Shown piece by piece: positions 1-64,000 of a DNA stretch of 64,000 nt. Position 1 is the first letter of the stretch. Each line of letters begins with the position of its first letter. The stretch is taken from NCBI GenBank assembly GCA_010356995.1, contig ML996688.1, positions 682,001-746,000 of the forward strand, read 5' to 3'. The DNA comes from Trichodelitschia bisporula (taxonomy: Eukaryota). The position numbers and the translations under genes were made by a program. The notes under the pieces were generated by a model that saw only the letters and a program-made list of their open reading frames with translations, did no database searches and was not told where the DNA came from.

Positions 1-2
1 AC

Positions 3-1421
3 GAAGTCGTCCGCGCCGTACACGAATACTTCGCCGACTACCAAGTGATCAACGCCGACCTAATGTCGCTGGACCTGACCTACCCCCGTGCACGCGTCTG
101 GGGCTCAAGCCCCGACCTGTGGAATGCAGAAGCGCTGCAGCGAGCCACCGAAGGCGTGATAGCACTGCTGCTATCGCTGAAAAAGAAGCCGCTGATCCGC
201 TACGCGCGGAACAGTCTGCTCGCCAAAAAGCTCGCGTCCGAGGTCCGCTACCACATGACGCAAGACGAGCAACTGTTCGACTTCCGCCGCACGGACACGC
301 CGCCGCTGCTGCTCATCCTCGACCGCCGCGACGACCCGATCACGCCCCTACTCACACAGTGGACATACCAGGCGATGGTGCACGAGCTGCTCGGCATCCG
401 AAACGGACGGGTCGACCTAAGCGAAGTACCGGACGTGCGACCCGAGCTCAAAGAGATCGTGCTCCAACAAGACCAGGACCCTTTCTTCAAGAAGAACATG
501 TACCTGAACTTCGGCGACCTAGGCCAAAACGCCAAAGACTACGTAGAGCAGTACGCAAGCAAGCGCCAGGGCAGCCTGCAAATGGACTCCATCGCCGACA
601 TGAAGCGCTTCGTCGAGGAATACCCCGAGTTCCGCAAGTTATCCTCCAACGTCACGAAGCACATCACCCTCGTCGGCGAGCTGAGCCGCCGCGTCGGCGC
701 CGACAGCCTGCTCGACGTCAGCGAGCTAGAGCAATCCCTATCCTGCACCGACAGCCACTCCGCCGACGTCAAGAGCCTGCAATCCCTCCTCACCTCCCCC
801 TCCATCCCACCAGACAACAAACTCCGCCTCCTCGCCATCTACGCCCTGCGCTACGCTAAACACCCCGCCAACGCCACCCACGCCCTAACCTCGCTCCTCG
901 AATCCACAACCCCGATTCCCGCCCACCGCCTCGCCCTCATCCCGGCTTTACTCACATATGCCGCCTCCCTACACACGACCCCTGCGGCGGCTGCGCCCGG
1001 CCCCCTGCCCGACCTCTTCCAGTCCTCCTCCCTGCTCAATCAGGCCCGCAGCCGCTTCACGCGCGGCCTCAAGGGCGTGGAGAACGTATACACTCAGCAC
1101 TCGCCGGCGCTTGAGACCCTCCTCGCCGACGCATTCAAGGGAAAGCTGCGCGACACCACGCACCCGTTCGTCGATGGATCCCCGCAGTCCCGCGACAAGC
1201 CGCAGGATGTACTTGTGTTTATTGTCGGGGGGGCGACGTATGAGGAGGCGCGTGTTGTGGCGGGGATTAATGCCTCCACGCCGGGGGTTAGGGTTGTCCT
1301 TGGTGGAACCGGAGTGCATAATTCGGCGAGCTTTTTGGAGGAGGTTCGCGGGGCTGTTGAGGGGTGGCCGGCTGCCAGGGGGGACCCGGGGGAGAGACTG
1401 AGGAGGGAGGTTGGAAGGTAG
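3..1421 (+). CDS. vps45: Vacuolar protein sorting protein Vps45 (Sec1/Munc18 family), 5' end outside window
   Basis: Frame open from position 3 (EVVRAVHEYFADY...). Sec1-family motifs LLILDRRDDPITPLLTQWTYQAMVHE, NVTKH, GLKGVENVYTQH and FIVGGATYEE. Confidence 0.95.
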   Translation, partial: EVVRAVHEYFADYQVINADLMSLDLTYPRARVWGSSPDLWNAEALQRATEGVIALLLSLKKKPLIRYARNSLLAKKLASEVRYHMTQDEQLFDFRRTDTPPLLLILDRRDDPITPLLTQWTYQAMVHELLGIRNGRVDLSEVPDVRPELKEIVLQQDQDPFFKKNMYLNFGDLGQNAKDYVEQYASKRQGSLQMDSIADMKRFVEEYPEFRKLSSNVTKHITLVGELSRRVGADSLLDVSELEQSLSCTDSHSADVKSLQSLLTSPSIPPDNKLRLLAIYALRYAKHPANATHALTSLLESTTPIPAHRLALIPALLTYAASLHTTPAAAAPGPLPDLFQSSSLLNQARSRFTRGLKGVENVYTQHSPALETLLADAFKGKLRDTTHPFVDGSPQSRDKPQDVLVFIVGGATYEEARVVAGINASTPGVRVVLGGTGVHNSASFLEEVRGAVEGWPAARGDPGERLRREVGR

Positions 1422-1907
1422 TGTGGGTTAGGTTGGGCACGGGCGTTGGGGCGCGTGGGTAGGTCTTTGTAGCGTGGGAGGAGTAATCCGGAGTTGACGT
1501 GTCCCTTATCCGGGTGCTGGCTGGTCCAGGGACTGTCGTGATGCCGTTTGGCGTGGAAAATATGATTTGAGGACTCAAAGCCCGTGCGAGAGCAGCGTGA
1601 GTGTCGCCACATGGCAAATATCACAACGGCCAGCACGGCTTTAGCTAGCAGGGCAGTTTTGTACATTCTCAAATTATCCGTGTTTGCGCAGCAGTGCCAA
1701 GTGACTAACGTGCACGCCGCTCTTCTCAACCACCCGCCCTACACCTTATGTTGCACACAAACCAGCAAGCGCCGTAGCCCCGCAAAATCGAAAGAAGTTC
1801 AAATGACGCGCTCAAACGCCGTCCCATGCCATGAATCTCTCGCCTCCTCCCCTCCCCTCCCCTGCCTCCTCACCCCTAACCCACCCACAATCCCCTCGCA
1901 AAGCACT

Positions 1908-3342
1908 CTAATCCTCCCCTCCCAACCCACAAAACCCTGTCCCCAACCAATAATCCACACAAGCCCAAAACCACCAATACCACCCCGCAGCCACCCAGTC
2001 AAACTCCCCCGTCTCCGTCCTCGGCACTTGAGAACCAATAACCTCACCCGCGCCCCCGAACAGCAATCCCACAAGCGGCCACGCGCCCACCGTGCGCTGC
2101 CAGCGGCTCGGTGCCGGGAGAAGCGCCTGTTCAGCGGGGAGCAAGACAGCGCGCTTAGCGCCGCGGATGCGCAGGGCCGTGCCGCTGGACATGCCGGTGG
2201 ACATCGCAGGCGTGCCGGGCGTGCGGGAGCGGTGCACGTGCAGGGAGGGCTTGCGGGCGGGCAGGGGCGTAGACGTGACGAAGGGGTCCTCGGGCTCGGC
2301 GGTGGCTTGGGTAGCCGTGGCTGTGGCGCTAGACACGGTGTCGCTGACCGTGGGGCGGAGGGTATCCGACCGCCGATCCGGGCTCGCGGTTGCCGAGCGC
2401 ACGGCCTCTTCCGTAGCCGGGAGTACGATGTCGCCGACAACAGGCGGGTGGCAGCGGTACATCTCCGCATGCACCAGGTATCCCGAGATCACGCGGGGAG
2501 AGTAATGACACGCAGCCCCAGCCGCCTCGGGTGAGTCGAACGTAACCTTGATCCAGTGCGCGCCGCCGGCGAAGGCGTTTTTCTTCGCCAGTGCCGCGGG
2601 AGGGATGGGACCTGAGCGGCGTGCGCTGTGCGAGAGCGCCAGGTTGTACCGGCTGTGTGGCGGGTTGCGCTCGTAGTCCTCGTACACCGCGCCGCCGGAC
2701 ACGCGCTCGAAGAAGTCGATCGCCGCATACTGTAGGTGCGACGGAAAGCCGTAGAGCATCACCTCGGTAGGCTGGCCGGGGGCATTTTGCGCGGGCGCTG
2801 CGGGCTCAGCTGCGGTCTCGCCGGGTCCTGTGCTGCGGGCCCAGGACGAGGGTGCTGCCGCCGTGTCCTTGCTGCTGACGCCGGGACCGCTGCTCACACC
2901 GATCTCCTCGCTATTCTTCACCCGCGCGAAGATATCGTTGATGGCGTTCCAGTTCTCCAGTGTGTCTTTATCTTCCTTGCGGCTTGGGGTTGCGGTCTTG
3001 GAGCGCGAGTGGGCGCGGCGCCGGGTGGAGCGGCCGAAGGGGCCTGATTCTTGGGGAACGCGGCGCGTGGACCGATCTGGGCTGGGCATTTTAGCAAATA
3101 TGTCTGGAGATGGATGGGGGAGATAGGGGGACTTACTCAGCACTCTCGTAGGCCCATGGCAACCGGTTTCCGTTGCTGTCGACGAAGCGCTCGCTTTCTG
3201 GAACGGCGTGGACTTGCATCCCGCCGCGGAAGGAACGCGCGTTCATCTCGTCGCGGGTTGGAGGGTTGTAGTTAATGCGGCGTGGTGGTGGAGAGCGCTG
3301 GTGGGGAGGAGAAGACGCGCGGTTGTGCTGGTCGGAGTTCAT
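1908..3342 (-). CDS. Nup53/Nup40-like nucleoporin (RRM Nup35-type domain, C-terminal amphipathic membrane anchor)
   Basis: Exon 1 ends ...NRLPWAYESA at 3137; intron 3082-3136 (GTAAGT...GCTAA...CAG) joins the 1908-3081 frame. Contains VMLYGF...AAIDFFERVSGG...HWIKVTFDSPEAA and a Trp-rich C-terminus. The start may be ATG 3342 or ATG 3219. Confidence 0.75.
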
Positions 3343-3782
3343 GTTGCCAAACACTTCAGACTGATGGTTTCCCCGGTTGCGGTGTTCGCGTTTTTCCGCC
3401 TCCGGGTAGCTGTGGCTGCCTCGACAGTGTGGCTGTGCAATAGAATTGTTCCCAAGACAGAGGGAAATGATAGTGGTGATCAATGCCGGCTTACGTCTTG
3501 TCCAGCTAGGTGTGCTACCGTGGGAATTATGGCTAGTTGTCGCGATACGGCAGTTGAGGAAAGGGAAGGAGTTGAAGGAATGTTAGGACTTCGCGCAAAA
3601 AAACCTACTGGAAAGGACGGCCATGAACTATGGACCCATAGGCCAAGGACTCACTATTATTGACCACAGCGGAAGATGAGGGAAACAAGCGGACTCGTGA
3701 CTATTGTAAACACAACATTATCTACCTGGCATTACCCATTCGTCCGTGGCCCCCCAGGAGCAGTAGCAAGAAACCACGTTCC

Positions 3783-5872
3783 CTACGTGCGCATCAACAA
3801 CTCAACAACACTCTCCACCCTCAACGTCCTCAAATCCGAATAATGCTGTCCAGTCCCCAAAAATAACACCGGAATCCCCGTAGCATGTACCATACTAACC
3901 AGCGTGCCGACCATATCGCCAACCGTATCGCACTTACTAACAATGAACCCATCTAGCCGCCGGCCCGCCCCAAACGCCGCATCAAAGTTGCGCGCCTGCT
4001 GCACCGCATCCGACCCCACCAGCGCCTCGCCCACCATGAGGATCTTATCCGGCTGCGCCATCTTCGCAAACTTCTCCAGCGACGACATGAGCCGCTGGTC
4101 ATTGTGCCGCCGCCCCGCCGTGTCAATAAGCACAACGTCGAAGCCCTGCTGCGCTGCGTACGTCACGGCATCGCGCGCAATCGTCGCCGCGTCCTTGCCG
4201 TAGCCCCGCTCGTACAGGTCCACCTCGCCCGCGTTCTGCCGCGCGGTCAATTCACGCAGGTTACGCGTGTGCACACGCAGCTGCTCGACGGCGCCCGAGC
4301 GGAAGGTGTCGCCCGCGGCGATGAGCACGCGGTACTTGTTTTGCAGCAGGAAATAACAAATCTTGGACAGGTTGGTCGACTTGCCCACGCCGTTGACCCC
4401 AACGATGGAGATGACGTAGGGCCGCTTCCCCTGCACCGCCTGGATTTCGCGTAGCAGGTCGAGCGGCGAAGTGGGCGTGAGGATCTGGCGGAGGGCGCGC
4501 TCCATGGCACCGCGGATAGTAGCCTCGACGCCTGGCGGGTTAGTCGGGTAGGAAAACACGTAAAATAGACTTACTCGTGAAACTGCCCGTCTTCATACCG
4601 ATGAGGTCTTGCTCCACGCTGTCGCATAACCGCACAGCCGCCTCGCGCGCCACGTTCTTCTTCAGCAGATGCTCCTCCATCCCCTTGAGCGACTTGTTGA
4701 GGTCCTCGCGCGTGAGTTTCTTCCCGCCCACCACATTCCTGAACAAGCCGCCAATAGCCCCGAGACTCGATCCCACAAGCCCCGACGAGCCGTCCGCAGC
4801 TTTAGCATCTTTAGCGTTGGCAGATTGCAAAATAGCATCCATCTCATCCCCAATATCCTTGAGCGTGAACTCCCCCGTCGCCGTACGCGTACCCCACGAG
4901 CCCTGATCCACCCCCTCCAAACTCTCCACCGGCCGCTCCCCCTCCGCCGCGGGCGCCGAGTAGTCGAGATTCACGCCGTCGTCCTCGTCCGCTAGACCCT
5001 CGGCGTCCCACTTCCGCATCTTCTTCTTCCCGCCCTTCGGCGCGGCTCGCCGGTTCGCGGAACTCTCATCGCCAGACGATGCGGCTGCGGGAGACGATGT
5101 CACTACAGCGGCGGCTTTCCGCGATCGCCGAGATACGCGACCACCGGGTCCGGCCTTCGCCTTGAGGAGGTGGGCGGGGGAATTGGGGCGGGAGGCGTCG
5201 GGGGTGGCTATGGGGGTGACGTCGGTGGAGGTGCTGTCTTGGTACATGGGCTTCTTCGCAGCTGCAGCACCGTTAGCGTCTTTGGTATTGCCCAGGAGCA
5301 TGATGTCCGCGCACCTTTGCGCAAGCCCGAAACAGCAGGGTGTTCCTCGGCACTCAGTTCGTTGGCCTCGCTGCCCGGCGGCGTGATCTCAGCAGCGGAG
5401 GAGTCTGTAAACGAGCGCGTGGTCGCATTGTTCGCCTCCTGCTCCAGCTCCTTGATCTGACGATCAAAATACGGATCAAACGGGCACTCAACCCTCGTCG
5501 TGCGAGGGACCTTAAGCTGATCGCGATACAGCTCCGTAAACAAGGCGCGGACATTATCCAACAGTTTATCTATCCAAGAGATGCTGAGCAGGCTCTGGTA
5601 AACCGCCTGGGACCGATTAGCCGCCGCCCGCGCAAACCAGCCAACGTCTCGCCACGTACAACAAAAATGAGCCCCAGGTCCTTCGCCGTGCGCCACTTGA
5701 GCGTGTACCCATCACGCTTGTACGTCGGCCGGGCAGCATCTCCCACGGTACCGCGCTCCTCGATGAAGATGTCTTGGATGAGGGCGTTAATGGCGCTGGC
5801 GCCAACGGGGACGTAGGTGCGCGACCAGAGGACGACGCCAGAGGTGGTGAGGACTTCGAAAGAGTCGAGCAT
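3783..5872 (-). CDS. srp101: Signal recognition particle receptor alpha subunit (SR-alpha)
   Basis: Exons 5872-5660, 5606-5315, 5261-4575 and 4531-3783 with canonical introns. N-terminal longin-like MLDSFEVLTTSGVVLW; SRP-GTPase motifs GVNGVGKSTNLSK, DTFRSGAVEQL, DTAGR, SKCD and GQHYSDL. Confidence 0.96.
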
Positions 5873-6510
5873 GGTGGAGGGCGTGCTATGAGCCGATCGA
5901 GTGCATTACGGGTGCGATTGTGGGGAAGATGTTGAATGCGGGGTGTGGGTGGTGGGCGCGAGGTGCGATGCCGGGAGTGGAATGGGATGTGGGGAGGCGA
6001 TTGCGGCGGAGTCCGACCCTGACCCGCTAGAACTACGATGCAAGCGAGCGCTCAAAGATGGCTAGCGAGATCGCGAAGCGATGTAGAAGAGCCGAGCCAA
6101 ATCCGGTATATCAGAGAATCACACGGCAAGGAATGGAGACAGAGTTCACGAAAAGTGAAGGCTATGATATCTGGCCCGAAGAAGTGACGTGAATGATGCT
6201 ATTCCCAATCCGGAATGCAGCATAAATGCCTTAAATATACCTTATCGCCTTACCGCCTTATCGCCTTATATGCGCCTTAAAGTGCTCGATATCAAACTTC
6301 GATATCAATCTACCATCACTGCAAAACAAAACAACCCAACACCGCACCTAAAGCTCCACAACCTACACTTTCACTCACTAAGGCTCACTGCTCCCCTCAC
6401 GTTCATCGTCTACCTCCATCGTCGTCGTCACCCGATCACCATATGCCGAGGCCTAACCACCGCGTACCTTACCGTCAACCTCGATTTCGATTGCAATCAT
6501 AAACCTCATC

Positions 6511-6934
6511 ATGAAGGACTGGCTTTCCCGTCTCGATGACCTCGTGAAGGATCTCTTAGAGGAATATGCGTTGACCAGCATGCCGGTCCTCCAGGTAATA
6601 TAAGCTGTAACCGTTTCGTGTACTCGGCTTCAAGGGCTCCATGCTCTGCCGCTTCTTCTCGCTGATGGAAACGGGATACCGAGGAATTCGGGCTCAAGAC
6701 CAAAATAGTCGTCAGGCGGGTGGCGCTTCTCGCTACAATAGCTAACAGAGACACGAAATACATTAGCCCACTTCTCCCGCTTCGTCGGATGGATACCCCC
6801 AGACGGAAATCGAAGGAGAAGAAACCGTTCCTCAGACTCGACCGCGGTCGACATCCCAGCCGCAGCCTCTCGCCCATAAACCAGGCGTCATCATGCCCCC
6901 TCCTCGGATGCGGAAGCGCGCCGCTTCATGTTAA
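6511..6934 (+). CDS. Putative small spliced orphan protein (83 aa)
   Basis: ATG 6511 gives MKDWLSRLDDLVKDLLEEYALTSMPVLQ. Phase-0 intron 6595-6766 (GTAATA...GCTAAC...TAG) joins PTSPASSDGYPQTEIEGEETVPQ...PPPRMRKRAASC*. No family recognised. Confidence 0.3.
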
Positions 6935-8923
6935 ACGTCCCTTGACGGGTTAACACTCAGCACCCCTCCACAGCGACGCTTGCCTCCCCAAACATACCCA
7001 TCGCCCCGATTCCCACACACGTCCCCTCTTGAAGAGCTCCCTCCCCTTCCCCCAGTACCCAGCTTACTCCTTTCCCCACCCACCACGTCACAGCAGCCTA
7101 CGCGGCCTACCCTCAACCTAGACCAACCGACGCGACCTAGGCCAACGCGCAATCACGCGACACGCCCCTAGTCGTACTACAATAACTCTACCTGGACCTT
7201 CTCATTACGGGCCTAGATCTATGACCAGCACCTACTTACGGCCAATGTGCTCCCACTCTCCAACGCAGTGACCCGCGGGCAGTGGCGCGAATGAGTCGCC
7301 GCTCGCCACACGGTATTCGATATCCCGGCTAGGATGTGTTACGTTGACAGGCTTCTTGCGGCGGAGTTGATTGGCACTGCACGATGGTTAGCTCGGCGCT
7401 TCATGGCTCATGGATGATGTGATGGGATCTGGGTGTAGTTACGCCATAGATAGCAAACCTTCCAGAATCTAACATCATGTATCCCTCCACGACCCCTCCC
7501 CCCTCTCCACAGTGCCACAGTACCACTCCTAGTGCCCAAAACCGGCCTCGGAGCCACTCCTCCTCCGCACCCTCCTTCGGTCCCGTACAGCGCACAGTTC
7601 TCGGCGGAGTTCAAACCGCCCAGAACGTAGCGAGGCAGGGTGATCCACACCCCTCTCCCACCTGCAGGCCACACCCATATGTCGTAATCGCGGGCTTTGG
7701 CTGTACCGTAATTACGGCCGTTGTAAATGGAGAAGCATCTCAAAGTGTACAATCACCGCGTCTCGACTCACAGCACGATGCGCCCCGTACTCGGCGGAGC
7801 ACGGAAGGAACGATCTGTGGCAAGAATTTCGCTCAGCGTTTACCCCGGCCGGATCATCCGGGAAGCCGGTATCCAGATGGAGTGCACACCGCACCCACGT
7901 CGCTGAAGCCTAGAGTGGATACCACACCAGGAAGCGGGGTACCGTAGACACCCGTCCGCCTCCGTCTCACACAGTCCTCCACGATCCCCAGCCCCATGCC
8001 AACTCCATTAACAAATCACAGAGCACGGAGCACGCGGCGTATTGTTATTCTTCGATTTCTCGACTATCGGTACAGGGTGTGCTAATAATATGTTGGGATC
8101 CGGTGGCATCAATCGTTTCGCCGAAAGGCCCCGCTCACCCAGTTGTAGTTGGTTAGTTACAGCTCCCGCAAACGCAGCAAGGCGTAAGCGAAGAGCCCGA
8201 CACACAGTAAAGGAAAGTGGCGACGACAGCGAAGGCATCTGAAAAGCAGGTTTTAACGCCGGGTGCGAAAGCGACAAAGTCAGAATCTGAACCCCAAAAC
8301 ACCGGTTCCCCCATTGCCCCAGGTCCCCCCCCCTACCCGTTACCCCACCGGTGCACGACGGCCTCCCCGCCCATGTAGGACAAATACTAGCAAAGAAAAT
8401 GAATAATACCTGCCCATAAAGGCGAGCGAACTCTCATAATTCTGATTCGCATCGACCGCTTGCCGGGTGAGAACGGCTGAAAGACGGGTTTGTCGGAGAG
8501 GCAGAGAGGGAATGTACAGGCGGATTGAAGATTGAAGATCCGTTTCGGGGTTGAAATGCGGACCAGTGTGTATGTTTCATGACTTCGACGAGGCTCCGAG
8601 GAGCTGAGGTGTTGAGGGTATTCCCGCGCGGCGCCAATGACCCATCATCGAAGGGACACCGCGCCGCAGCACCAGCCGTCCGAAAGGGACAGTTAGCACA
8701 CCTGAAACAGGCAGGATGGAAAAGGTTTATGGAAACACAAATCCCCAAAAATGACAAAAACGCCATACTCAAGTCATATCTTGCACCATCAAAACTCCTT
8801 GAGCGCCCATTACAAAGCTAAGACAAGCAAGTTATGGGCAAGAATGTGCATGAAATATGGACAAGAGGTAAGAGACGTATTTACCCGATGTGAGAATCAT
8901 GGTGCGAACGTTGTTGATCGGCA

Positions 8924-10833
8924 TCAGAGGATGCCTTCCCACATGCCGGGTCCGGCATCGAACTTCCACAGGGTAGCTTCGCTCGCGCAACACGCGCGCT
9001 TGCGACCGAGGTCCTTCTGGACAGGGAGCCGGCGCTCCGGTACCGACCTCGCTGGCGACTGCAGCGCCTTGAGGTCCCGGGAGCGGGAGGATTGTGACGA
9101 AATGCCGGGGGTAGCCAGAAGCATGTGCCGCACGTTCTGCTGAAGAGACATATCCACCGAGGAGCGGCCGCGCTTGCGACCCTTGGTCTTGGTGGCAGGG
9201 GACTCGATGATCGGTTCAATGGCCGAGCGTTCCTTCGGCCGGATGGGCAGGCGACTAAGAGACGATTGGAAGTATCCGACTTCAGGGGATGCTGGTTCGA
9301 TAGAAAGCGGCTCCGCAGTAAGAGGTTCCTGGGTGATGAGTCCCAGAGCGGCTTTATCCTTGGGCAGCGTCTGCTGCGGAATCCCATAAGCATATGGCAG
9401 TCCTGCGTTCCGCAACGTCGCCAACTTGGCCAGTTTGACCGATGTCGGCGCTGATGCGTGGCCGCTAGAGACCGACGATGCAGACGAGACTGACGAAGCA
9501 CGCGAGCTGCGCGATGAGCCATCGGAGACCATCGACTCGGGGGACGAGGAGAGCGTGGTAGTCGTAGATTCGGAACCTCGGCGGCTGTAGATCTGGTAAG
9601 CTTCGAGGCCAGGAAAATACGAGGGCGAGAAGTCGGTAGTGCTGCGTGCCATCGACCTGTTCTGAGCCTGGGACATAGCCGAGCACATGGATGGCCGCCT
9701 TGTCCAGCACCCAGCCATACTCGCAGTGGGAGTAGACAGAGCGGTCTGAGGCGTCATCATAGGCGTCGGTATCGGCGCAAAGACAGTCGGTGTAGGAGGA
9801 TACATAGTCGGCATCGGCTCAAGCACTTGCGGCAACGATTCGTGGGATACATGCTGGAGGAGGTCGACTTTCCGGCCTTCGCAGAGCTGAAGACTCAACC
9901 GACCGCGTGGGCTGAGGTCGAGAGTATCCAGTTCCGGCGTCAGGCGGAGTACAGCTTGCTTCCAGTCCATACGTTGGTCCGGAGAGCCAGGGGAGGGAGG
10001 CCGTTGCGAAGTGAAAGTGATCAAGATGTCCTGCCATTTCTCAAAAAGCGCCTCCGGAACGTGCAGTTTCCATCGGACGGCTGCGAGGAAGGCCATCTCG
10101 TTGCTGTTGATCTCGCACACCTTAAGTCCTGAAATCTTGCTCCAGGCCCTTGCCGAAAAGTTGCGGTCCTGCAGGTACTTCGAGGCCAAGATAAGCGCCG
10201 CAAGAAACATGCGGCGACCACACTGCAAAGCACGGGTCGCCGGCGTGTTCTCGGGCTGCTCCATGGTGAAATCGTATGCAGGAACATGCGGCTTGATCAG
10301 GATGAGGTAATAGAGAGTGACCTGGAGGGTCGAAAAGCTCGCCTGGGACCTGCGGAGGGTCTCCTGTATGAATGTACGGAGCGGTAGTCGTCCTGCCTGG
10401 AAGTTCGGTGTGGACAGCGGCCATATCACCTCAACCATTTGCGTGGCAGATTCTCCGGGGGGGTCAGCAACAATCACCCACTTATCTCAGAACTTTGCTC
10501 ACCGACAAGGCATTCCACAAATTGCCCCTTCCGCTCGCATTGACGGACGAGCTGGGGAGGGGGGCGTGTCACGGCGGAAGTCCGCCGCGGGTGCTGTCGA
10601 ACTTGAGGTGATGCCGGTAACTTTGCCGCGGTGTCGTAGACAAACACATCCTCCTTGCACCGCAGAGACGAGAGCGACTCCTGACTGCTGCATCCTGACG
10701 ACTGGGAAGATGCCGCGTCCACCGAGAAGACGGACGAACTAGATGAGGATGCTGATGATGACAGAGGGGAGGCGTATGGGTGCTGTAAGGATGACAGCTG
10801 GTATGGCCATGAAGATTTCGAAGCCGTGTGCAT
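8924..10833 (-). CDS. Pho85-type cyclin, Pcl5/pas1 family
   Basis: Exon 1 10833-10503, intron 10453-10502 (GTGAGC...GCTGAC...GAG), exon 2 10452-8924. Cyclin-box motifs LRTFIQETLRRS, TLQVTLYYL, LQCGRRMFLAALILASKYLQDRN and SARAWSKISGL. Confidence 0.9.
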
Positions 10834-11417
10834 CTTCAGTGCAGGGGAAGTTAGAGGTAGCAAGGGTGCTACGTCGTAGGTGTAACAGAAATTGAAAGGT
10901 AAATCAAGGGGGTATCAACGAAGACTTGCCGAAGGGCTCGAATGACAATATAAGAAAAGTCGTGCGGTCGTGGTGTGACCAAAGAGAAAACCGGATCGAA
11001 TTTACCGACGGAGGTAGCAGCACCCAGCTCGTGATATTTTTGACTGGCGAGCTAATCGCAAGTTCGTTCGGCAATTTTCCTCTCTCGAAATTGTCGCAAA
11101 TTCGGGTGTCGCAAGGCTGAACAGGCTGCGAGACCGGCGTGAAATGCAACGTCGCAAGAAAGTCAAATCGCAGAAACAGCGATTCGAGGTGGTTTTAGGG
11201 CGGGATTGTGTCGTCACGAAAGGGCACGGAATCGAGTCTTTTGACTCAGTTCCGTCGGATTCCGTGAGGCTCCAGTCACCGTCTGCCGCAGAGTATCACC
11301 TAGACAGGCCGGAAAAGAACCACAGGTGCAATTGCGCTCCGAATCAGACTGAGCTATCACAGGCGGCCAAGGGTCGTCTGTGGTAGCCGAGCGAATCCAA
11401 AGATAAATTGCAGAGGC

Positions 11418-11513
11418 CTAGAGAAGAAAACTTCCACGGGCAATGGTTAATTCCGAGTCGAAGACGATATCTGGGACAGCAGTGACTGGAGCGACAATAT
11501 CCACAATGAGCAT
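11418..11513 (-). promoter_or_regulatory. Putative uORF2 in the cyclin leader (MLIVDIVAPVTAVPDIVFDSELTIARGSFLL*)
   Basis: Only minus-strand ATG between 10834 and 11983; context acaaaATG; TAG at 11420-11418. Confidence 0.5.
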
Positions 11514-11969
11514 TTTGTCTCTGGGATGGATTGCTACTCGAAAATGTTGAGGTGAGAAGTGCGAAGGGTCGAACGGCGAAAAGGGTCGAGAGGTTACGAG
11601 AGGAGAGTTACTGGGAACGTGTTGATTCTTCGAACGGTCCGAGCGAGCTTCGCTTGGTGACGCAGAGGAAGACGGTTATAGAAACCGTTCGCGTCGAAAA
11701 GCCCACCGTTTCAGGCAGTGGCGGAATGAATTCCTTTGAGGGTGTCTCCTTTGGTCAGCGGGCAGAACCTCAAATCCTTTGTCCGCGTCTTGCCGACGAT
11801 AGGAACAAGGAAGACAGGAGGGATAGGGTGGCGAGGTAGTGTACACGAGGTGTGAGAGTGTGGCGCAAGGTCTCTTTTGAGAGGTGACTGGAAGATAGGT
11901 TGGATGAGTCGTAGAACCACGTGTAGTCGCTGCCTATTGAAAGGTTGAGTGACTTCAAGGCACGGTAGG

Positions 11970-12226
11970 CTGAGAGGAAGAATCATGGTTGTCAGCGGAT
12001 GAGTCCCCTTGAGATGTAAAATGTACAGGACCGAAATAGTGCGGCTGTCGGGTTGTGCTTGAGGATGCCGTTGTTGGTTGGAACCGTAAGTGCAGTCGGG
12101 CTGCCGTTACGGGAAGGGGCGATGCCGGGACAAACCACCACGGAACGCTGAGCTGTGTTGACGGGGTAGGGTGGGAGGGAATGCGCGCGTCCAACAGACG
12201 ACACACAAGGCAAGAAAGCCACTCAC
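11970..12226 (-). other. Putative 5'-UTR intron of the cyclin gene
   Basis: Donor GTGAGT at 12226-12221, branch GCTGAC at 11996-11991, polypyrimidine ttcttcctctcAG acceptor ending 11970. Confidence 0.55.
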
Positions 12227-12279
12227 TTTTTAAAGTTGACAGAGAAGGAAGTTTGACAGTTGCGAGAAAGCAGCTGCTC

Positions 12280-12324
12280 CTAATTACACCCCCGACTCAG
12301 CGACGACCGGATTGAAGAGTTCAT
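12280..12324 (-). promoter_or_regulatory. Putative uORF1 in the cyclin leader (MNSSIRSSLSRGCN*)
   Basis: caacATG context immediately downstream of a pyrimidine-rich tract typical of fungal transcription start regions. Confidence 0.4.
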
Positions 12325-12339
12325 GTTGGAGAATGGAGA

Positions 12340-12610
12340 AAAATGAGACGGGGGGGTTGATGGGTGGGTGGGTTAATGCAGGAAAGAAGAGAGCGGAGGG
12401 GAGAGGCGAGAACGGCGGGTTTTGATGGAAGAGAGCGACTAGAGGGAGAGTGAGGAGAGAGAGAGAGAGGAGAGGTTGCGAAATGGCTGATTGGGGAGAG
12501 AGGGGGGGGGGAGGGGAACTGGGGGGTGGGGATGGAAAGGCCGTTGGATGGATGAGCGTGGACGAGGGGCCGTGTGTTGCTAGGGGTGAGAGAGAAGCGT
12601 GTAGGGGTGG
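12340..12610 (-). promoter_or_regulatory. CT-rich core promoter/TSS region with (CT)n microsatellite
   Basis: Plus strand is purine-rich (gagagagagagagagga ~12455-12470, poly-G ~12502-12512), i.e. CT-rich on the cyclin sense strand. Confidence 0.45.
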
Positions 12611-15600
12611 GTAAAGTGGCCAGTGAGGCAGCAATGGGGGCTGCAGGCAAATGTGAGCCACTTGCCATTCTGCCACTCGGCCACCCACTCAGTGGTAGGT
12701 TGGTTGTAGCCCGCATGATGACTCGACATCACACTGACCATCAGCCCCCTCACTCACCAAACCCCCTCCCACCCCGGGCACTAAATCCTAGGCTCTCGGC
12801 TTAGGCCCTAGCATCTTGCAAAACGCTGGGCAGTGAAAGGACTGTGGGTACGGTAGGCGATGAGTAAAGCACAGCAAAGCAGCATCAAACGTGCACTATG
12901 GTATGAGTGTACGTGAGATGGTCTGTGATAGAGAGATAGACCGGGAGAGAGAGACCGAGAGACACAGGCCGAGATGGAATGTGTGTTACTGAGCCGAAGT
13001 ATTGGCTTTGGATTTGGCCACCACCACCCTAGTCGTCCTTCCATTCAAACCACATCCTCAATATTTTCACCTCTTTCGGATGGCTCGGAGACGTTTGGAC
13101 ACGAGAGAGAGAGATAAACCGAATTGGAGACACGAAGTACGTACAGATCTGTACACGTTGCGGAAACGGAGTCAACGACGTCGACTCCTCTTTGCAAACC
13201 TGACAAGCTTCCATTTGCCGCCGTCATCTCTCTCGTCCCTCGTCTCCCAACCATTCTCTCATCCCTCAGTCCATCTCATAAAACCATCCAGTCATCTAGT
13301 CATTTATCCCGCCTCCTCCCGCGCATCCACAATTAACCGCAATTATCTCCAACAACAGCAACTCCTTCTTGCTCAGGCGATACCACTCCGGCTCGTCCCC
13401 CATGTCAGGTTACTCACATCCATTCGAAACCTGTCTCGCAATACACGTTACCTCTTTCGCCCCCTCCCTTCGTCTCGCTCTCATCCGACGTTGCCTGCCG
13501 CAAGCGCCATGAACCTCCTCACGAGCCACTTTTGCATTGCCACTCTGTCAAGACCATCTGGACAGTGGCCTAGGCTTCAAGTCGGTACAAGCAGCGAGTG
13601 TGAAGCCAGTGCGGACCGATGTGAGGCCGTACCTCAAGCGCTTATCGTCAACCCCTCCCATTCTGCCTGATTTCCAGTTCCTCCGGGCACCTTCCGCCTA
13701 ACTTTATTCAAGCCATCGTATCCGGGGTTCCTGACCCAGATGAAGCGTCTTGTCATCTCGCCGTTCGCAGCCTTCTTTGTGGCTCGTTGAGCAGCAGGCT
13801 GCCTTGCGCCCTCCATCGCTGGTGGGAATACGGGAGTGCGTCCACCATCGCCACATCTGGCGGGAGAGGCGACAAGGCAAACAGGCTGCAACTGCCGGTG
13901 ACGACGGTACCGTACGCCCGCGAAGTCGTAACCCAATGCCGCGCTGTGCCACCCGGATGCAGAATGTGGATCCAGCGAAAATGGAAATGCCACTGCAATT
14001 GCTCATCTCTTTGGGGCCTTTGCCGCTTTCACGGGAATGCAGGCAATGTTTGCCCTGTCTGGCAAGGGTAGGTTACAGCTTGGCGACGCTGACTTGAGCG
14101 GAATTACCTCTACGCTGATTTGGCTTCCTGCTACGGATGTACGATACTGTACGGGACCACTTTGGACACATGGCCTTTATTGGACGTCTTTTGATGATAT
14201 TTTGGAGCTCAGTTGAGCGGTATGGCGGCCTCTGTCTGGATCAACTGCTCTGAATTCAGTAAGATGTTGCACGCCGGCAGAGATTTCATGACTCCACGTT
14301 GGGCCAATATCCCGAACGGCAGCCTCGTTCCCTCCCAACCCAACATGTGCGGCAAAGCCATGGGATGAGTACCCACCTGTCAAACATGCTTACTACCGTA
14401 CGGTATCAGTACGGATGTACATGGCCAGATCTCTGTCCGTCGGATGGTCGTATGTTTTGGTCTGAGACTCAAGCGGGTCTGGTAAAGGGCCCAGAGAAGC
14501 TCCGAATTTCTATCTTTCAGCAACGTCGCAGCTCGATCAGCACCTTCCGACCATCCTCGTCATCACCTGCGGTGTGTCCCCACAAGCTAACCGTCGCTGA
14601 GGTTGTCTAGAACGCTGTTCATCATCACAACAACTCGACATTCCAGCCTTGCCCCCCCAGCCCGGGCCCGTGATCTCCACCACAACATCCGTAACCGAGA
14701 ATTCCAAACCCCTCCAGCCACCTAACCCCAACCGGCAATCCCCGCCCCAACCCCGCGCAGCCGCAACCAACTCACGTCGCCCGCGCCGATCGAGGCTGAG
14801 CATGAGTATGATGAGCATCCGCCTCCGCCGCCGCGCAACAAGATCACTCCTGCTGCTCGCCGATGTAACGTATCGCAGGTGCTCGGGCGTCTAGGTGCCT
14901 AAGAGGATGGTCAGCACGAGTTTAATGCAAGTGTAACTCACCCCTCGAAGTTGTGCTTCGCAAACGCCATTGGATCTTCGTCCTCCCGGGCACCCACACG
15001 GCGCACGCAAATCCGCAACGTAAGGCGAGGGAACCAACGTACGAAGACGCGCCACAATGCCGTTCCCAGCGCACAGCCATCGTAAACGCCGTAATATCGA
15101 CGAGAGCACGCCTGTGCTTACCTACGGTACATACGTACGATAGCTTTTCTCACAGCCGTTGTCCGCGATTATGCCGGCTGATGACCCACCCATACTCGCG
15201 ACGTCTGCGTGGACGGCCATGTGCGCACGCGTAGCTACGGATCGCTGGGCTGTTTACCAGTATCAAAGAGCCGTGTGGGGCCGCTATCATCAACGCATGG
15301 TGAACACGGTTGCACAATCAAGGTGTGGCAAGGAGGGGTCTTTGCCGTCGCTGCCTTACCGTTGTTGCCTTCGTGCGGGCGCCATCAGCACGGGACCTGG
15401 GTTTTCATCCATGATCGCGATGCTGCGGAGACGGGGACAGGGACAGCATCCTAACCTTACGCACGCGGTGGAGGCAAAGGATTGCTTCCCCGATGTGCGC
15501 TCCTGGGATCGCTCTCACTCGCTAGGTTCGCTGGCTCGTGGTGCTGCGCGGGGCTTGTTGCGGGAGGGATGGGGATGTGAGTCTGAAGTTGAGCGCGCGG

Positions 15601-18349
15601 CGCGGATAGCGTGGCCAATCGTGGCATGGGTCAAGGGCTGTGATTGGTTGAGAAGTGCGGGGGTGGGAGTGAAGGGCTGAGCTTTTGGGGCGGGGTGATG
15701 TTGGAGGGAGAGAAGAGGGGAAAAGAGGGGAAGATGGTGCCAGACGGGATGCGGCATCATCTGCAAGCAGGTTGGTGGTTTCTGTCCGGAGTTTTGGTGT
15801 TGCTGCGTGGGTTTGTTCAAATTTTTTTTTTCTATGCGTTCTTTCTTTCGCTCGTCCTTCCAGACGCCGCTTTCGTCCATTCGGTTGCATCCCATCCTAC
15901 CCTCCTTTCCAACTCGCCCTCTCTCTCGCCACCCATGGTCTCTGCCGTGTGGCTCTTCCACACGCGTCATCGGGCTGGTATCAGTCTCGCCACGGGAAGC
16001 CCACTCGGGCAGTGGGGCAGCGGGTCACCCAGGCGCGCGGGGGCCAGAAACGGCACGGCCAATTCACGATGGGATCTTACTCATCGCCGAGACGGGCAGG
16101 TCAGGTCACGTTTCACGACGGGGACCTCCCATCACTTCGCTGTCATTATTGCGGCCGGGGCTCATCTCACCCAACACGTCGCTCCTACAGTGCGGGTATG
16201 CGGCAGCGGCACTGCGGAAACAGGCCGTCCGCAATATATGCCATGTTGATTGCTGTTTACTCGTTGCTATTTACTCGCGTGCGAGCGGTATCGCGGAAAT
16301 TGCAAGCAGTTGGCAGTTGGGGGCGCGGCCATGACGCCGAAGGCGTTGAGTCATCGAGCTGGAGGCGAGGACCGGGCGAGGCGGTGCGGGCGCAAACTCT
16401 GCGGCGCGTCATCTGACGGCTAAGGCTCAGCTATTGCCGCGCCCGGTCTCACGAGCGACGCGAACAAAGCCCGCAAAGAGAACACACTCTTCCTAACTCG
16501 GGTATCCCGAGCCCAAAATCCCGCGATTACGCACCGAGAAATGCATCGCAAAGAACGCTTCTCGAAGACCTGCCCCCGGACGTGCCGTTCCAGACCCCCG
16601 AAGCGCGCGTGATGAGCGCCCCGTCCCATACGCGAAAGTCGTGGCCGCTCTGCCCGCGTGGCTTTGCCCACGAGGAGGACTACGACTTTTCGCTGCCCTT
16701 AGCGATGTCCGGCCGCTCCCGCCGCCCCGCGATTGGCCTGTTTAGCGGCCAGCTGTCACTCGCCCACGCCTTCGGCCCCCGCCGAGTGTGCACGCAGTGG
16801 AGCCGGAGGTTCCTCCTCAGACGTCGCCGTCCCCATCGGGTCACGGGTTAACAACGCCCCGCAGCATCACGGCTTCACTCGAGCCACGGAGCTGTGCTGC
16901 CACAGTAGTCGGCGCGCGCCCCGGGTCGGCTGTGTGGAGACGCGATTGTGCTGTGGACGTGCGTGCGACGCAGGCGGCGTGGGCGGGCGGGATTGGAAGC
17001 TGAGCACCGATGTCGGCGCTGAGGACGCAGTTGTCACGATAGCACCGTACCGTATTTCGGAGGGAAGCGTGGCAAGCATGCTCGCAACTGCAGTCCAAGA
17101 TTGCATCAGATCCCGCCGGCCACGCGGGCTGTCAAGCTGACCGCCTCCACATGCCGTTTAATCCAGACCGCCTGCGCGGCGGCGCTAGTTGCTTCCTTCG
17201 CACGCTTCACTGCTGCTGCCTGTCGCGCGCGGCTGCCCCCCCCTTGCTTGCCAAGCGCACCAGCCACGAACATCAGGCTGAGGGCTCGCATTTCAGCGTC
17301 GTCGAGAGGGCTGAGGACGAGGGCGTTAGGCGGATCAGACATGCGTGTGGCTGCTATATTTGAGACTCTCGGTGAGAGGGGTTAGGGTTGGTTTTGGGTT
17401 TGGTGAGGCTCGGCGGGGTGTAGGCCGGATTTGGATTTGGGGAAGGCTGAGAGGAAGAGATTCGGGTTGTGGGCCTGAGTGATGAATCACGTCACACATT
17501 TTGGATGCATTACGTTACGGGCTCGGTGTGTGTGGGATCTGAGATGGGTGCGGCAGGGCTGAGGACCGGTGAAGTGAAGTGATGACAAGGCTGGAGGTTC
17601 TACACAGGGTTTGAATTTTTGGCATGCATGATCAGGCTGTGACGTGTATGGGATCTGGATGCTGGGCTGGATCGCGTCTGGGCCATCGTACTCGACCACA
17701 GTTTGCGGTGTTGCGTTTATCTCCTCATTTGCAACACTGGATTGTCTTGGTTCTGGCCGTGATGGGGATAAAGATGTGGGCTCGTGTTGTGGAAGTCCTA
17801 TTGATGGGAATATTACTACGCGTACGTACAGCAGCGAGAAGGCTGGACTGCAAGGGGCCGCTGCCCTGCGGGGAGTCAATGCGAATGCCGGTACTCCTGG
17901 TTCACCGGCCATACTGAGCTTCTTTCTATCTTCATCGAAGGCTATCCGATGCCTTCCTCTACCAATCAGGCTATTCCGGAGCAGTGGCCTTCATTTTCAA
18001 TGTCAAGCCGACGCTTGGACACTCATCCAGCATACGAACACAACTGGGCCCCAAATTTCGGTATGTCGCCATTACATGCCTCCGACATGTATCGTTGACA
18101 AAGCAAGGCTGACACTGGCCTCGGGCCTAGAAATTCCGGTAGACGTGTTTGTCGCCCTGCATCCCACATGTGTGGAGACCCCTCAAAGGGTCCATGTGGA
18201 ACTCCGAGTCGAGCTCTTGGAGCGAATCTCAAGGTAAACACTGGATAGCGGGGTACGGCGGAGCGACTGGCTTAACACATAGACCGGAAAATTACTAGCC
18301 GAGCACCGATATCAGATCAGCACATTTCGCGGATATCTTCTCCATCGCC

Positions 18350-19050
18350 GGACTTCAGGCACGGATGACGGTATCGTCCGCAAGTGATATTACAGTATCA
18401 CGATATTGGCCACTCCAAAACTGGAGGTTCTGGATAGCCTCAATTGCTGGGTTCGTTATGGGGTTGCTACTGTGGATCAGTTTATCACCTTCGCCTTCGA
18501 TCGGAAATCATCATTTCGCCACTCCGAGTTGCAGATTCAGGTTAGCCTAAGGTCCCTCGACCAGAAGCGAAGAAGCCTACGTGTGAACACCAAGGCCAAG
18601 GACGGCGTTCGTCACCCCAGCCATATGCCTCCTCCAATTTCCACAAACTCGGATCATTGTACTACGTAGGCTTTCAAATCCTGATCTGCCTGCGTCCATC
18701 ATTAGTGGTGGCCTCCCTACAGCTTGCTCAGCTATCGCGTTCCCTTTTTCTTTATCAGCCGACGGGCCTTCTCCAGCTACGCCTCCGAACTAAAACTAAA
18801 GCCGTGTGCAATGGCGAATATGCACTCAACACCCTCGCCGAGTCCCCATCCTTCACCAGGCTTGAGTCTATCGAAGAGACGAACGGGACATCTGGCGATA
18901 TAAGCAATCAAGGAGACACCGTGAAGCTCCCGCCGCTGGATCAACTCTATCAAGAACCCTCACATGGAGAGCAGGTCCCGGTCATCGCGGCCAGGAAATG
19001 GATCCCTAGACCACTCGTCAAGGCAGTGGCGAGTCGAACCATGCGCAAAC
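18350..19050 (-). pseudogene. Possible decayed coding sequence of unknown family
   Basis: Minus-strand translation is protein-like but has stops: DEWSRDPFPGRDDRDLLSM*GFLIELIQRRELHGVSLIAYIARCPVRLFDRLKPGEGWGLGEGVECIFAIAHGFSFSSEA*LEKARRLIKKKGTR*LSKL*. Confidence 0.3.
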
Positions 19051-19545
19051 CCTATTCAATAAGTGTTGGGCAAATGGGTGGGAAATATCCTGGGTTCAGA
19101 TCGTACATGTCGCGAGATCTTGTTCGGAGATTTGGGCGATGATCATCATACAGTGTACGCGTCATCTACCCCCAACATACGTAGTACTATTTAAGGTTAT
19201 TGAGACATCTCTGGTGATGCCAACCAAGATCTTCCATTTTGATGATGACTCCTTGTGCCCGGGTGGTGTGGGATCTCTTTTGTTCAAACACAAACCGCCA
19301 CTATCATGTTCACGAGGCCGGAGATATGCCACTTGAACCTAAACATAATGTGTGGGCTGTCGACGTCACCCCAAACGTGGCACAAACCATCACAACCTCA
19401 CGACCTAGGCCAAAGAGATTACCAATATGATTACCCAACCTGACTATAAGACCCCTTGTCGCTACATCAACTTGTATTGACCAGATCAACGGCTTCATTC
19501 CCCTCCATGCACACACGCAGACACATCTAGCTGAACTAGCTCACG

Positions 19546-19971
19546 ATGACCCCCATCACCCTCACTGCCGCTCAGGCTCGTACGACGAGCCATGCCATCC
19601 CAACTGCCGCACCAGCAAGTGTCCAGTTGGGCGACGAGGCACACTGGATTGCATGGCATATATGGCATCAATACATCATGCACGAAGCCAGGAGCTGGAA
19701 TCTCGACAGGTATATCACAGGCATTGACACAGTCAATATGACGGAACCAGAGGTCCAGAGACTGGACAGCGCGCTCAGGGGCTGGTTATACAGAAGCATC
19801 TCTGACAACGTCCGCGACTACATTGACATGGCTTCTGTCAAGCCAGTCGCAGCGCCCAAACTGTACAGCATGATTAGGAGTTGGTTCGTTAAGGTCGTAC
19901 TCGGCGTATCTGTTCCACGCGCTCAGAAAACTTCTCAACAGTGGGCCTACCCATTGCGCTCGTCCATTTGA
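19546..19971 (+). mobile_element. Solitary ORF resembling the N-terminal part of a Ty1/copia Gag (141 aa)
   Basis: Pattern L...HWIAWHIW...A...NLDRYITG...RLDSALRGWLYRSISDNVRDYI...APKLYSMIRSWF resembles copia gag N-terminal helices. No pol ORF or LTR seen. Confidence 0.5.
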
Positions 19972-20958
19972 TGATGAAGTCCTACTTGCTTATGAGTCGT
20001 CGGCAGTCACGGTTTACAGTTGAATCTCTCAAGCAGGCGTGGGGTCCCCTCACAATACCGACTCGCCCAGGCTCCCCCAACTAGGTCGACTTACGCGCGT
20101 CTCCGTCGCCTTGATCTAGTCCGCTCGGTGGGATTAGCCAGGCGCCTTCACCTCCGCGAGAGGGTTTCTGGCACGGAGGAAATGGTCATACAAGCTTTGT
20201 GATGTCGATATACTTCTTGGTTAGCTAGAACCAGCCGGCTGCATGGACTTTTAGTAACCGCTTGAACCAAAAAAAAAGAGAGTACAAGCTAGTCATCCCC
20301 TCCTTTCGGACACTTTGGAGTACGCCTTCACTTCCCGGTCATATTTAATAGGGGCTAGACGGATGGCGTCCCAGGGATGGCGCCCCCTCGGCCGCCTGTT
20401 GATATGATCAGGAAGTGAAGGCGCTCTTTGGAAGGTACGAATGGCGGAAGGGGGTAAAGCGACACGAATGTGGATTGAGGTGCCTTCTCGCTTTCTCTCG
20501 AGTAATGTTGCGGACGTATATGGTGTGCGGAAGCTCTATGTAGATGACAGCCTTGTGGAGTTGGCATCCGCATCCTTAGAACCGACCGCTGTCTGTATGT
20601 GCCTCGCGTGTTGCATGTTGCGGGAGATACTGGGACGTAATTCAAATCAGCATCATCTTGAGCGTCAATGGCATATGCGAACATTGTAGGCGGGTTACTT
20701 AGAGTGCTGGATTTGAGAGTCCCCTTAAGTGAGCCAACATCAACAGAATCCAAATACCCCCATGCTTGCGGTGCCCAGCGCGGCGAGGTTGAAGTTTAAC
20801 ACGGCTTTAGATATACGGGATCACAAGTACAACTTCGATTTCAAAGGCCACAAGTAACCATGATTACATACCGCCAATATCCCCATTTGGCCCTTTCCAT
20901 AGACAAGAAACAAACTCCGGAAGCCCCATATAAAGCAAAGAAGACTTAAACACACCCT

Positions 20959-22352
20959 TCAACCCCTATTCAGATCCTGCGCCTTGCTTTCCGCCGGCAT
21001 GAACGGGCACAGTCCTCCCTCGCCGGTGACGTCAACATGTCCCTCCGGCAGAGCAATTCCTTCCCCTGCATTGTCTTCCGGCGCGCCTGCCGCGAAAGCG
21101 GGTATCGAATTTTCAGCAACGGTCGGGACAACGCTCTCAGGCTCAGTGCTCGCCGACGTCTTTTTCGCCCGGCTCGCAGAGCGGTAAAATCGGGATCCCG
21201 TGGACGCCGAAGCCGAGCCGGTCTTCGGGCCCACAGTCCCGGTGGCAGGCGCGGCTTCAGCTGGTGGTGTCCTCGAGTACAATACGCCAGCGATCCTCTG
21301 GAAGATACTGGTTGGCGAATTAGAGCGGCGACGGGGCTTCTCCGTAGCCGGGCCGATCGGCGGAGGGATCTCAGCCTCGGGAACGGTCGTCGGTGCAATC
21401 GGTTCCTTAGCGACGACGCCCTGGGGGGCGATTTGCCGGAACATGTCCAGAGGGTCAAACCAAGTCTCGAGTTTGCGGACACGGAATCTCTCATCCACCT
21501 CCGCGATGGTAACGCCGTGGATCTCAATTAGTCCGCCGTGGGCTTTGGCTGTGACCTTTTCGCCTTTGCTGGTTTGGGGTTAGCGCGCGGCTGGACTGCC
21601 AGGGGGTAGACGACTTACTTGTTGAAGCCGACGTAGTCATTCTTCATCGTTCCCCAGTGCCGCCATTTGAAAGCGACCTTGGGTGGGCCGCTGTATACCT
21701 CCAGTACTTCCCAGGCGAAGGTCGGCATCATCCTCTTGAACGTCTTGTGGCTGGTGTTGAAGTCCGAGTTTTCGGGGCTGTAGTACTCGTTGGGGGCGAT
21801 GAGGGCATTGTAGGTGCCGATCTTGAGCACATGTTCTCCTGCTTGAGGCGGACCTCCGTTGACGGCGAAGGAATAGTGCTCGGGATCGATGGTTCGCATC
21901 TCGGATACCTTGGTCTTGAACGAAGCCTCGACCTCCCAGTTCTTCACTAGATTTTCCACGAGGTTAGGTAAACTTCCTGCCTCGTGGTTCATCTTCTTTG
22001 CTATCACACGTCAGCATCTGTTGTCAGCCAAGTATAGTGGATGATCATGATCCAATATCCATTGGACCATTGGAGCCAGGTTTCATGTCCATCCACGTGC
22101 CAAAGTGCGTCCCCATGCAACTGTCGTGCGACACATAGAGAGTGCCGAAAGCCGAAGCACGCGACGAAGAGCAGTGATACAGCAGATGAACTTACATTGT
22201 GCATAAACCACGCGGGTTTTTGAGTAATCTGGGGGTTGGCCATATCGCCACTCGGCTGTGATGTCCTTCAGGACGGCATTCGGATCCGTGACGATGTCGG
22301 AAAGGCCGCGCGTAAGCTGTGAAGTTGTCTCCAGAATGTCGGTCTCAACCAT
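20959..22352 (-). CDS. Pathogen-related protein family (NTF2/SnoaL-like fold)
   Basis: Exons 22352-22196, 22000-21619 and 21568-20959. Motifs WRYGQPPDYSKT, LVENLVKNWEVEASFK, GTYNAL, SHKTFKRMMPTFAWEVLEVYSGPPKVAFKWRHWG and WFDP. Confidence 0.88.
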
Positions 22353-24014
22353 GATGACTGGAGATGCTAGCGATGTACGAGATATCCAGAATTCAGTTGC
22401 CAGGCGAAATAGAGCGGGAACAGCCTTAAGCGAGGTAGTAATGTCACAACTTAGCCCCTGAACACAAGCTCTGGGGAAAGGGACTATATATTCCCAGTTT
22501 TAGCATGGAGGCGGAGCAACTCCTGCTTGGAGACAATCCTTCCGTGCTGGGAATTCGATGCCTTTGACACGGCCGTTAGAAGGAATGATGGGTGGCTCTC
22601 AACTAAGGCATGACTCTCGTATTTAAAATGCATGCTTGGTCCAGAAGCCGCATTAGGGGTCAGGAGCCCCGATTTTACGGTAGGACAAAGGCCGCAAACC
22701 GTGGCATATAGGGATAGGTTGGCAAGCAGCGGCCGGTTGCCGCGCAGGCGGGAGGACCTCGTCCATGTGGACGTCCTACAAGGGTAGTATCTCGACCATA
22801 GAAAGCGATTCAACTGGTGCGCGGTGGCGATTCGAGACGATCTCCGTCGCAGCAGTAAAGTCACTCCGTAGTTAACATGTCTTGAGCAATGTCTTGAGCA
22901 GGGACTTCGGAGCGGTAAACGGCCCCCCGGCGTCGTATCCCAGAGACTGGACGATGCAAGAAGCGCAAAGCGGATGCTCGGCGAACCGGACATCGAGGAG
23001 AATTTATCAGACTCCATCCGGGCTGCTGGAGAAGTCCTTAATCTTCTGGGACATGCAGCTGTCGTGCATCCTAGCAAGGACGCCTGTCATAGCTGTTTGA
23101 TGCAATGCTTCGCAGAGATCGCTATCCGTGAGAGAGGCTGTCGTACAAGAAACGGCTGCAGCGTGCCTTGGGTGACAGGATTCCCTGGAACCCGGTAGAG
23201 GCAACAGGACTAGGAGGATTGAGTGACGGCGTGGGAAATGGCGGCAATCGTGGTGGTTGTGCGGAAGGATTGGAACGCGACGTTCGGAATGGACCTCCAG
23301 CTGCCGATCCCCCAAAATACACGTGCAATTCCTAGCCACGTGGATTGTCAGTGATGCCAAAACTAGAAGGCTTCCTCGATCCCATCTCACAGTAAGACCG
23401 CAAATGGCGGATATCCGACACTCGATCAAAGAAAAACTCGAAGAGGCTCTGTCCGGACAAACGATTTGGGATGCGCCCGCATCATCAACATGTGCTCTTG
23501 CCCCAAATCAGGTGGGCGAGGTCGCGCCTCAATGCCTTTCGCTTCATTCCACTCCTCCGCACGTCCTGTACTACCCATTCTCAAGCCCTTTCCCTTTGTA
23601 CCCATGACAGCCGTCTTGGCCTCGTTGCGGCGTTGCACTGTAGAGATCCGTCAACCAGCAGAATGTTTGCCCACAGTGTCACCATGTTACCAGCAGTGCG
23701 GACCATGTCCTCGGGGAATCGGCATCGGAGTCCTAGTAATTTCGCCGCATATCACAACACGGGAGCTAGCAAAGCACATTAAATTCCATTCGACCAACAT
23801 ACACCACGTTCCCTTAAGCTTCGCTTTGCCCGCCAACCCTTTCAAGGGGAACAAAACGCCTAACCGTAAAGGGAACCCAAGCCAGTTCCAGACGCCTCAC
23901 CACTCGTGAAGTCATAGAATCCCATTCCTCCAACTCCAAATCAATGCAAACTCCGCAAGCTCCATTGCCGCCATGACGTGAGAAAAAAAAAACCGGCCCA
24001 CAGAGATATACAAC

Positions 24015-26334
24015 CTACCGAGCGCCCATCTTTATGATCCGAGTCTTCACCAAGAAGGGGCTGGGCATGTCGTCCTTCTCAGGATCCCAGACCGGTACTT
24101 CTTTGTCCGCCATGCGGGCAGCCACCCGGATGGTAGCGTTCGGGACGTCCTTGTCGCCACCACGAGCATGGGAGAGCTCCACAAGCGTGCGTCCCTGAAG
24201 CTGGTTCCGGAATGCCGTTTTGATCATGCCTTCATCCTTTTTGCTCTTCAAAGCAGGTTCCTTGGTTCCCTTGCGCACCGGGCTCCCAGCCTCGTTGACC
24301 TTCGCGGCACCAATCACCAGCGTACGGCCTCGAACAGGGCTCCCAGCGCGAACACGGGTGGGGCTGGTAGCGACAACAGGCACAGTGCTGACGGCACGCT
24401 TCACATTGGCGCCCGCATTCACAGCCGCCTGAGCGAAGATGTTGCCACCGCTAGCCATGCGCTTCGCATTCGCAGGAAGAGTGGTCTTAGCGCGTCCAAG
24501 GCTAGGCCGCTTCGACTTGAACAGACCGCGAGTCGGGCTAGGGAGAGTAACGATATCGTCGTCATCGGAGAGGTGCCCATCATGCTCGGTGTCGCTGATG
24601 TGAGGCGAGTTGAGCGCGGACGCGTTAGTCGCCTGCCAGCGGTCTTCCCCGAAAAGGTTGCCCTTCATCTTCGGCCCAGTCTGGCCGGCACCCGTGCGGC
24701 GTGGAGAAAGTGAGAGGCCCGCAATGGACATGGGAGACGGGTCGGCCATGTGGACATCCATCGGAGAAGGAACGTTGTTGACGAACATCGTCTGAGCGCG
24801 CGTGAATGGCGTCCGCGCACTACGCTTCATGGGTTTCACCTTGGAGAGTGTAGGAGATTCGAGCGACAGAGACGAAATGTCGGTTCCAGAAGGAAGCTCC
24901 GAAGAGTCGGCTGCGCTCACTGTAAGGGACGGGACGGAGTCCTCCGACGATGCCGAGTTCTGCAACGCACCGGCTTCGAGGGATGGGGTGCTTGAACGAG
25001 GCTGCTCGGCAGCTGCAATGGCTTGTTGAGCAGATACAAGCTTCAACTGCTCTGCAACCTTTTGGCTGACTTCAGTCGCAAAAATCTCCCGCAGGTGATC
25101 AGTCTCCTTTAGGACTTGCTTGTCAATCTCAAGCCGCGCCTTGACTTCCCACTCCCGACGGACCGTGGCGTCCAGTTCGGCACGCATGGCATCACGCTCG
25201 GCATCGAGTCTAGCGATGCGGTCGGCCGCCTCCTTTTGCATGCGCTCGGCCAATTCCTTTTCCTTCTTCAGCTGCTTGCCAAGGTGAACCACCTCTTGCT
25301 CCTTCCTCATGAGCTTGACGACGGGTAAGTTCAAGAGATGGGCAGTGTCTGGCCGATTATTGGGGTTAACTTGCAGACAGCTGGTGATGACGCGCTGCAG
25401 TTCAGGCGAGTAAACAGGCGGGATAGGCGCGACGCGGCCCGTCTTGATCTTGTGGAAGAGCTCAATGTGCGTCCGGGCGTTGAACGGAGGCTCCTTCGCG
25501 CACAGCTCGTACATGAGACAGCCCAGCGACCAGATATCCGAGTAAAGGCTGTAGCGCTCCGCCGCGCAAATCTCCGGAGACATGTAGTACGGCGTGCCAA
25601 CGTACGTCGAAGCGAAATCGTGCGACTGGAGGATCTTTGAGAGGCCGAAATCGCCGAGCTTGACGGAATTCTCATCATCAAGGAAGACTGTTCTGTTAGC
25701 GTTTGGTAGCACTTCTAGCGGGCGGGAACCTTACCGTTTTCAGGCTTCAAGTCCCGGTGCAGAATCATGTACTGCATCTGCTTGCTCTTAAGCGCCCTCC
25801 CGTTGTTTCCAGTGCTCATGACATTGCGTCCAACTTCAGGCGGAGCCTCGCCATAGTGACAGCGGTAAAGAGCCGAGACGAGCTGAGCGAAGATGCTCCA
25901 AACGAATTCTTCGTCGGCGTACTGATTGTGCAACTTCAACTTCTTGATGACCCTGCTGAGATCACCATTGCCGCAGTATTCCATGTACAAGTGCAGGTCT
26001 TGGGTAGTCTTGAGGTGGTCGCGCTCGAAGTACCGGACAATGTTCGGATGGCGCAGTTCCTTGAGAATGGACAACTCGGCCTGCAACTGCTCCCGCTCCT
26101 TCGGGGACATGCGAGTGTAGCTGATTTCCTTACGGCAGAGAATCTGTTGCGCCATGAGTATTTGATATCGCAATACCTGGGGATGTACTCACCAGGCCGT
26201 CGGACTTGCGACGCACTTTGTGGATGACCCCAAAGGATCCATGGCCTGCGAGTTAAGTCAGCGATGGCGACGCGTCCATTGACGATCTGCATACCAATTT
26301 TCTCTAACACTTCATACTTCTCGGAGTCCGCCAT
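24015..26334 (-). CDS. nimA: G2-specific Ser/Thr kinase NimA (NEK family)
   Basis: Exons 26334-26295, 26245-26193, 26143-25735 and 25687-24015. YEVLEKIGHGSFG, HPNIV, HRDLKPEN, KLGDFGLSK and FASTYVGTPYYMSPE, followed by a coiled coil and the C-terminal WDPEKDDMPSPF motif. Confidence 0.96.
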
Positions 26335-26740
26335 TGTGAAAGCAAAATGGGGGACGAGTGTGTGTAGTGTTAATGGGAAGAGTGGGTGAAGGGATACTGA
26401 ACCAAGGTTGAGGTACTTGGTTCTGAAGGAGTATTGGTAGTGTACCTTGTAGATGTGCAGGCTTCTGTTGACAAGCCCTGCATGCATATGGTTGCTCAGC
26501 AACGCGTCTCGCATGGTGGTATGTGCGTTGTGGGGGCCCGTGCGTTCTTGCATGCGGTGATAAGATTAGATCTTGGTCGGCCCGAAAGCGGAGCGTGCCT
26601 GCCGGAGTTAACACTCGTGAATGACGACAGGTGGGATGGGAAGGCCGTCGTCGGAGTATTCACAGGTTTTATCTCATCTTTTTGTTTTTCCTGTTCCCGT
26701 TGCACCTTTCCTTTCGTCTCATCCGCACGCGCATAGAATA

Positions 26741-28759
26741 ATGGTCTCAAGCAAGCATGATATCGAGGCTGCACTTCTTGCCGAAAAGCGGGCCATATCT
26801 GCTGGCCAGCTCAAGGAAGACAACCCGTTAGATCTTAGCGATGATTTTAAACACTTTTGCGAAGCTTGTAGGAGAGGAGATCTGAAGGTCTGTCAGGAGA
26901 TGATTATGCAAGGAGTCAACATCAATGCACGGGATAGTTTCGACAACACCCCGCTCATTCTGGTGAGAGCCCCGGTATCGTCGGTGGCGTCGAGTTCTAC
27001 GACGCCTTACATAGCAAGAAACTGGTTGCTGATTGCTATTTATACAAGGCTAGCCTCTGTGGCCATTATGAAGTAGTTCAGCTTCTCCTAGAGTCCGGTG
27101 CTCTCTGCGAACGAGACACCTTTCAAGGCGAACGCTGCCTGTACAATGCGTTGAACAATCGCATCCGCAATCTTCTCCTCGAATATGACTACTCCAAATC
27201 CACCGATCCCTTGCAGCCTCTCGCCGCGCACGTCGCTTCCTTACTGAGTCGAGAGCATCCCAAGACGTCTGACCTGGCACTTGTAACCGAAACAGAGGTC
27301 TTTCACATTCACAAGTTCCTGGCTGCCACACGATCCCCCTACTTTGCTCGACGGCTGGCCGCTGCGCCGGGAGTGCGGTCGTGGAAGGTACCAAACGGTT
27401 TACATTCAGAGTCGCTTCAGGCCGCGCTCCGCTTCCTCTACCTGGGCGAGGTGACAGCCGACCTGGGCGAAGGAGAGAAGGAGCAGGAGATATTGACGGG
27501 CATCGACAAGCTCAGCCGGCAACTGGAAATTCCGCGTCTGTTCGAGCACATTTTGGAAAGCGGCGATAGGCGGCTGGTCCGCCAAAGGCGCACGGAGGAA
27601 GTGAGCCGAGGCCGGGACGAGCTGGATGCATTCTTTCGAGGAAATGTGGTTAAATACAAGATCGAGGTCGATACCAGCAAAGCGGAAGACGTAAAATGGG
27701 ATAAGAACAATTACATTTTTGCCGACATCCTCTTACGAGCCGATGAGGATCCCTTGGAGCCGGAAGCCGAGGAGCCACCACCAGTTGTCCGCAAGGTGGC
27801 AGGGCCGTTGAACGGAATTCCCATCGGCCCCTTCTCAAGCGATTCTTGGTCACCGTCTCGGACGCGAAAGCCTCGGAGATCAGTGCTTTACCCCGCACAC
27901 AAGGCGATGCTCTTACGCTCCGAGTACTTTCTCACCATGTTCTCGTCGTCATTCAAAGAGGCCCAGGACACAGAGTATCTGCAGATTGTTACGATAGACT
28001 GCACCCCGGAGGTGCTAGAAGTTATCCTCACGTTTCTATACACCGAGAAGGCCGATTTTGGGCTAGATGTGGCCATTGATGTCTTGTTTACTGCGGACCT
28101 TCTTTTTATTGAGAAGCTCAAGGTTCGGGCTGCACAAATCATTAGCACACTCGGCAATGGTGGAGCGTCGGTTGTGGAGGCGGACAATTCAAGAGGCGAG
28201 GCGGGCGCCGAAGAAATCGACATCTATGATGTTATCAGGGCCGGGTGGGATACGCGGGTCCAGAGACTGGAAGAGTTTGGTGCTAGATACCTCGCCCAAC
28301 GTCTTGAACATCACATCGATCGAGAAGAGTTCGCCGAGCTGGTCAAAGAAAGTGCCGCACGGGTCAAAAACCGTCAGGAAACGGACACAGTAGAACTCAT
28401 CGATGAGTATGCCATTCTGTACACTATTCACTATTCTGTTGTACTAACGGACGCTCAGTATCCGCTATGAGCTCTCAGAACGTTACCGGCTTCGGTTCGA
28501 AGAAGCTGGCATAGATGAGATGGAGGAAGCCGCAGGAGGACTCCTACAGGACAGTGGCAGCTCGGAAACTGGCCAGTCACCACCACAGAACTTCCAGTCG
28601 ATATATGCACCCGAGATCGATGGAGAACTCCAGCATGGAGTAATCCGAACACTCGACGGTGAGATTGCAGGTGACGAATTTGCCCAGGACGCCATGAACT
28701 ACCAGATCCTACTCGGCAAGATTGACACATTGCTCGCGAGCCTGAACCTCGACGCTTAG
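26741..28759 (+). CDS. Ankyrin repeat and BTB/POZ domain protein (ABTB1/Btb3-like Cul3 adaptor)
   Basis: Introns 26963-27048 and 28407-28458. Ankyrin CEACRRGD...NINARDSFDNTPLILASLCGH, then CERDTFQGERCLYNAL and two BTB domains (FHIHKFLAATRSPYF; YPAHKAMLLRSEYF). Confidence 0.92.
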
Positions 28760-29118
28760 TGAGAAGTGTATGTGGGTTGGGTATGGCAAAGCGTCAGTAC
28801 TACAATGAAGATATGAAGCATATCACGACTTGATGTAGACTGTTCTGTAGATGTAGTCCTGATTTAGAGGACTGTAGTGAACAGCTTGACGTTCAGGCCT
28901 AGTGGGCGCATGTGCTTGCGACGCGGGCCCAGATGGTTGTTTGGCCTTGAGGTTCTGGGGTATTGCGCGGAGACCCCTGCCTTTGAAGCGCCAACCAGTG
29001 ACGTCATAGCTGGACAAGTGCACTATTCGTAGAGTCCAGACAATCGCCGCAACTCAACAGCCCATCACTTGCTTCACCCACCGACGATCTGTCATCCCCT
29101 AAGATAACCCTCGTCAAA

Positions 29119-30255
29119 ATGGGCCAACGTGAGGTTTCCGTATGCAAGTCGATACTGCGCGCTATTTTCCATGACTACAAGGACAAACGCACGCTTCTCC
29201 TCCGAATCTTCGCCTTCTTCACCTTCTTCCAGATCAGGCTTGCACGGTATAGAGAAGAACTCTTCAAGAAGCTGCGTACGGACATCTGGGGGCTGGACGA
29301 GAATGAGTACCGGGAGTCCTTCCGCTCACACGAGCGCAAGGGTAAACTCAAGGCGATGGGGGACCTTGGATACTCTGGATCAGTTAGTTACACTGCCTCG
29401 AGGCTCGCTGAAGCTTTCTAATATCTCTCATAGACGTTTTTCTCCACGCCAAATTCTAAATTCCTTATCAAATCACTCCCACGACGGTCCGAGTACACAT
29501 TTTTCTGCCGGGACCTTCTGCAGCCGTACTTCGATCATATGGTCGAGAATCCTAACTGCCTACTCGTTCGCATCACCGACCTGCTCTACTCGCCCTTTGT
29601 CACGCTTGGAGGTATTCTGGGCCTGGCTCCGCCTTGCCATATCGTGATGGAGAACATCCTATATGGCAAAGAGAGTGACAGCGAGGGAGATAAGTGGGAG
29701 ACGTACGACCTCAAACCCATCAGCTACTTTTACCCGGAGCGCGATATTGCTGGAGGAAACTTAGCTCCCGATAGTGTGAAGGAGAGGCTGTTCGACAAGT
29801 TCGAGGACACAATTCGCGTCACAGAGAACGACCGGATAATGCTTCTGCAGACTCTCCAAAAGGACACCAAGATTCTGGAAGAGTGCAACGCGGTCGACTA
29901 CTCCCTCTTCGTCGTACGCTATCCACCACCGACCGAGGGCCACGTTCGCCATATTCCCAGCTTGAAGTCACACTGCTCACAGTGGCGGTCCGGAGTTCCA
30001 TCCGTCGACGGCAAATGGATCTACAAGGTTGTCGTGCTCGACTTCTTTTGGGCAAAACACAAGTTCCAGGCCAAGGCAATGACCGGCTTGATTAGTGCTT
30101 TCAATCTCATTTCCCGGAAGGGCCATATGAGCATCACTACTGACCCTGACGAATACCGAGAACGCTTCCTGCGGATGGTGGACAGCCTAGTTGAAAGTGA
30201 TCAGACGACCGGTGTTGCAGAGACAACATCGCGCATCCCTAGCACCACTGAGTGA
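29119..30255 (+). CDS. Phosphatidylinositol-phosphate kinase (PIP5K domain), short form
   Basis: Intron 29383-29433. GDLGYSGSTFFST...KFLIKS, NPNCLLVRI, HIVMENI, YDLKP, DTKILEECNAVDYSL and P..YRERFL. Confidence 0.88.
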
Positions 30256-30887
30256 CGTCTGCGAGTCGTTTGAGAAGGGCCGGTTTGTATAGTTGGCGTT
30301 GGACTGGTGGCATAGGGTCAACGTAAATGAAGATACCCAATTTGGTGTTTAGTCGCGAGGTTTGCTATGGTGGATTCCTTTGTTTATTTACTAGTTCAGT
30401 TACACACGATTTGCTCGATGTTGAAGCTCATTAGCTGAAAATCAGCGAGCAGGTATCACTGTGTTATGTGGTGATGCCATTCTCAAGATTCTCTTGATAT
30501 AGCTGGGCAGCAAACAGCATACAGAAGTCAAGATGAAGGAGCGCAATATATCGATGGCATTACTATTGGACAAGCAGGCGCGTTGACTGGCCCAATGTCG
30601 CTTCGTGCAGATCTCAGCCGACGCCTGCAGCGAAAAGGTGACCCCATGAAGACGGAACGACCTCCTCAAACTCGTGAAACGCTCCATACAATGGCAAAGT
30701 CTTGTGGCCACGCATCAACCCGGTTTCACCTAGAGTGCTCCCGCGCCATTCGCCTGTTCGATCTACAACCTCATTGAATTTTTGGAGCTTGCATTGTTTG
30801 CTTTGGGAATTCCGACAAACCTTACGGTTGCAAGCTAGCTCCGTCTCTTCATTTCGAACCCCGCCAGCCGCGCGTTACTACGTCACA

Positions 30888-31591
30888 ATGGGCATGCTCA
30901 ACATCGTCGTCCAGGCCGCAGCGCTCAGCGCGCTGTCTAACGTCCTCGCGCAGCTCATTTCGAACTACCAAGAGAACGTAAGTGCAGTACATCTCCACAA
31001 CAGTCAAACGCGGGGTTAGGAGCGCGCGTGAGTCAAGTTCTCGTAGCTAACGCGCGTCTCTCGCGCTGCACCACAGAAGCCCCTCACGTCCTTCGATCTC
31101 AAGCCCATCATCATCTTCGTCGTCTACACCATCCTCAACACGCCCATCAACGTCCTATGGCAGGACTGGCTCGAAGACGCGTTCCCGGGCGCGCCGACCC
31201 CGCCACCCATCCGCCCCGGCGATGAGAAGAAGCCGGTGCAAGCGCCGGCGTCGAATACGCGCAATCTCGTGATCAAGTGGGTGCTGGATCAGACGGTGGG
31301 CGCGGCGGTCAACATTGGCATGTTCATTGCTGGGGTGGGGGCGCTGAAGGGGCAGGGGAAGGACCAGATCGTCGCATCGTTGCAGAATGTAGGTTCTGGA
31401 TTTGAAGTGCGGTGCTGGGAATCGATGCTAACTTGCGATAGGATATGTGGCCGATCTTTATGGCGGGGACGAAGTTGTGGCCCGCTGTTTCGGTCATCAG
31501 TTTCTCGGTCGTGCCGGTCGATAAGCGCGTCATTTTCGGGAGCGTGGCGGGTGTGGTCTGGGGTATCTACCTCAGCCTTGCGGCGAAGTGA
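30888..31591 (+). CDS. Mpv17/PMP22 family membrane protein
   Basis: Exons 30888-30977, 31077-31388 and 31442-31591. SNVLAQLI, PINVLWQDWLE, KWVLDQTVGA and LWPAVSVISFSVVPVDKRVIFGSVAGVVWGIYLSL. Confidence 0.9.
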
Positions 31592-33626
31592 GGAGATGAT
31601 CTCGGACCTCGAGAGGACACGAATATGCAAAAAGTGATGCGCGCTGCCGTTTGGCGTTTACAAAGAGCGGGGAAAGACGTGTCAATGGATAGAGCACTCA
31701 CAATGACGATATGCGGAACATGAGATAGGCTGGGAAACAACCTCTTCATCTGAATCTTCTGTCTGCGTCAGGAGTATGTGACCTGAGCAGATTCTCCGCT
31801 CCACGGCTCGAAATTTACCGGACCTCTAACAGCAGTGACAGCGGAAAGGGTAGCACGAATGGCATCATCTCGAACGAAGCATGCAACACATCAATAAGGC
31901 CGCAATCACTTTAAACGGGACAAGCTTTTCGAACAAAAGCTTCGTCATGAGCTTCTCTCCGCCCCGAAACTGGGGGAATCTTCCGTCTCCACAGGGGCCG
32001 TTGTGTGGTTTCCGGATAATCAGCTCGATCCGATGCCAAAGTTGTCGACGCCACCAGTTCTCGAATGCTCCGGAGAGCGACTTCGGGGGCGCCACCTACG
32101 CGTCGGTTGATCTCAGAGAGAATATGCTGCATTATGAGAGCAACTCTGAAGGTTAGATTTGCCACCAATCCGTGCCTGAGCTCCTGCTGTCGAACATGAA
32201 AGGCTTCAATTTGACGGCTGGTTGATGCACAGTGCTTCAATTACTTAGGCGGCGAATATTAAACAAGTAATGTTGGCCTGCAATATGTCCATCGCTGCTA
32301 CCTCCGTGCTGACCACCGACATAGATCTATCTTGGGACCAGGGTGCTCGTGCTCGTTGCCCTGAGTGTGCGGAGTATGCCACGAGGAGAGCAGCATTGCA
32401 CGCCATTGGGCTCACTGTGTGATTGGGATTGCAAACGCAGGCGCCCTCGGTGGTCGAGCCCCTTCCCCGCAAAAGCGCGGCAATTCTTCCACGATCAGTT
32501 TCGTTCCATTCTAGATTACATATTGCTCTCCCTGGAAGACGAAGGACTCGTTCCGCTCATGGACTTCCAAAGCATTACAGCAGAGCATCCTCGGAGCAAG
32601 AGCTTCATTCCGTATATTGGACGCCAAGTCCGAGCACGTCGTCAATTCCGAGTCCGACTATCGAGTATGTGTCCGTCAAGTCCGAGGAGCGGAGCAAGCA
32701 CCTCGCGTACACTTATTGTACTAGTCGGCGAAATTTGTGCCATTGCGCCCTCGGCCTCGGCCACTCCAACGTCAACCGGGTAGCCAAGCGGCGGACGCGT
32801 GCGTCCCGTTGACCAAACGAACAAGAATAGCAGCCTCCTGTTTGAACGGAGCAAAAATAACAACTGATCAAATGTCTGCGCGGCTTTAGCGGTTTGACAA
32901 GAAGTTTCTAGTGTGCAGCGCATATGTTGGACCGCGCACGCAGCGTCGAAACCAGTGGCAACGGCGCAACTTGGCGCCTGCATAAGCAGCCGAGAAGCAG
33001 CGCCGACCCGGATGGAGGTGAAAATTGGCATGAGCAAGCTTCGCCAAGTTTGCGGGGGATGGCCATGCCGCAATATGGTTAACCGGCGTAAGCTTTGAGC
33101 CCCGGCCTGCGTGGCAGCCTGTCGGATTGCGAACCTGGATCGGGACCTGGCCCGCGCGCTGTCTTTTCCGTGAAACGAGGTACCAGATTGACCACCATCC
33201 TTACTGGGCATCATCGCTTGCTACTGGTGATGTATATTGCTTGTTGCGTAAGAGAAATGTGGTCGCGCTGGCGGTCGGTAGGCTGGTGGGCTTATTGATA
33301 CAGCGCCGATGAGCTTCAGTACCATGCCGGCCGGTCAGCCGCGTCACCCCCCGGGGCTGCGGGGCTTGTTCCTGGATATAACGTCTAAGTTGACTTCATC
33401 TTAGTACGGCACGCGCAAGGCCTGAGGCGTGGGTCCGTGGGGCCTAAGGCCGCTGTTGAGCGCGGGGGCATGTGGGGCACGATGTCGGCATAGGTGCTCG
33501 GAGCCTCGTCGACGACGGGGCGAGAGCAACATCGAAATGAAGGCTGCGCAAGAGTTAATCTCGAGACGGGAAAATATCTTGGTAAGGCTTCATCTGGAGG
33601 AGGTCAGTCTCGGTGCGTCGAAGATG

Positions 33627-33634
33627 TATAAAAA
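33627..33634 (+). promoter_or_regulatory. TATA box of the KR-repeat precursor gene
   Basis: TATAAAAA about 125 nt upstream of ATG 33752. Confidence 0.6.
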
Positions 33635-33751
33635 GCATCGTCGGGTCGTTCGAGTTGGAGTTTTCCTCAGCAGTAACAGCAGTTCAATCCGGACAGCCAC
33701 TCCTTCAACACAATCCTTTCCAGACCTACCTGAGCCAGACATTCCTTCACG

Positions 33752-34778
33752 ATGCTCAACGCAGTCAAGTTCGCGATCATCGCGCTCTTCCTGAGGTAAC
33801 CCCCCCCCCCCACTTCCCCACCACAGCATCAACTAACCCATCTCCAGCACCGGCGTCATCGCCTACCCCGTCGACGCCACAGTCGACACCACCGCCGCCC
33901 TCGCCGCACCCGCCGACCGCCCCGAATGGGAGCGCGAGCGCGAGCACCGCGAACACCGCGACTGGGAGCGTGAGCACCGCGACCGCGACCGCGACCATCA
34001 CGACCGCGACCGTGGCGACCGCCGCGGCTGGAAGCGCGACGTCATTATCGCTGATACCGCTGCGGCGCCGGCCACCGAGCAGTATGATGACCGTGAGAGG
34101 GAGCGCCGCGAGCGCGAGCGCTGGGAGCGGGAGCACCGCGATGATCGCCACCGTGACGAGCACCACCGCGACGAGCGCCACCGCGATGAGCACCGTGGCG
34201 ACCGGCACGGGTGGAAGCGCGATGTCGCTGTTGCCGATGCGGCTACGGCCCCTGCGGCTGAGCAGTATGATGACCGCGAGAGGGAGCGCCGTGAGCGTGA
34301 GCGCTGGGAGCGTGAGCACCGTGATGAGCGCCATCGGGATGAGCGCCACCGCGACGAGCGCCACCGCGATGAGCACCGCGGCGACCGTAATGGGTGGAAG
34401 CGCGACGTAGCCGTCGCCGATGCGGCTGAGGGTGGTGATCGCGACCACCACGACGGGCGTGACCGCCACGACGGGCGTGATCGCCACGACCGCGACCGCG
34501 AGCACCACCGCGACGAGCACCACCGCGATGAGCACCACCGTGATGAGCACCGGGGCCGTGGCCGCGATGGCTGGAAGCGCGATGTAGCGGTTGCTGAGGC
34601 GGCGCAGGCGACTGAGGCGGTTGAGGGTGGTGATCGTGACCATCGCGACGGGCGGGACCACCGCGATGGGCGGGACCACCGCGATGAGCACCACCGTGAT
34701 GAGCGCCACCGTGATGAGCACCATCGTGACGAGCACCACCGCGATGAGCACCGTGGCCGTGGCCGCGAGGGCTGGTAG
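33752..34778 (+). CDS. Secreted KEX2-processed repeat protein (KEP) precursor, 324 aa, five His/Arg/Asp/Glu-rich repeats
   Basis: Exon 1 33752-33795, intron 33796-33847 (GTAACC...ACTAAC...CAG), exon 2 33848-34778. Signal peptide MLNAVKFAIIALFLSTGVIA. W-K-R codons start at 34029, 34212, 34395 and 34572; the protein ends GREGW*. Not in the ORF track. Confidence 0.88.
33925..34775 (+). repeat. Coding tandem repeat: ~180-nt units with nested 15-nt (CACCGCGATGAGCRC) subrepeats
   Basis: Spacing between TGGAAGCGC anchors is 183, 183 and 177 nt; nested HRDE(H/R) pentapeptides. Confidence 0.9.
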
Positions 34779-35740
34779 GGGATTTTTGGTCTGAGGAGGT
34801 GTGCTGGGAGGGAAAAGGGGAGGATGAAAGGCTGATGTGGTTTTTTTCTTATCTTTCTTTCTGTCGCTTTCGTAGTCGCTTCTTTACTTTGCCGCTGTTT
34901 GCAATGGCAGATGGCAAAATATAAGGTTCGTTGCGACTTTGGGGATGCTGTGAGTCCGATGTTGCGCTGTACGGACCCGAGGCTATGGTATGCCGACCTG
35001 CCTCACGGCGACGTCAGTGTCATGATGCTGATATCAACGTTGGCCTCTAGGGTTCTTAAATAGGTACCTATCATGGTTGGAAGGGTAATTCGCTATCCCG
35101 CATTCACGCTTTAACGTTCGTAACTGATGTGGACAAGTAGTAGAAGTATAGGCATGACACCTGCATTAGCTACTGTGTGAAATGAGAGGTTGTGGAAAAG
35201 ATGAAGAGAGGAGAGAGTCAGAGATGCTCGAGACCAAATACACTATGAGCACATCTCCATGAGCTCCTGCTTTGTCTATATCAACAAGAGCAGGAGCATT
35301 GCTGTATGCAGGAAGGAGCATATCGTGATACTTCAGGAAGCAGCATATGGGAGGCATGACGCAAACATGTATTTAGTCTCGGGCAGCTCCGCCACTAAAC
35401 CTTCTCTTGTTCTTGTTCTTCATCTTTCATTCTACTTCCACTCTGCACTCTTTTCCATTGCACATGCCTTCAGCCGTGCTCCCACTGACAACGAGGTGCC
35501 CTGACAACGGCAGCGGCATGGAATATCGTCAGGAGCATAAGTCTTGTCGGCCTGTCAGGAATGCATCCTGCACCATGCCGGCACCTCTCATCCATGTCCT
35601 CGGCCCTCAACCTCACCCCTCACTTCCGCATCGGGATAAGTATCGTCGTAGGCACACACGTACGTAAAGCACGACAACCCTCCAGCAACCCACTCCACAC
35701 CGCAACATTGCTCCGTCCAAGGCATCAGAAATTCTTCAAA

Positions 35741-37101
35741 ATGGTTTCAGAAGACACCCCCCAAACGGCTCCCATAAACACCTCAGCCAACACCTACAGC
35801 GCCTACCAAAGTGAAATATACTACAAGGGCATGTTCCTCAGCACTCTCCCCCTCGTAACAACCGACCCAAACAAGCTAGAGGCCCAGGCAAAGGAGCATC
35901 TGTCCGCGAAGAGCTATGCCTACGTGGCTGGCGGGGCGGGTGAGCGCGCAACCATGGACGCTAACCGGCTCGCCTTCCGGCAGTGGAAGCTCATCCCGCG
36001 CATGCTTCGCTCCTCCCCAGTCTCCCTTCAGACCACACTCTTCGGTCACACCCACCCGTCACCCCTTATTTTATGTCCCATCGGCGTTCAGCGCATCTTC
36101 TACCCGGACGGCGAATGCGCCACCGCGCGCGCTGCCGCCGCGGTTCGTGTACCGTATACACTGAGCACGGCGGCTAGCTCCACCATTGAACAGGTCGCTG
36201 ACGCGATGGGCGATGCGCACCGGTGGTACCAGCTGTACTGGCCAAAGACAGACGAGATCACAATTTCTGTATTCCCCCCGGCCCGGCTCGAGGAGCATAA
36301 ATAATGCGAGTTCAGTTGCTTACCCGCGCGAAAAAGGCTGGCTACTCCGTCCTAGTCGTAACGCTGGACACACCCGCACTGGCCTGGCGGCCATGGGACT
36401 TGGTGCGTCCCCCCTTTCACCTTTCAGACCCACTTTCACCCCCCCCCCCCCTAACCCAGGCCTAGGACCAAGGGTATATCCCCTTTGTCACCGGGCTGGG
36501 CAACGAAGTCGGCTTCTCGGACCCAGCTTTTCAGCGCATCTTCCGCGCCGCCCATGGTAAAGATCCAGCCGATGACATCACCGCTGCATCACTTGCCTGG
36601 GCGCAGGACGTTTTCTCAGGCCGAGGGCATACCTGGGACGATCTGCGCCTGCTACGCGAGCACTGGAGCGGCCCAATCGTGCTTAAGGGGATTCAGCACG
36701 TGGATGATGCGCGGGCCGCGGTTGAGGCGGGGGTGGATGGGATAGTAGTCTCCAACCATGGCGGGCGGCAGGTGGATGGGGCGATTGGCAGCTTGTCCGT
36801 GTTGTCTGAGATCGTGGATGCCGTGGGTGACAAACTGACGGTGCTCTTTGACTCCGGCGTGCGGACAGGCGTGGATGTGATCAAGGCGCTGTGTTTGGGG
36901 GCCAAGGGGGTTCTGCTGGGCCGACCGTGGGTGTATGGCCTCGCCATCGGGGGGCAGAAGGGTGTGGAGCAGGTGGTGAAGGGGTTGTTGGCGGATACGG
37001 AGCAGAGTATGGGGCTCGCCGGGATTGCGGGCGTCGACGGGTGTACGCGGGATATGCTGCGCTTCGTGGAGTACTCTGGGGACCGGGCCAGTTCGAACTG
37101 A
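35741..37101 (+). CDS. FMN-dependent alpha-hydroxy acid dehydrogenase (lactate 2-monooxygenase-like)
   Basis: Introns 36269-36315 and 36403-36465. YVAGGAG, ANRLAFRQWKLIPRML, PIGVQ, WYQLYWP, VVTLD, VSNHGGRQVDG and DSGVRTG. Confidence 0.93.
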
Positions 37102-37223
37102 ATTAGAATTACATGGTTAAGCGCCGCGATGGACGCTCTTACTCTGTATGGTACATTGCAATGATGCCGCCGGTAAACGCCCGTATGCTCTCTAAAAGTG
37201 CGCAATGATCAAAACACCACCCT

Positions 37224-39476
37224 CTAGTCGGACATGCGCTTCGCCTTGCGCTTCCGGCCTCGCGTGACGATCCCTTCACTCTCAGGCTCGCTCTCGGCCC
37301 CATTCCCATTCGCCTCGTCCTGCACCTCCGCATCATCGTCCTCCCCCTCCCGCGCACTCATCACAAAGCGCAACTTCGTCCCCGGCGCCTCCTTCCTCCC
37401 CTTACTCGTCAGCTTCAACCGCGGAAAAGTCTGAGGAGAACCCGGTACCTCGGGCTCCGTCATGTTCGACACCGGCGCCGGTGCCGGCGCATACGGGCTC
37501 TTATACGGCCCCTTCTTCCCGGCACTCGGCAGCATCCCTAAACTCGCACTCCTCACACTCCCTCCCCCACTACCTCCCTTCTTAACCCACGGCGTGCGCA
37601 CCCCTGTCCCAGCACTGTCACCGTCGGCAGGAACAGCAGCGTAGGGACTCATATACCCCTTCGCATACGGCGACGCGTAGGCCGGCTTGAAAGCGGGCGG
37701 GAAGAGCCCCGACCCAGACGCCGGGGCGCTCGCAGCTTTCGACTCCGTCGCAACCGGCGTTTCCATGGCTGGGGCATTCGGACTCCTCGTAGTGGTGCGG
37801 GCGCGCTTTGCGGGTGGGGAAGGCGAATCGCCCACAGTTTCTTCGGTGGCCGAGTTGTCGAGCGCGGCAGCTTTGCGGGCTGAGCGGGTGAGCATGGTTA
37901 GCGTTGTTGTTGAGGGAGTAGGTGCGGGGGTGGGTGGGGAAGGAGCGGTACGGGAGGAAGCGCGGTGGGTGCGCAGGCCGCGGCGGCGTACGGGAGTGGG
38001 GTCTTCTTCTGCATCATCTACCTGCTGTTCTTCCTCGATGGGGTCGTCGTTCGCGGGTTCTTCCTCGATGGGTTCTTCGTTCGCAGTTTCATCGTCTGAG
38101 GAGTCTCCTGCGAGGGCGAGGAGGTTGCCGACTGCGGTACTGAATGCGGATTTGCCGGGGGCGAGGTCGGCCCAGGTTAGGGGGGTGGTAGAGGCAGTGG
38201 CGTCTTCTTCCGAGGCATCTTGCGTGGTAATAGCTGTAGGAATGCTGGCAGCATCGCCACGTCCGCGGGCCCGACTACCACGGGGACGGCCGACTCGACC
38301 GCGGGTTTGACCGGCTCGACCACGGCGACGGCCGGCGCGGCCGCGGGATTTGGGAGGGTCTGGCTGAGGTAATTCGGCCGGCGTTTCGGTAGAGGGATCA
38401 GGAGCTGCAGTAGTGGGTGCAACGGTCGGCGTAGCGGTAGCGGCGCCACGTCCACGCCCTCGGCTGCCGCGTGGACGACCGACTCTACCGCGACCCGGTG
38501 GACGCCCAACACGGCCTCCTCTGCTGCCGGGGCCTCTAAGCGGGCGAGCTGGGGCTGTGACGTTATCCTCTGGAGAGGGAGAGGATGATTGTGCGTCATT
38601 ATCATTTGCGTCTTCTTCTTCTGTGTCGAATACGTGTGTGAGGGGGCCCGCGTCTGACATGGTAATGTCGCCGTCGTCATCGTTGGGTTCTTCCTCGGCA
38701 GCTTCCTCATGCTCGGCGGCTTCTTCAACCTCAACTTCGGCGTCGGAATGCTGGGCTTCCTCATCTGCCTCCTCGTCGCTTCCTTCATCTACTTCCTCTT
38801 CTGCTTCGTCGGGTTCGGATGGGGGAACATTGATCGCACTCCAACCACTGCTTTTACCAGCCCTAGCACCGACAACGGATCCGCCTCGAACCCGACCGCG
38901 TCCACGGCCGCGTCCCCGCGTAGAACCCCGCGTAGAACCCCGCGAAGAATCCTGAGCGGCAGTTGAGACCGGTGCAGCACTAACTCCCCTACCACGCCCA
39001 CGCGCTCTGCTCGCACGACTACGAGACGACGGACGACCACCCCGTCCACGACCACGACCGCGAGCACGGCTGCGAGAAGTCGGTTCCGGGTCAGCTGGTT
39101 CCTCAGAGGTGGCGTCGGCGGCCGAGTCCTCAGCGGCGGAATCCTCAGCGGCCAAGTCCTCAGTGGCCGATTCCGTAGTGGTCGGTTCCGTAGTAGCTGG
39201 GGCGGGAGTCGTAGTTCCGGGCGTCGTAGTTGCGAGAGTGATGGGGGAAGGCGCGACTAAGGGCCTGGTGGCGTTAGTAGCTTCAGCAGGTCGATCCTTG
39301 GGAGAGATGGCCCGCTGCGTTTGGTTCCCAGATGCAGCCCCGGTGGATGAGCCTGTGGTTGCCGCGGCGGAGTTTGTTGCTGAAGAGCGATTTCTACGAG
39401 ACTGGCGAAAGTCTAGGACTGACATGAACTCTGCCATGGGCGCCGCCGTGCTAGCGGGGATTTGTGGGGTTGGCAT
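37224..39476 (-). CDS. 750-aa intrinsically disordered RG-rich/acidic protein with AT-hook-like GRP motifs and C-terminal NLS-like tail
   Basis: Single long ORF; GRVGRPPGRGRVGRPRGSRGRGRG and RGRVGRPRGSRARGRG, acidic E/D tracts, ends RGRKRKAKRMSD. Confidence 0.7.
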   Translation of the reverse strand: MPTPQIPASTAAPMAEFMSVLDFRQSRRNRSSATNSAAATTGSSTGAASGNQTQRAISPKDRPAEATNATRPLVAPSPITLATTTPGTTTPAPATTEPTTTESATEDLAAEDSAAEDSAADATSEEPADPEPTSRSRARGRGRGRGGRPSSRSRASRARGRGRGVSAAPVSTAAQDSSRGSTRGSTRGRGRGRGRVRGGSVVGARAGKSSGWSAINVPPSEPDEAEEEVDEGSDEEADEEAQHSDAEVEVEEAAEHEEAAEEEPNDDDGDITMSDAGPLTHVFDTEEEDANDNDAQSSSPSPEDNVTAPARPLRGPGSRGGRVGRPPGRGRVGRPRGSRGRGRGAATATPTVAPTTAAPDPSTETPAELPQPDPPKSRGRAGRRRGRAGQTRGRVGRPRGSRARGRGDAASIPTAITTQDASEEDATASTTPLTWADLAPGKSAFSTAVGNLLALAGDSSDDETANEEPIEEEPANDDPIEEEQQVDDAEEDPTPVRRRGLRTHRASSRTAPSPPTPAPTPSTTTLTMLTRSARKAAALDNSATEETVGDSPSPPAKRARTTTRSPNAPAMETPVATESKAASAPASGSGLFPPAFKPAYASPYAKGYMSPYAAVPADGDSAGTGVRTPWVKKGGSGGGSVRSASLGMLPSAGKKGPYKSPYAPAPAPVSNMTEPEVPGSPQTFPRLKLTSKGRKEAPGTKLRFVMSAREGEDDDAEVQDEANGNGAESEPESEGIVTRGRKRKAKRMSD

Positions 39477-41003
39477 TGCTACACAGTATCAGGGTTTTCT
39501 AAACTCAATGATTAGGGAGCGGTTTCATAGAGAGAATGGTTGTGATGATGTTCAGGTATAGAGCAGATATGAACATAAAAATGTATACAAGTATAGTGAG
39601 AGACTTGGCGCAAAATTAGTGCATACAAAAAGAGAAGGAGCTATGCTTGTGGTAATCGATATCGCGTCAACCAATATCACCCTCCAAGCATGGACGTTGA
39701 TGTCTTGGTGCGGTGCTTAGGCCATGACCAGGTGCGAATGATCAAATGGAACACAAAGAGCATCAACTAAGAAAAGACAAGCAGAGCAAAGAGGACAAAG
39801 TGCGCAGCAACTAAAATCACTTACGTCAAATCAACCTTCGTCTCTGTCTCGGTCTGTTCGCCCGCTTCCACGACGTCTCTTCTCCTTCCCACGGCTGCAC
39901 GCCGTCCAGCACGTGAATGGGTGTTCAAACACAGCTGAGGATGTCGTCTAATATTCACAGTCAGGGTCTATGAAGTCGCAATAATTTCAGTGCTTGACAC
40001 CGTCGTCTGCACGTGCCTTCGAAGCCACGATGGTGTCACGGCGAAGGGCAAAAGTGACTTGAAAAGGAATTTTGAACAGATTAGTAAAGCGGCCTGAGTG
40101 TAAAAGCAGACGAGTGACAATGTTAACACAAGCAAAAAAGCGGCTTTCGAAGGTGTTGAGTTTCTCAAGCTGATTGTGAAAGATGAAGCGAGAAGCGAAA
40201 GAGTGCACGTCTACTAGCAACGATCCCAAGATTTTCCCAATCCGGTCAAGCCCCGGATGGACGAAACGAGAAGGCGGTCGTTGCGGTACGCGGTACGCGT
40301 GGCAAGTTGACAACACAACGCAACGTGCATATACACATCACCTGGTCGTCCTTTGCAAAGACAAGCTTAAATTAAATCTTCTTGTGAAGCGCAGTTGCGC
40401 ACTTGCTTTCCCAAAATATTATGCTGCTACTTCTCACCGCTCTGCTCCTTTGCGACGCTCTTTCCATCGACATGCACCTGTTGCCTCTGGCCTTGGGCGT
40501 CAATGGCGGCCTCGTTGTCACTATCTAAGTGGCATGCAAAAAGTGAAGCGGATATTTGAAAGACCCGGATAGTAACCTTATGGATATCGTGAGGCAGAGA
40601 GCAGACCACAGTCAAAAGTGATCATAAAGGTTACATCTCCAGAACATCAAGGCGCCATCAACAGTAATCAATAAGCAAAGGACAGAAGGTGAAGATGCAC
40701 AAACAATTACTGCACAGGATATCTCAAACTACTGCTGCCCTTGGGTTACGATCCATAACCACGCTCATCCCAACCGAAGCCATACCGTTATAGCCCTAAC
40801 CATGCGCGCCCATGTGCCACCTCAAACTCATCCACACAACACAAAACCGTGCCACTTCGACTCCCAGTACCATCTGCGCCATGTGTCGCTCTAACCCATC
40901 CCCCATTTGACCGTAATGGTCAAGGAACCTGATTAAACGACTGTAAAATCGCGCTGACGAGCTGGCTGAGAAATCTCACAGACCAATCCACCGTTAAACG
41001 ACC

Positions 41004-42857
41004 TCAGATAAACCGCAACCGCTTGGCCAGTAAAATCATGAAGAGCACAAAGAAAACCAGGAAGCCCACAATCCCGAAGAACCAAGCCAAGCCGCCAGAG
41101 TCGCGTCCTGGTACCGGTACGTTCATGCCAAAGAGACCAGTCACAAGGTTCAGCGGCACCAAAATGGTACCCACCAGAGTGATGGTGCTGAACACCTTGT
41201 TGATGTTATTCCCCTGTTGCAGGCTCTCCACATTCAGTTGCCCGAGGAAGTTTGCATGCAGCCGGCTCAGTACTTGCTCTGTGTGGGTCAGGTTGTCTCG
41301 CATCGTCATGACGTGGTCCTGGATATCGCTGAGATAGAGGCCCACATCGCCACGCGGCGCCGACTCGTACTGCTCGTTGCACCGCTTCGCAAAACCCTTG
41401 ATGACGTCCGGCTTTGAGCCTAGCAAACGTAGCAGTGACATTGCCTTCTTGCGGCAGTCAGAGATGGCGCGCAGAATGGGACTTGCATCGACCGACGTGG
41501 CGATGAACACTTGATCCTCGATATTGTCGGCCTCCACCTCGACGTCGCGGATCACAGGCATGAAGGTATCGACGATATCGTCGATGAGTGCATAACAGAT
41601 CCAGTCAGCACTCAGCTGCATGTAATCCCGCAACCGGCTTATGCGCTTGCAAACATTCTTCGTATGCGGGTGCGCGTCGAAGCTGAAAGTGAGAAGACCC
41701 TCGCGGAACACCACGGCAAAGACCTTGACAGCTTCCATGTAGTCCTCGCTGGTTTTGTCCATTTGATGGAAGGAGGTGAAGCTGACAAAATAGTACGTCT
41801 TGAACAACTCCACCTTCTCGCGTGACTCCTTGGTCGTGATGTCCTCCCGCGTCAGTGGATGCACACCAAACGCCTTGCAGAGTGCCGTAACCTCTTCATC
41901 TGTCGGATTGACTGCGTCGAGCCACCAGCACCCTCCGTCAGGCCCGAGGCGGAAAAGGCCCTCGAACGACTCCCCATCCTCGAGCAAGCCACCAATAGTT
42001 GTTGCATGGATAGTGTCGTCCAGTTCGGAGGAGAAGAAGGTCCAAAAGCGGCGCACATTCTCTACCGAACGCCGGTCGGCCGAAGTAGCCCTACACTGCG
42101 GGAGCTTCTCCAGGTCGGAGAGGTCCACATCCGAACCCTTGGGGGGTGGCGATTCGGTGCGGTCCGGCGTGGCCACCTTCCCTTTGCCAACGACGCTTCC
42201 AGATCGGCCTAGTTCCGTCTCTTCAACAAACTCATGGAGTTCCTCGAAATCGATGCGGTGCTCGTCGCTACGACCATCGTCTGACTGCGGATAGCACACG
42301 TCATCCTCGGCGGAAGCGTGGCTGCTACCTTCCGCGGCGTCATCGTCTTTGCTCTCGCTGAAAGTGGGCCGGCGCCGGTGCGTTTCGCCGGAAGTAGTTC
42401 GGTGAAGCGCCAAATCCACCGACGACCGGCGGCTAGTCACTGTGTTGGCCCGTTCCCGACGGCGTGACTGGTCAGCAAATGCATGCACTGAGTTGGGAGG
42501 CGACGGGGAGCTGCTCCCTGACGAGGAGTCGTCCCGGGTGTTGCGACGGAACGCGTTGCGCCGGCCGCGCTGAGAGGGGCGACGGGCGAGGGGCGTCTGG
42601 CCTCCCGGAGAGGGTGGGGCGCTACGCTCATCGTCGATAATGGCATGCTCGAAATCGCGCACCGTCATGCCATTAGCAAGGTCCACATGCAGCAAGCCCG
42701 GGCGGTCCTGATTGATGGTGCTCCGGCGCGTCGCAAGAGGAGTCTGAGGCGGCGGGATGTAGAGCGTGGTTTCCACGCGAGGGACCTGGGCCGCCTGTTG
42801 ACGATGGTCATCCAGATTGGGGCTGCCGGAGCCGATAATGCGGGCGTTGTCCGTCAT
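41004..42857 (-). CDS. CorA-family Mg2+ transporter (Alr-type)
   Basis: WWLDAVNPT, FGVHPLTREDI, REKVELF, DWICYALIDDIVD, LYLSDIQDH, GLFGMNVPVPG (GMN motif) and two C-terminal TM helices. Confidence 0.93.
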   Translation of the reverse strand: MTDNARIIGSGSPNLDDHRQQAAQVPRVETTLYIPPPQTPLATRRSTINQDRPGLLHVDLANGMTVRDFEHAIIDDERSAPPSPGGQTPLARRPSQRGRRNAFRRNTRDDSSSGSSSPSPPNSVHAFADQSRRRERANTVTSRRSSVDLALHRTTSGETHRRRPTFSESKDDDAAEGSSHASAEDDVCYPQSDDGRSDEHRIDFEELHEFVEETELGRSGSVVGKGKVATPDRTESPPPKGSDVDLSDLEKLPQCRATSADRRSVENVRRFWTFFSSELDDTIHATTIGGLLEDGESFEGLFRLGPDGGCWWLDAVNPTDEEVTALCKAFGVHPLTREDITTKESREKVELFKTYYFVSFTSFHQMDKTSEDYMEAVKVFAVVFREGLLTFSFDAHPHTKNVCKRISRLRDYMQLSADWICYALIDDIVDTFMPVIRDVEVEADNIEDQVFIATSVDASPILRAISDCRKKAMSLLRLLGSKPDVIKGFAKRCNEQYESAPRGDVGLYLSDIQDHVMTMRDNLTHTEQVLSRLHANFLGQLNVESLQQGNNINKVFSTITLVGTILVPLNLVTGLFGMNVPVPGRDSGGLAWFFGIVGFLVFFVLFMILLAKRLRFI

Positions 42858-44524
42858 TGCGAATAAATGCCTCGCTGGCTGCCGGATGCGGTTAGATCAA
42901 GTAGTAACCCGGCAGCGCTCTCACAGCCAAGGCCTGTGCAGGAGTGGAGGAGCGACAGGAGCTGTGCACTCTACCGCGAAGCGCGTGCGACAAAGCCGAA
43001 GATCCGAGAGGGTAGTGATGGAAAAGGTGAGCCGCTGCGAGCGCTCACCGAGTGAGGTTGCCCAATTTGACCGGACGGCTTCGCGTAGGGGCTCCCCTAC
43101 ACTCAGCCGAGGAGTGATGACCCAAGAGATAGGCGAAGAGATGGAATTCCAGTTGGACGCGAGATGCTGATCTTCAAGGTGAACAAAGATTCAAAGCGAT
43201 AAACGCAGCTTCGGTTCTTGTCAGTGACAAGTTACGGAGGCTTCGTGTCGCCTCCAATGACCCAAACTTTTGGGCCCAAGAGAGGGCGAATGAACGAGAA
43301 ACGGAATGCGTAGAGTCCCGCCAACTTGATGGTTTTGATGGGTCTGAACGCCGAGGCGCCGGGAAGGAGCAAGCTGTGCGGGGTTTTGCAGCGTAAGTTT
43401 GTGAGAGCGAGCTCAGAAACACTTAATGTAGTCCGAGAAAGCGAGGGCGAATTTTGCAGCGGAGGAGTGAGTTGGAGGAGTGGGGTTGTTGTTGTTATTT
43501 GGTGGGATGGCGGGCATGAGCGAGGGTGAGAGAGAAGGGTGAAAGGGTCGGTGCGGTAGCGGCAACGTCTTGGCTATGGAAAAATGTTTCTTTGGCCCGC
43601 CCCACAACACCAACTGGTCTACCCACGGGACTCTCAGCCTCTCGGGACGGAATCAGGATTCAAGGACAACAAACAATGGCAAGTGACGCTGACACGAAAG
43701 AACTGGGTCGTAAGCCTTTGTTGTAGTTCTTTTGGGAAGTTCCTGAGGCGAAGGGTGCATCTAAGACAATAGCACAGAAAGGGGGGTTTCGTCAGTATTG
43801 ATAGAAGAGCAGAGAAAGCAACTAAAAGGCGAGAGAGGAGGCGGCGGCATAAGGGCGGGGATAGGGTATTGATATTCAGCCTCTTGTATTCGGTCTTCTT
43901 TTAGCGCCCGACAAGTACTCCGTAGGTAGAAGTTGTCAGGCTTCTGCGACCTATGTGCGCCTGAGCTCCAGGAATTTTCTTTGCTGCCGCTTGATGACTC
44001 GGCCTTTTGTTGCGACAAGGAGTGCCTGACCATTGGAGACGACTCCTGGTACGTACTTTACAGTCGCCGAGTGAGCTACATATCCGTAGTGGCAAAGACG
44101 TAATTCATACGTAGGCTGCTCTTCAGCTTACAACCCAATTCTCAGAGCTGCAGAGCACCAATGTCATGGCCTTTATTGTATGCACAATGTTACTACTGTA
44201 GTTGTACCGCACCGGGAGTTTGTGGATACACGCAGTGTGATGATGATGTGCATCGCGTCGCATTGGTGTAGTTCTCTACTGTAGTACAGACGCTTTATTA
44301 CCCACTCATTTCGTGTCATGCCCGCACCGCCACACCCCTTTGGTTTCCACCAGCCATACTCTCCATGTCATACGGGATAGGCTGAGCGCTATTGGTCGGC
44401 TCGCGGCGGCCCTTGCACCTCCCGCCTCCATCTCCGCATCTGCCCAGAGGCCACGATCGCGTTCCACTTGACCACGGAGGACTCCACGGTCCACACCCGC
44501 CTACCAGACAAACACGAATTCGTC

Positions 44525-44934
44525 ATGGCCGAAGAATTGCTCGACAAGGTGCGCGATGCCGTCGAGGCTCAAATTGTTCGTGTACCAGCCGTCCCCGTCT
44601 GCGCCATTTATGCTAATGGGCCTAGGACTTTGACGGTCAGCGTCTCGCTGAGCTTCTATACACGGTACTGCTAATCGCATCCGGCGTGCGTTCTTTTCTC
44701 CCCTGTCTACCTCGCTAGTCGACTGACCCCGCACAGGTTGTCGCCTTCATCTACGGTTATGCGACGGAGAATGTCTATAACTGCCTTTATGCAGGCCTTG
44801 CCGGCACAGCCTTGACCTTCCTCGTCGTCGTTCCGCCCTGGCCCTTCTTCAACAAGCACCCCGTAACCTGGCTACCTTCGAACAAGCTGTCAGGTGGTGT
44901 GAGCATCCAAGTGGATGGTAAAAAGGTCACTTGA
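44525..44934 (+). CDS. spc1: Signal peptidase complex subunit Spc1/SPC12
   Basis: Exons 44525-44575, 44626-44685 and 44737-44934: MAEELLDKVRDAVEAQIDFDGQRLAE...VVVPPWPFFNKHPVTWL. Confidence 0.92.
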
Positions 44935-45031
44935 GCAGCGGGAAAAAGGCGTCAGGCGCAACGGCTTCAGTTCATGAAATATCTAGTAGGACTAAAACAT
45001 ATATCCCATAACGCCGTCGCTCCGCGGGTCA

Positions 45032-45578
<547 letters not shown>

Positions 45579-46082
45579 GGCGGCTGGTGTTGGTGAAGAT
45601 ATAGGTGCGGGGGATGTCTGGGGTCGGAATGAAGGGTCGTCGTAGCAGCGGGACTGTTGGGGCAGCAAGCAGGAGAATCAGAGTTTGCTTTAATAAGGAC
45701 TTGTGAAGCTGCAGAAGGTAAGCACTCCGCGAAGGTCTGCTGGCTATAAAACGGCACTTACGTGCTTGGTTCTTGCCTTCTCTCCGACCAAACTGCACGT
45801 TCCAGCGGGGAATGCTAGAGAGGCGAGGCGGCCGGCCCGCATCAACCCCAGAACCGATCACGGCTTGGCACGGACCACGCCAAGGTTCAGAAGGCCAGGG
45901 GTGAGCGCGGAAGAACGTGGCTTTTTGGAGAGCTCATCCCAAAACCCCAAAAGGACACCACTCACTCTCTCCTGAAGACGACGTCTATATACTCCCGGGC
46001 GCACGTCTTCAGAACTTTACCACTTCTCCGTTCCTCCCCCTTCTTTAGCCCTTCTCGTAATCCCATCTTGGGCGGCGCCAAA

Positions 46083-47922
46083 ATGAGCGGTTGTTAGTAA
46101 CTCCCATCCCGTCTCGTGCTCCAATGTCGCCGTGAAATGCGTCGCGTGCGGGACTGACCATCAATTGCAGTACGGTTTCTCGACCTTATCAAGCCCTTCA
46201 CACCTCTCCTTCCCGAGATTGCCTCGCCGGAGACAAAGGTTCCCTTCAAGCAGGTGCGCGACTTGGACAGTTACCTGGCTGGAGCATTGCTAACTCTCCG
46301 TAGAAGCTGACATGGACGGGAGTGAGTGCTGCACGTATCTTGTGCCGACGAGTGCTGATGGTCTAGATCACTCTCCTCATCTTCCTGGTGATGAGCCAGA
46401 TGCCGTTGTACGGTATCGTGTCGTCTGACAGCTCTGATCCCCTCTACTGGTTGCGTGTCATGATGGCCTCAAATCGTGGAACGCTTATGGAGCTGGGTAC
46501 GCACATTCGAGATAGTATGTGCGCAATACTGATGAACTAGGTATCACGCCGATTATCACGTCGGGTATGGTCTTTCAGGTATGCGCTATGCGAGATTCCG
46601 CTCTCGGGAATCTCCGCTAACTCGTGCAGCTGCTTGCCGGTACTCACATCCTCGACATCGATATGAACCTGAAGACGGACCGCGAGTTGTATCAGACGGC
46701 TCAGAAGCGTATGTTTGGCGTGCCTAATTGCAATGCACCGCTGACCTTGCAGTGCTCGCCATCATCATGTCGTTCGGCCAGGCCTGCGTCTACGTGTTCT
46801 CCGGCCTCTACGGCCCCCCGTCTGAGCTCGGTCTTGGTATCTGCGTCCTCCTCGTGGTTCAGCTCGTCATTGCTGGTCTGATTGTCATCCTGCTCGACGA
46901 GCTGCTCCAGAAGGGGTACGGTCTGGGATCTGGCATCTCGCTCTTGTAAGTTTGCTTGTCTTGACCTTGAGGGCGTGGCTAACCTCTACAGCATTGCGAC
47001 CAACGTCTGCGAGCAGATTGTCTGGAAGGCGTTTAGCCCTACGACCATCAACACTGGCCGTGGTCCCGAGTTCGAGGGCGCCATCCTTGCGTTGGTGCAC
47101 CTGTTGGTCACTTGGCCCAACAAGCAGCTCGCTCTCCGCGAGGCATTCTTCCGCCAGAATCTGCCCAACATCATGAATTTGCTGGCCACCATTGCCATCT
47201 TTGCCGCCGTTATCTACCTGCAGGGCTTCCGCGTTGAGATCCCCGTCAAGTCCTCGCGCCAGCGTGGCATGCGCGGCAGCTACCCCGTGCGTCTGTTCTA
47301 CACGTCGAACATGCCCATTATGCTGCAATCGACCCTGTCGTCCAACATCTTCATTGTCTCGCAGATGCTGTACAGCCGCTTCTCTGAGAACCTGCTCGTG
47401 CGCCTCATCGGTGTCTGGGAGGCCAAGGAAGGCATGGGTGCTCAGCTCCACGCCGTGTCTGGTCTGACGTACTACTTGTCGCCGCCGTTCTCCGTCTCCG
47501 AGGCGCTGCTCGACCCCATCCACACTGCCGTCTATCTCGCGTATATGATCACTGCCTGCGCCATCTTCAGCAAGACTTGGGTTGAAGTCAGCGGCTCCGC
47601 TCCTCGCGATGTTGCTAAGCAGCTCAAAGAGCAGGGTCTCGTTATGGCTGGTCACCGCGAGCAATCCATGTACAAGGAGCTCAAGCGTGTCATTCCGACC
47701 GCTGCTGCCTTCGGTGGTGCCGTCATTGGTCTTCTGTCTGTCGCAAGTGATCTGATGGGTGCTCTGGGCTCTGGTACCTCGATTCTGCTTGCTGTGACGT
47801 ACGTTTACCCCTCTGCCTTTTGATGAACGTAAGCTAACAGTAACAGCATCATCTACAGCTACTTTGAGATTGCGGCCAAGGAGGGTGACATTGCCGGGTT
47901 GAAGGGTATGGTTATGGGCTAG
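46083..47922 (+). CDS. sec61: Protein transport protein Sec61 alpha subunit (9 exons)
   Basis: [63 protein letters not shown] and [16 protein letters not shown]; 8 canonical introns. Confidence 0.97.
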
Positions 47923-49006
47923 AATGTCTTCAGAAAAGTTCTACGGGCGATCTGCGACGGACGACAAAAAGCGGTAGAAAAAGCGTCTGGATTGTAGAGA
48001 TGTATTCTAGGCACTTGGTATGCATCGGCGGTGAGGTTTCACGAAGTGCGGGTGTATCTGTCTAGTATTTACTCGTTCCGCGATGACGTTTGGCACTGGC
48101 GCTTTGAGTCTACTGGCTGGCACGACTGGTGTATCTTAGTTTGAGGTTGGGAGGGAGGGGGGTTTCTGGCATCGGGTCTTGTTTGTAAAGTGAAACGGAG
48201 TTGATTTACGCTTGCGATGGGACTTGATTGAGATGTAGTGACTTCGTGTTGGGTGTCGAATGTTCGTGGATGCATGTTGATGAGTTCAGGGTGACTACGC
48301 AACGTAGTGACCAGGCAGTTTGAAGACCACGGGGGAGCTCGGACTCTGATACGGTACTGTAGATGAAATTGGGCATCATGAGACACAGCACGACAAGATA
48401 CGTAGCCTGACCTGCAACGTCTGCCACAACGGGTAATCAGCCACAACTGCATGACTCCACCAAGGACTGCTGCCAAGAGATAAATTGGCGATTGAAGGGA
48501 GCTGCGCCACAATTCAAACAACGAGGCGTTTGGGGCGCCAACAGAGCGGCTTTGTCGCCTCCTTCGCCATTCATTCCTCAGGCGCTCGGAGCCTTTCCTC
48601 CCCCTCACTTTCCCCCCCCAACACACACCCAGTCAACACTCGCCTCCTCAATCTCCTCTCCATTTTCACCCTCCTCTCTCACCTTGACATGCTCATTCTC
48701 TCACTCACAACGCTCGTAACATATCTCTCTCCCATAACTACATTCCTCCTTTTCCGGCCTTCACGTGTCTGGACATGATCTCGTCAGATCCAGGTTCTAC
48801 CATCTCATACGTCCCCTTCTATTGCTATCGGCACCCTTGCGCAACTGTGCGAACGAACTTCCTCACACCCACACAGCCAGCTTCTTGTGCTATCGCATCA
48901 CTGTAGCTCCTCGCCTAACCCCTCGACTCCAACCATCGCCATTGTCTTATCAGTGGAGTAATCGCATCCTCCTTTCATTTTTCACCATTCTCCACAAAGC
49001 AGCGCA

Positions 49007-50743
49007 ATGGACCCTTCGGAAGGCGCAGCTTCGCCCACGCCCAAGTCGCGACCGCCGAGGCACAAGCACTCGAAAAGCGCCGCCGATGACAACGTAAGGC
49101 ACCAACCGAACCGGCGCGATCGAACCAACAGGAACCGCAATCAGCAAAATCGCAACGGTCCCGGTCCTGTGCCTCCTCCCGCGTGGCAGAACGCCGAAAC
49201 GGCCAACGCTCCTGAGGGCTTCTTCGACGCCAACGGAAACTACATTGCGGGGCCGGACAATGGAGGCCCTCCGGCACCGGATTCTGTCAGAAAGGCTAAT
49301 AAGCCACGACCAAACCACGGCAACACTCGTCATGTAAGCAACCCATATCCTTCGGAAATGGCGCAAAGGAAGAGCAACGGCGACACCCGTGTCCAGAATA
49401 AGAGCGCAGCTACGCCGGTGAAGTCATCCCTCTACGCCGGGCCTACGTTCCATTCCTCACCTGCGGCTTCAGCGCTTCCGCTTCCTAAGAAATTCTTCTC
49501 GCAATCTGTCCCTTCCTCCTCTGCGCTTCAGTCCCGCATGGAACAAGAGGCTCCGCAATCTCCCGCGACCGAGTCCCCTCCTTCGGATGCCGCTACACCC
49601 GCTGCAGTGGCTACCTCAATTGCGCCTCGGCCCCCCCAGCACACAGCTTCCCAGCTGGATGCCATCTTCAAGGCGGACCGGGAAGAGAAGGAGAAGAAAT
49701 CGCGAGACGCTCAGAGCGCTGTTACACCCCAAAGCAAGCCCCCGGCCAAGCCATTGTTCACCATGAAGTCGGAGCCTGCTCCGCCGGCCAGCACGACCAA
49801 CTGGTTCACAATCTACGGATCCGGCCAGCAGCAGGTGCGCCAGCGGTCGCCCGAAGACGGCAAGGAGCTCTTCACTTTGGATATGGGTCACGATGCGCGT
49901 GCCAATGGTTCTCCTGCGCGTAGTGTGCTGCCTGGCCCCGCCGCGCAGCGTGCGCCACCCCCGCAGTTCAACTATGGCCCTGGAGCTCAGCAAAGTGTCT
50001 ATTCGTCTCCCAGTCACTCCAGCAGCCAGCCGGTTCTCAACTCGCCTGCCACAATGCCTGCGTTCCGTCACAGCAACAGCGGTGGTCAGCAGGCGTCCCC
50101 TTTCGCGCAGTACGGAGGGTCGCCGTATCCCCCTCGCAGCGCCGGCGCGACACCTCTGCCTTCAGGTCCACAGCTCCACCAGAGTCCTCATCAAGGTCCG
50201 CAGAACAATCAGGGCCCGCAGCTTCACCAGAGTCCTCATCAAGGTCCACAGAACCATCAGGGTCCGCAGAACGGCCACGCCCACAGCTTGTCCTACCACT
50301 ACGGCAACCGTAACTTGTCTACGCTCTTCCAACAAGCTGCGAACCACAGTCCGTCCGTGCGCGCCTCAAACCTGCGCCAGGAAGTTATGCGCCACGACCC
50401 GCCTTTCTCGGCACCGCAACCCGCCAGTGTCGAGCTGCCTGGTAACACTCCTGCTGTCTATGGACACAACAGTCGTCCCCTTTCCAAGGCAGATCAGACG
50501 GCTGCTGCAAAGGATTACCTACGGTCTATCATCCCACCCGTTACGCAAGCGCCTGTTGCGGACATCATGCGGTCGGCGCCTACCACCGGCTACAAGCCTG
50601 TCCCTGTATCGGAGTTGCCCGGCGAGTCGAAGATTTCGGAGGTCGAGGCCCACGCGGTGGTCGGACCAGTCAAGGGCAGAGCTGATCTGAGAAAGATGGA
50701 GGAGGATATGCGTCGGATGTTGAATATTGGTTCAGCGCACTAG
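49007..50743 (+). CDS. Disordered Pro/Gln-rich protein with PNRC/Edc1-type decapping-activator motif
   Basis: 578-aa ORF containing YAGPTFHSSPAASALPLP (YAGxxF plus LPxP); C-terminal MEEDMRRMLNI helix. Confidence 0.75.
   Translation: MDPSEGAASPTPKSRPPRHKHSKSAADDNVRHQPNRRDRTNRNRNQQNRNGPGPVPPPAWQNAETANAPEGFFDANGNYIAGPDNGGPPAPDSVRKANKPRPNHGNTRHVSNPYPSEMAQRKSNGDTRVQNKSAATPVKSSLYAGPTFHSSPAASALPLPKKFFSQSVPSSSALQSRMEQEAPQSPATESPPSDAATPAAVATSIAPRPPQHTASQLDAIFKADREEKEKKSRDAQSAVTPQSKPPAKPLFTMKSEPAPPASTTNWFTIYGSGQQQVRQRSPEDGKELFTLDMGHDARANGSPARSVLPGPAAQRAPPPQFNYGPGAQQSVYSSPSHSSSQPVLNSPATMPAFRHSNSGGQQASPFAQYGGSPYPPRSAGATPLPSGPQLHQSPHQGPQNNQGPQLHQSPHQGPQNHQGPQNGHAHSLSYHYGNRNLSTLFQQAANHSPSVRASNLRQEVMRHDPPFSAPQPASVELPGNTPAVYGHNSRPLSKADQTAAAKDYLRSIIPPVTQAPVADIMRSAPTTGYKPVPVSELPGESKISEVEAHAVVGPVKGRADLRKMEEDMRRMLNIGSAH
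50164..50271 (+). repeat. 48-nt in-frame tandem duplication (GPQLHQSPHQGPQN[N/H]Q x2)
   Basis: Direct repeat visible in both DNA and protein. Confidence 0.85.
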
Positions 50744-51661
50744 CGAGGCGTTCGGACAGTGCACAGTATTTGACGGGTAATTTCGGCGTCTGATCGGATG
50801 GTGCGATGCATTATGAGTTATTTTCGGGTCGGCGTCTTGTATCTGTGTTTCTCTGTGTGCGCTTTGCGGCTCGCGTTTTCTTTTCCGTTGTTCGATGCTC
50901 AGCCATGACTCATGCTCCTTTTCCCGTTCCTTTTCAGGCATCACGTTGCGCGGTGTGGTTGCGCGTTGTTGTACGGATACCCCATCTTCAGTCTTCGTGT
51001 TGTCGGCGGCATTGCGGGATTCCTTTTCGGGACGGGTTGGTTGTTTGGGCTGGCTGGGTTTGGGCTGATCTGGGCATGGCTTGTCGCAATGTGGGACTGC
51101 TGCTGTCTGGCGTTGGGCTACGATGGGAATGGATGACGGTCTTGATGGCTGGAATGCGGCCGGGGATTAGGTGGGTTTGCATGGTGTGTGTTGCCGCTCG
51201 TACTTGCTGAGGGCTGGATCGGCCTCTTGTTTGCTGTTTTCATTGTTGCCTACGGGCTTGTGGACGTTGTGGCGTGCTGATGCTGGCAGTGTGAGATGGC
51301 TCGTCGAGATGGTACTTCAACGAATGGTGTGGTTGTTTATGGCGGTTGGGCGCGGTGTGCGTTCGCATCGTCGGCTGTTGCAGGTGTCCGATGCTCGGTT
51401 TGTGAGCCTGAGCGTCGCGTTGGACACGGTGTCGTGGAGGTGTGTGCCGGGGGGCTGCGAGGAGGCATAAAAAGTCAAAAAATAGGGCGTGGAGGATGGA
51501 TGTCTTTGCCTGCCGTAAGGCGGGCGATAATGGAATTCTTCCGGCCCAAGGGCGTTCCTGTGATATGCGTGAACCGTACCACCAGTGCCATTACGGATTA
51601 CCCGGCCTTCATCCTCAACTCCTCCCTATCTACAGCATTTAATCCGTACAGCATCTACATC

Positions 51662-52979
51662 CTAAGACCCGTCCTCCCCACCCCCCTCCCCAAACGGATA
51701 ATTAAACTTCAACAACCCATTCAACCCCCCAACCCAATGCTCCTCCCCCTCCCCCCTCCCCGGCGCCCTAACCACACTCGGCACACCCCCCACCCACTCC
51801 CCCCCCCTCTTCAACCCCTCCCCCACAGCACAAACCTGCACTCCCCCCCTGAGGCCACCCGCAACCTTAACCCCATCAACACTAACATCCACGCCCCCCC
51901 GCGCCGCCCCACTCAGCCTCAACGTCACGGGTGTGCGCGCGGGTAATACGAGCGGGCGGAAGGAGAGGCTTCTAGCGGCGATGGGGGTTAGGATAAGCGC
52001 GGGGACGAGGGGGTGGACGATTGGCCCGCCTGCCGAGAGGGAGTAGGCGGTTGACCCAGTGGGTGTGGAGATAATCATTCCGTCGGCGACGGCGGTGGTT
52101 AGGTGGCGGTGGTTGAGCGAGATGTCGATCTGCGCGAGGTGCGGCGTGGGCCCGCGATGGAGGAGGACTTCGTTGGTTGCGTAGAGGGTTTGGGATTGGA
52201 TCGGAGGTTCGGTGGAGACGGATGTCTGGGCGGTTGGGTCCGGGCCGATGCGTACTTCCAGGCGTGAGCGGAGCAAAACGCGGGCCCCTCGTGTCGGCCC
52301 CATGGACTTGCCGCGCACGGCAGCCCAGCGCTGCGTCTCTGGGCTGGCATCGGGGCCGAAGTGCGCGTCCGCGCCGCTCATATACACCTCCCTGAAGGCG
52401 CGCTTGTACTCGGCGAACTTCCACTCGCCGAGGAAGCCCAGCGTGCCCATGCTGAAGCTGAGGACGGGAGGGACGGAGGGGCTGTCGCTGAAGAGGGAGG
52501 TTGCGTGGAGGATTGTGCCGTCGCCGCCGAGGGTGGTTGTTAGGTCTACCTTTGAGGCAAGGAGCGGGGGCGGGGCGGTGGGGGGGTAGGTGTGGATTGG
52601 GAAGGGGAGGGAGGTGTGGAGGGTGCTGGCGACGCTGGGTTCGAGGATTAGGTTCGTGCCTGGGTAGGTGGTGTGGATGTGGTGGGCGAAGGAGAGGAGG
52701 TGGGTGGTTATGCTGGGGGTGTTTTCTTTTTTGGTGAGGAGGATGTTGCGGGGGGGGGAGGGCCAGGTTAGGCTAAGGAGGTCGTGGTGGTTGGTTTCTG
52801 TGGGCTGGGGGGTTAGGGATGCTGTTTGGGTTGTGGGGAGGGGGGGGGGGTGGACCTTGGTATCTTGGGTGGATGCGTGGGGGGAGATTGGAGACGTCGA
52901 GGAGTTCGGAGAGGCGGGGGGAGGTGCTGAAGGGGCGGAGGCAGGGCCCGCGGAGGGGCAGCTTCAGGTGTCTTATCAT
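51662..52979 (-). CDS. pos5: Mitochondrial NADH kinase Pos5
   Basis: Presequence MIRHLKLPLRGPCLRPFSTSPRL; intron 52798-52855; TLGGDGTILHA, SFSMGTLGFL, NEVLLHRG and ADGMIISTPTGSTAYSLSAGG. Confidence 0.92.
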
Positions 52980-53449
52980 CGTGGCATTGGGGTGCGGAGC
53001 GGCGCCGGCGGTGGTGGAATTGGATCTCGCGATGCTGTTATCGTGGTGTTGAACTTTTTGATGTCATTCCGGCAGCCAGGCCCATCTTCAGGCACCCACA
53101 AGGCTACCCCGCAGCACTTTGTGGCGGTTGCATGTGGCGTGTCTCAGCTACGCCTCTTTGAAGCCACAACAGCTGGTGATAAGGTGTCAACCCAGGCAGC
53201 CGCCCATGCCGTCGTTGGCTGCACATTGTGTGCGCCTCTTGACTCTTGACGCTTGTCTCGCTTCCTCGTGTTTGCTATAAGTTTGTCCGCATGGCCGTGC
53301 TAGTGGCCTCCCTCCGTTCTAAATCCTAGAACTAGACTCGTCGAACGAACGCCGTGCTTCCTGGCCCCCGCACTGCCGTGTGAGCTGTCACTCGCCGACC
53401 CGTGAGAGGTTACGGTACTCTCAGCTCCTCCCCCATCAACATCGCGATC

Positions 53450-54829
53450 ATGGATGCCGAGGGACTCCGCCAGCGCCCGCTGAGGGCGGCAGAGAATGTA
53501 TCGCATCCTGACATGGCTGAGAAGCACGTCAAGCCCGGGTTACACACGGAAGTCCTAAGGACGATGGCTCTGGTTGGGTACTTCCTCGTCACCTGCATCA
53601 GGTACGTTACCGGCACTGGGCGGAGAAGCTCGCTGATGCGGTTTTTTTTTTGCAGTCTTCACGTCTTCCAGTTTGCTGGCGTGCCCCTCTATTGGAATCA
53701 TAAGGACTTGTACTATGCCTGGATGGCGGTGTCGAAGCAGTGTTTCGGGCTGCTCATCGTCACTCTGACGCAGTGGTGGAGTCCGACGGTCGTGCGTGTC
53801 AGCGGCGATGAGAGCGTAAGGGGACAATTGAGGGCTACGAAGGATGGACGGCTGGAGACACGCTTTCCTGAGCGGATGGTGCTTATTTCAAACCACTCCG
53901 TACGACTACCCCTCTACCCCTCACTTCCTCCAACCTAACGCCCGGCAGATCTACACAGATTGGCTGTACCTATGGTGGGTAGCATACACGAACCGCAACC
54001 ATGGGCACCTCTACATCATCCTCAAGGAGTCGCTCAAGTACATCCCCATCATCGGCCCGGGTATGATGTTCATGAGCTTCATCTTCCTGTCGCGCAACTG
54101 GGCGTCGGACAAACCGCGCTTCCAGCACCGCCTGCGGAAACTCAAGGCTTCACATAAGGGTCCCATGAGCGGTACTCGTGGCGAGCTCGACCCCATGTGG
54201 CTGCTCATTTTCCCAGAGGGCACGAACGTTTCGACTAACGGTCGTGCGGCTAGCAAGCGTTGGGCGGATAAGAAGGGCATCCCGGACCTGCGCCACGCGC
54301 TGCTACCGCGCCATACCGGGTTGCACTACTGCCTCGAGGAGCTGCGCGGCACGGTAGACTGGGTGTACGACTGCACGGTAGCTTACGAAGGCGTCCCGTA
54401 AGTTTCTCGTAGACTATGGGTGTCCAAGCTAACCAATCCCGCAGCCGCGGCCAATACGGGCAGGACATTTACAGCCTTCGGGGCATCTACTTACAAGGCC
54501 ACGCGCCCAAGTCGGTCAACATGCACTGGCGGTGCTTTCTCGTGTCATCAATCCCGAGCGATGAAGAGGCATTCGGGGAGTGGCTACACCAGCGCTGGCT
54601 CGAGAAAGACAACCTGCTCGAGAGCTACATGGTGAACGGGCGGTTCCCGGCGGACGAGGTGAAGGACGGCGGCGCGGGTCACCTCGAGTGCGTGGTTAAG
54701 CCGAGACACCCGCTTGAGTTTCTGCAGATGTTCGTACCACTGGCGGCGCTCGTGTCCATTGTGTGGGCGGTGCGGCGCATGTGGTTCTGGTTTATGGTCA
54801 AGGTCGCCCTGCTGGCGAGCTCGGCTTAG
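53450..54829 (+). CDS. Lysophospholipid acyltransferase (PlsC/LPLAT; Cst26/lysocardiolipin acyltransferase-like)
   Basis: Three introns (~53602-53655, ~53899-53948, ~54397-54443). NHSIYTDW (HX4D), ILKESLKYIPIIG, FIFLSRNW, IFPEGTN, LLPRHTG and VYDCTVAY. Confidence 0.9.
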
Positions 54830-55595
54830 CGCTGGCGATGCCGGTGGATACCCTTTGCTTTCTTTACGTGGGATTTAGGCGGCGAAGAGGCGTTTGGACG
54901 GTATCCGGGTGGGTTACGAGTAGATGTCCACTCTGCGATGTAGTCAATGAAGCGTATGCCAGCTCTGTATGGGGAGTGCGGGGTGCGGGTGTGTGACGAT
55001 AGTGGGGTCTTTGTCTGAAGGCAGGGGGTCTACTTCAGCCGCGCGCTTGCCACCAACCATGACCTTAAGGAAAACCGGGTACCAGGATGCGATCGGATCG
55101 GAGGGCACTGAGTGGTTGCCGCTTTCACACCCCGATAAGTTCGAGGGTCCAGACTAGCGGCACACTGGCGTCACCGTTGCGCACTTTTTTTCTCCGAGTT
55201 GTTAACGCTACAGAGACTCCCCCGCATTAAGTTTTGTCTATCTTCGCAGTGTTGCGCACCGGCTTTTGTGTGCTGGCTCAGTGACGGGTAACTGTAAGTA
55301 GGCTTGTATACCTTCCTGTTTGGGATATCAATCGTTTGGGCGCTGCGCAGGGCTGATTTTGAAGGCGGCGATCTTAGGCTGTGAGCACGAGGGCGTATCA
55401 CTACTGCAAGCCATATGCGCCGTGCTTGACGCTGTGCGAGGACTCTCTTTGTTGAAGAAGGTGCACACTGAGTAATGCCATAGGGCGCAACTGCACTTCA
55501 TCCTTGCGGTACTCATCGATCCTGCCGCCTTTTCTGGCACTGCTGATATGCGTCAGAACACCTCCCACCTCCATCATCGCCACGACATCTCCACC

Positions 55596-57210
55596 ATGGA
55601 CGTCGACGCAGAGAAACGCGGCTACGTGCCCAAACCCCTCGAAACAGGGGCTGAACTGGCCCCATCGCCCTCCTCACATTCTTCCGCTTGCCAACCCACA
55701 GTCATCGATCTCTCCTCCGCCCCACGCCCAGCCACCTCCCTCGCCACCCGCCTCTGGAACAGCATCATAACCACAAACTTTGAGTCAAGAGGGATAGCCC
55801 GTGTCCCCGAGACCGCACGACACCCAGCGACCGCACACACCCTCGGCCGCACCTTCCGCCTCTGGTTCGGCATCAACCTCGCCGCCAACAACATAACGCT
55901 CGGCATCCTCGGCCCAGCCACCTTCGGCCTCTCCTTCCGCGACGCCGCACTCACCGCCGCTCTCGGAGTGCTACCGGGATGCGCCGCCGTCGCTTACACC
56001 GCGTCCTTCGGTCCTCGCTCCGGGCTCCGCACCGTTGTTGCTGCGCGCTTCATCATGGGCTGGTGGCCTGCGCGTCTCGTCGTTATCCTTAACGGGGTCG
56101 TGATGCTCGGGTATGCCCTGATTGACTGCGTGGTGGGTGGGCAGATGCTCGCCGCCGTGGCCCCAGGACTGAGTGTAGTTGTCGGCATTATCATCATTGC
56201 ATTGCTCACGGCGGCAATCACGACACTAGGCTTCGCGCCCTTCGCCCGCTTCGAAACCCACGCTTGGATCCCACAGCTCTTCGTCTTCGCCGTGCTCGCC
56301 GGGTCCGCAGGCCCACGCTTCGATCTCAGCGCTCCGAGCATAGGTGATGCAAGAACGGTCAGGGCCAACCGCGCCTCCTTCTTCAGCATCTGCCTCGCTG
56401 CCGCGATCACCTACGCCGGCGTCGGCGCCGATTACTTCGTGTACGCGCCTGCCCGCACACCGCGCTGGCGTACCGCACTCCCGACGTTCGCGGGCCTGGC
56501 GCTCAGCTTTGCGTTCGCCCTGCTGCTGGGCGTCGGGCTAGGGAGCGGGGTTGCGAGCGATCCGGGGTGGACGGCGGCGCACGATCATGGCCCTGGAGCG
56601 CTGCTCGTGGAAGGGTTCTCGCCGCTGGGTGATTTCGGGCGGGCGTGTGCTATCATCGCCGCGCTGGGCCTGGTCGCGAATACGGTTGCCCCGACATACT
56701 CCGCCGGGATCGGGTGGCAAATGCTGGGCGGGCCATTGGCGCGGGTGCCGCGCGTGGTCTTCAATGGGATCGGGATCGTGGTGTACACGGTTTGTGCCCT
56801 TGCAGGGCGGGGCCGCCTGGCGGAGATTTTTGAGAACTTTTTGGCGCTGATGGGGTACTTTGTTGTTATTCTGATTGCGATTTGGATTTGGGAGCATGGG
56901 CTGTTCCGGAGGCGGAGGGGGTGGCGGTGGGAGGATTGGAGTGATAAGGCAGCGTTGCCGGCGGGGTGGGCGGCGGGGACGGCGTTCCTTGTGGGGTGGG
57001 TTGGGGCGGTGCTGGGGATGAGCCAGGTTTGGTTTGTGGGGCCTATATCGAAGTTGGCCGCGGGGGCGGATGTGAGTCTTCCTTTTGCTGTGATGTGACT
57101 GCTGGATGGAGGCTAATGGCGTACAGTTAGGCAATTATCTCGGCTTTTCGTGGGCGGCGTTAGTGTTTCCGCCGCTAAGGTGGCTGGAGTTGAAGTATTT
57201 GGGGCGGTGA
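55596..57210 (+). CDS. NCS1-family purine-cytosine permease (Fcy2/FcyB-like)
   Basis: FESRGIARVPE, LWFGINL, FGPRSGLR and ADYFVY motifs with multiple TM helices. Intron 57072-57126, last exon LGNYLGFSWAALVFPPLRWLELKYLGR*. Alternative ATG at 55548. Confidence 0.92.
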
Positions 57211-58477
57211 TGAGATGGAGTTGAGGGTGGTAGTGTGGTATGTTAGATATGCAATGGGTACGTTATCATCATGGGAAGGAAGATCCAACATTCTTTGAAC
57301 GTCGGGACCCGGCCCGATATCCCGCTGTCAAAGCACTCAATCTGCCCATCGGGCCGATCGTTCCTGAACCCCTCTCCATGTCCCATCAATCCTCCCGCTC
57401 CGTACCCTGCCTCATCAAACCCGCTCCCCACCCAGGTACCAGGGACGCTCTCTTAATCTAACCTCCGTCGCCGAATTTCCAAGCTCGGCTCGGCATCGCG
57501 GCACTCTAATTGAGAGGGGTTTGCGGGATTGGGGAGCGCGGCGCGGGACGTGCGGAGGGTAGTGCCGAGATAGATTAAGCGTTATTGCGGCCGTTCGCTT
57601 GTTGGACCTTGGACATTGCGGGAAGTGTTTTTCAGCGGCGAATTCCGTGTTTGCAATCTCGATGGAGGGCTGGACTGGCTGCTTTTGCCGGCGGAGTTGT
57701 TGATGATAGAGAAGAGATGGCCGGAGTGTTGGATGCGGAGTGCTGGTGGGCCGGAATCTGGCGGAGAATAGAAGCGAAAGTGCTCCGTTTAGGATGTCAC
57801 AGTACGCGAGCTTCACTTCATAAAGTATGGGGCTTCCGTACTATGCCCTGCGGTTATTGTATCCTGAGAGCCCGGTCACCCGTTTTTGGACACCCGTTCT
57901 CATTTCTGTCCGTCACCATCCCGGCCGGTGATCAGATTCGCACCTGTCAATTCATCTGGCAGATGTACTCGGTTACAGGCGAGCCCTGGTTGGAGTTAAC
58001 GCGCAGCTAGAGAGTACTTGTTTAGGTAAAGATATGGAAGAAATATTGAGGAGGAGGGGGGGTGGAGGTTAGCCTTGTGTGGTTACTCCCTGCCTTCTGA
58101 TTGGCTAGTCGGCGAGCGCCAATCTACATGATCCCCAACGTCATGTCGTGAACTTCTGTACAGCATCGACAACCGAACAGTACGTTGCAATGCACACATC
58201 CCCTCGGGTGGGATGAGATTCGGTCCTTTACGGTCAATTCAACGATGCGAGCTCTCATCACTTCGGTGTCCCTCCACGGACCGTCCACGGCCCGCCGTCA
58301 GCCACCCTTCTTACGAGCCCACATGCCTTAATTACACACTCTAGACGGAAAGCCAATTTCGGACACCGTCATAGCGGCAATATGTGCCCTCAAGTGGTTC
58401 ATAAACATCGTCAGCCCAGGATGCATCTCCGGCGTCGCACATTCCTCAACTCTGTTTTTCTAACCCAACGGGTCACA

Positions 58478-60005
58478 ATGACCAAGTCCCTCGTTTTCTC
58501 AGCGCTCGCGCTGCTGTCCCCCGTCTCAGCACTATGGGCCGCTGATACGCCCATAAAAACCACTAGCGGACCGGTCATCGGCCATGTCGCGGGAAACGTC
58601 ACCGAGTATCTGGGCATTCCGTTCGGCGAGAGCACCGCGGGCGCGAACCGGTTCATGGCGCCGAAGCCGTATAAGAGCGACAAGACCATCACAGCCGCCA
58701 AGTTTGTGAGTTTACCCCGGCTGTGAACTCGCTCCAAAGACTGACAGCGCAAAGGGTCCCGGCTGTCCTTCGCAGCCCCGTCCGGCCGCCGCTCACATGG
58801 CCGAGCTCGCTGCCGGCCCCGTGTCTGAAGACTGCCTCTTCGTGAACGTCTGGACACCCAGCGTTGGTGGAGCTAAGAAGCCCGTGATGCTATGGATCTT
58901 CGGCGGCGGATTTTCGCTCGGCGACGCTTCGACCCCCATGTATAACGGCGCAAAACTGGCGGCGAACCAGGACGTCGTGGTCGCGTCGTTCAATTACCGC
59001 ACCAATATCCTCGGTTTCCCCGGCTCGCCCGATGTGCCGGATCGTAATCCCGCGCTGCTCGATCAGCGCCTCGCGGTTAAGTGGGTCGCGGAGAACATCG
59101 CGGCGTTTGGCGGTGACCCCAAGCGGATCACCCTGTTCGGCGAGAGCGCGGGCGGATCGTCGGTTGACTACTACTCGTATAAGTGGCTGGAGGATCCGCA
59201 TATCAGCGCTTTTATTGCGCAGTCCGGCACGGCCATGATGAGCGGCCCGTTTGCACCGACCACGACGGCCGCGCGCGAGGATGCGTGGTTCAAGACAAGC
59301 GAGAAGCTCGGCTGCGGTGGCAAGTCGGCCGGCAAGACGGCCGTGGCGTGCGTGCAGAAGAAGACGCTGGCGGAGCTGCAGGCCGCCATGCCCGTTCCCA
59401 CCAGCCTTATGGAAGCCGTGGTCGGCTACTTCGGCCCGACGATCGATGATAAGATTATCTTCAGCGACTTCCCCGCGCGCGCTAAGGCGGGCAAGTTCGT
59501 GCAGAAGGTGCGACCCTGCTCCTCCTCCCCTGCATTTCCCCGTACTAATGATCGCCCACAGCCCCTCCTCATCGGCAGTAACCACAACGAATCCACCATG
59601 TTCAGCACCCTCGGCGGTCCCGGCTCCTTCGACGCCGCCGTTGACGTCGCTTTAAACAACGGTTTCCGCTGCGGTACGGCGTGGACGGCAGCCGCGCGTG
59701 CCCTGCACAAGGTGCCTGTCTGGCGCTACCACCTCGCGCTCACGAAGCCGGGCCAGACGATGGGTGCGATGCACGGGTCCGATATCGCACTTGTGTTCGG
59801 CGGTGCGCCGGGCCTGGGCCGCGTGGTGCAGGACGCGTGGGGTGCGTTTGCTAAGGATCCTGTGGGTGGGTTGAAGAGGCTGGGTTGGCCGGGGTATGAG
59901 CCGAAGGGGAATACGCTTGTTCGGCTTGGGTATGAGGGCGCGGTTAAGCCGGAGTTTGTGCAGGCGGTGCTGTATGATACTGCGTGCCCTGCGTCGCCGA
60001 TTTGA
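58478..60005 (+). CDS. Secreted type-B carboxylesterase (cholinesterase-like alpha/beta hydrolase)
   Basis: Signal peptide; YLGIPF, SEDCLFVNVW, WIFGGGF, FGGDPKRITLFGESAG (Ser), NHNE (Glu) and AMHGSD (His); introns 58706-58754 and 59508-59561. Confidence 0.93.
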
Positions 60006-61887
60006 TCGGCCGGAAGGGCGGCGGATACGCACGCAGCAGAACTGGAGGTGGAGGAACAGCGGAGCGGAGCGGACTGAGCATGACCTCCCCGTGGGGACTG
60101 TAACGGGGTATAGTACTGTTTCGAGCCTCGCGAGCTGCAGCCTCATAGTCTAGTTATGATATCATAGCACAGGCCGGTATATATACGCGAGGATCAGGGT
60201 TGATGCCAGACCACACATCGCTCCCCCAAACCAAACGTCCATTGCCCGCAAAACGTGCATAACTGCCCACGCGCCCCACCGCTCCACCGTTAATGCGTTG
60301 GCTTATACCCGAGCTCCGCCTCTCGGCCGTGCGTTCTCCGCCCCGACCACGGATCCGCCCTTCGGAATCGCCACCTTCGGCATCCGCCCCCCCGCCCGCC
60401 TCCCGGCGGCCGGATATGCCCTGCCGGTGCCGGTCCTTCAGCCCCTTTCCGCGCCTACACCGCTGCGGTACCGCGTCCCATGCGTGACACCTCCACCTAG
60501 CGGCCGTTGCGCGCTATGGGATTTGACGTGAGTCTTAAGCCTCGATCATGCTGGGCTGCCACCGGCCCTCCTACCACCGCCCATAACGCACAGCACAGCC
60601 CCACACCGCCCCACACCGCCACCACGTTTCACCCCCCCTCCCATAGAAGCGCGGGAGAATCTTCCCCGCTGCACGCGCCCCGTCCCGGATCCCCACTCCC
60701 ATACCGATCCCGATGCACGTACCCGCCCGATGCACCCCCCTCGCAATCTCTTCCCCAAGCAGCGATCGCTGGCGCCGTGGCGTTACCCTCGGGTGCTTCC
60801 ACTGCGTTCCACACGCCTTCGGTGCAGCGCGCCCGCGACGAACGAGGTGTCAGGTGCACCCGCGTGGGCGATGTTTGATGTTTCGGGATCCGTGGGTGTG
60901 GGCGCGGGCGCGGGATGTGAAACGCCTTCGGCTACGGGTGCGGAGCCGGGGCCGGGGCCGGGGTTCGGGCCGGGTGACAGGGGTGCCGGCGGCCGGGGGA
61001 AGGCGCGATGGGAGGAATCGCTATGGGCGGAATCGCGATGGGCCTCCGTCTGGAAGGTGTGAGATACGCATATGGGATATGTGTTTGCATGTTGCACCGC
61101 CAAAAACTTGGGATCCATCGAACTCGGGATTAGATTTACCCCTCCCTCGCCTCCGCCTCCCGGCCGCGGCCGCGGGCGCGAGGACCGAACGTAAGTACAA
61201 TACATGAAGGAAGTGGCGCAGATGCGCAACTGTAGACAGAACCAAAGGAGAGAGCGTTAGAAATCCTCCCAAATAGGCTTCAGAGAGCCGTCCTGTCCAC
61301 ATTGAAAGAACACGAGACCGAAATACCCATCCATCTATCCCATCCCAGATCTTTGAAAAGTCACATCCAAACACAGTACGAGAAATGACAGATGATGACA
61401 AGAAACCGCAAATCCCAAAAATCGTCAACCATCAACGTCGCAGTCGCGTAACCTGTATCAGAAATTATCCCGCCAGTCCCAAATCCAGGGGGACAGAAGG
61501 CGAAAAAGCAGCCTATGCACAAGAAACGCCTCCTCCAGTCCCGACCAAAGCACCGCCTTTCCAGTGATATCAAGAGATGGGGAAAATATAAAAGGAAAAG
61601 ACAAAACGAATAATGTGAACCGCATCGCGTTGCACCCTTTTTATGGCGTGGTGCTAGAATCCTCAGTCGACATCTTTCAGGCTCCAAGTCGGTCATGCCG
61701 AAGCAGACATTGTAAGGCGAGGCGACATGTGAAAGAGTTGTCTGCATCTTCGCTCGTGTATCGTTGGACCCAGAACGATCGATATTGCTTGGTAGATCGA
61801 CTCGTCTGACCGAGCTTCGGCCGTCGTCCTTCAGTCTCTTAAACGTCCATCGTCCAACCAATCAGACCAGAGAGGTGCCTTCGCCCA

Positions 61888-63204
61888 TTATGGCCCTACA
61901 CTGGCGCCTTCGCCGCCAACATGACATCCCCTCTCATGCCTCTTCGCATTACTCCTCACGCTGAACCGCTTCCCACACCCCTTGTGTGAGCACGCAAAAG
62001 GCTTCTCTCCCGTATGCGAGTGGTTGTGAATCCGCAGCGAGCTAGGCCGCGAAAACGCTTTCTTGCACGTCACGCACACGTACCGGTCCTGTGACTGCGG
62101 AAACTCGGCCGCGCTGGAGGGCGAAATGTAGTGGTGGTGCTGCCACGGATTACTCGTCGAGGGGCCCATAGCGGATACCGACGCGCTGTGTGGGTGAGGG
62201 TATGACATTAGGTTTACGGATAGCGGAGGCGGGAAATTCGAAGGCAGCGGCCGTTGCGCGTACATGCTCGAGTTCGGTGCCGAGTATACTTGAGAGTCGG
62301 AGGGGTGGAAGTAAGGGTTGGAAGAGAGGGCTGGAGAGGGCGTGAAGGTGGAGGAGGCGGCGCTGGGTGACGGGTGGTAGCTCGATGCCGATGTCGGCGG
62401 TCCGTAGGGCGAAACGGCATAACCGGACGAAGCGCTGTACGGCGATCCGGGGAACATGCTCGACAACGGTGGTTGTGTGCTTGCGTACGTGGGGACCTGC
62501 TGCTGCTGTGCAGTCGTGTACACGCTGTTGATCTGCGGACCGCTGAGTCGAGGCCGCTTGCGGGGGCCGTCGGAAAAGCTGTGTCGTTGGTGGTTCGGCT
62601 CAATGCTGCCGTTGTTCGTCGAGTTGCCGATGTAATATGGCGGCGCGGATACGGTCGAGTGGGGCGACGTTGCGGGAGGAGAGTTGTGGTTATGGGATTC
62701 GATCACTGTGGTGGGGTCCGGGCCCAGAGGCGGGGTCAGAGGAGGGACGACTCGCGAGCTCGTTACTGCTGGCGCGTACGTCTGAGTGAGGGTCTCCGGC
62801 TGAAATTCGGGGCTCTGTCCCGCGTTGGTGGCCTGCTGCTCTTGCTGGGCTTGAGTTGCTAGAACTCGTCAGAGCTATTTCTCACCACGCTACCGAAGCA
62901 CTCTAGGCAGCTACTCACCACCTTCAGTCATGCCCAGAAGGCTGGAAATCGATGGTAGAGACGGCTTGTTGATCTCCTCGCTTGGTGGCGACGGCGGTTC
63001 CTGCGGTGCTGGCACCTTGTGGGTGTAGGTGAATTCGAAGGACTGCGTGCTATGATTTGAATACGGATTCGAGAGAAGACCAGATGCTGCGTTGTACTGA
63101 GCCTCGTACGGACGCGATAGCGAGTGAGTGGATGCTTGCCGCATGTAGCGGGGCGGCTCATGGGGTTCTGCTTGTGGAATGTGCACCATGCTGGCGACTT
63201 GCAT
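61888..63204 (-). CDS. C2H2 zinc-finger transcription factor, MtfA-like
   Basis: Exons 63204-62919 and 62858-61888. SLPSISSLL, PLTPPL, WQHHHY and DRYVCVTCKKAFSRPSSLRIHNHSHTGEKPFACSHKGCGKRFSVRSNAKRHERGCH, the motif order of Aspergillus MtfA. Could be a paralogue. Confidence 0.88.
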
Positions 63205-64000
63205 TGCTCAGTAACTTCAAAAAGTCGAGGAAGGCGAAGGAGGAGATGCTGGGGAGATTATGAATAGTCGCAGGCTGATGGACGGAAAGGGAATGACGTC
63301 TAAAAGTGGAGTTGCGACCAAAGCAGATGGCGAGCAAACCTGGGGTAGGTGACGATACGAGGTGGGGTGGGGGGAAGGAAGAACGGTCCGGCTGTATCAC
63401 AGCCTTGATGGGGTAAAGAAACCAAGAGAGGGACGGACGAGGAAGGTTTCAAAGCTCGCAAGCGGGGAAGGGGAGGTGAAAGCAGAAGGAGGTTCGGGAG
63501 GTTCGGAGGAAGGCTGAGCGCTTTTGGAGTCTTTCTTTGGCAAGGCGGGTTTGGTGGGACTTTTTGGCAACGGTGATGCAGCCAGATGCTTGCCGATAGA
63601 TTGTCCCATCAGCCGTGCCCTGCTTCACAACGGTGGCCAGGGGAGTCGATCCGCCTCGGGATCCCGGCCTGTCAATCTCTAATCCGCTGGTTATCACTCA
63701 GCAGGAGCCTTTGAAGGTCGGCGCGGGCCATGCAAGGGTAGCCGGCGAGAAAGACAGGCAAGCGATGTGATGCGCGTAGATCGAACAAGACGCTATATTG
63801 AGGGGCTAGGCCGTTAAGCGTCTCAGAGGTAATAATGGCCTCGGTTAATACAGAGCTAAACCCAGCACCGCGCGTCCGGGTTGATGTGGGATTAGACGAG
63901 GGAGTTTTTAGACCTGTGCAGAGTAGGTGGTCGCTGCTTTCGTGCCCCGTGCCTCCCTGTCTGTTCCAGTTTTCAGTTGCCGACGCTTTGGGCAGTCGAG

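Follow-up and report, generated by a model that had tools for sequence, protein, structure and literature searches.

Does the plus-strand segment 33752..34778 of a 64-kb window of fungal DNA (the whole stretch analysed, to which all positions refer) encode a secreted precursor from which tandem peptides are cut at Lys-Arg sites, and what might such peptides do? The first-pass annotation, made from the letters alone, had proposed that removal of a 52-nt intron joins a leader to a repeat frame absent from the list of open reading frames, and that the resulting protein belongs to the Kex2-processed repeat proteins (KEPs) of fungi. We regard the locus as probably an expressed, one-intron KEP gene, with pH-switched and possibly metal-binding peptides as the leading idea of its function.

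The start codon at 33752-33754, with an A at -3, opens a 44-nt exon 1 (33752..33795) that holds the ATG and the first 14 2/3 codons of a putative signal peptide. It is followed by the 52-nt intron (33796..33847), beginning with GTAACC and ending in CAG, with a branch-like CTAAC motif 13 nt before its end, and by exon 2 (33848..34778), which codes for the rest of the putative signal peptide and five repeat units up to a TAG stop at 34776-34778. Unspliced, the frame stops after 15 codons; spliced, the coding sequence of 975 nt comprises 324 codons and translates to a 324-aa protein. Upstream, an in-frame TGA (33731..33733), 21 nt before the ATG, closes the reading frame, and the region between the TATA box and 33752 is without any ATG. 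The TATA box placed at 33627 in the first pass is indeed a TATAAA (33627..33632, plus strand), 125 nt 5' of the ATG and one of five in the window when the two strands are counted together, with 0.07 expected in the 852 nt scanned.

Contigs of the runs X3 and X4, presumed to derive from RNA of one sample of one study and compared over 33400-34200, are collinear with the genome from 33400 to 33795, where they jump to 33848, so that precisely the 52 nt with GT..AG ends are left out; the DNA runs X1 and X2 yield contigs that retain 33796-33847. Translation across this junction is identical to the protein derived earlier, and the gene is expressed and spliced, with one intron. The statement that the ORF list had overlooked the frame also proved correct: from 33837 to 34778 it is open for 313 codons without an internal Met, so that an ATG-based list would miss the gene. 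The presumed-RNA contig extends more than 2.5 kb upstream of 33400 and may represent a longer transcript with upstream ORFs. Past 34200 it is about 180 nt shorter than the genome, either because the assembler collapsed the repeats or because the allele carries fewer units. In the contigs of X3 and X4, the loose ends open with the final codons of unit 5 and run for 246 and 255 letters to about 35000-35009; they hint weakly at a probable 3' untranslated region of uncertain extent (34779..35009), the contigs giving no definition of the RNA end.

The protein begins with a putative signal peptide of residues 1-20, the last part of which is encoded at 33848..33863. Judged by rule-of-thumb features, with no dedicated predictor applied, it has a Lys in the n-region and a hydrophobic stretch of 14 residues with a mean Kyte-Doolittle value of 2.46 (residues 7-20), and is likely cut after V-I-A, with V and A at -3 and -1; cleavage following S-T-G (residue 17) would be equally compatible. 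Five units follow, separated by KR junctions at 34032..34037 (AAG CGC), 34215..34220, 34398..34403 and 34575..34580. Unit 1 (33864..34031), unit 2 (34038..34214) and unit 3 (34221..34397) are of type A, in which an Ala/Thr/Pro-rich acidic spacer precedes a long ER/W/H-rich core; unit 1 has three Trp and an RR pair two residues before its GW, units 2 and 3 have one internal RR each, and unit 3 lies within a repeat of 183-nt period with 85% matches. Units 4 (34404..34574) and 5 (34581..34775) are of type B and carry 11 His each, unit 4 consisting of DGRDRH hexads and then HHRDE pentads. All five units end in GW and, as the first pass had observed, the TAG directly follows that of the last. DV follows KR at 4/4 junctions, where the residues G, D and V are constant and their synonymous codons differ (GGC/GGG, GAC/GAT, GTC/GTA); an alignment of the five units has its invariant columns concentrated in the C-terminal R-G..R.GW. 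Lys occurs at positions 6, 77, 138, 199 and 258, that is, once in the leader and otherwise in the four KR pairs, just as claimed earlier for the sequence after the leader. Of the 304 residues that follow position 20, 211 (69%) are R, D, E or H; Cys is absent, and the unit cores contain 0-1 Tyr each. From the earlier description of five Cys-free peptides rich in these residues, the units and their composition stand; overlooked there were the RR pairs inside the units (protein positions 73, 101 and 162), three further formal Kex2-type sites whose cleavage could give products shorter than the five units. No GPI-type C-terminal hydrophobic tail, HDEL or N-x-S/T is present in the 324-aa protein, and an amidation signal was rejected, the order being G-W-K-R rather than W-G-K-R.

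This anatomy can be set beside two published rules for KEPs. That of Umemura 2020 (PMC7329392) specifies three or more tandem repeats, each 8 to 100 aa long and lying between KR, KK, RK or RR, and that of Le Marquer 2019 (PMC6339444) specifies clustered repeats amounting to at least 15% of the protein. The window protein has a signal peptide by rule of thumb, five units of 56, 59, 59, 57 and 65 aa, and KR at 4/4 boundaries, with RR at both boundaries seen in the relative P0002 described below; units and junctions together cover 304/324 residues. Counting RR as sites yields pieces of 22-65 aa plus one 2-aa GW, which still conform to the Umemura rule. Hence, going by its sequence, the protein has the published architecture of a KEP, as first supposed, its processing being a matter of analogy.

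A HMMER scan of 1.84 billion representatives recovered one relative, P0002 (E 5.1e-4; pairwise against the window protein, E 6e-6 and 109 aa aligned at 42% identity), an unnamed metagenome protein which, by exact look-up, forms a cluster by itself and derives from an ENA assembly. P0002 starts with a signal-peptide-like stretch of its own and shows an N-terminal propeptide match at PV..TV.TT and unit junctions of the form HW-RR-DV at both boundaries seen, though its units are only ~40% identical. A profile search added P0003 (E 1.1e-4), likewise an unnamed metagenome protein, in which a leader and spacer are followed by RYRDx pentads with Tyr where the window protein has His; unit 5 is 64% identical to it over 42 aa, and unit 4 also resembles it. 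On this comparison, no element is better conserved between the distant relatives than the W-[KR]R-DV junction, and it is [W/Y/H]-R-[D/E], not His itself, that is constant across the family, with Tyr in P0003 and W, Y and H in P0002.

Other searches extended the family no further. Word-indexed homologue searches gave no match for the partial window protein P0001 among 8000 scored candidates and only P0002 itself when started from P0002, exact look-up of P0001 gave no entry in the collection, and the window's own protein was absent from the returns of both protein collections searched. Pfam yielded no family at threshold (DUF3720, PF12517, at 17.4 bits and E 0.0089, was rejected as falling under the 25-bit gathering threshold), the PDB gave 0 matches by sequence at E<=1, and tblastn detected no paralogues in the window, the best non-self match having E 0.2. 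In the ESM Atlas, P0001 and P0002(1-190) share their first match, a 187-aa Ascomycota cluster of 56 members auto-named 'Wd40 repeat', at scores of 0.77 and 0.82, both under the 0.9 level and hence a lead only. A protein-pattern scan of metagenomes produced 591 pattern matches with 0 confirmed. The degenerate DNA pattern WEREH...W[KR]RDV matched three times in the window, in units 1-3, versus 0 in 100 shuffles; its metagenome matches L001 and L002 were discarded as chance, both lying in unrelated ORFs. Six motif strings of the protein were found in no paper, and the literature searched on His-rich, Kex2-processed, secreted fungal repeat proteins contained no such protein. The earlier remark that the family is not a recognised one is thus upheld, and these searches support the view that the peptides form a rare, undescribed family, to which the KEP catalogues, whose peptide sequences lay outside the comparison, may add a relative.

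The units have computed pI values of 5.67-5.95 and net charges of +1.1 to +4.5 at pH 5.5 and -3.6 to -6.0 at pH 7.4. Their His residues are regularly placed: a His-His spacing of 5 occurs 18 times versus 4.7 in shuffles (0/2000 reach 18), and a spacing of 4 occurs 10 times versus 4.8 (21/2000 reach 10). The AF2 model of the partial protein P0001 has helices over residues 26-66, 76-116 and 137-192, in units 1, 2 and 3 respectively, with block pLDDT up to 88 in unit 2 and up to 94 in unit 3, and gives units 4-5 low confidence and no secondary structure; it is weak overall, with a mean pLDDT of 57.5 and an alignment of 2 sequences. As modelled, units 1-3 are probably helical and units 4-5 are predicted to be disordered.

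We infer that the precursor is processed by Kex2 and Kex1 and secreted. The ~20-residue leader would take the 324-aa chain into the ER, a Kex2-type convertase would cut after each GW-KR in the late Golgi, and a Kex1-type carboxypeptidase would strip K and R, leaving five products of 56-65 aa that all end in GW, the terminus with which the last unit is already encoded; the three internal RR pairs might be cut as well, giving shorter pieces. These steps are modelled on the established pathway of yeast alpha-factor and Ustilago Rep1. The alpha-factor precursor (MF-alpha) is trimmed by Kex2 and then by Kex1, and we propose the same logic for the window precursor.

As to the mode of action, we tentatively suggest, at well below an even chance, that the peptides act outside the cell as pH-switched polyampholytes binding metals or charged surfaces of the wall around the hypha. 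Their His residues would flip the net charge, positive near pH 5.5 and negative at pH 7.4, and could chelate Zn, Cu or Ni. Against a role in metal binding, P0003 has Tyr in place of His, and the period-5 spacing puts His on no single helix face. The metal idea is further weakened because the 852 nt scanned contain 0 motifs of the Mac1, Zap1, ZafA or SreA type and no metal-type gene is adjacent, a CorA-like ORF lying ~6 kb away. PacC-like GCCARG occurs three times versus 0.85 expected, a weak signal. A bolder version, which we think unlikely, would make the five products a new class of ribosomally made, Kex2-released charge-switch peptides, His-rich polyampholytes of ~60 aa whose net charge would go from negative to positive when the fungus lowers the pH around it, and which would then capture Zn, Cu or Ni or condense on wall polymers. 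They would be a peptide counterpart to zincophore proteins, with five made from each transcript and with different roles for the helical and the disordered units.

The alternative that survives best holds that the protein is secreted but stays uncut and that the entire ~33-kDa chain, an intrinsically disordered polyampholyte rich in His, acts in the extracellular matrix or the wall, possibly as an adhesive or condensate-forming protein built on Arg-aromatic-acid 'stickers', its KR pairs being inaccessible or conserved for another reason. Some repetitive fungal secreted proteins are described as acting unprocessed: in U. maydis, for seven repeat proteins Kex2 cleavage is not predicted, and Rsp3 works at the surface of the hypha (PMC5923269). 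The predicted disorder of units 4-5 and a family constant that is [W/Y/H]-R-[D/E] rather than His are congenial to this alternative, and cleavage of the window precursor is itself argued from analogy. It accords poorly, however, with the confinement of K after the leader to KR at 4/4 junctions, with W-[KR]R-DV as the element best preserved between distant relatives, and with a last unit that ends exactly at the trimmed end of the others; nor does the protein have the C-terminal hydrophobic tail of a GPI anchor. We therefore consider whole-protein action unlikely and retain release of the peptides as the preferred reading.

A slimmer chance attaches to an effector directed at a host and mimicking nuclear RD/RE/RS-rich domains in the manner of the SP7-like effectors of arbuscular mycorrhizal fungi, which act in host nuclear condensates. 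The alternating R-D and R-E runs of the window protein appear to resemble nuclear-speckle domains, and were counted in its favour. SP7-like proteins of Rhizophagus irregularis are described as having a leader followed by 6-11 imperfect, hydrophilic repeats that, except for the terminal ones, close with a conserved island (PMC11333574), and their repeats as carrying strongly conserved [KR]R sites (PMC5293756); the window protein is similar in its putative signal peptide, in its hydrophilic imperfect repeats ended by a [KR]R island and in a terminal repeat without one. But the SP7-like repeats are of 6-16 aa (PMC4617103), act in host nuclei and belong to a family described as specific to Glomeromycotina (PMC11333574), whereas the only matches to the window protein are P0002 and P0003, no sequence link to SP7 was found, and the library-wide search returned P0002 only, with no sign of SP7. 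Moreover, at neutral pH the peptides carry a net negative charge, a classical NLS is missing from them, and the genes on either side are of ordinary housekeeping type rather than part of an effector compartment.

The reading that there is no functional protein gene here, only a spliced transcript through a GC-rich repeat open by chance or a young, drifting gene without a selected product, bears on how much the frame itself can say. The repeat region is 70% GC, and four other frames are open across it as well, the five spanning 201-368 codons, so the open frame alone carries no weight. Between units 2 and 3 there are 28 differences, 20 of them at codon position 3, with a synonymous to non-synonymous ratio of 15/8; one antisense frame scores equally well at 18/7, and we therefore rejected the codon-position pattern as proof of frame. 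What lifts the gene above chance is the combination of spliced contigs, a signal-peptide-like start and two independent relatives. Thus, even with so many open frames, an undiscriminating substitution pattern, a presumed-RNA contig running far upstream and very few relatives, this reading is the least probable of all, since splicing restores exactly the frame linking leader to repeats, the competing antisense ORF has no Met before its last 14 residues, leader, spacer and junction or pentads are preserved at ~40-64% identity in two relatives of other origin, and codon bias is strong (GC3 0.77; GAG 40 vs GAA 2; CAC 35 vs CAT 4).

To our knowledge, KEPs have been catalogued in the thousands and have a known function in a handful of cases only, namely pheromones, Rep1, candidalysin and the ustiloxin-type RiPPs. 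The present gene illustrates that ATG-based gene finding can miss an intron-dependent KEP, and its putative cargo is unusual in consisting of long, Cys-free units whose charge flips between about pH 5.5 and 7.4. If pH-dependent binding of metals or surfaces holds true, it would add a new functional type of fungal secreted peptide and provide a model of pH-switched polyampholytes that is simple and open to synthesis; should it prove false, a corrected gene model and a small orphan family remain.

Among known systems, the layout of leader and KR-delimited repeats is well known, and it is the peptide family that appears new by sequence against the collections searched. At 56-65 aa, the units belong to the '>51 aa' class of KEPs, whereas in Dikarya the commonest class is described as that of 9-24 aa (PMC6339444); the units also differ in being 69% R/D/E/H and in having no named sequence relative. 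With yeast alpha-factor and the alpha-type pheromones of ascomycetes the precursor shares the leader, the repeats set off by KR and a final copy whose end coincides with the mature C-terminus. Identity as an alpha-type pheromone precursor was rejected: those peptides are described as 9-24 aa long with an X-Ala/X-Pro STE13 signature after KR (PMC6339444), whereas here far longer units begin with D-V-(A/I)-(V/I) after KR, without X-A dipeptides. Ustiloxin-type RiPP precursors are described as having a DUF3328 (UstYa) gene nearby and short, Tyr-bearing cores (PMC7329392). This identity was likewise rejected, the window cores being of ~60 aa and poor in Tyr and Pfam revealing no DUF3328 among the 41 stop-to-stop ORFs of 23982-43170, a scan that used a minimum length of mostly 120 aa (70 aa in 30.2-33.4 kb) and could miss split exons.

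For the idea of metal binding, the nearest precedent is offered by the DELD proteins of Serendipita (Piriformospora) indica, small secreted proteins whose predicted helices carry His at regular intervals (PMC3192844), one of which, Dld1, is listed under metal ion homeostasis (PMC9610748). DELD proteins are described as single chains of 101-135 aa with a C-terminal RSIDELD and a His/Ala pattern, free of KR-delimited repeats; the window protein, which ends in GREGW and has an H/R/D/E pattern, was accordingly rejected as a member of that family. The closest parallel in unit length is Rep1 of Ustilago maydis, described as having 12 repeats of 34-55 aa with Kex2 sites, from which peptides of 35-53 aa arise that stay at the hyphal surface (PMC4617103). 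Rep1 comes from a basidiomycete, has no detected sequence similarity to the window protein, and yields amphipathic peptides forming amyloid-like fibrils, whereas the window units are extreme polyampholytes with almost no hydrophobic core residues. The two are nevertheless alike in their long units separated by Kex2 sites and, by this analogy, Rep1 is a precedent for KEP products of ~50 aa that act structurally, not as hormones.

The gene at 33752-34778 on the forward strand is hidden by its intron, and our analysis supports well the repaired model put forward in the first-pass annotation. Exon 1 opens with the ATG at 33752 and contributes 44 coding nucleotides; an intron candidate of 52 nt follows (33796-33847), with a GTAACC start, a CTAAC motif 13 nt before its end and a terminal CAG, and upon its removal the 931-nt exon 2 comes into frame and runs to a TAG stop codon at 34776-34778, the product being 324 aa long. 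Left unspliced, the frame from this ATG meets a stop after 15 codons. An in-frame TGA lies 21 nt 5' of the ATG, and from there back to the TATAAA at 33627 no other ATG occurs. This TATAAA lies where a TATA box had been claimed and is one of five such sites in the window, both strands counted. Since the protein contains no internal Met, the 313-codon open frame at 33837-34778 lacks a start codon.

The junction was examined by comparing contigs of four public runs with 33400-34200. Two of these (X1 and X2) are DNA runs from one sample, possibly the source of the window's assembly, and the other two (X3 and X4) come from one sample of one study and are taken to be RNA by guess, neither being recorded as such. 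The DNA runs keep the 52-nt segment; the X3 and X4 contigs (3883 and 4083 nt) skip exactly 52 nt with GT..AG ends and are otherwise collinear with this region. After the cut is shifted by two ambiguous letters, the skipped segment is 33796-33847, precisely the predicted intron, and mRNA is the best reading of a form that lacks just this GT..AG segment and its branch motif.

The same contigs reach upstream from 33400 by more than 2.5 kb, over a stretch (about 30880-33750) whose ORFs gave no match in a Pfam scan and which could reflect read-through, traces of genomic DNA or an upstream transcript missing from the annotation. Within it, a 196-codon open frame at 31047-31637 (+), also free of Pfam matches, has a hydrophobic, membrane-protein-like stretch and may be one exon of a gene for a small membrane protein. 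The contigs carry two synonymous C>T differences from the genome, at 34166 and 34169, and past 34200 (34200-34754, units 3-5) they are about 180 nt (60 codons) shorter, reflecting either short-read repeat collapse or an allele or strain with fewer units. Both stop near 35000-35009, which hints weakly at the transcript's 3' end.

The repeat has a GC content of 70-72%, and four other frames across it are open for 201-368 codons; hence, an open frame by itself is no evidence here. Three lines lift the gene above chance, namely the splicing, the unit junctions and the relatives. When the five units are aligned, invariant columns gather at the C-terminal ...R-G..R.GW, DV directly follows KR at all four junctions, and the codons for the junction G, D and V differ synonymously while the residues stay constant. 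Between units 2 and 3 there are 28 nucleotide differences, of which 20 fall at third codon positions; counted by codon, 15 differences are synonymous and 8 non-synonymous. As the antisense frame, which shares the wobble positions, gives 18 and 7, this comparison does not help in choosing the frame. The antisense ORF at 33998-35002, whose first Met falls within its last 14 residues, is instead ruled out as a coding frame by splice orientation, start codon and leader.

The predicted leader consists of one Lys, 14 hydrophobic residues (mean Kyte-Doolittle 2.46) and then V-I-A. It precedes units of 56, 59, 59, 57 and 65 aa, each ending in GW, with four KR pairs in between and the stop directly after the last GW; Lys downstream of the leader is confined to these four pairs, so that the translation agrees on both counts with what had first been described. 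The precursor is devoid of Cys, and R, D, E and H make up 211 of the 304 residues past position 20. Three internal RR pairs (protein positions 73, 101 and 162) had escaped the first-pass annotation; under Umemura's definition, as given in the relevant part of PMC7329392, they are formal Kex2-type sites. The units fall into two types. Those of type A (units 1-3) start, after KR or in unit 1 after the leader, with an Ala/Thr/Pro/Val-rich acidic spacer, followed by an ER-rich core with Trp and a WEREHRD motif, RHRDE/HHRDE pentads and an HRGDRxGW end; units 2 and 3 repeat each other with a 183-nt period and 85% matches. Type B (units 4-5) shares the DVAVA start of the spacer, and continues with three DGRD(R)H hexads of 18-nt period, HHRDE pentads of 15-nt period and an HRGRGRxGW end, with 11 His per unit. 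An AlphaFold2 model from a two-sequence alignment, weak overall (mean pLDDT 57.5), gives each type-A core one long helix (residues 26-66, 76-116 and 137-192 of P0001, the partial query from the window's protein), with pLDDT of up to 94 in 10-residue blocks, and leaves the spacers and both type-B units unstructured.

Family searches bore out the claim of an unrecognized peptide family. The window's protein has no Pfam match at threshold (DUF3720 reaches 17.4 bits, the cut-off being 25), no PDB sequence match at E<=1 and no paralogue within the window, and a word-indexed homologue search with P0001 was likewise without a match. HMMER, run exhaustively against 1.84 billion cluster representatives, recovered a single match (E 5.1e-4), the unnamed P0002 (283 aa), which stands alone in its cluster and derives from an ENA metagenome assembly. 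It has a signal-peptide-like start of its own, an N-terminal propeptide agreeing with the window's protein at PV..TV.TT, and Thr/Asp/Ala-rich spacers followed by cores with RE.EWER[ED][HY] and RHRDD; both its unit junctions read HW-RR-DV, and pairwise BLASTP aligns it at 42% identity over 109 aa (E 6e-6). However, it carries two Cys per unit, and its C-terminal third seems to stem from an error of frame or prediction. A search with a profile built from both retrieved a second unnamed relative, P0003 (E 1.1e-4; 187 aa, from an 865-nt ENA contig), with a leader, an Ala/Pro/Thr spacer and then GDRYHDGRYRDGRYRDE... pentads ending in ...RDEHRWEREH. It is 64% identical to the type-B units over 42 aa, and has Tyr at places where the window's protein has His. 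Beyond the repeats, the predicted P0003 protein has an unrelated tail, similar by eye to the C-terminal portion of a transposase and probably the result of an insertion or a faulty gene call; P0003 has no Pfam match at E<=0.01. ESM Atlas queries with P0001 and P0002 share a top match, an unnamed 56-member Ascomycota cluster (scores 0.77 and 0.82), which we treat as a lead only. Two metagenome scans yielded no further relatives, and six motif strings of the family had no match in the literature searched. The cargo family is undescribed and very rare; the KEP catalogues may list an uncharacterized relative.

The neighbours are ordinary genes: by Pfam, ORFs for a protein kinase (24015-25730, -), a BTB domain (26938-28470, +), a PIP5K (29434-30255, +), an FMN-dependent dehydrogenase in two ORFs (35489-37101, +) and a CorA-like transporter (41004-42896, -). 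Just past the dehydrogenase gene lies a 754-codon open frame without a Pfam match (37224-39488, -). Farther away, a 313-codon ORF (46882-47823, +) has by eye the look of a multi-pass, Sec61-alpha-like membrane translocon subunit; it has an antisense ORF of equal length and is unrelated to the repeat-protein gene.

Alpha-factor and Rep1 are led into the ER by their leader, cut by Kex2 after KR and trimmed by Kex1. Beyond the spliced transcript, leader-plus-repeat anatomy and conserved junction that we demonstrate, the present precursor would by this analogy enter the ER and lose its leader, Kex2 would cut after every KR in the late Golgi, and Kex1 would take off K and R, so that all five products would end in GW, as the fifth unit already does by its coding sequence; cleavage at the RR pairs may also occur. 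Precursors of this Kex2-processed class are described in sections of PMC6339444 and PMC4617103.

Our leading reading, a tentative one, is that the peptides are extracellular pH-switched polyampholytes. Their computed pI is 5.67-5.95, and the computed net charge per unit goes from +5.1 to +9.2 at pH 4.5, through +1.1 to +4.5 at pH 5.5, to -3.6 to -6.0 at pH 7.4; His would set this change of sign, which falls between about pH 5.5 and 7.4, and chelation of Zn, Cu or Ni by these residues is possible. His-His spacings of 5 (18 observed vs 4.7 in shuffles, reached in 0 of 2000) and 4 (10 vs 4.8, reached in 21 of 2000) are enriched. Precedents are secreted DELD proteins with regularly spaced His (PMC3192844) and Dld1, which PMC9610748 places under metal homeostasis. 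Against the pH-switch or metal reading count the Tyr in place of His in P0003, the period-5 spacing, which leaves His off one common helix face, a promoter search without a metal-responsive motif and the lack of an adjacent metal gene. The main alternative is a wall, matrix or adhesive role through Arg-aromatic-acid contacts, with the protein cut or uncut; an SP7-like host-nuclear role is a minor possibility, as is the lack of any selected product.

As for known systems, an alpha-type pheromone precursor is ruled out by the unit size and the missing STE13 signature, the residues after KR being D-V-A-V rather than X-Ala pairs. A ustiloxin-type precursor is excluded by the long cores and the lack of a DUF3328 neighbour, neither this nor another RiPP-tailoring domain being found in the 41 ORFs scanned (23982-43170), and a DELD protein by the lack of RSIDELD. 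Rep1 shows no sequence link to the window's protein. It is a precedent for KEP products of about 50 aa (PMC4617103); in Dikarya, '>51 aa' is not the usual size class (PMC6339444). In every architectural feature compared, the protein agrees with the KEX2-processed repeat proteins, as originally proposed, and it is a genuine member of that class.
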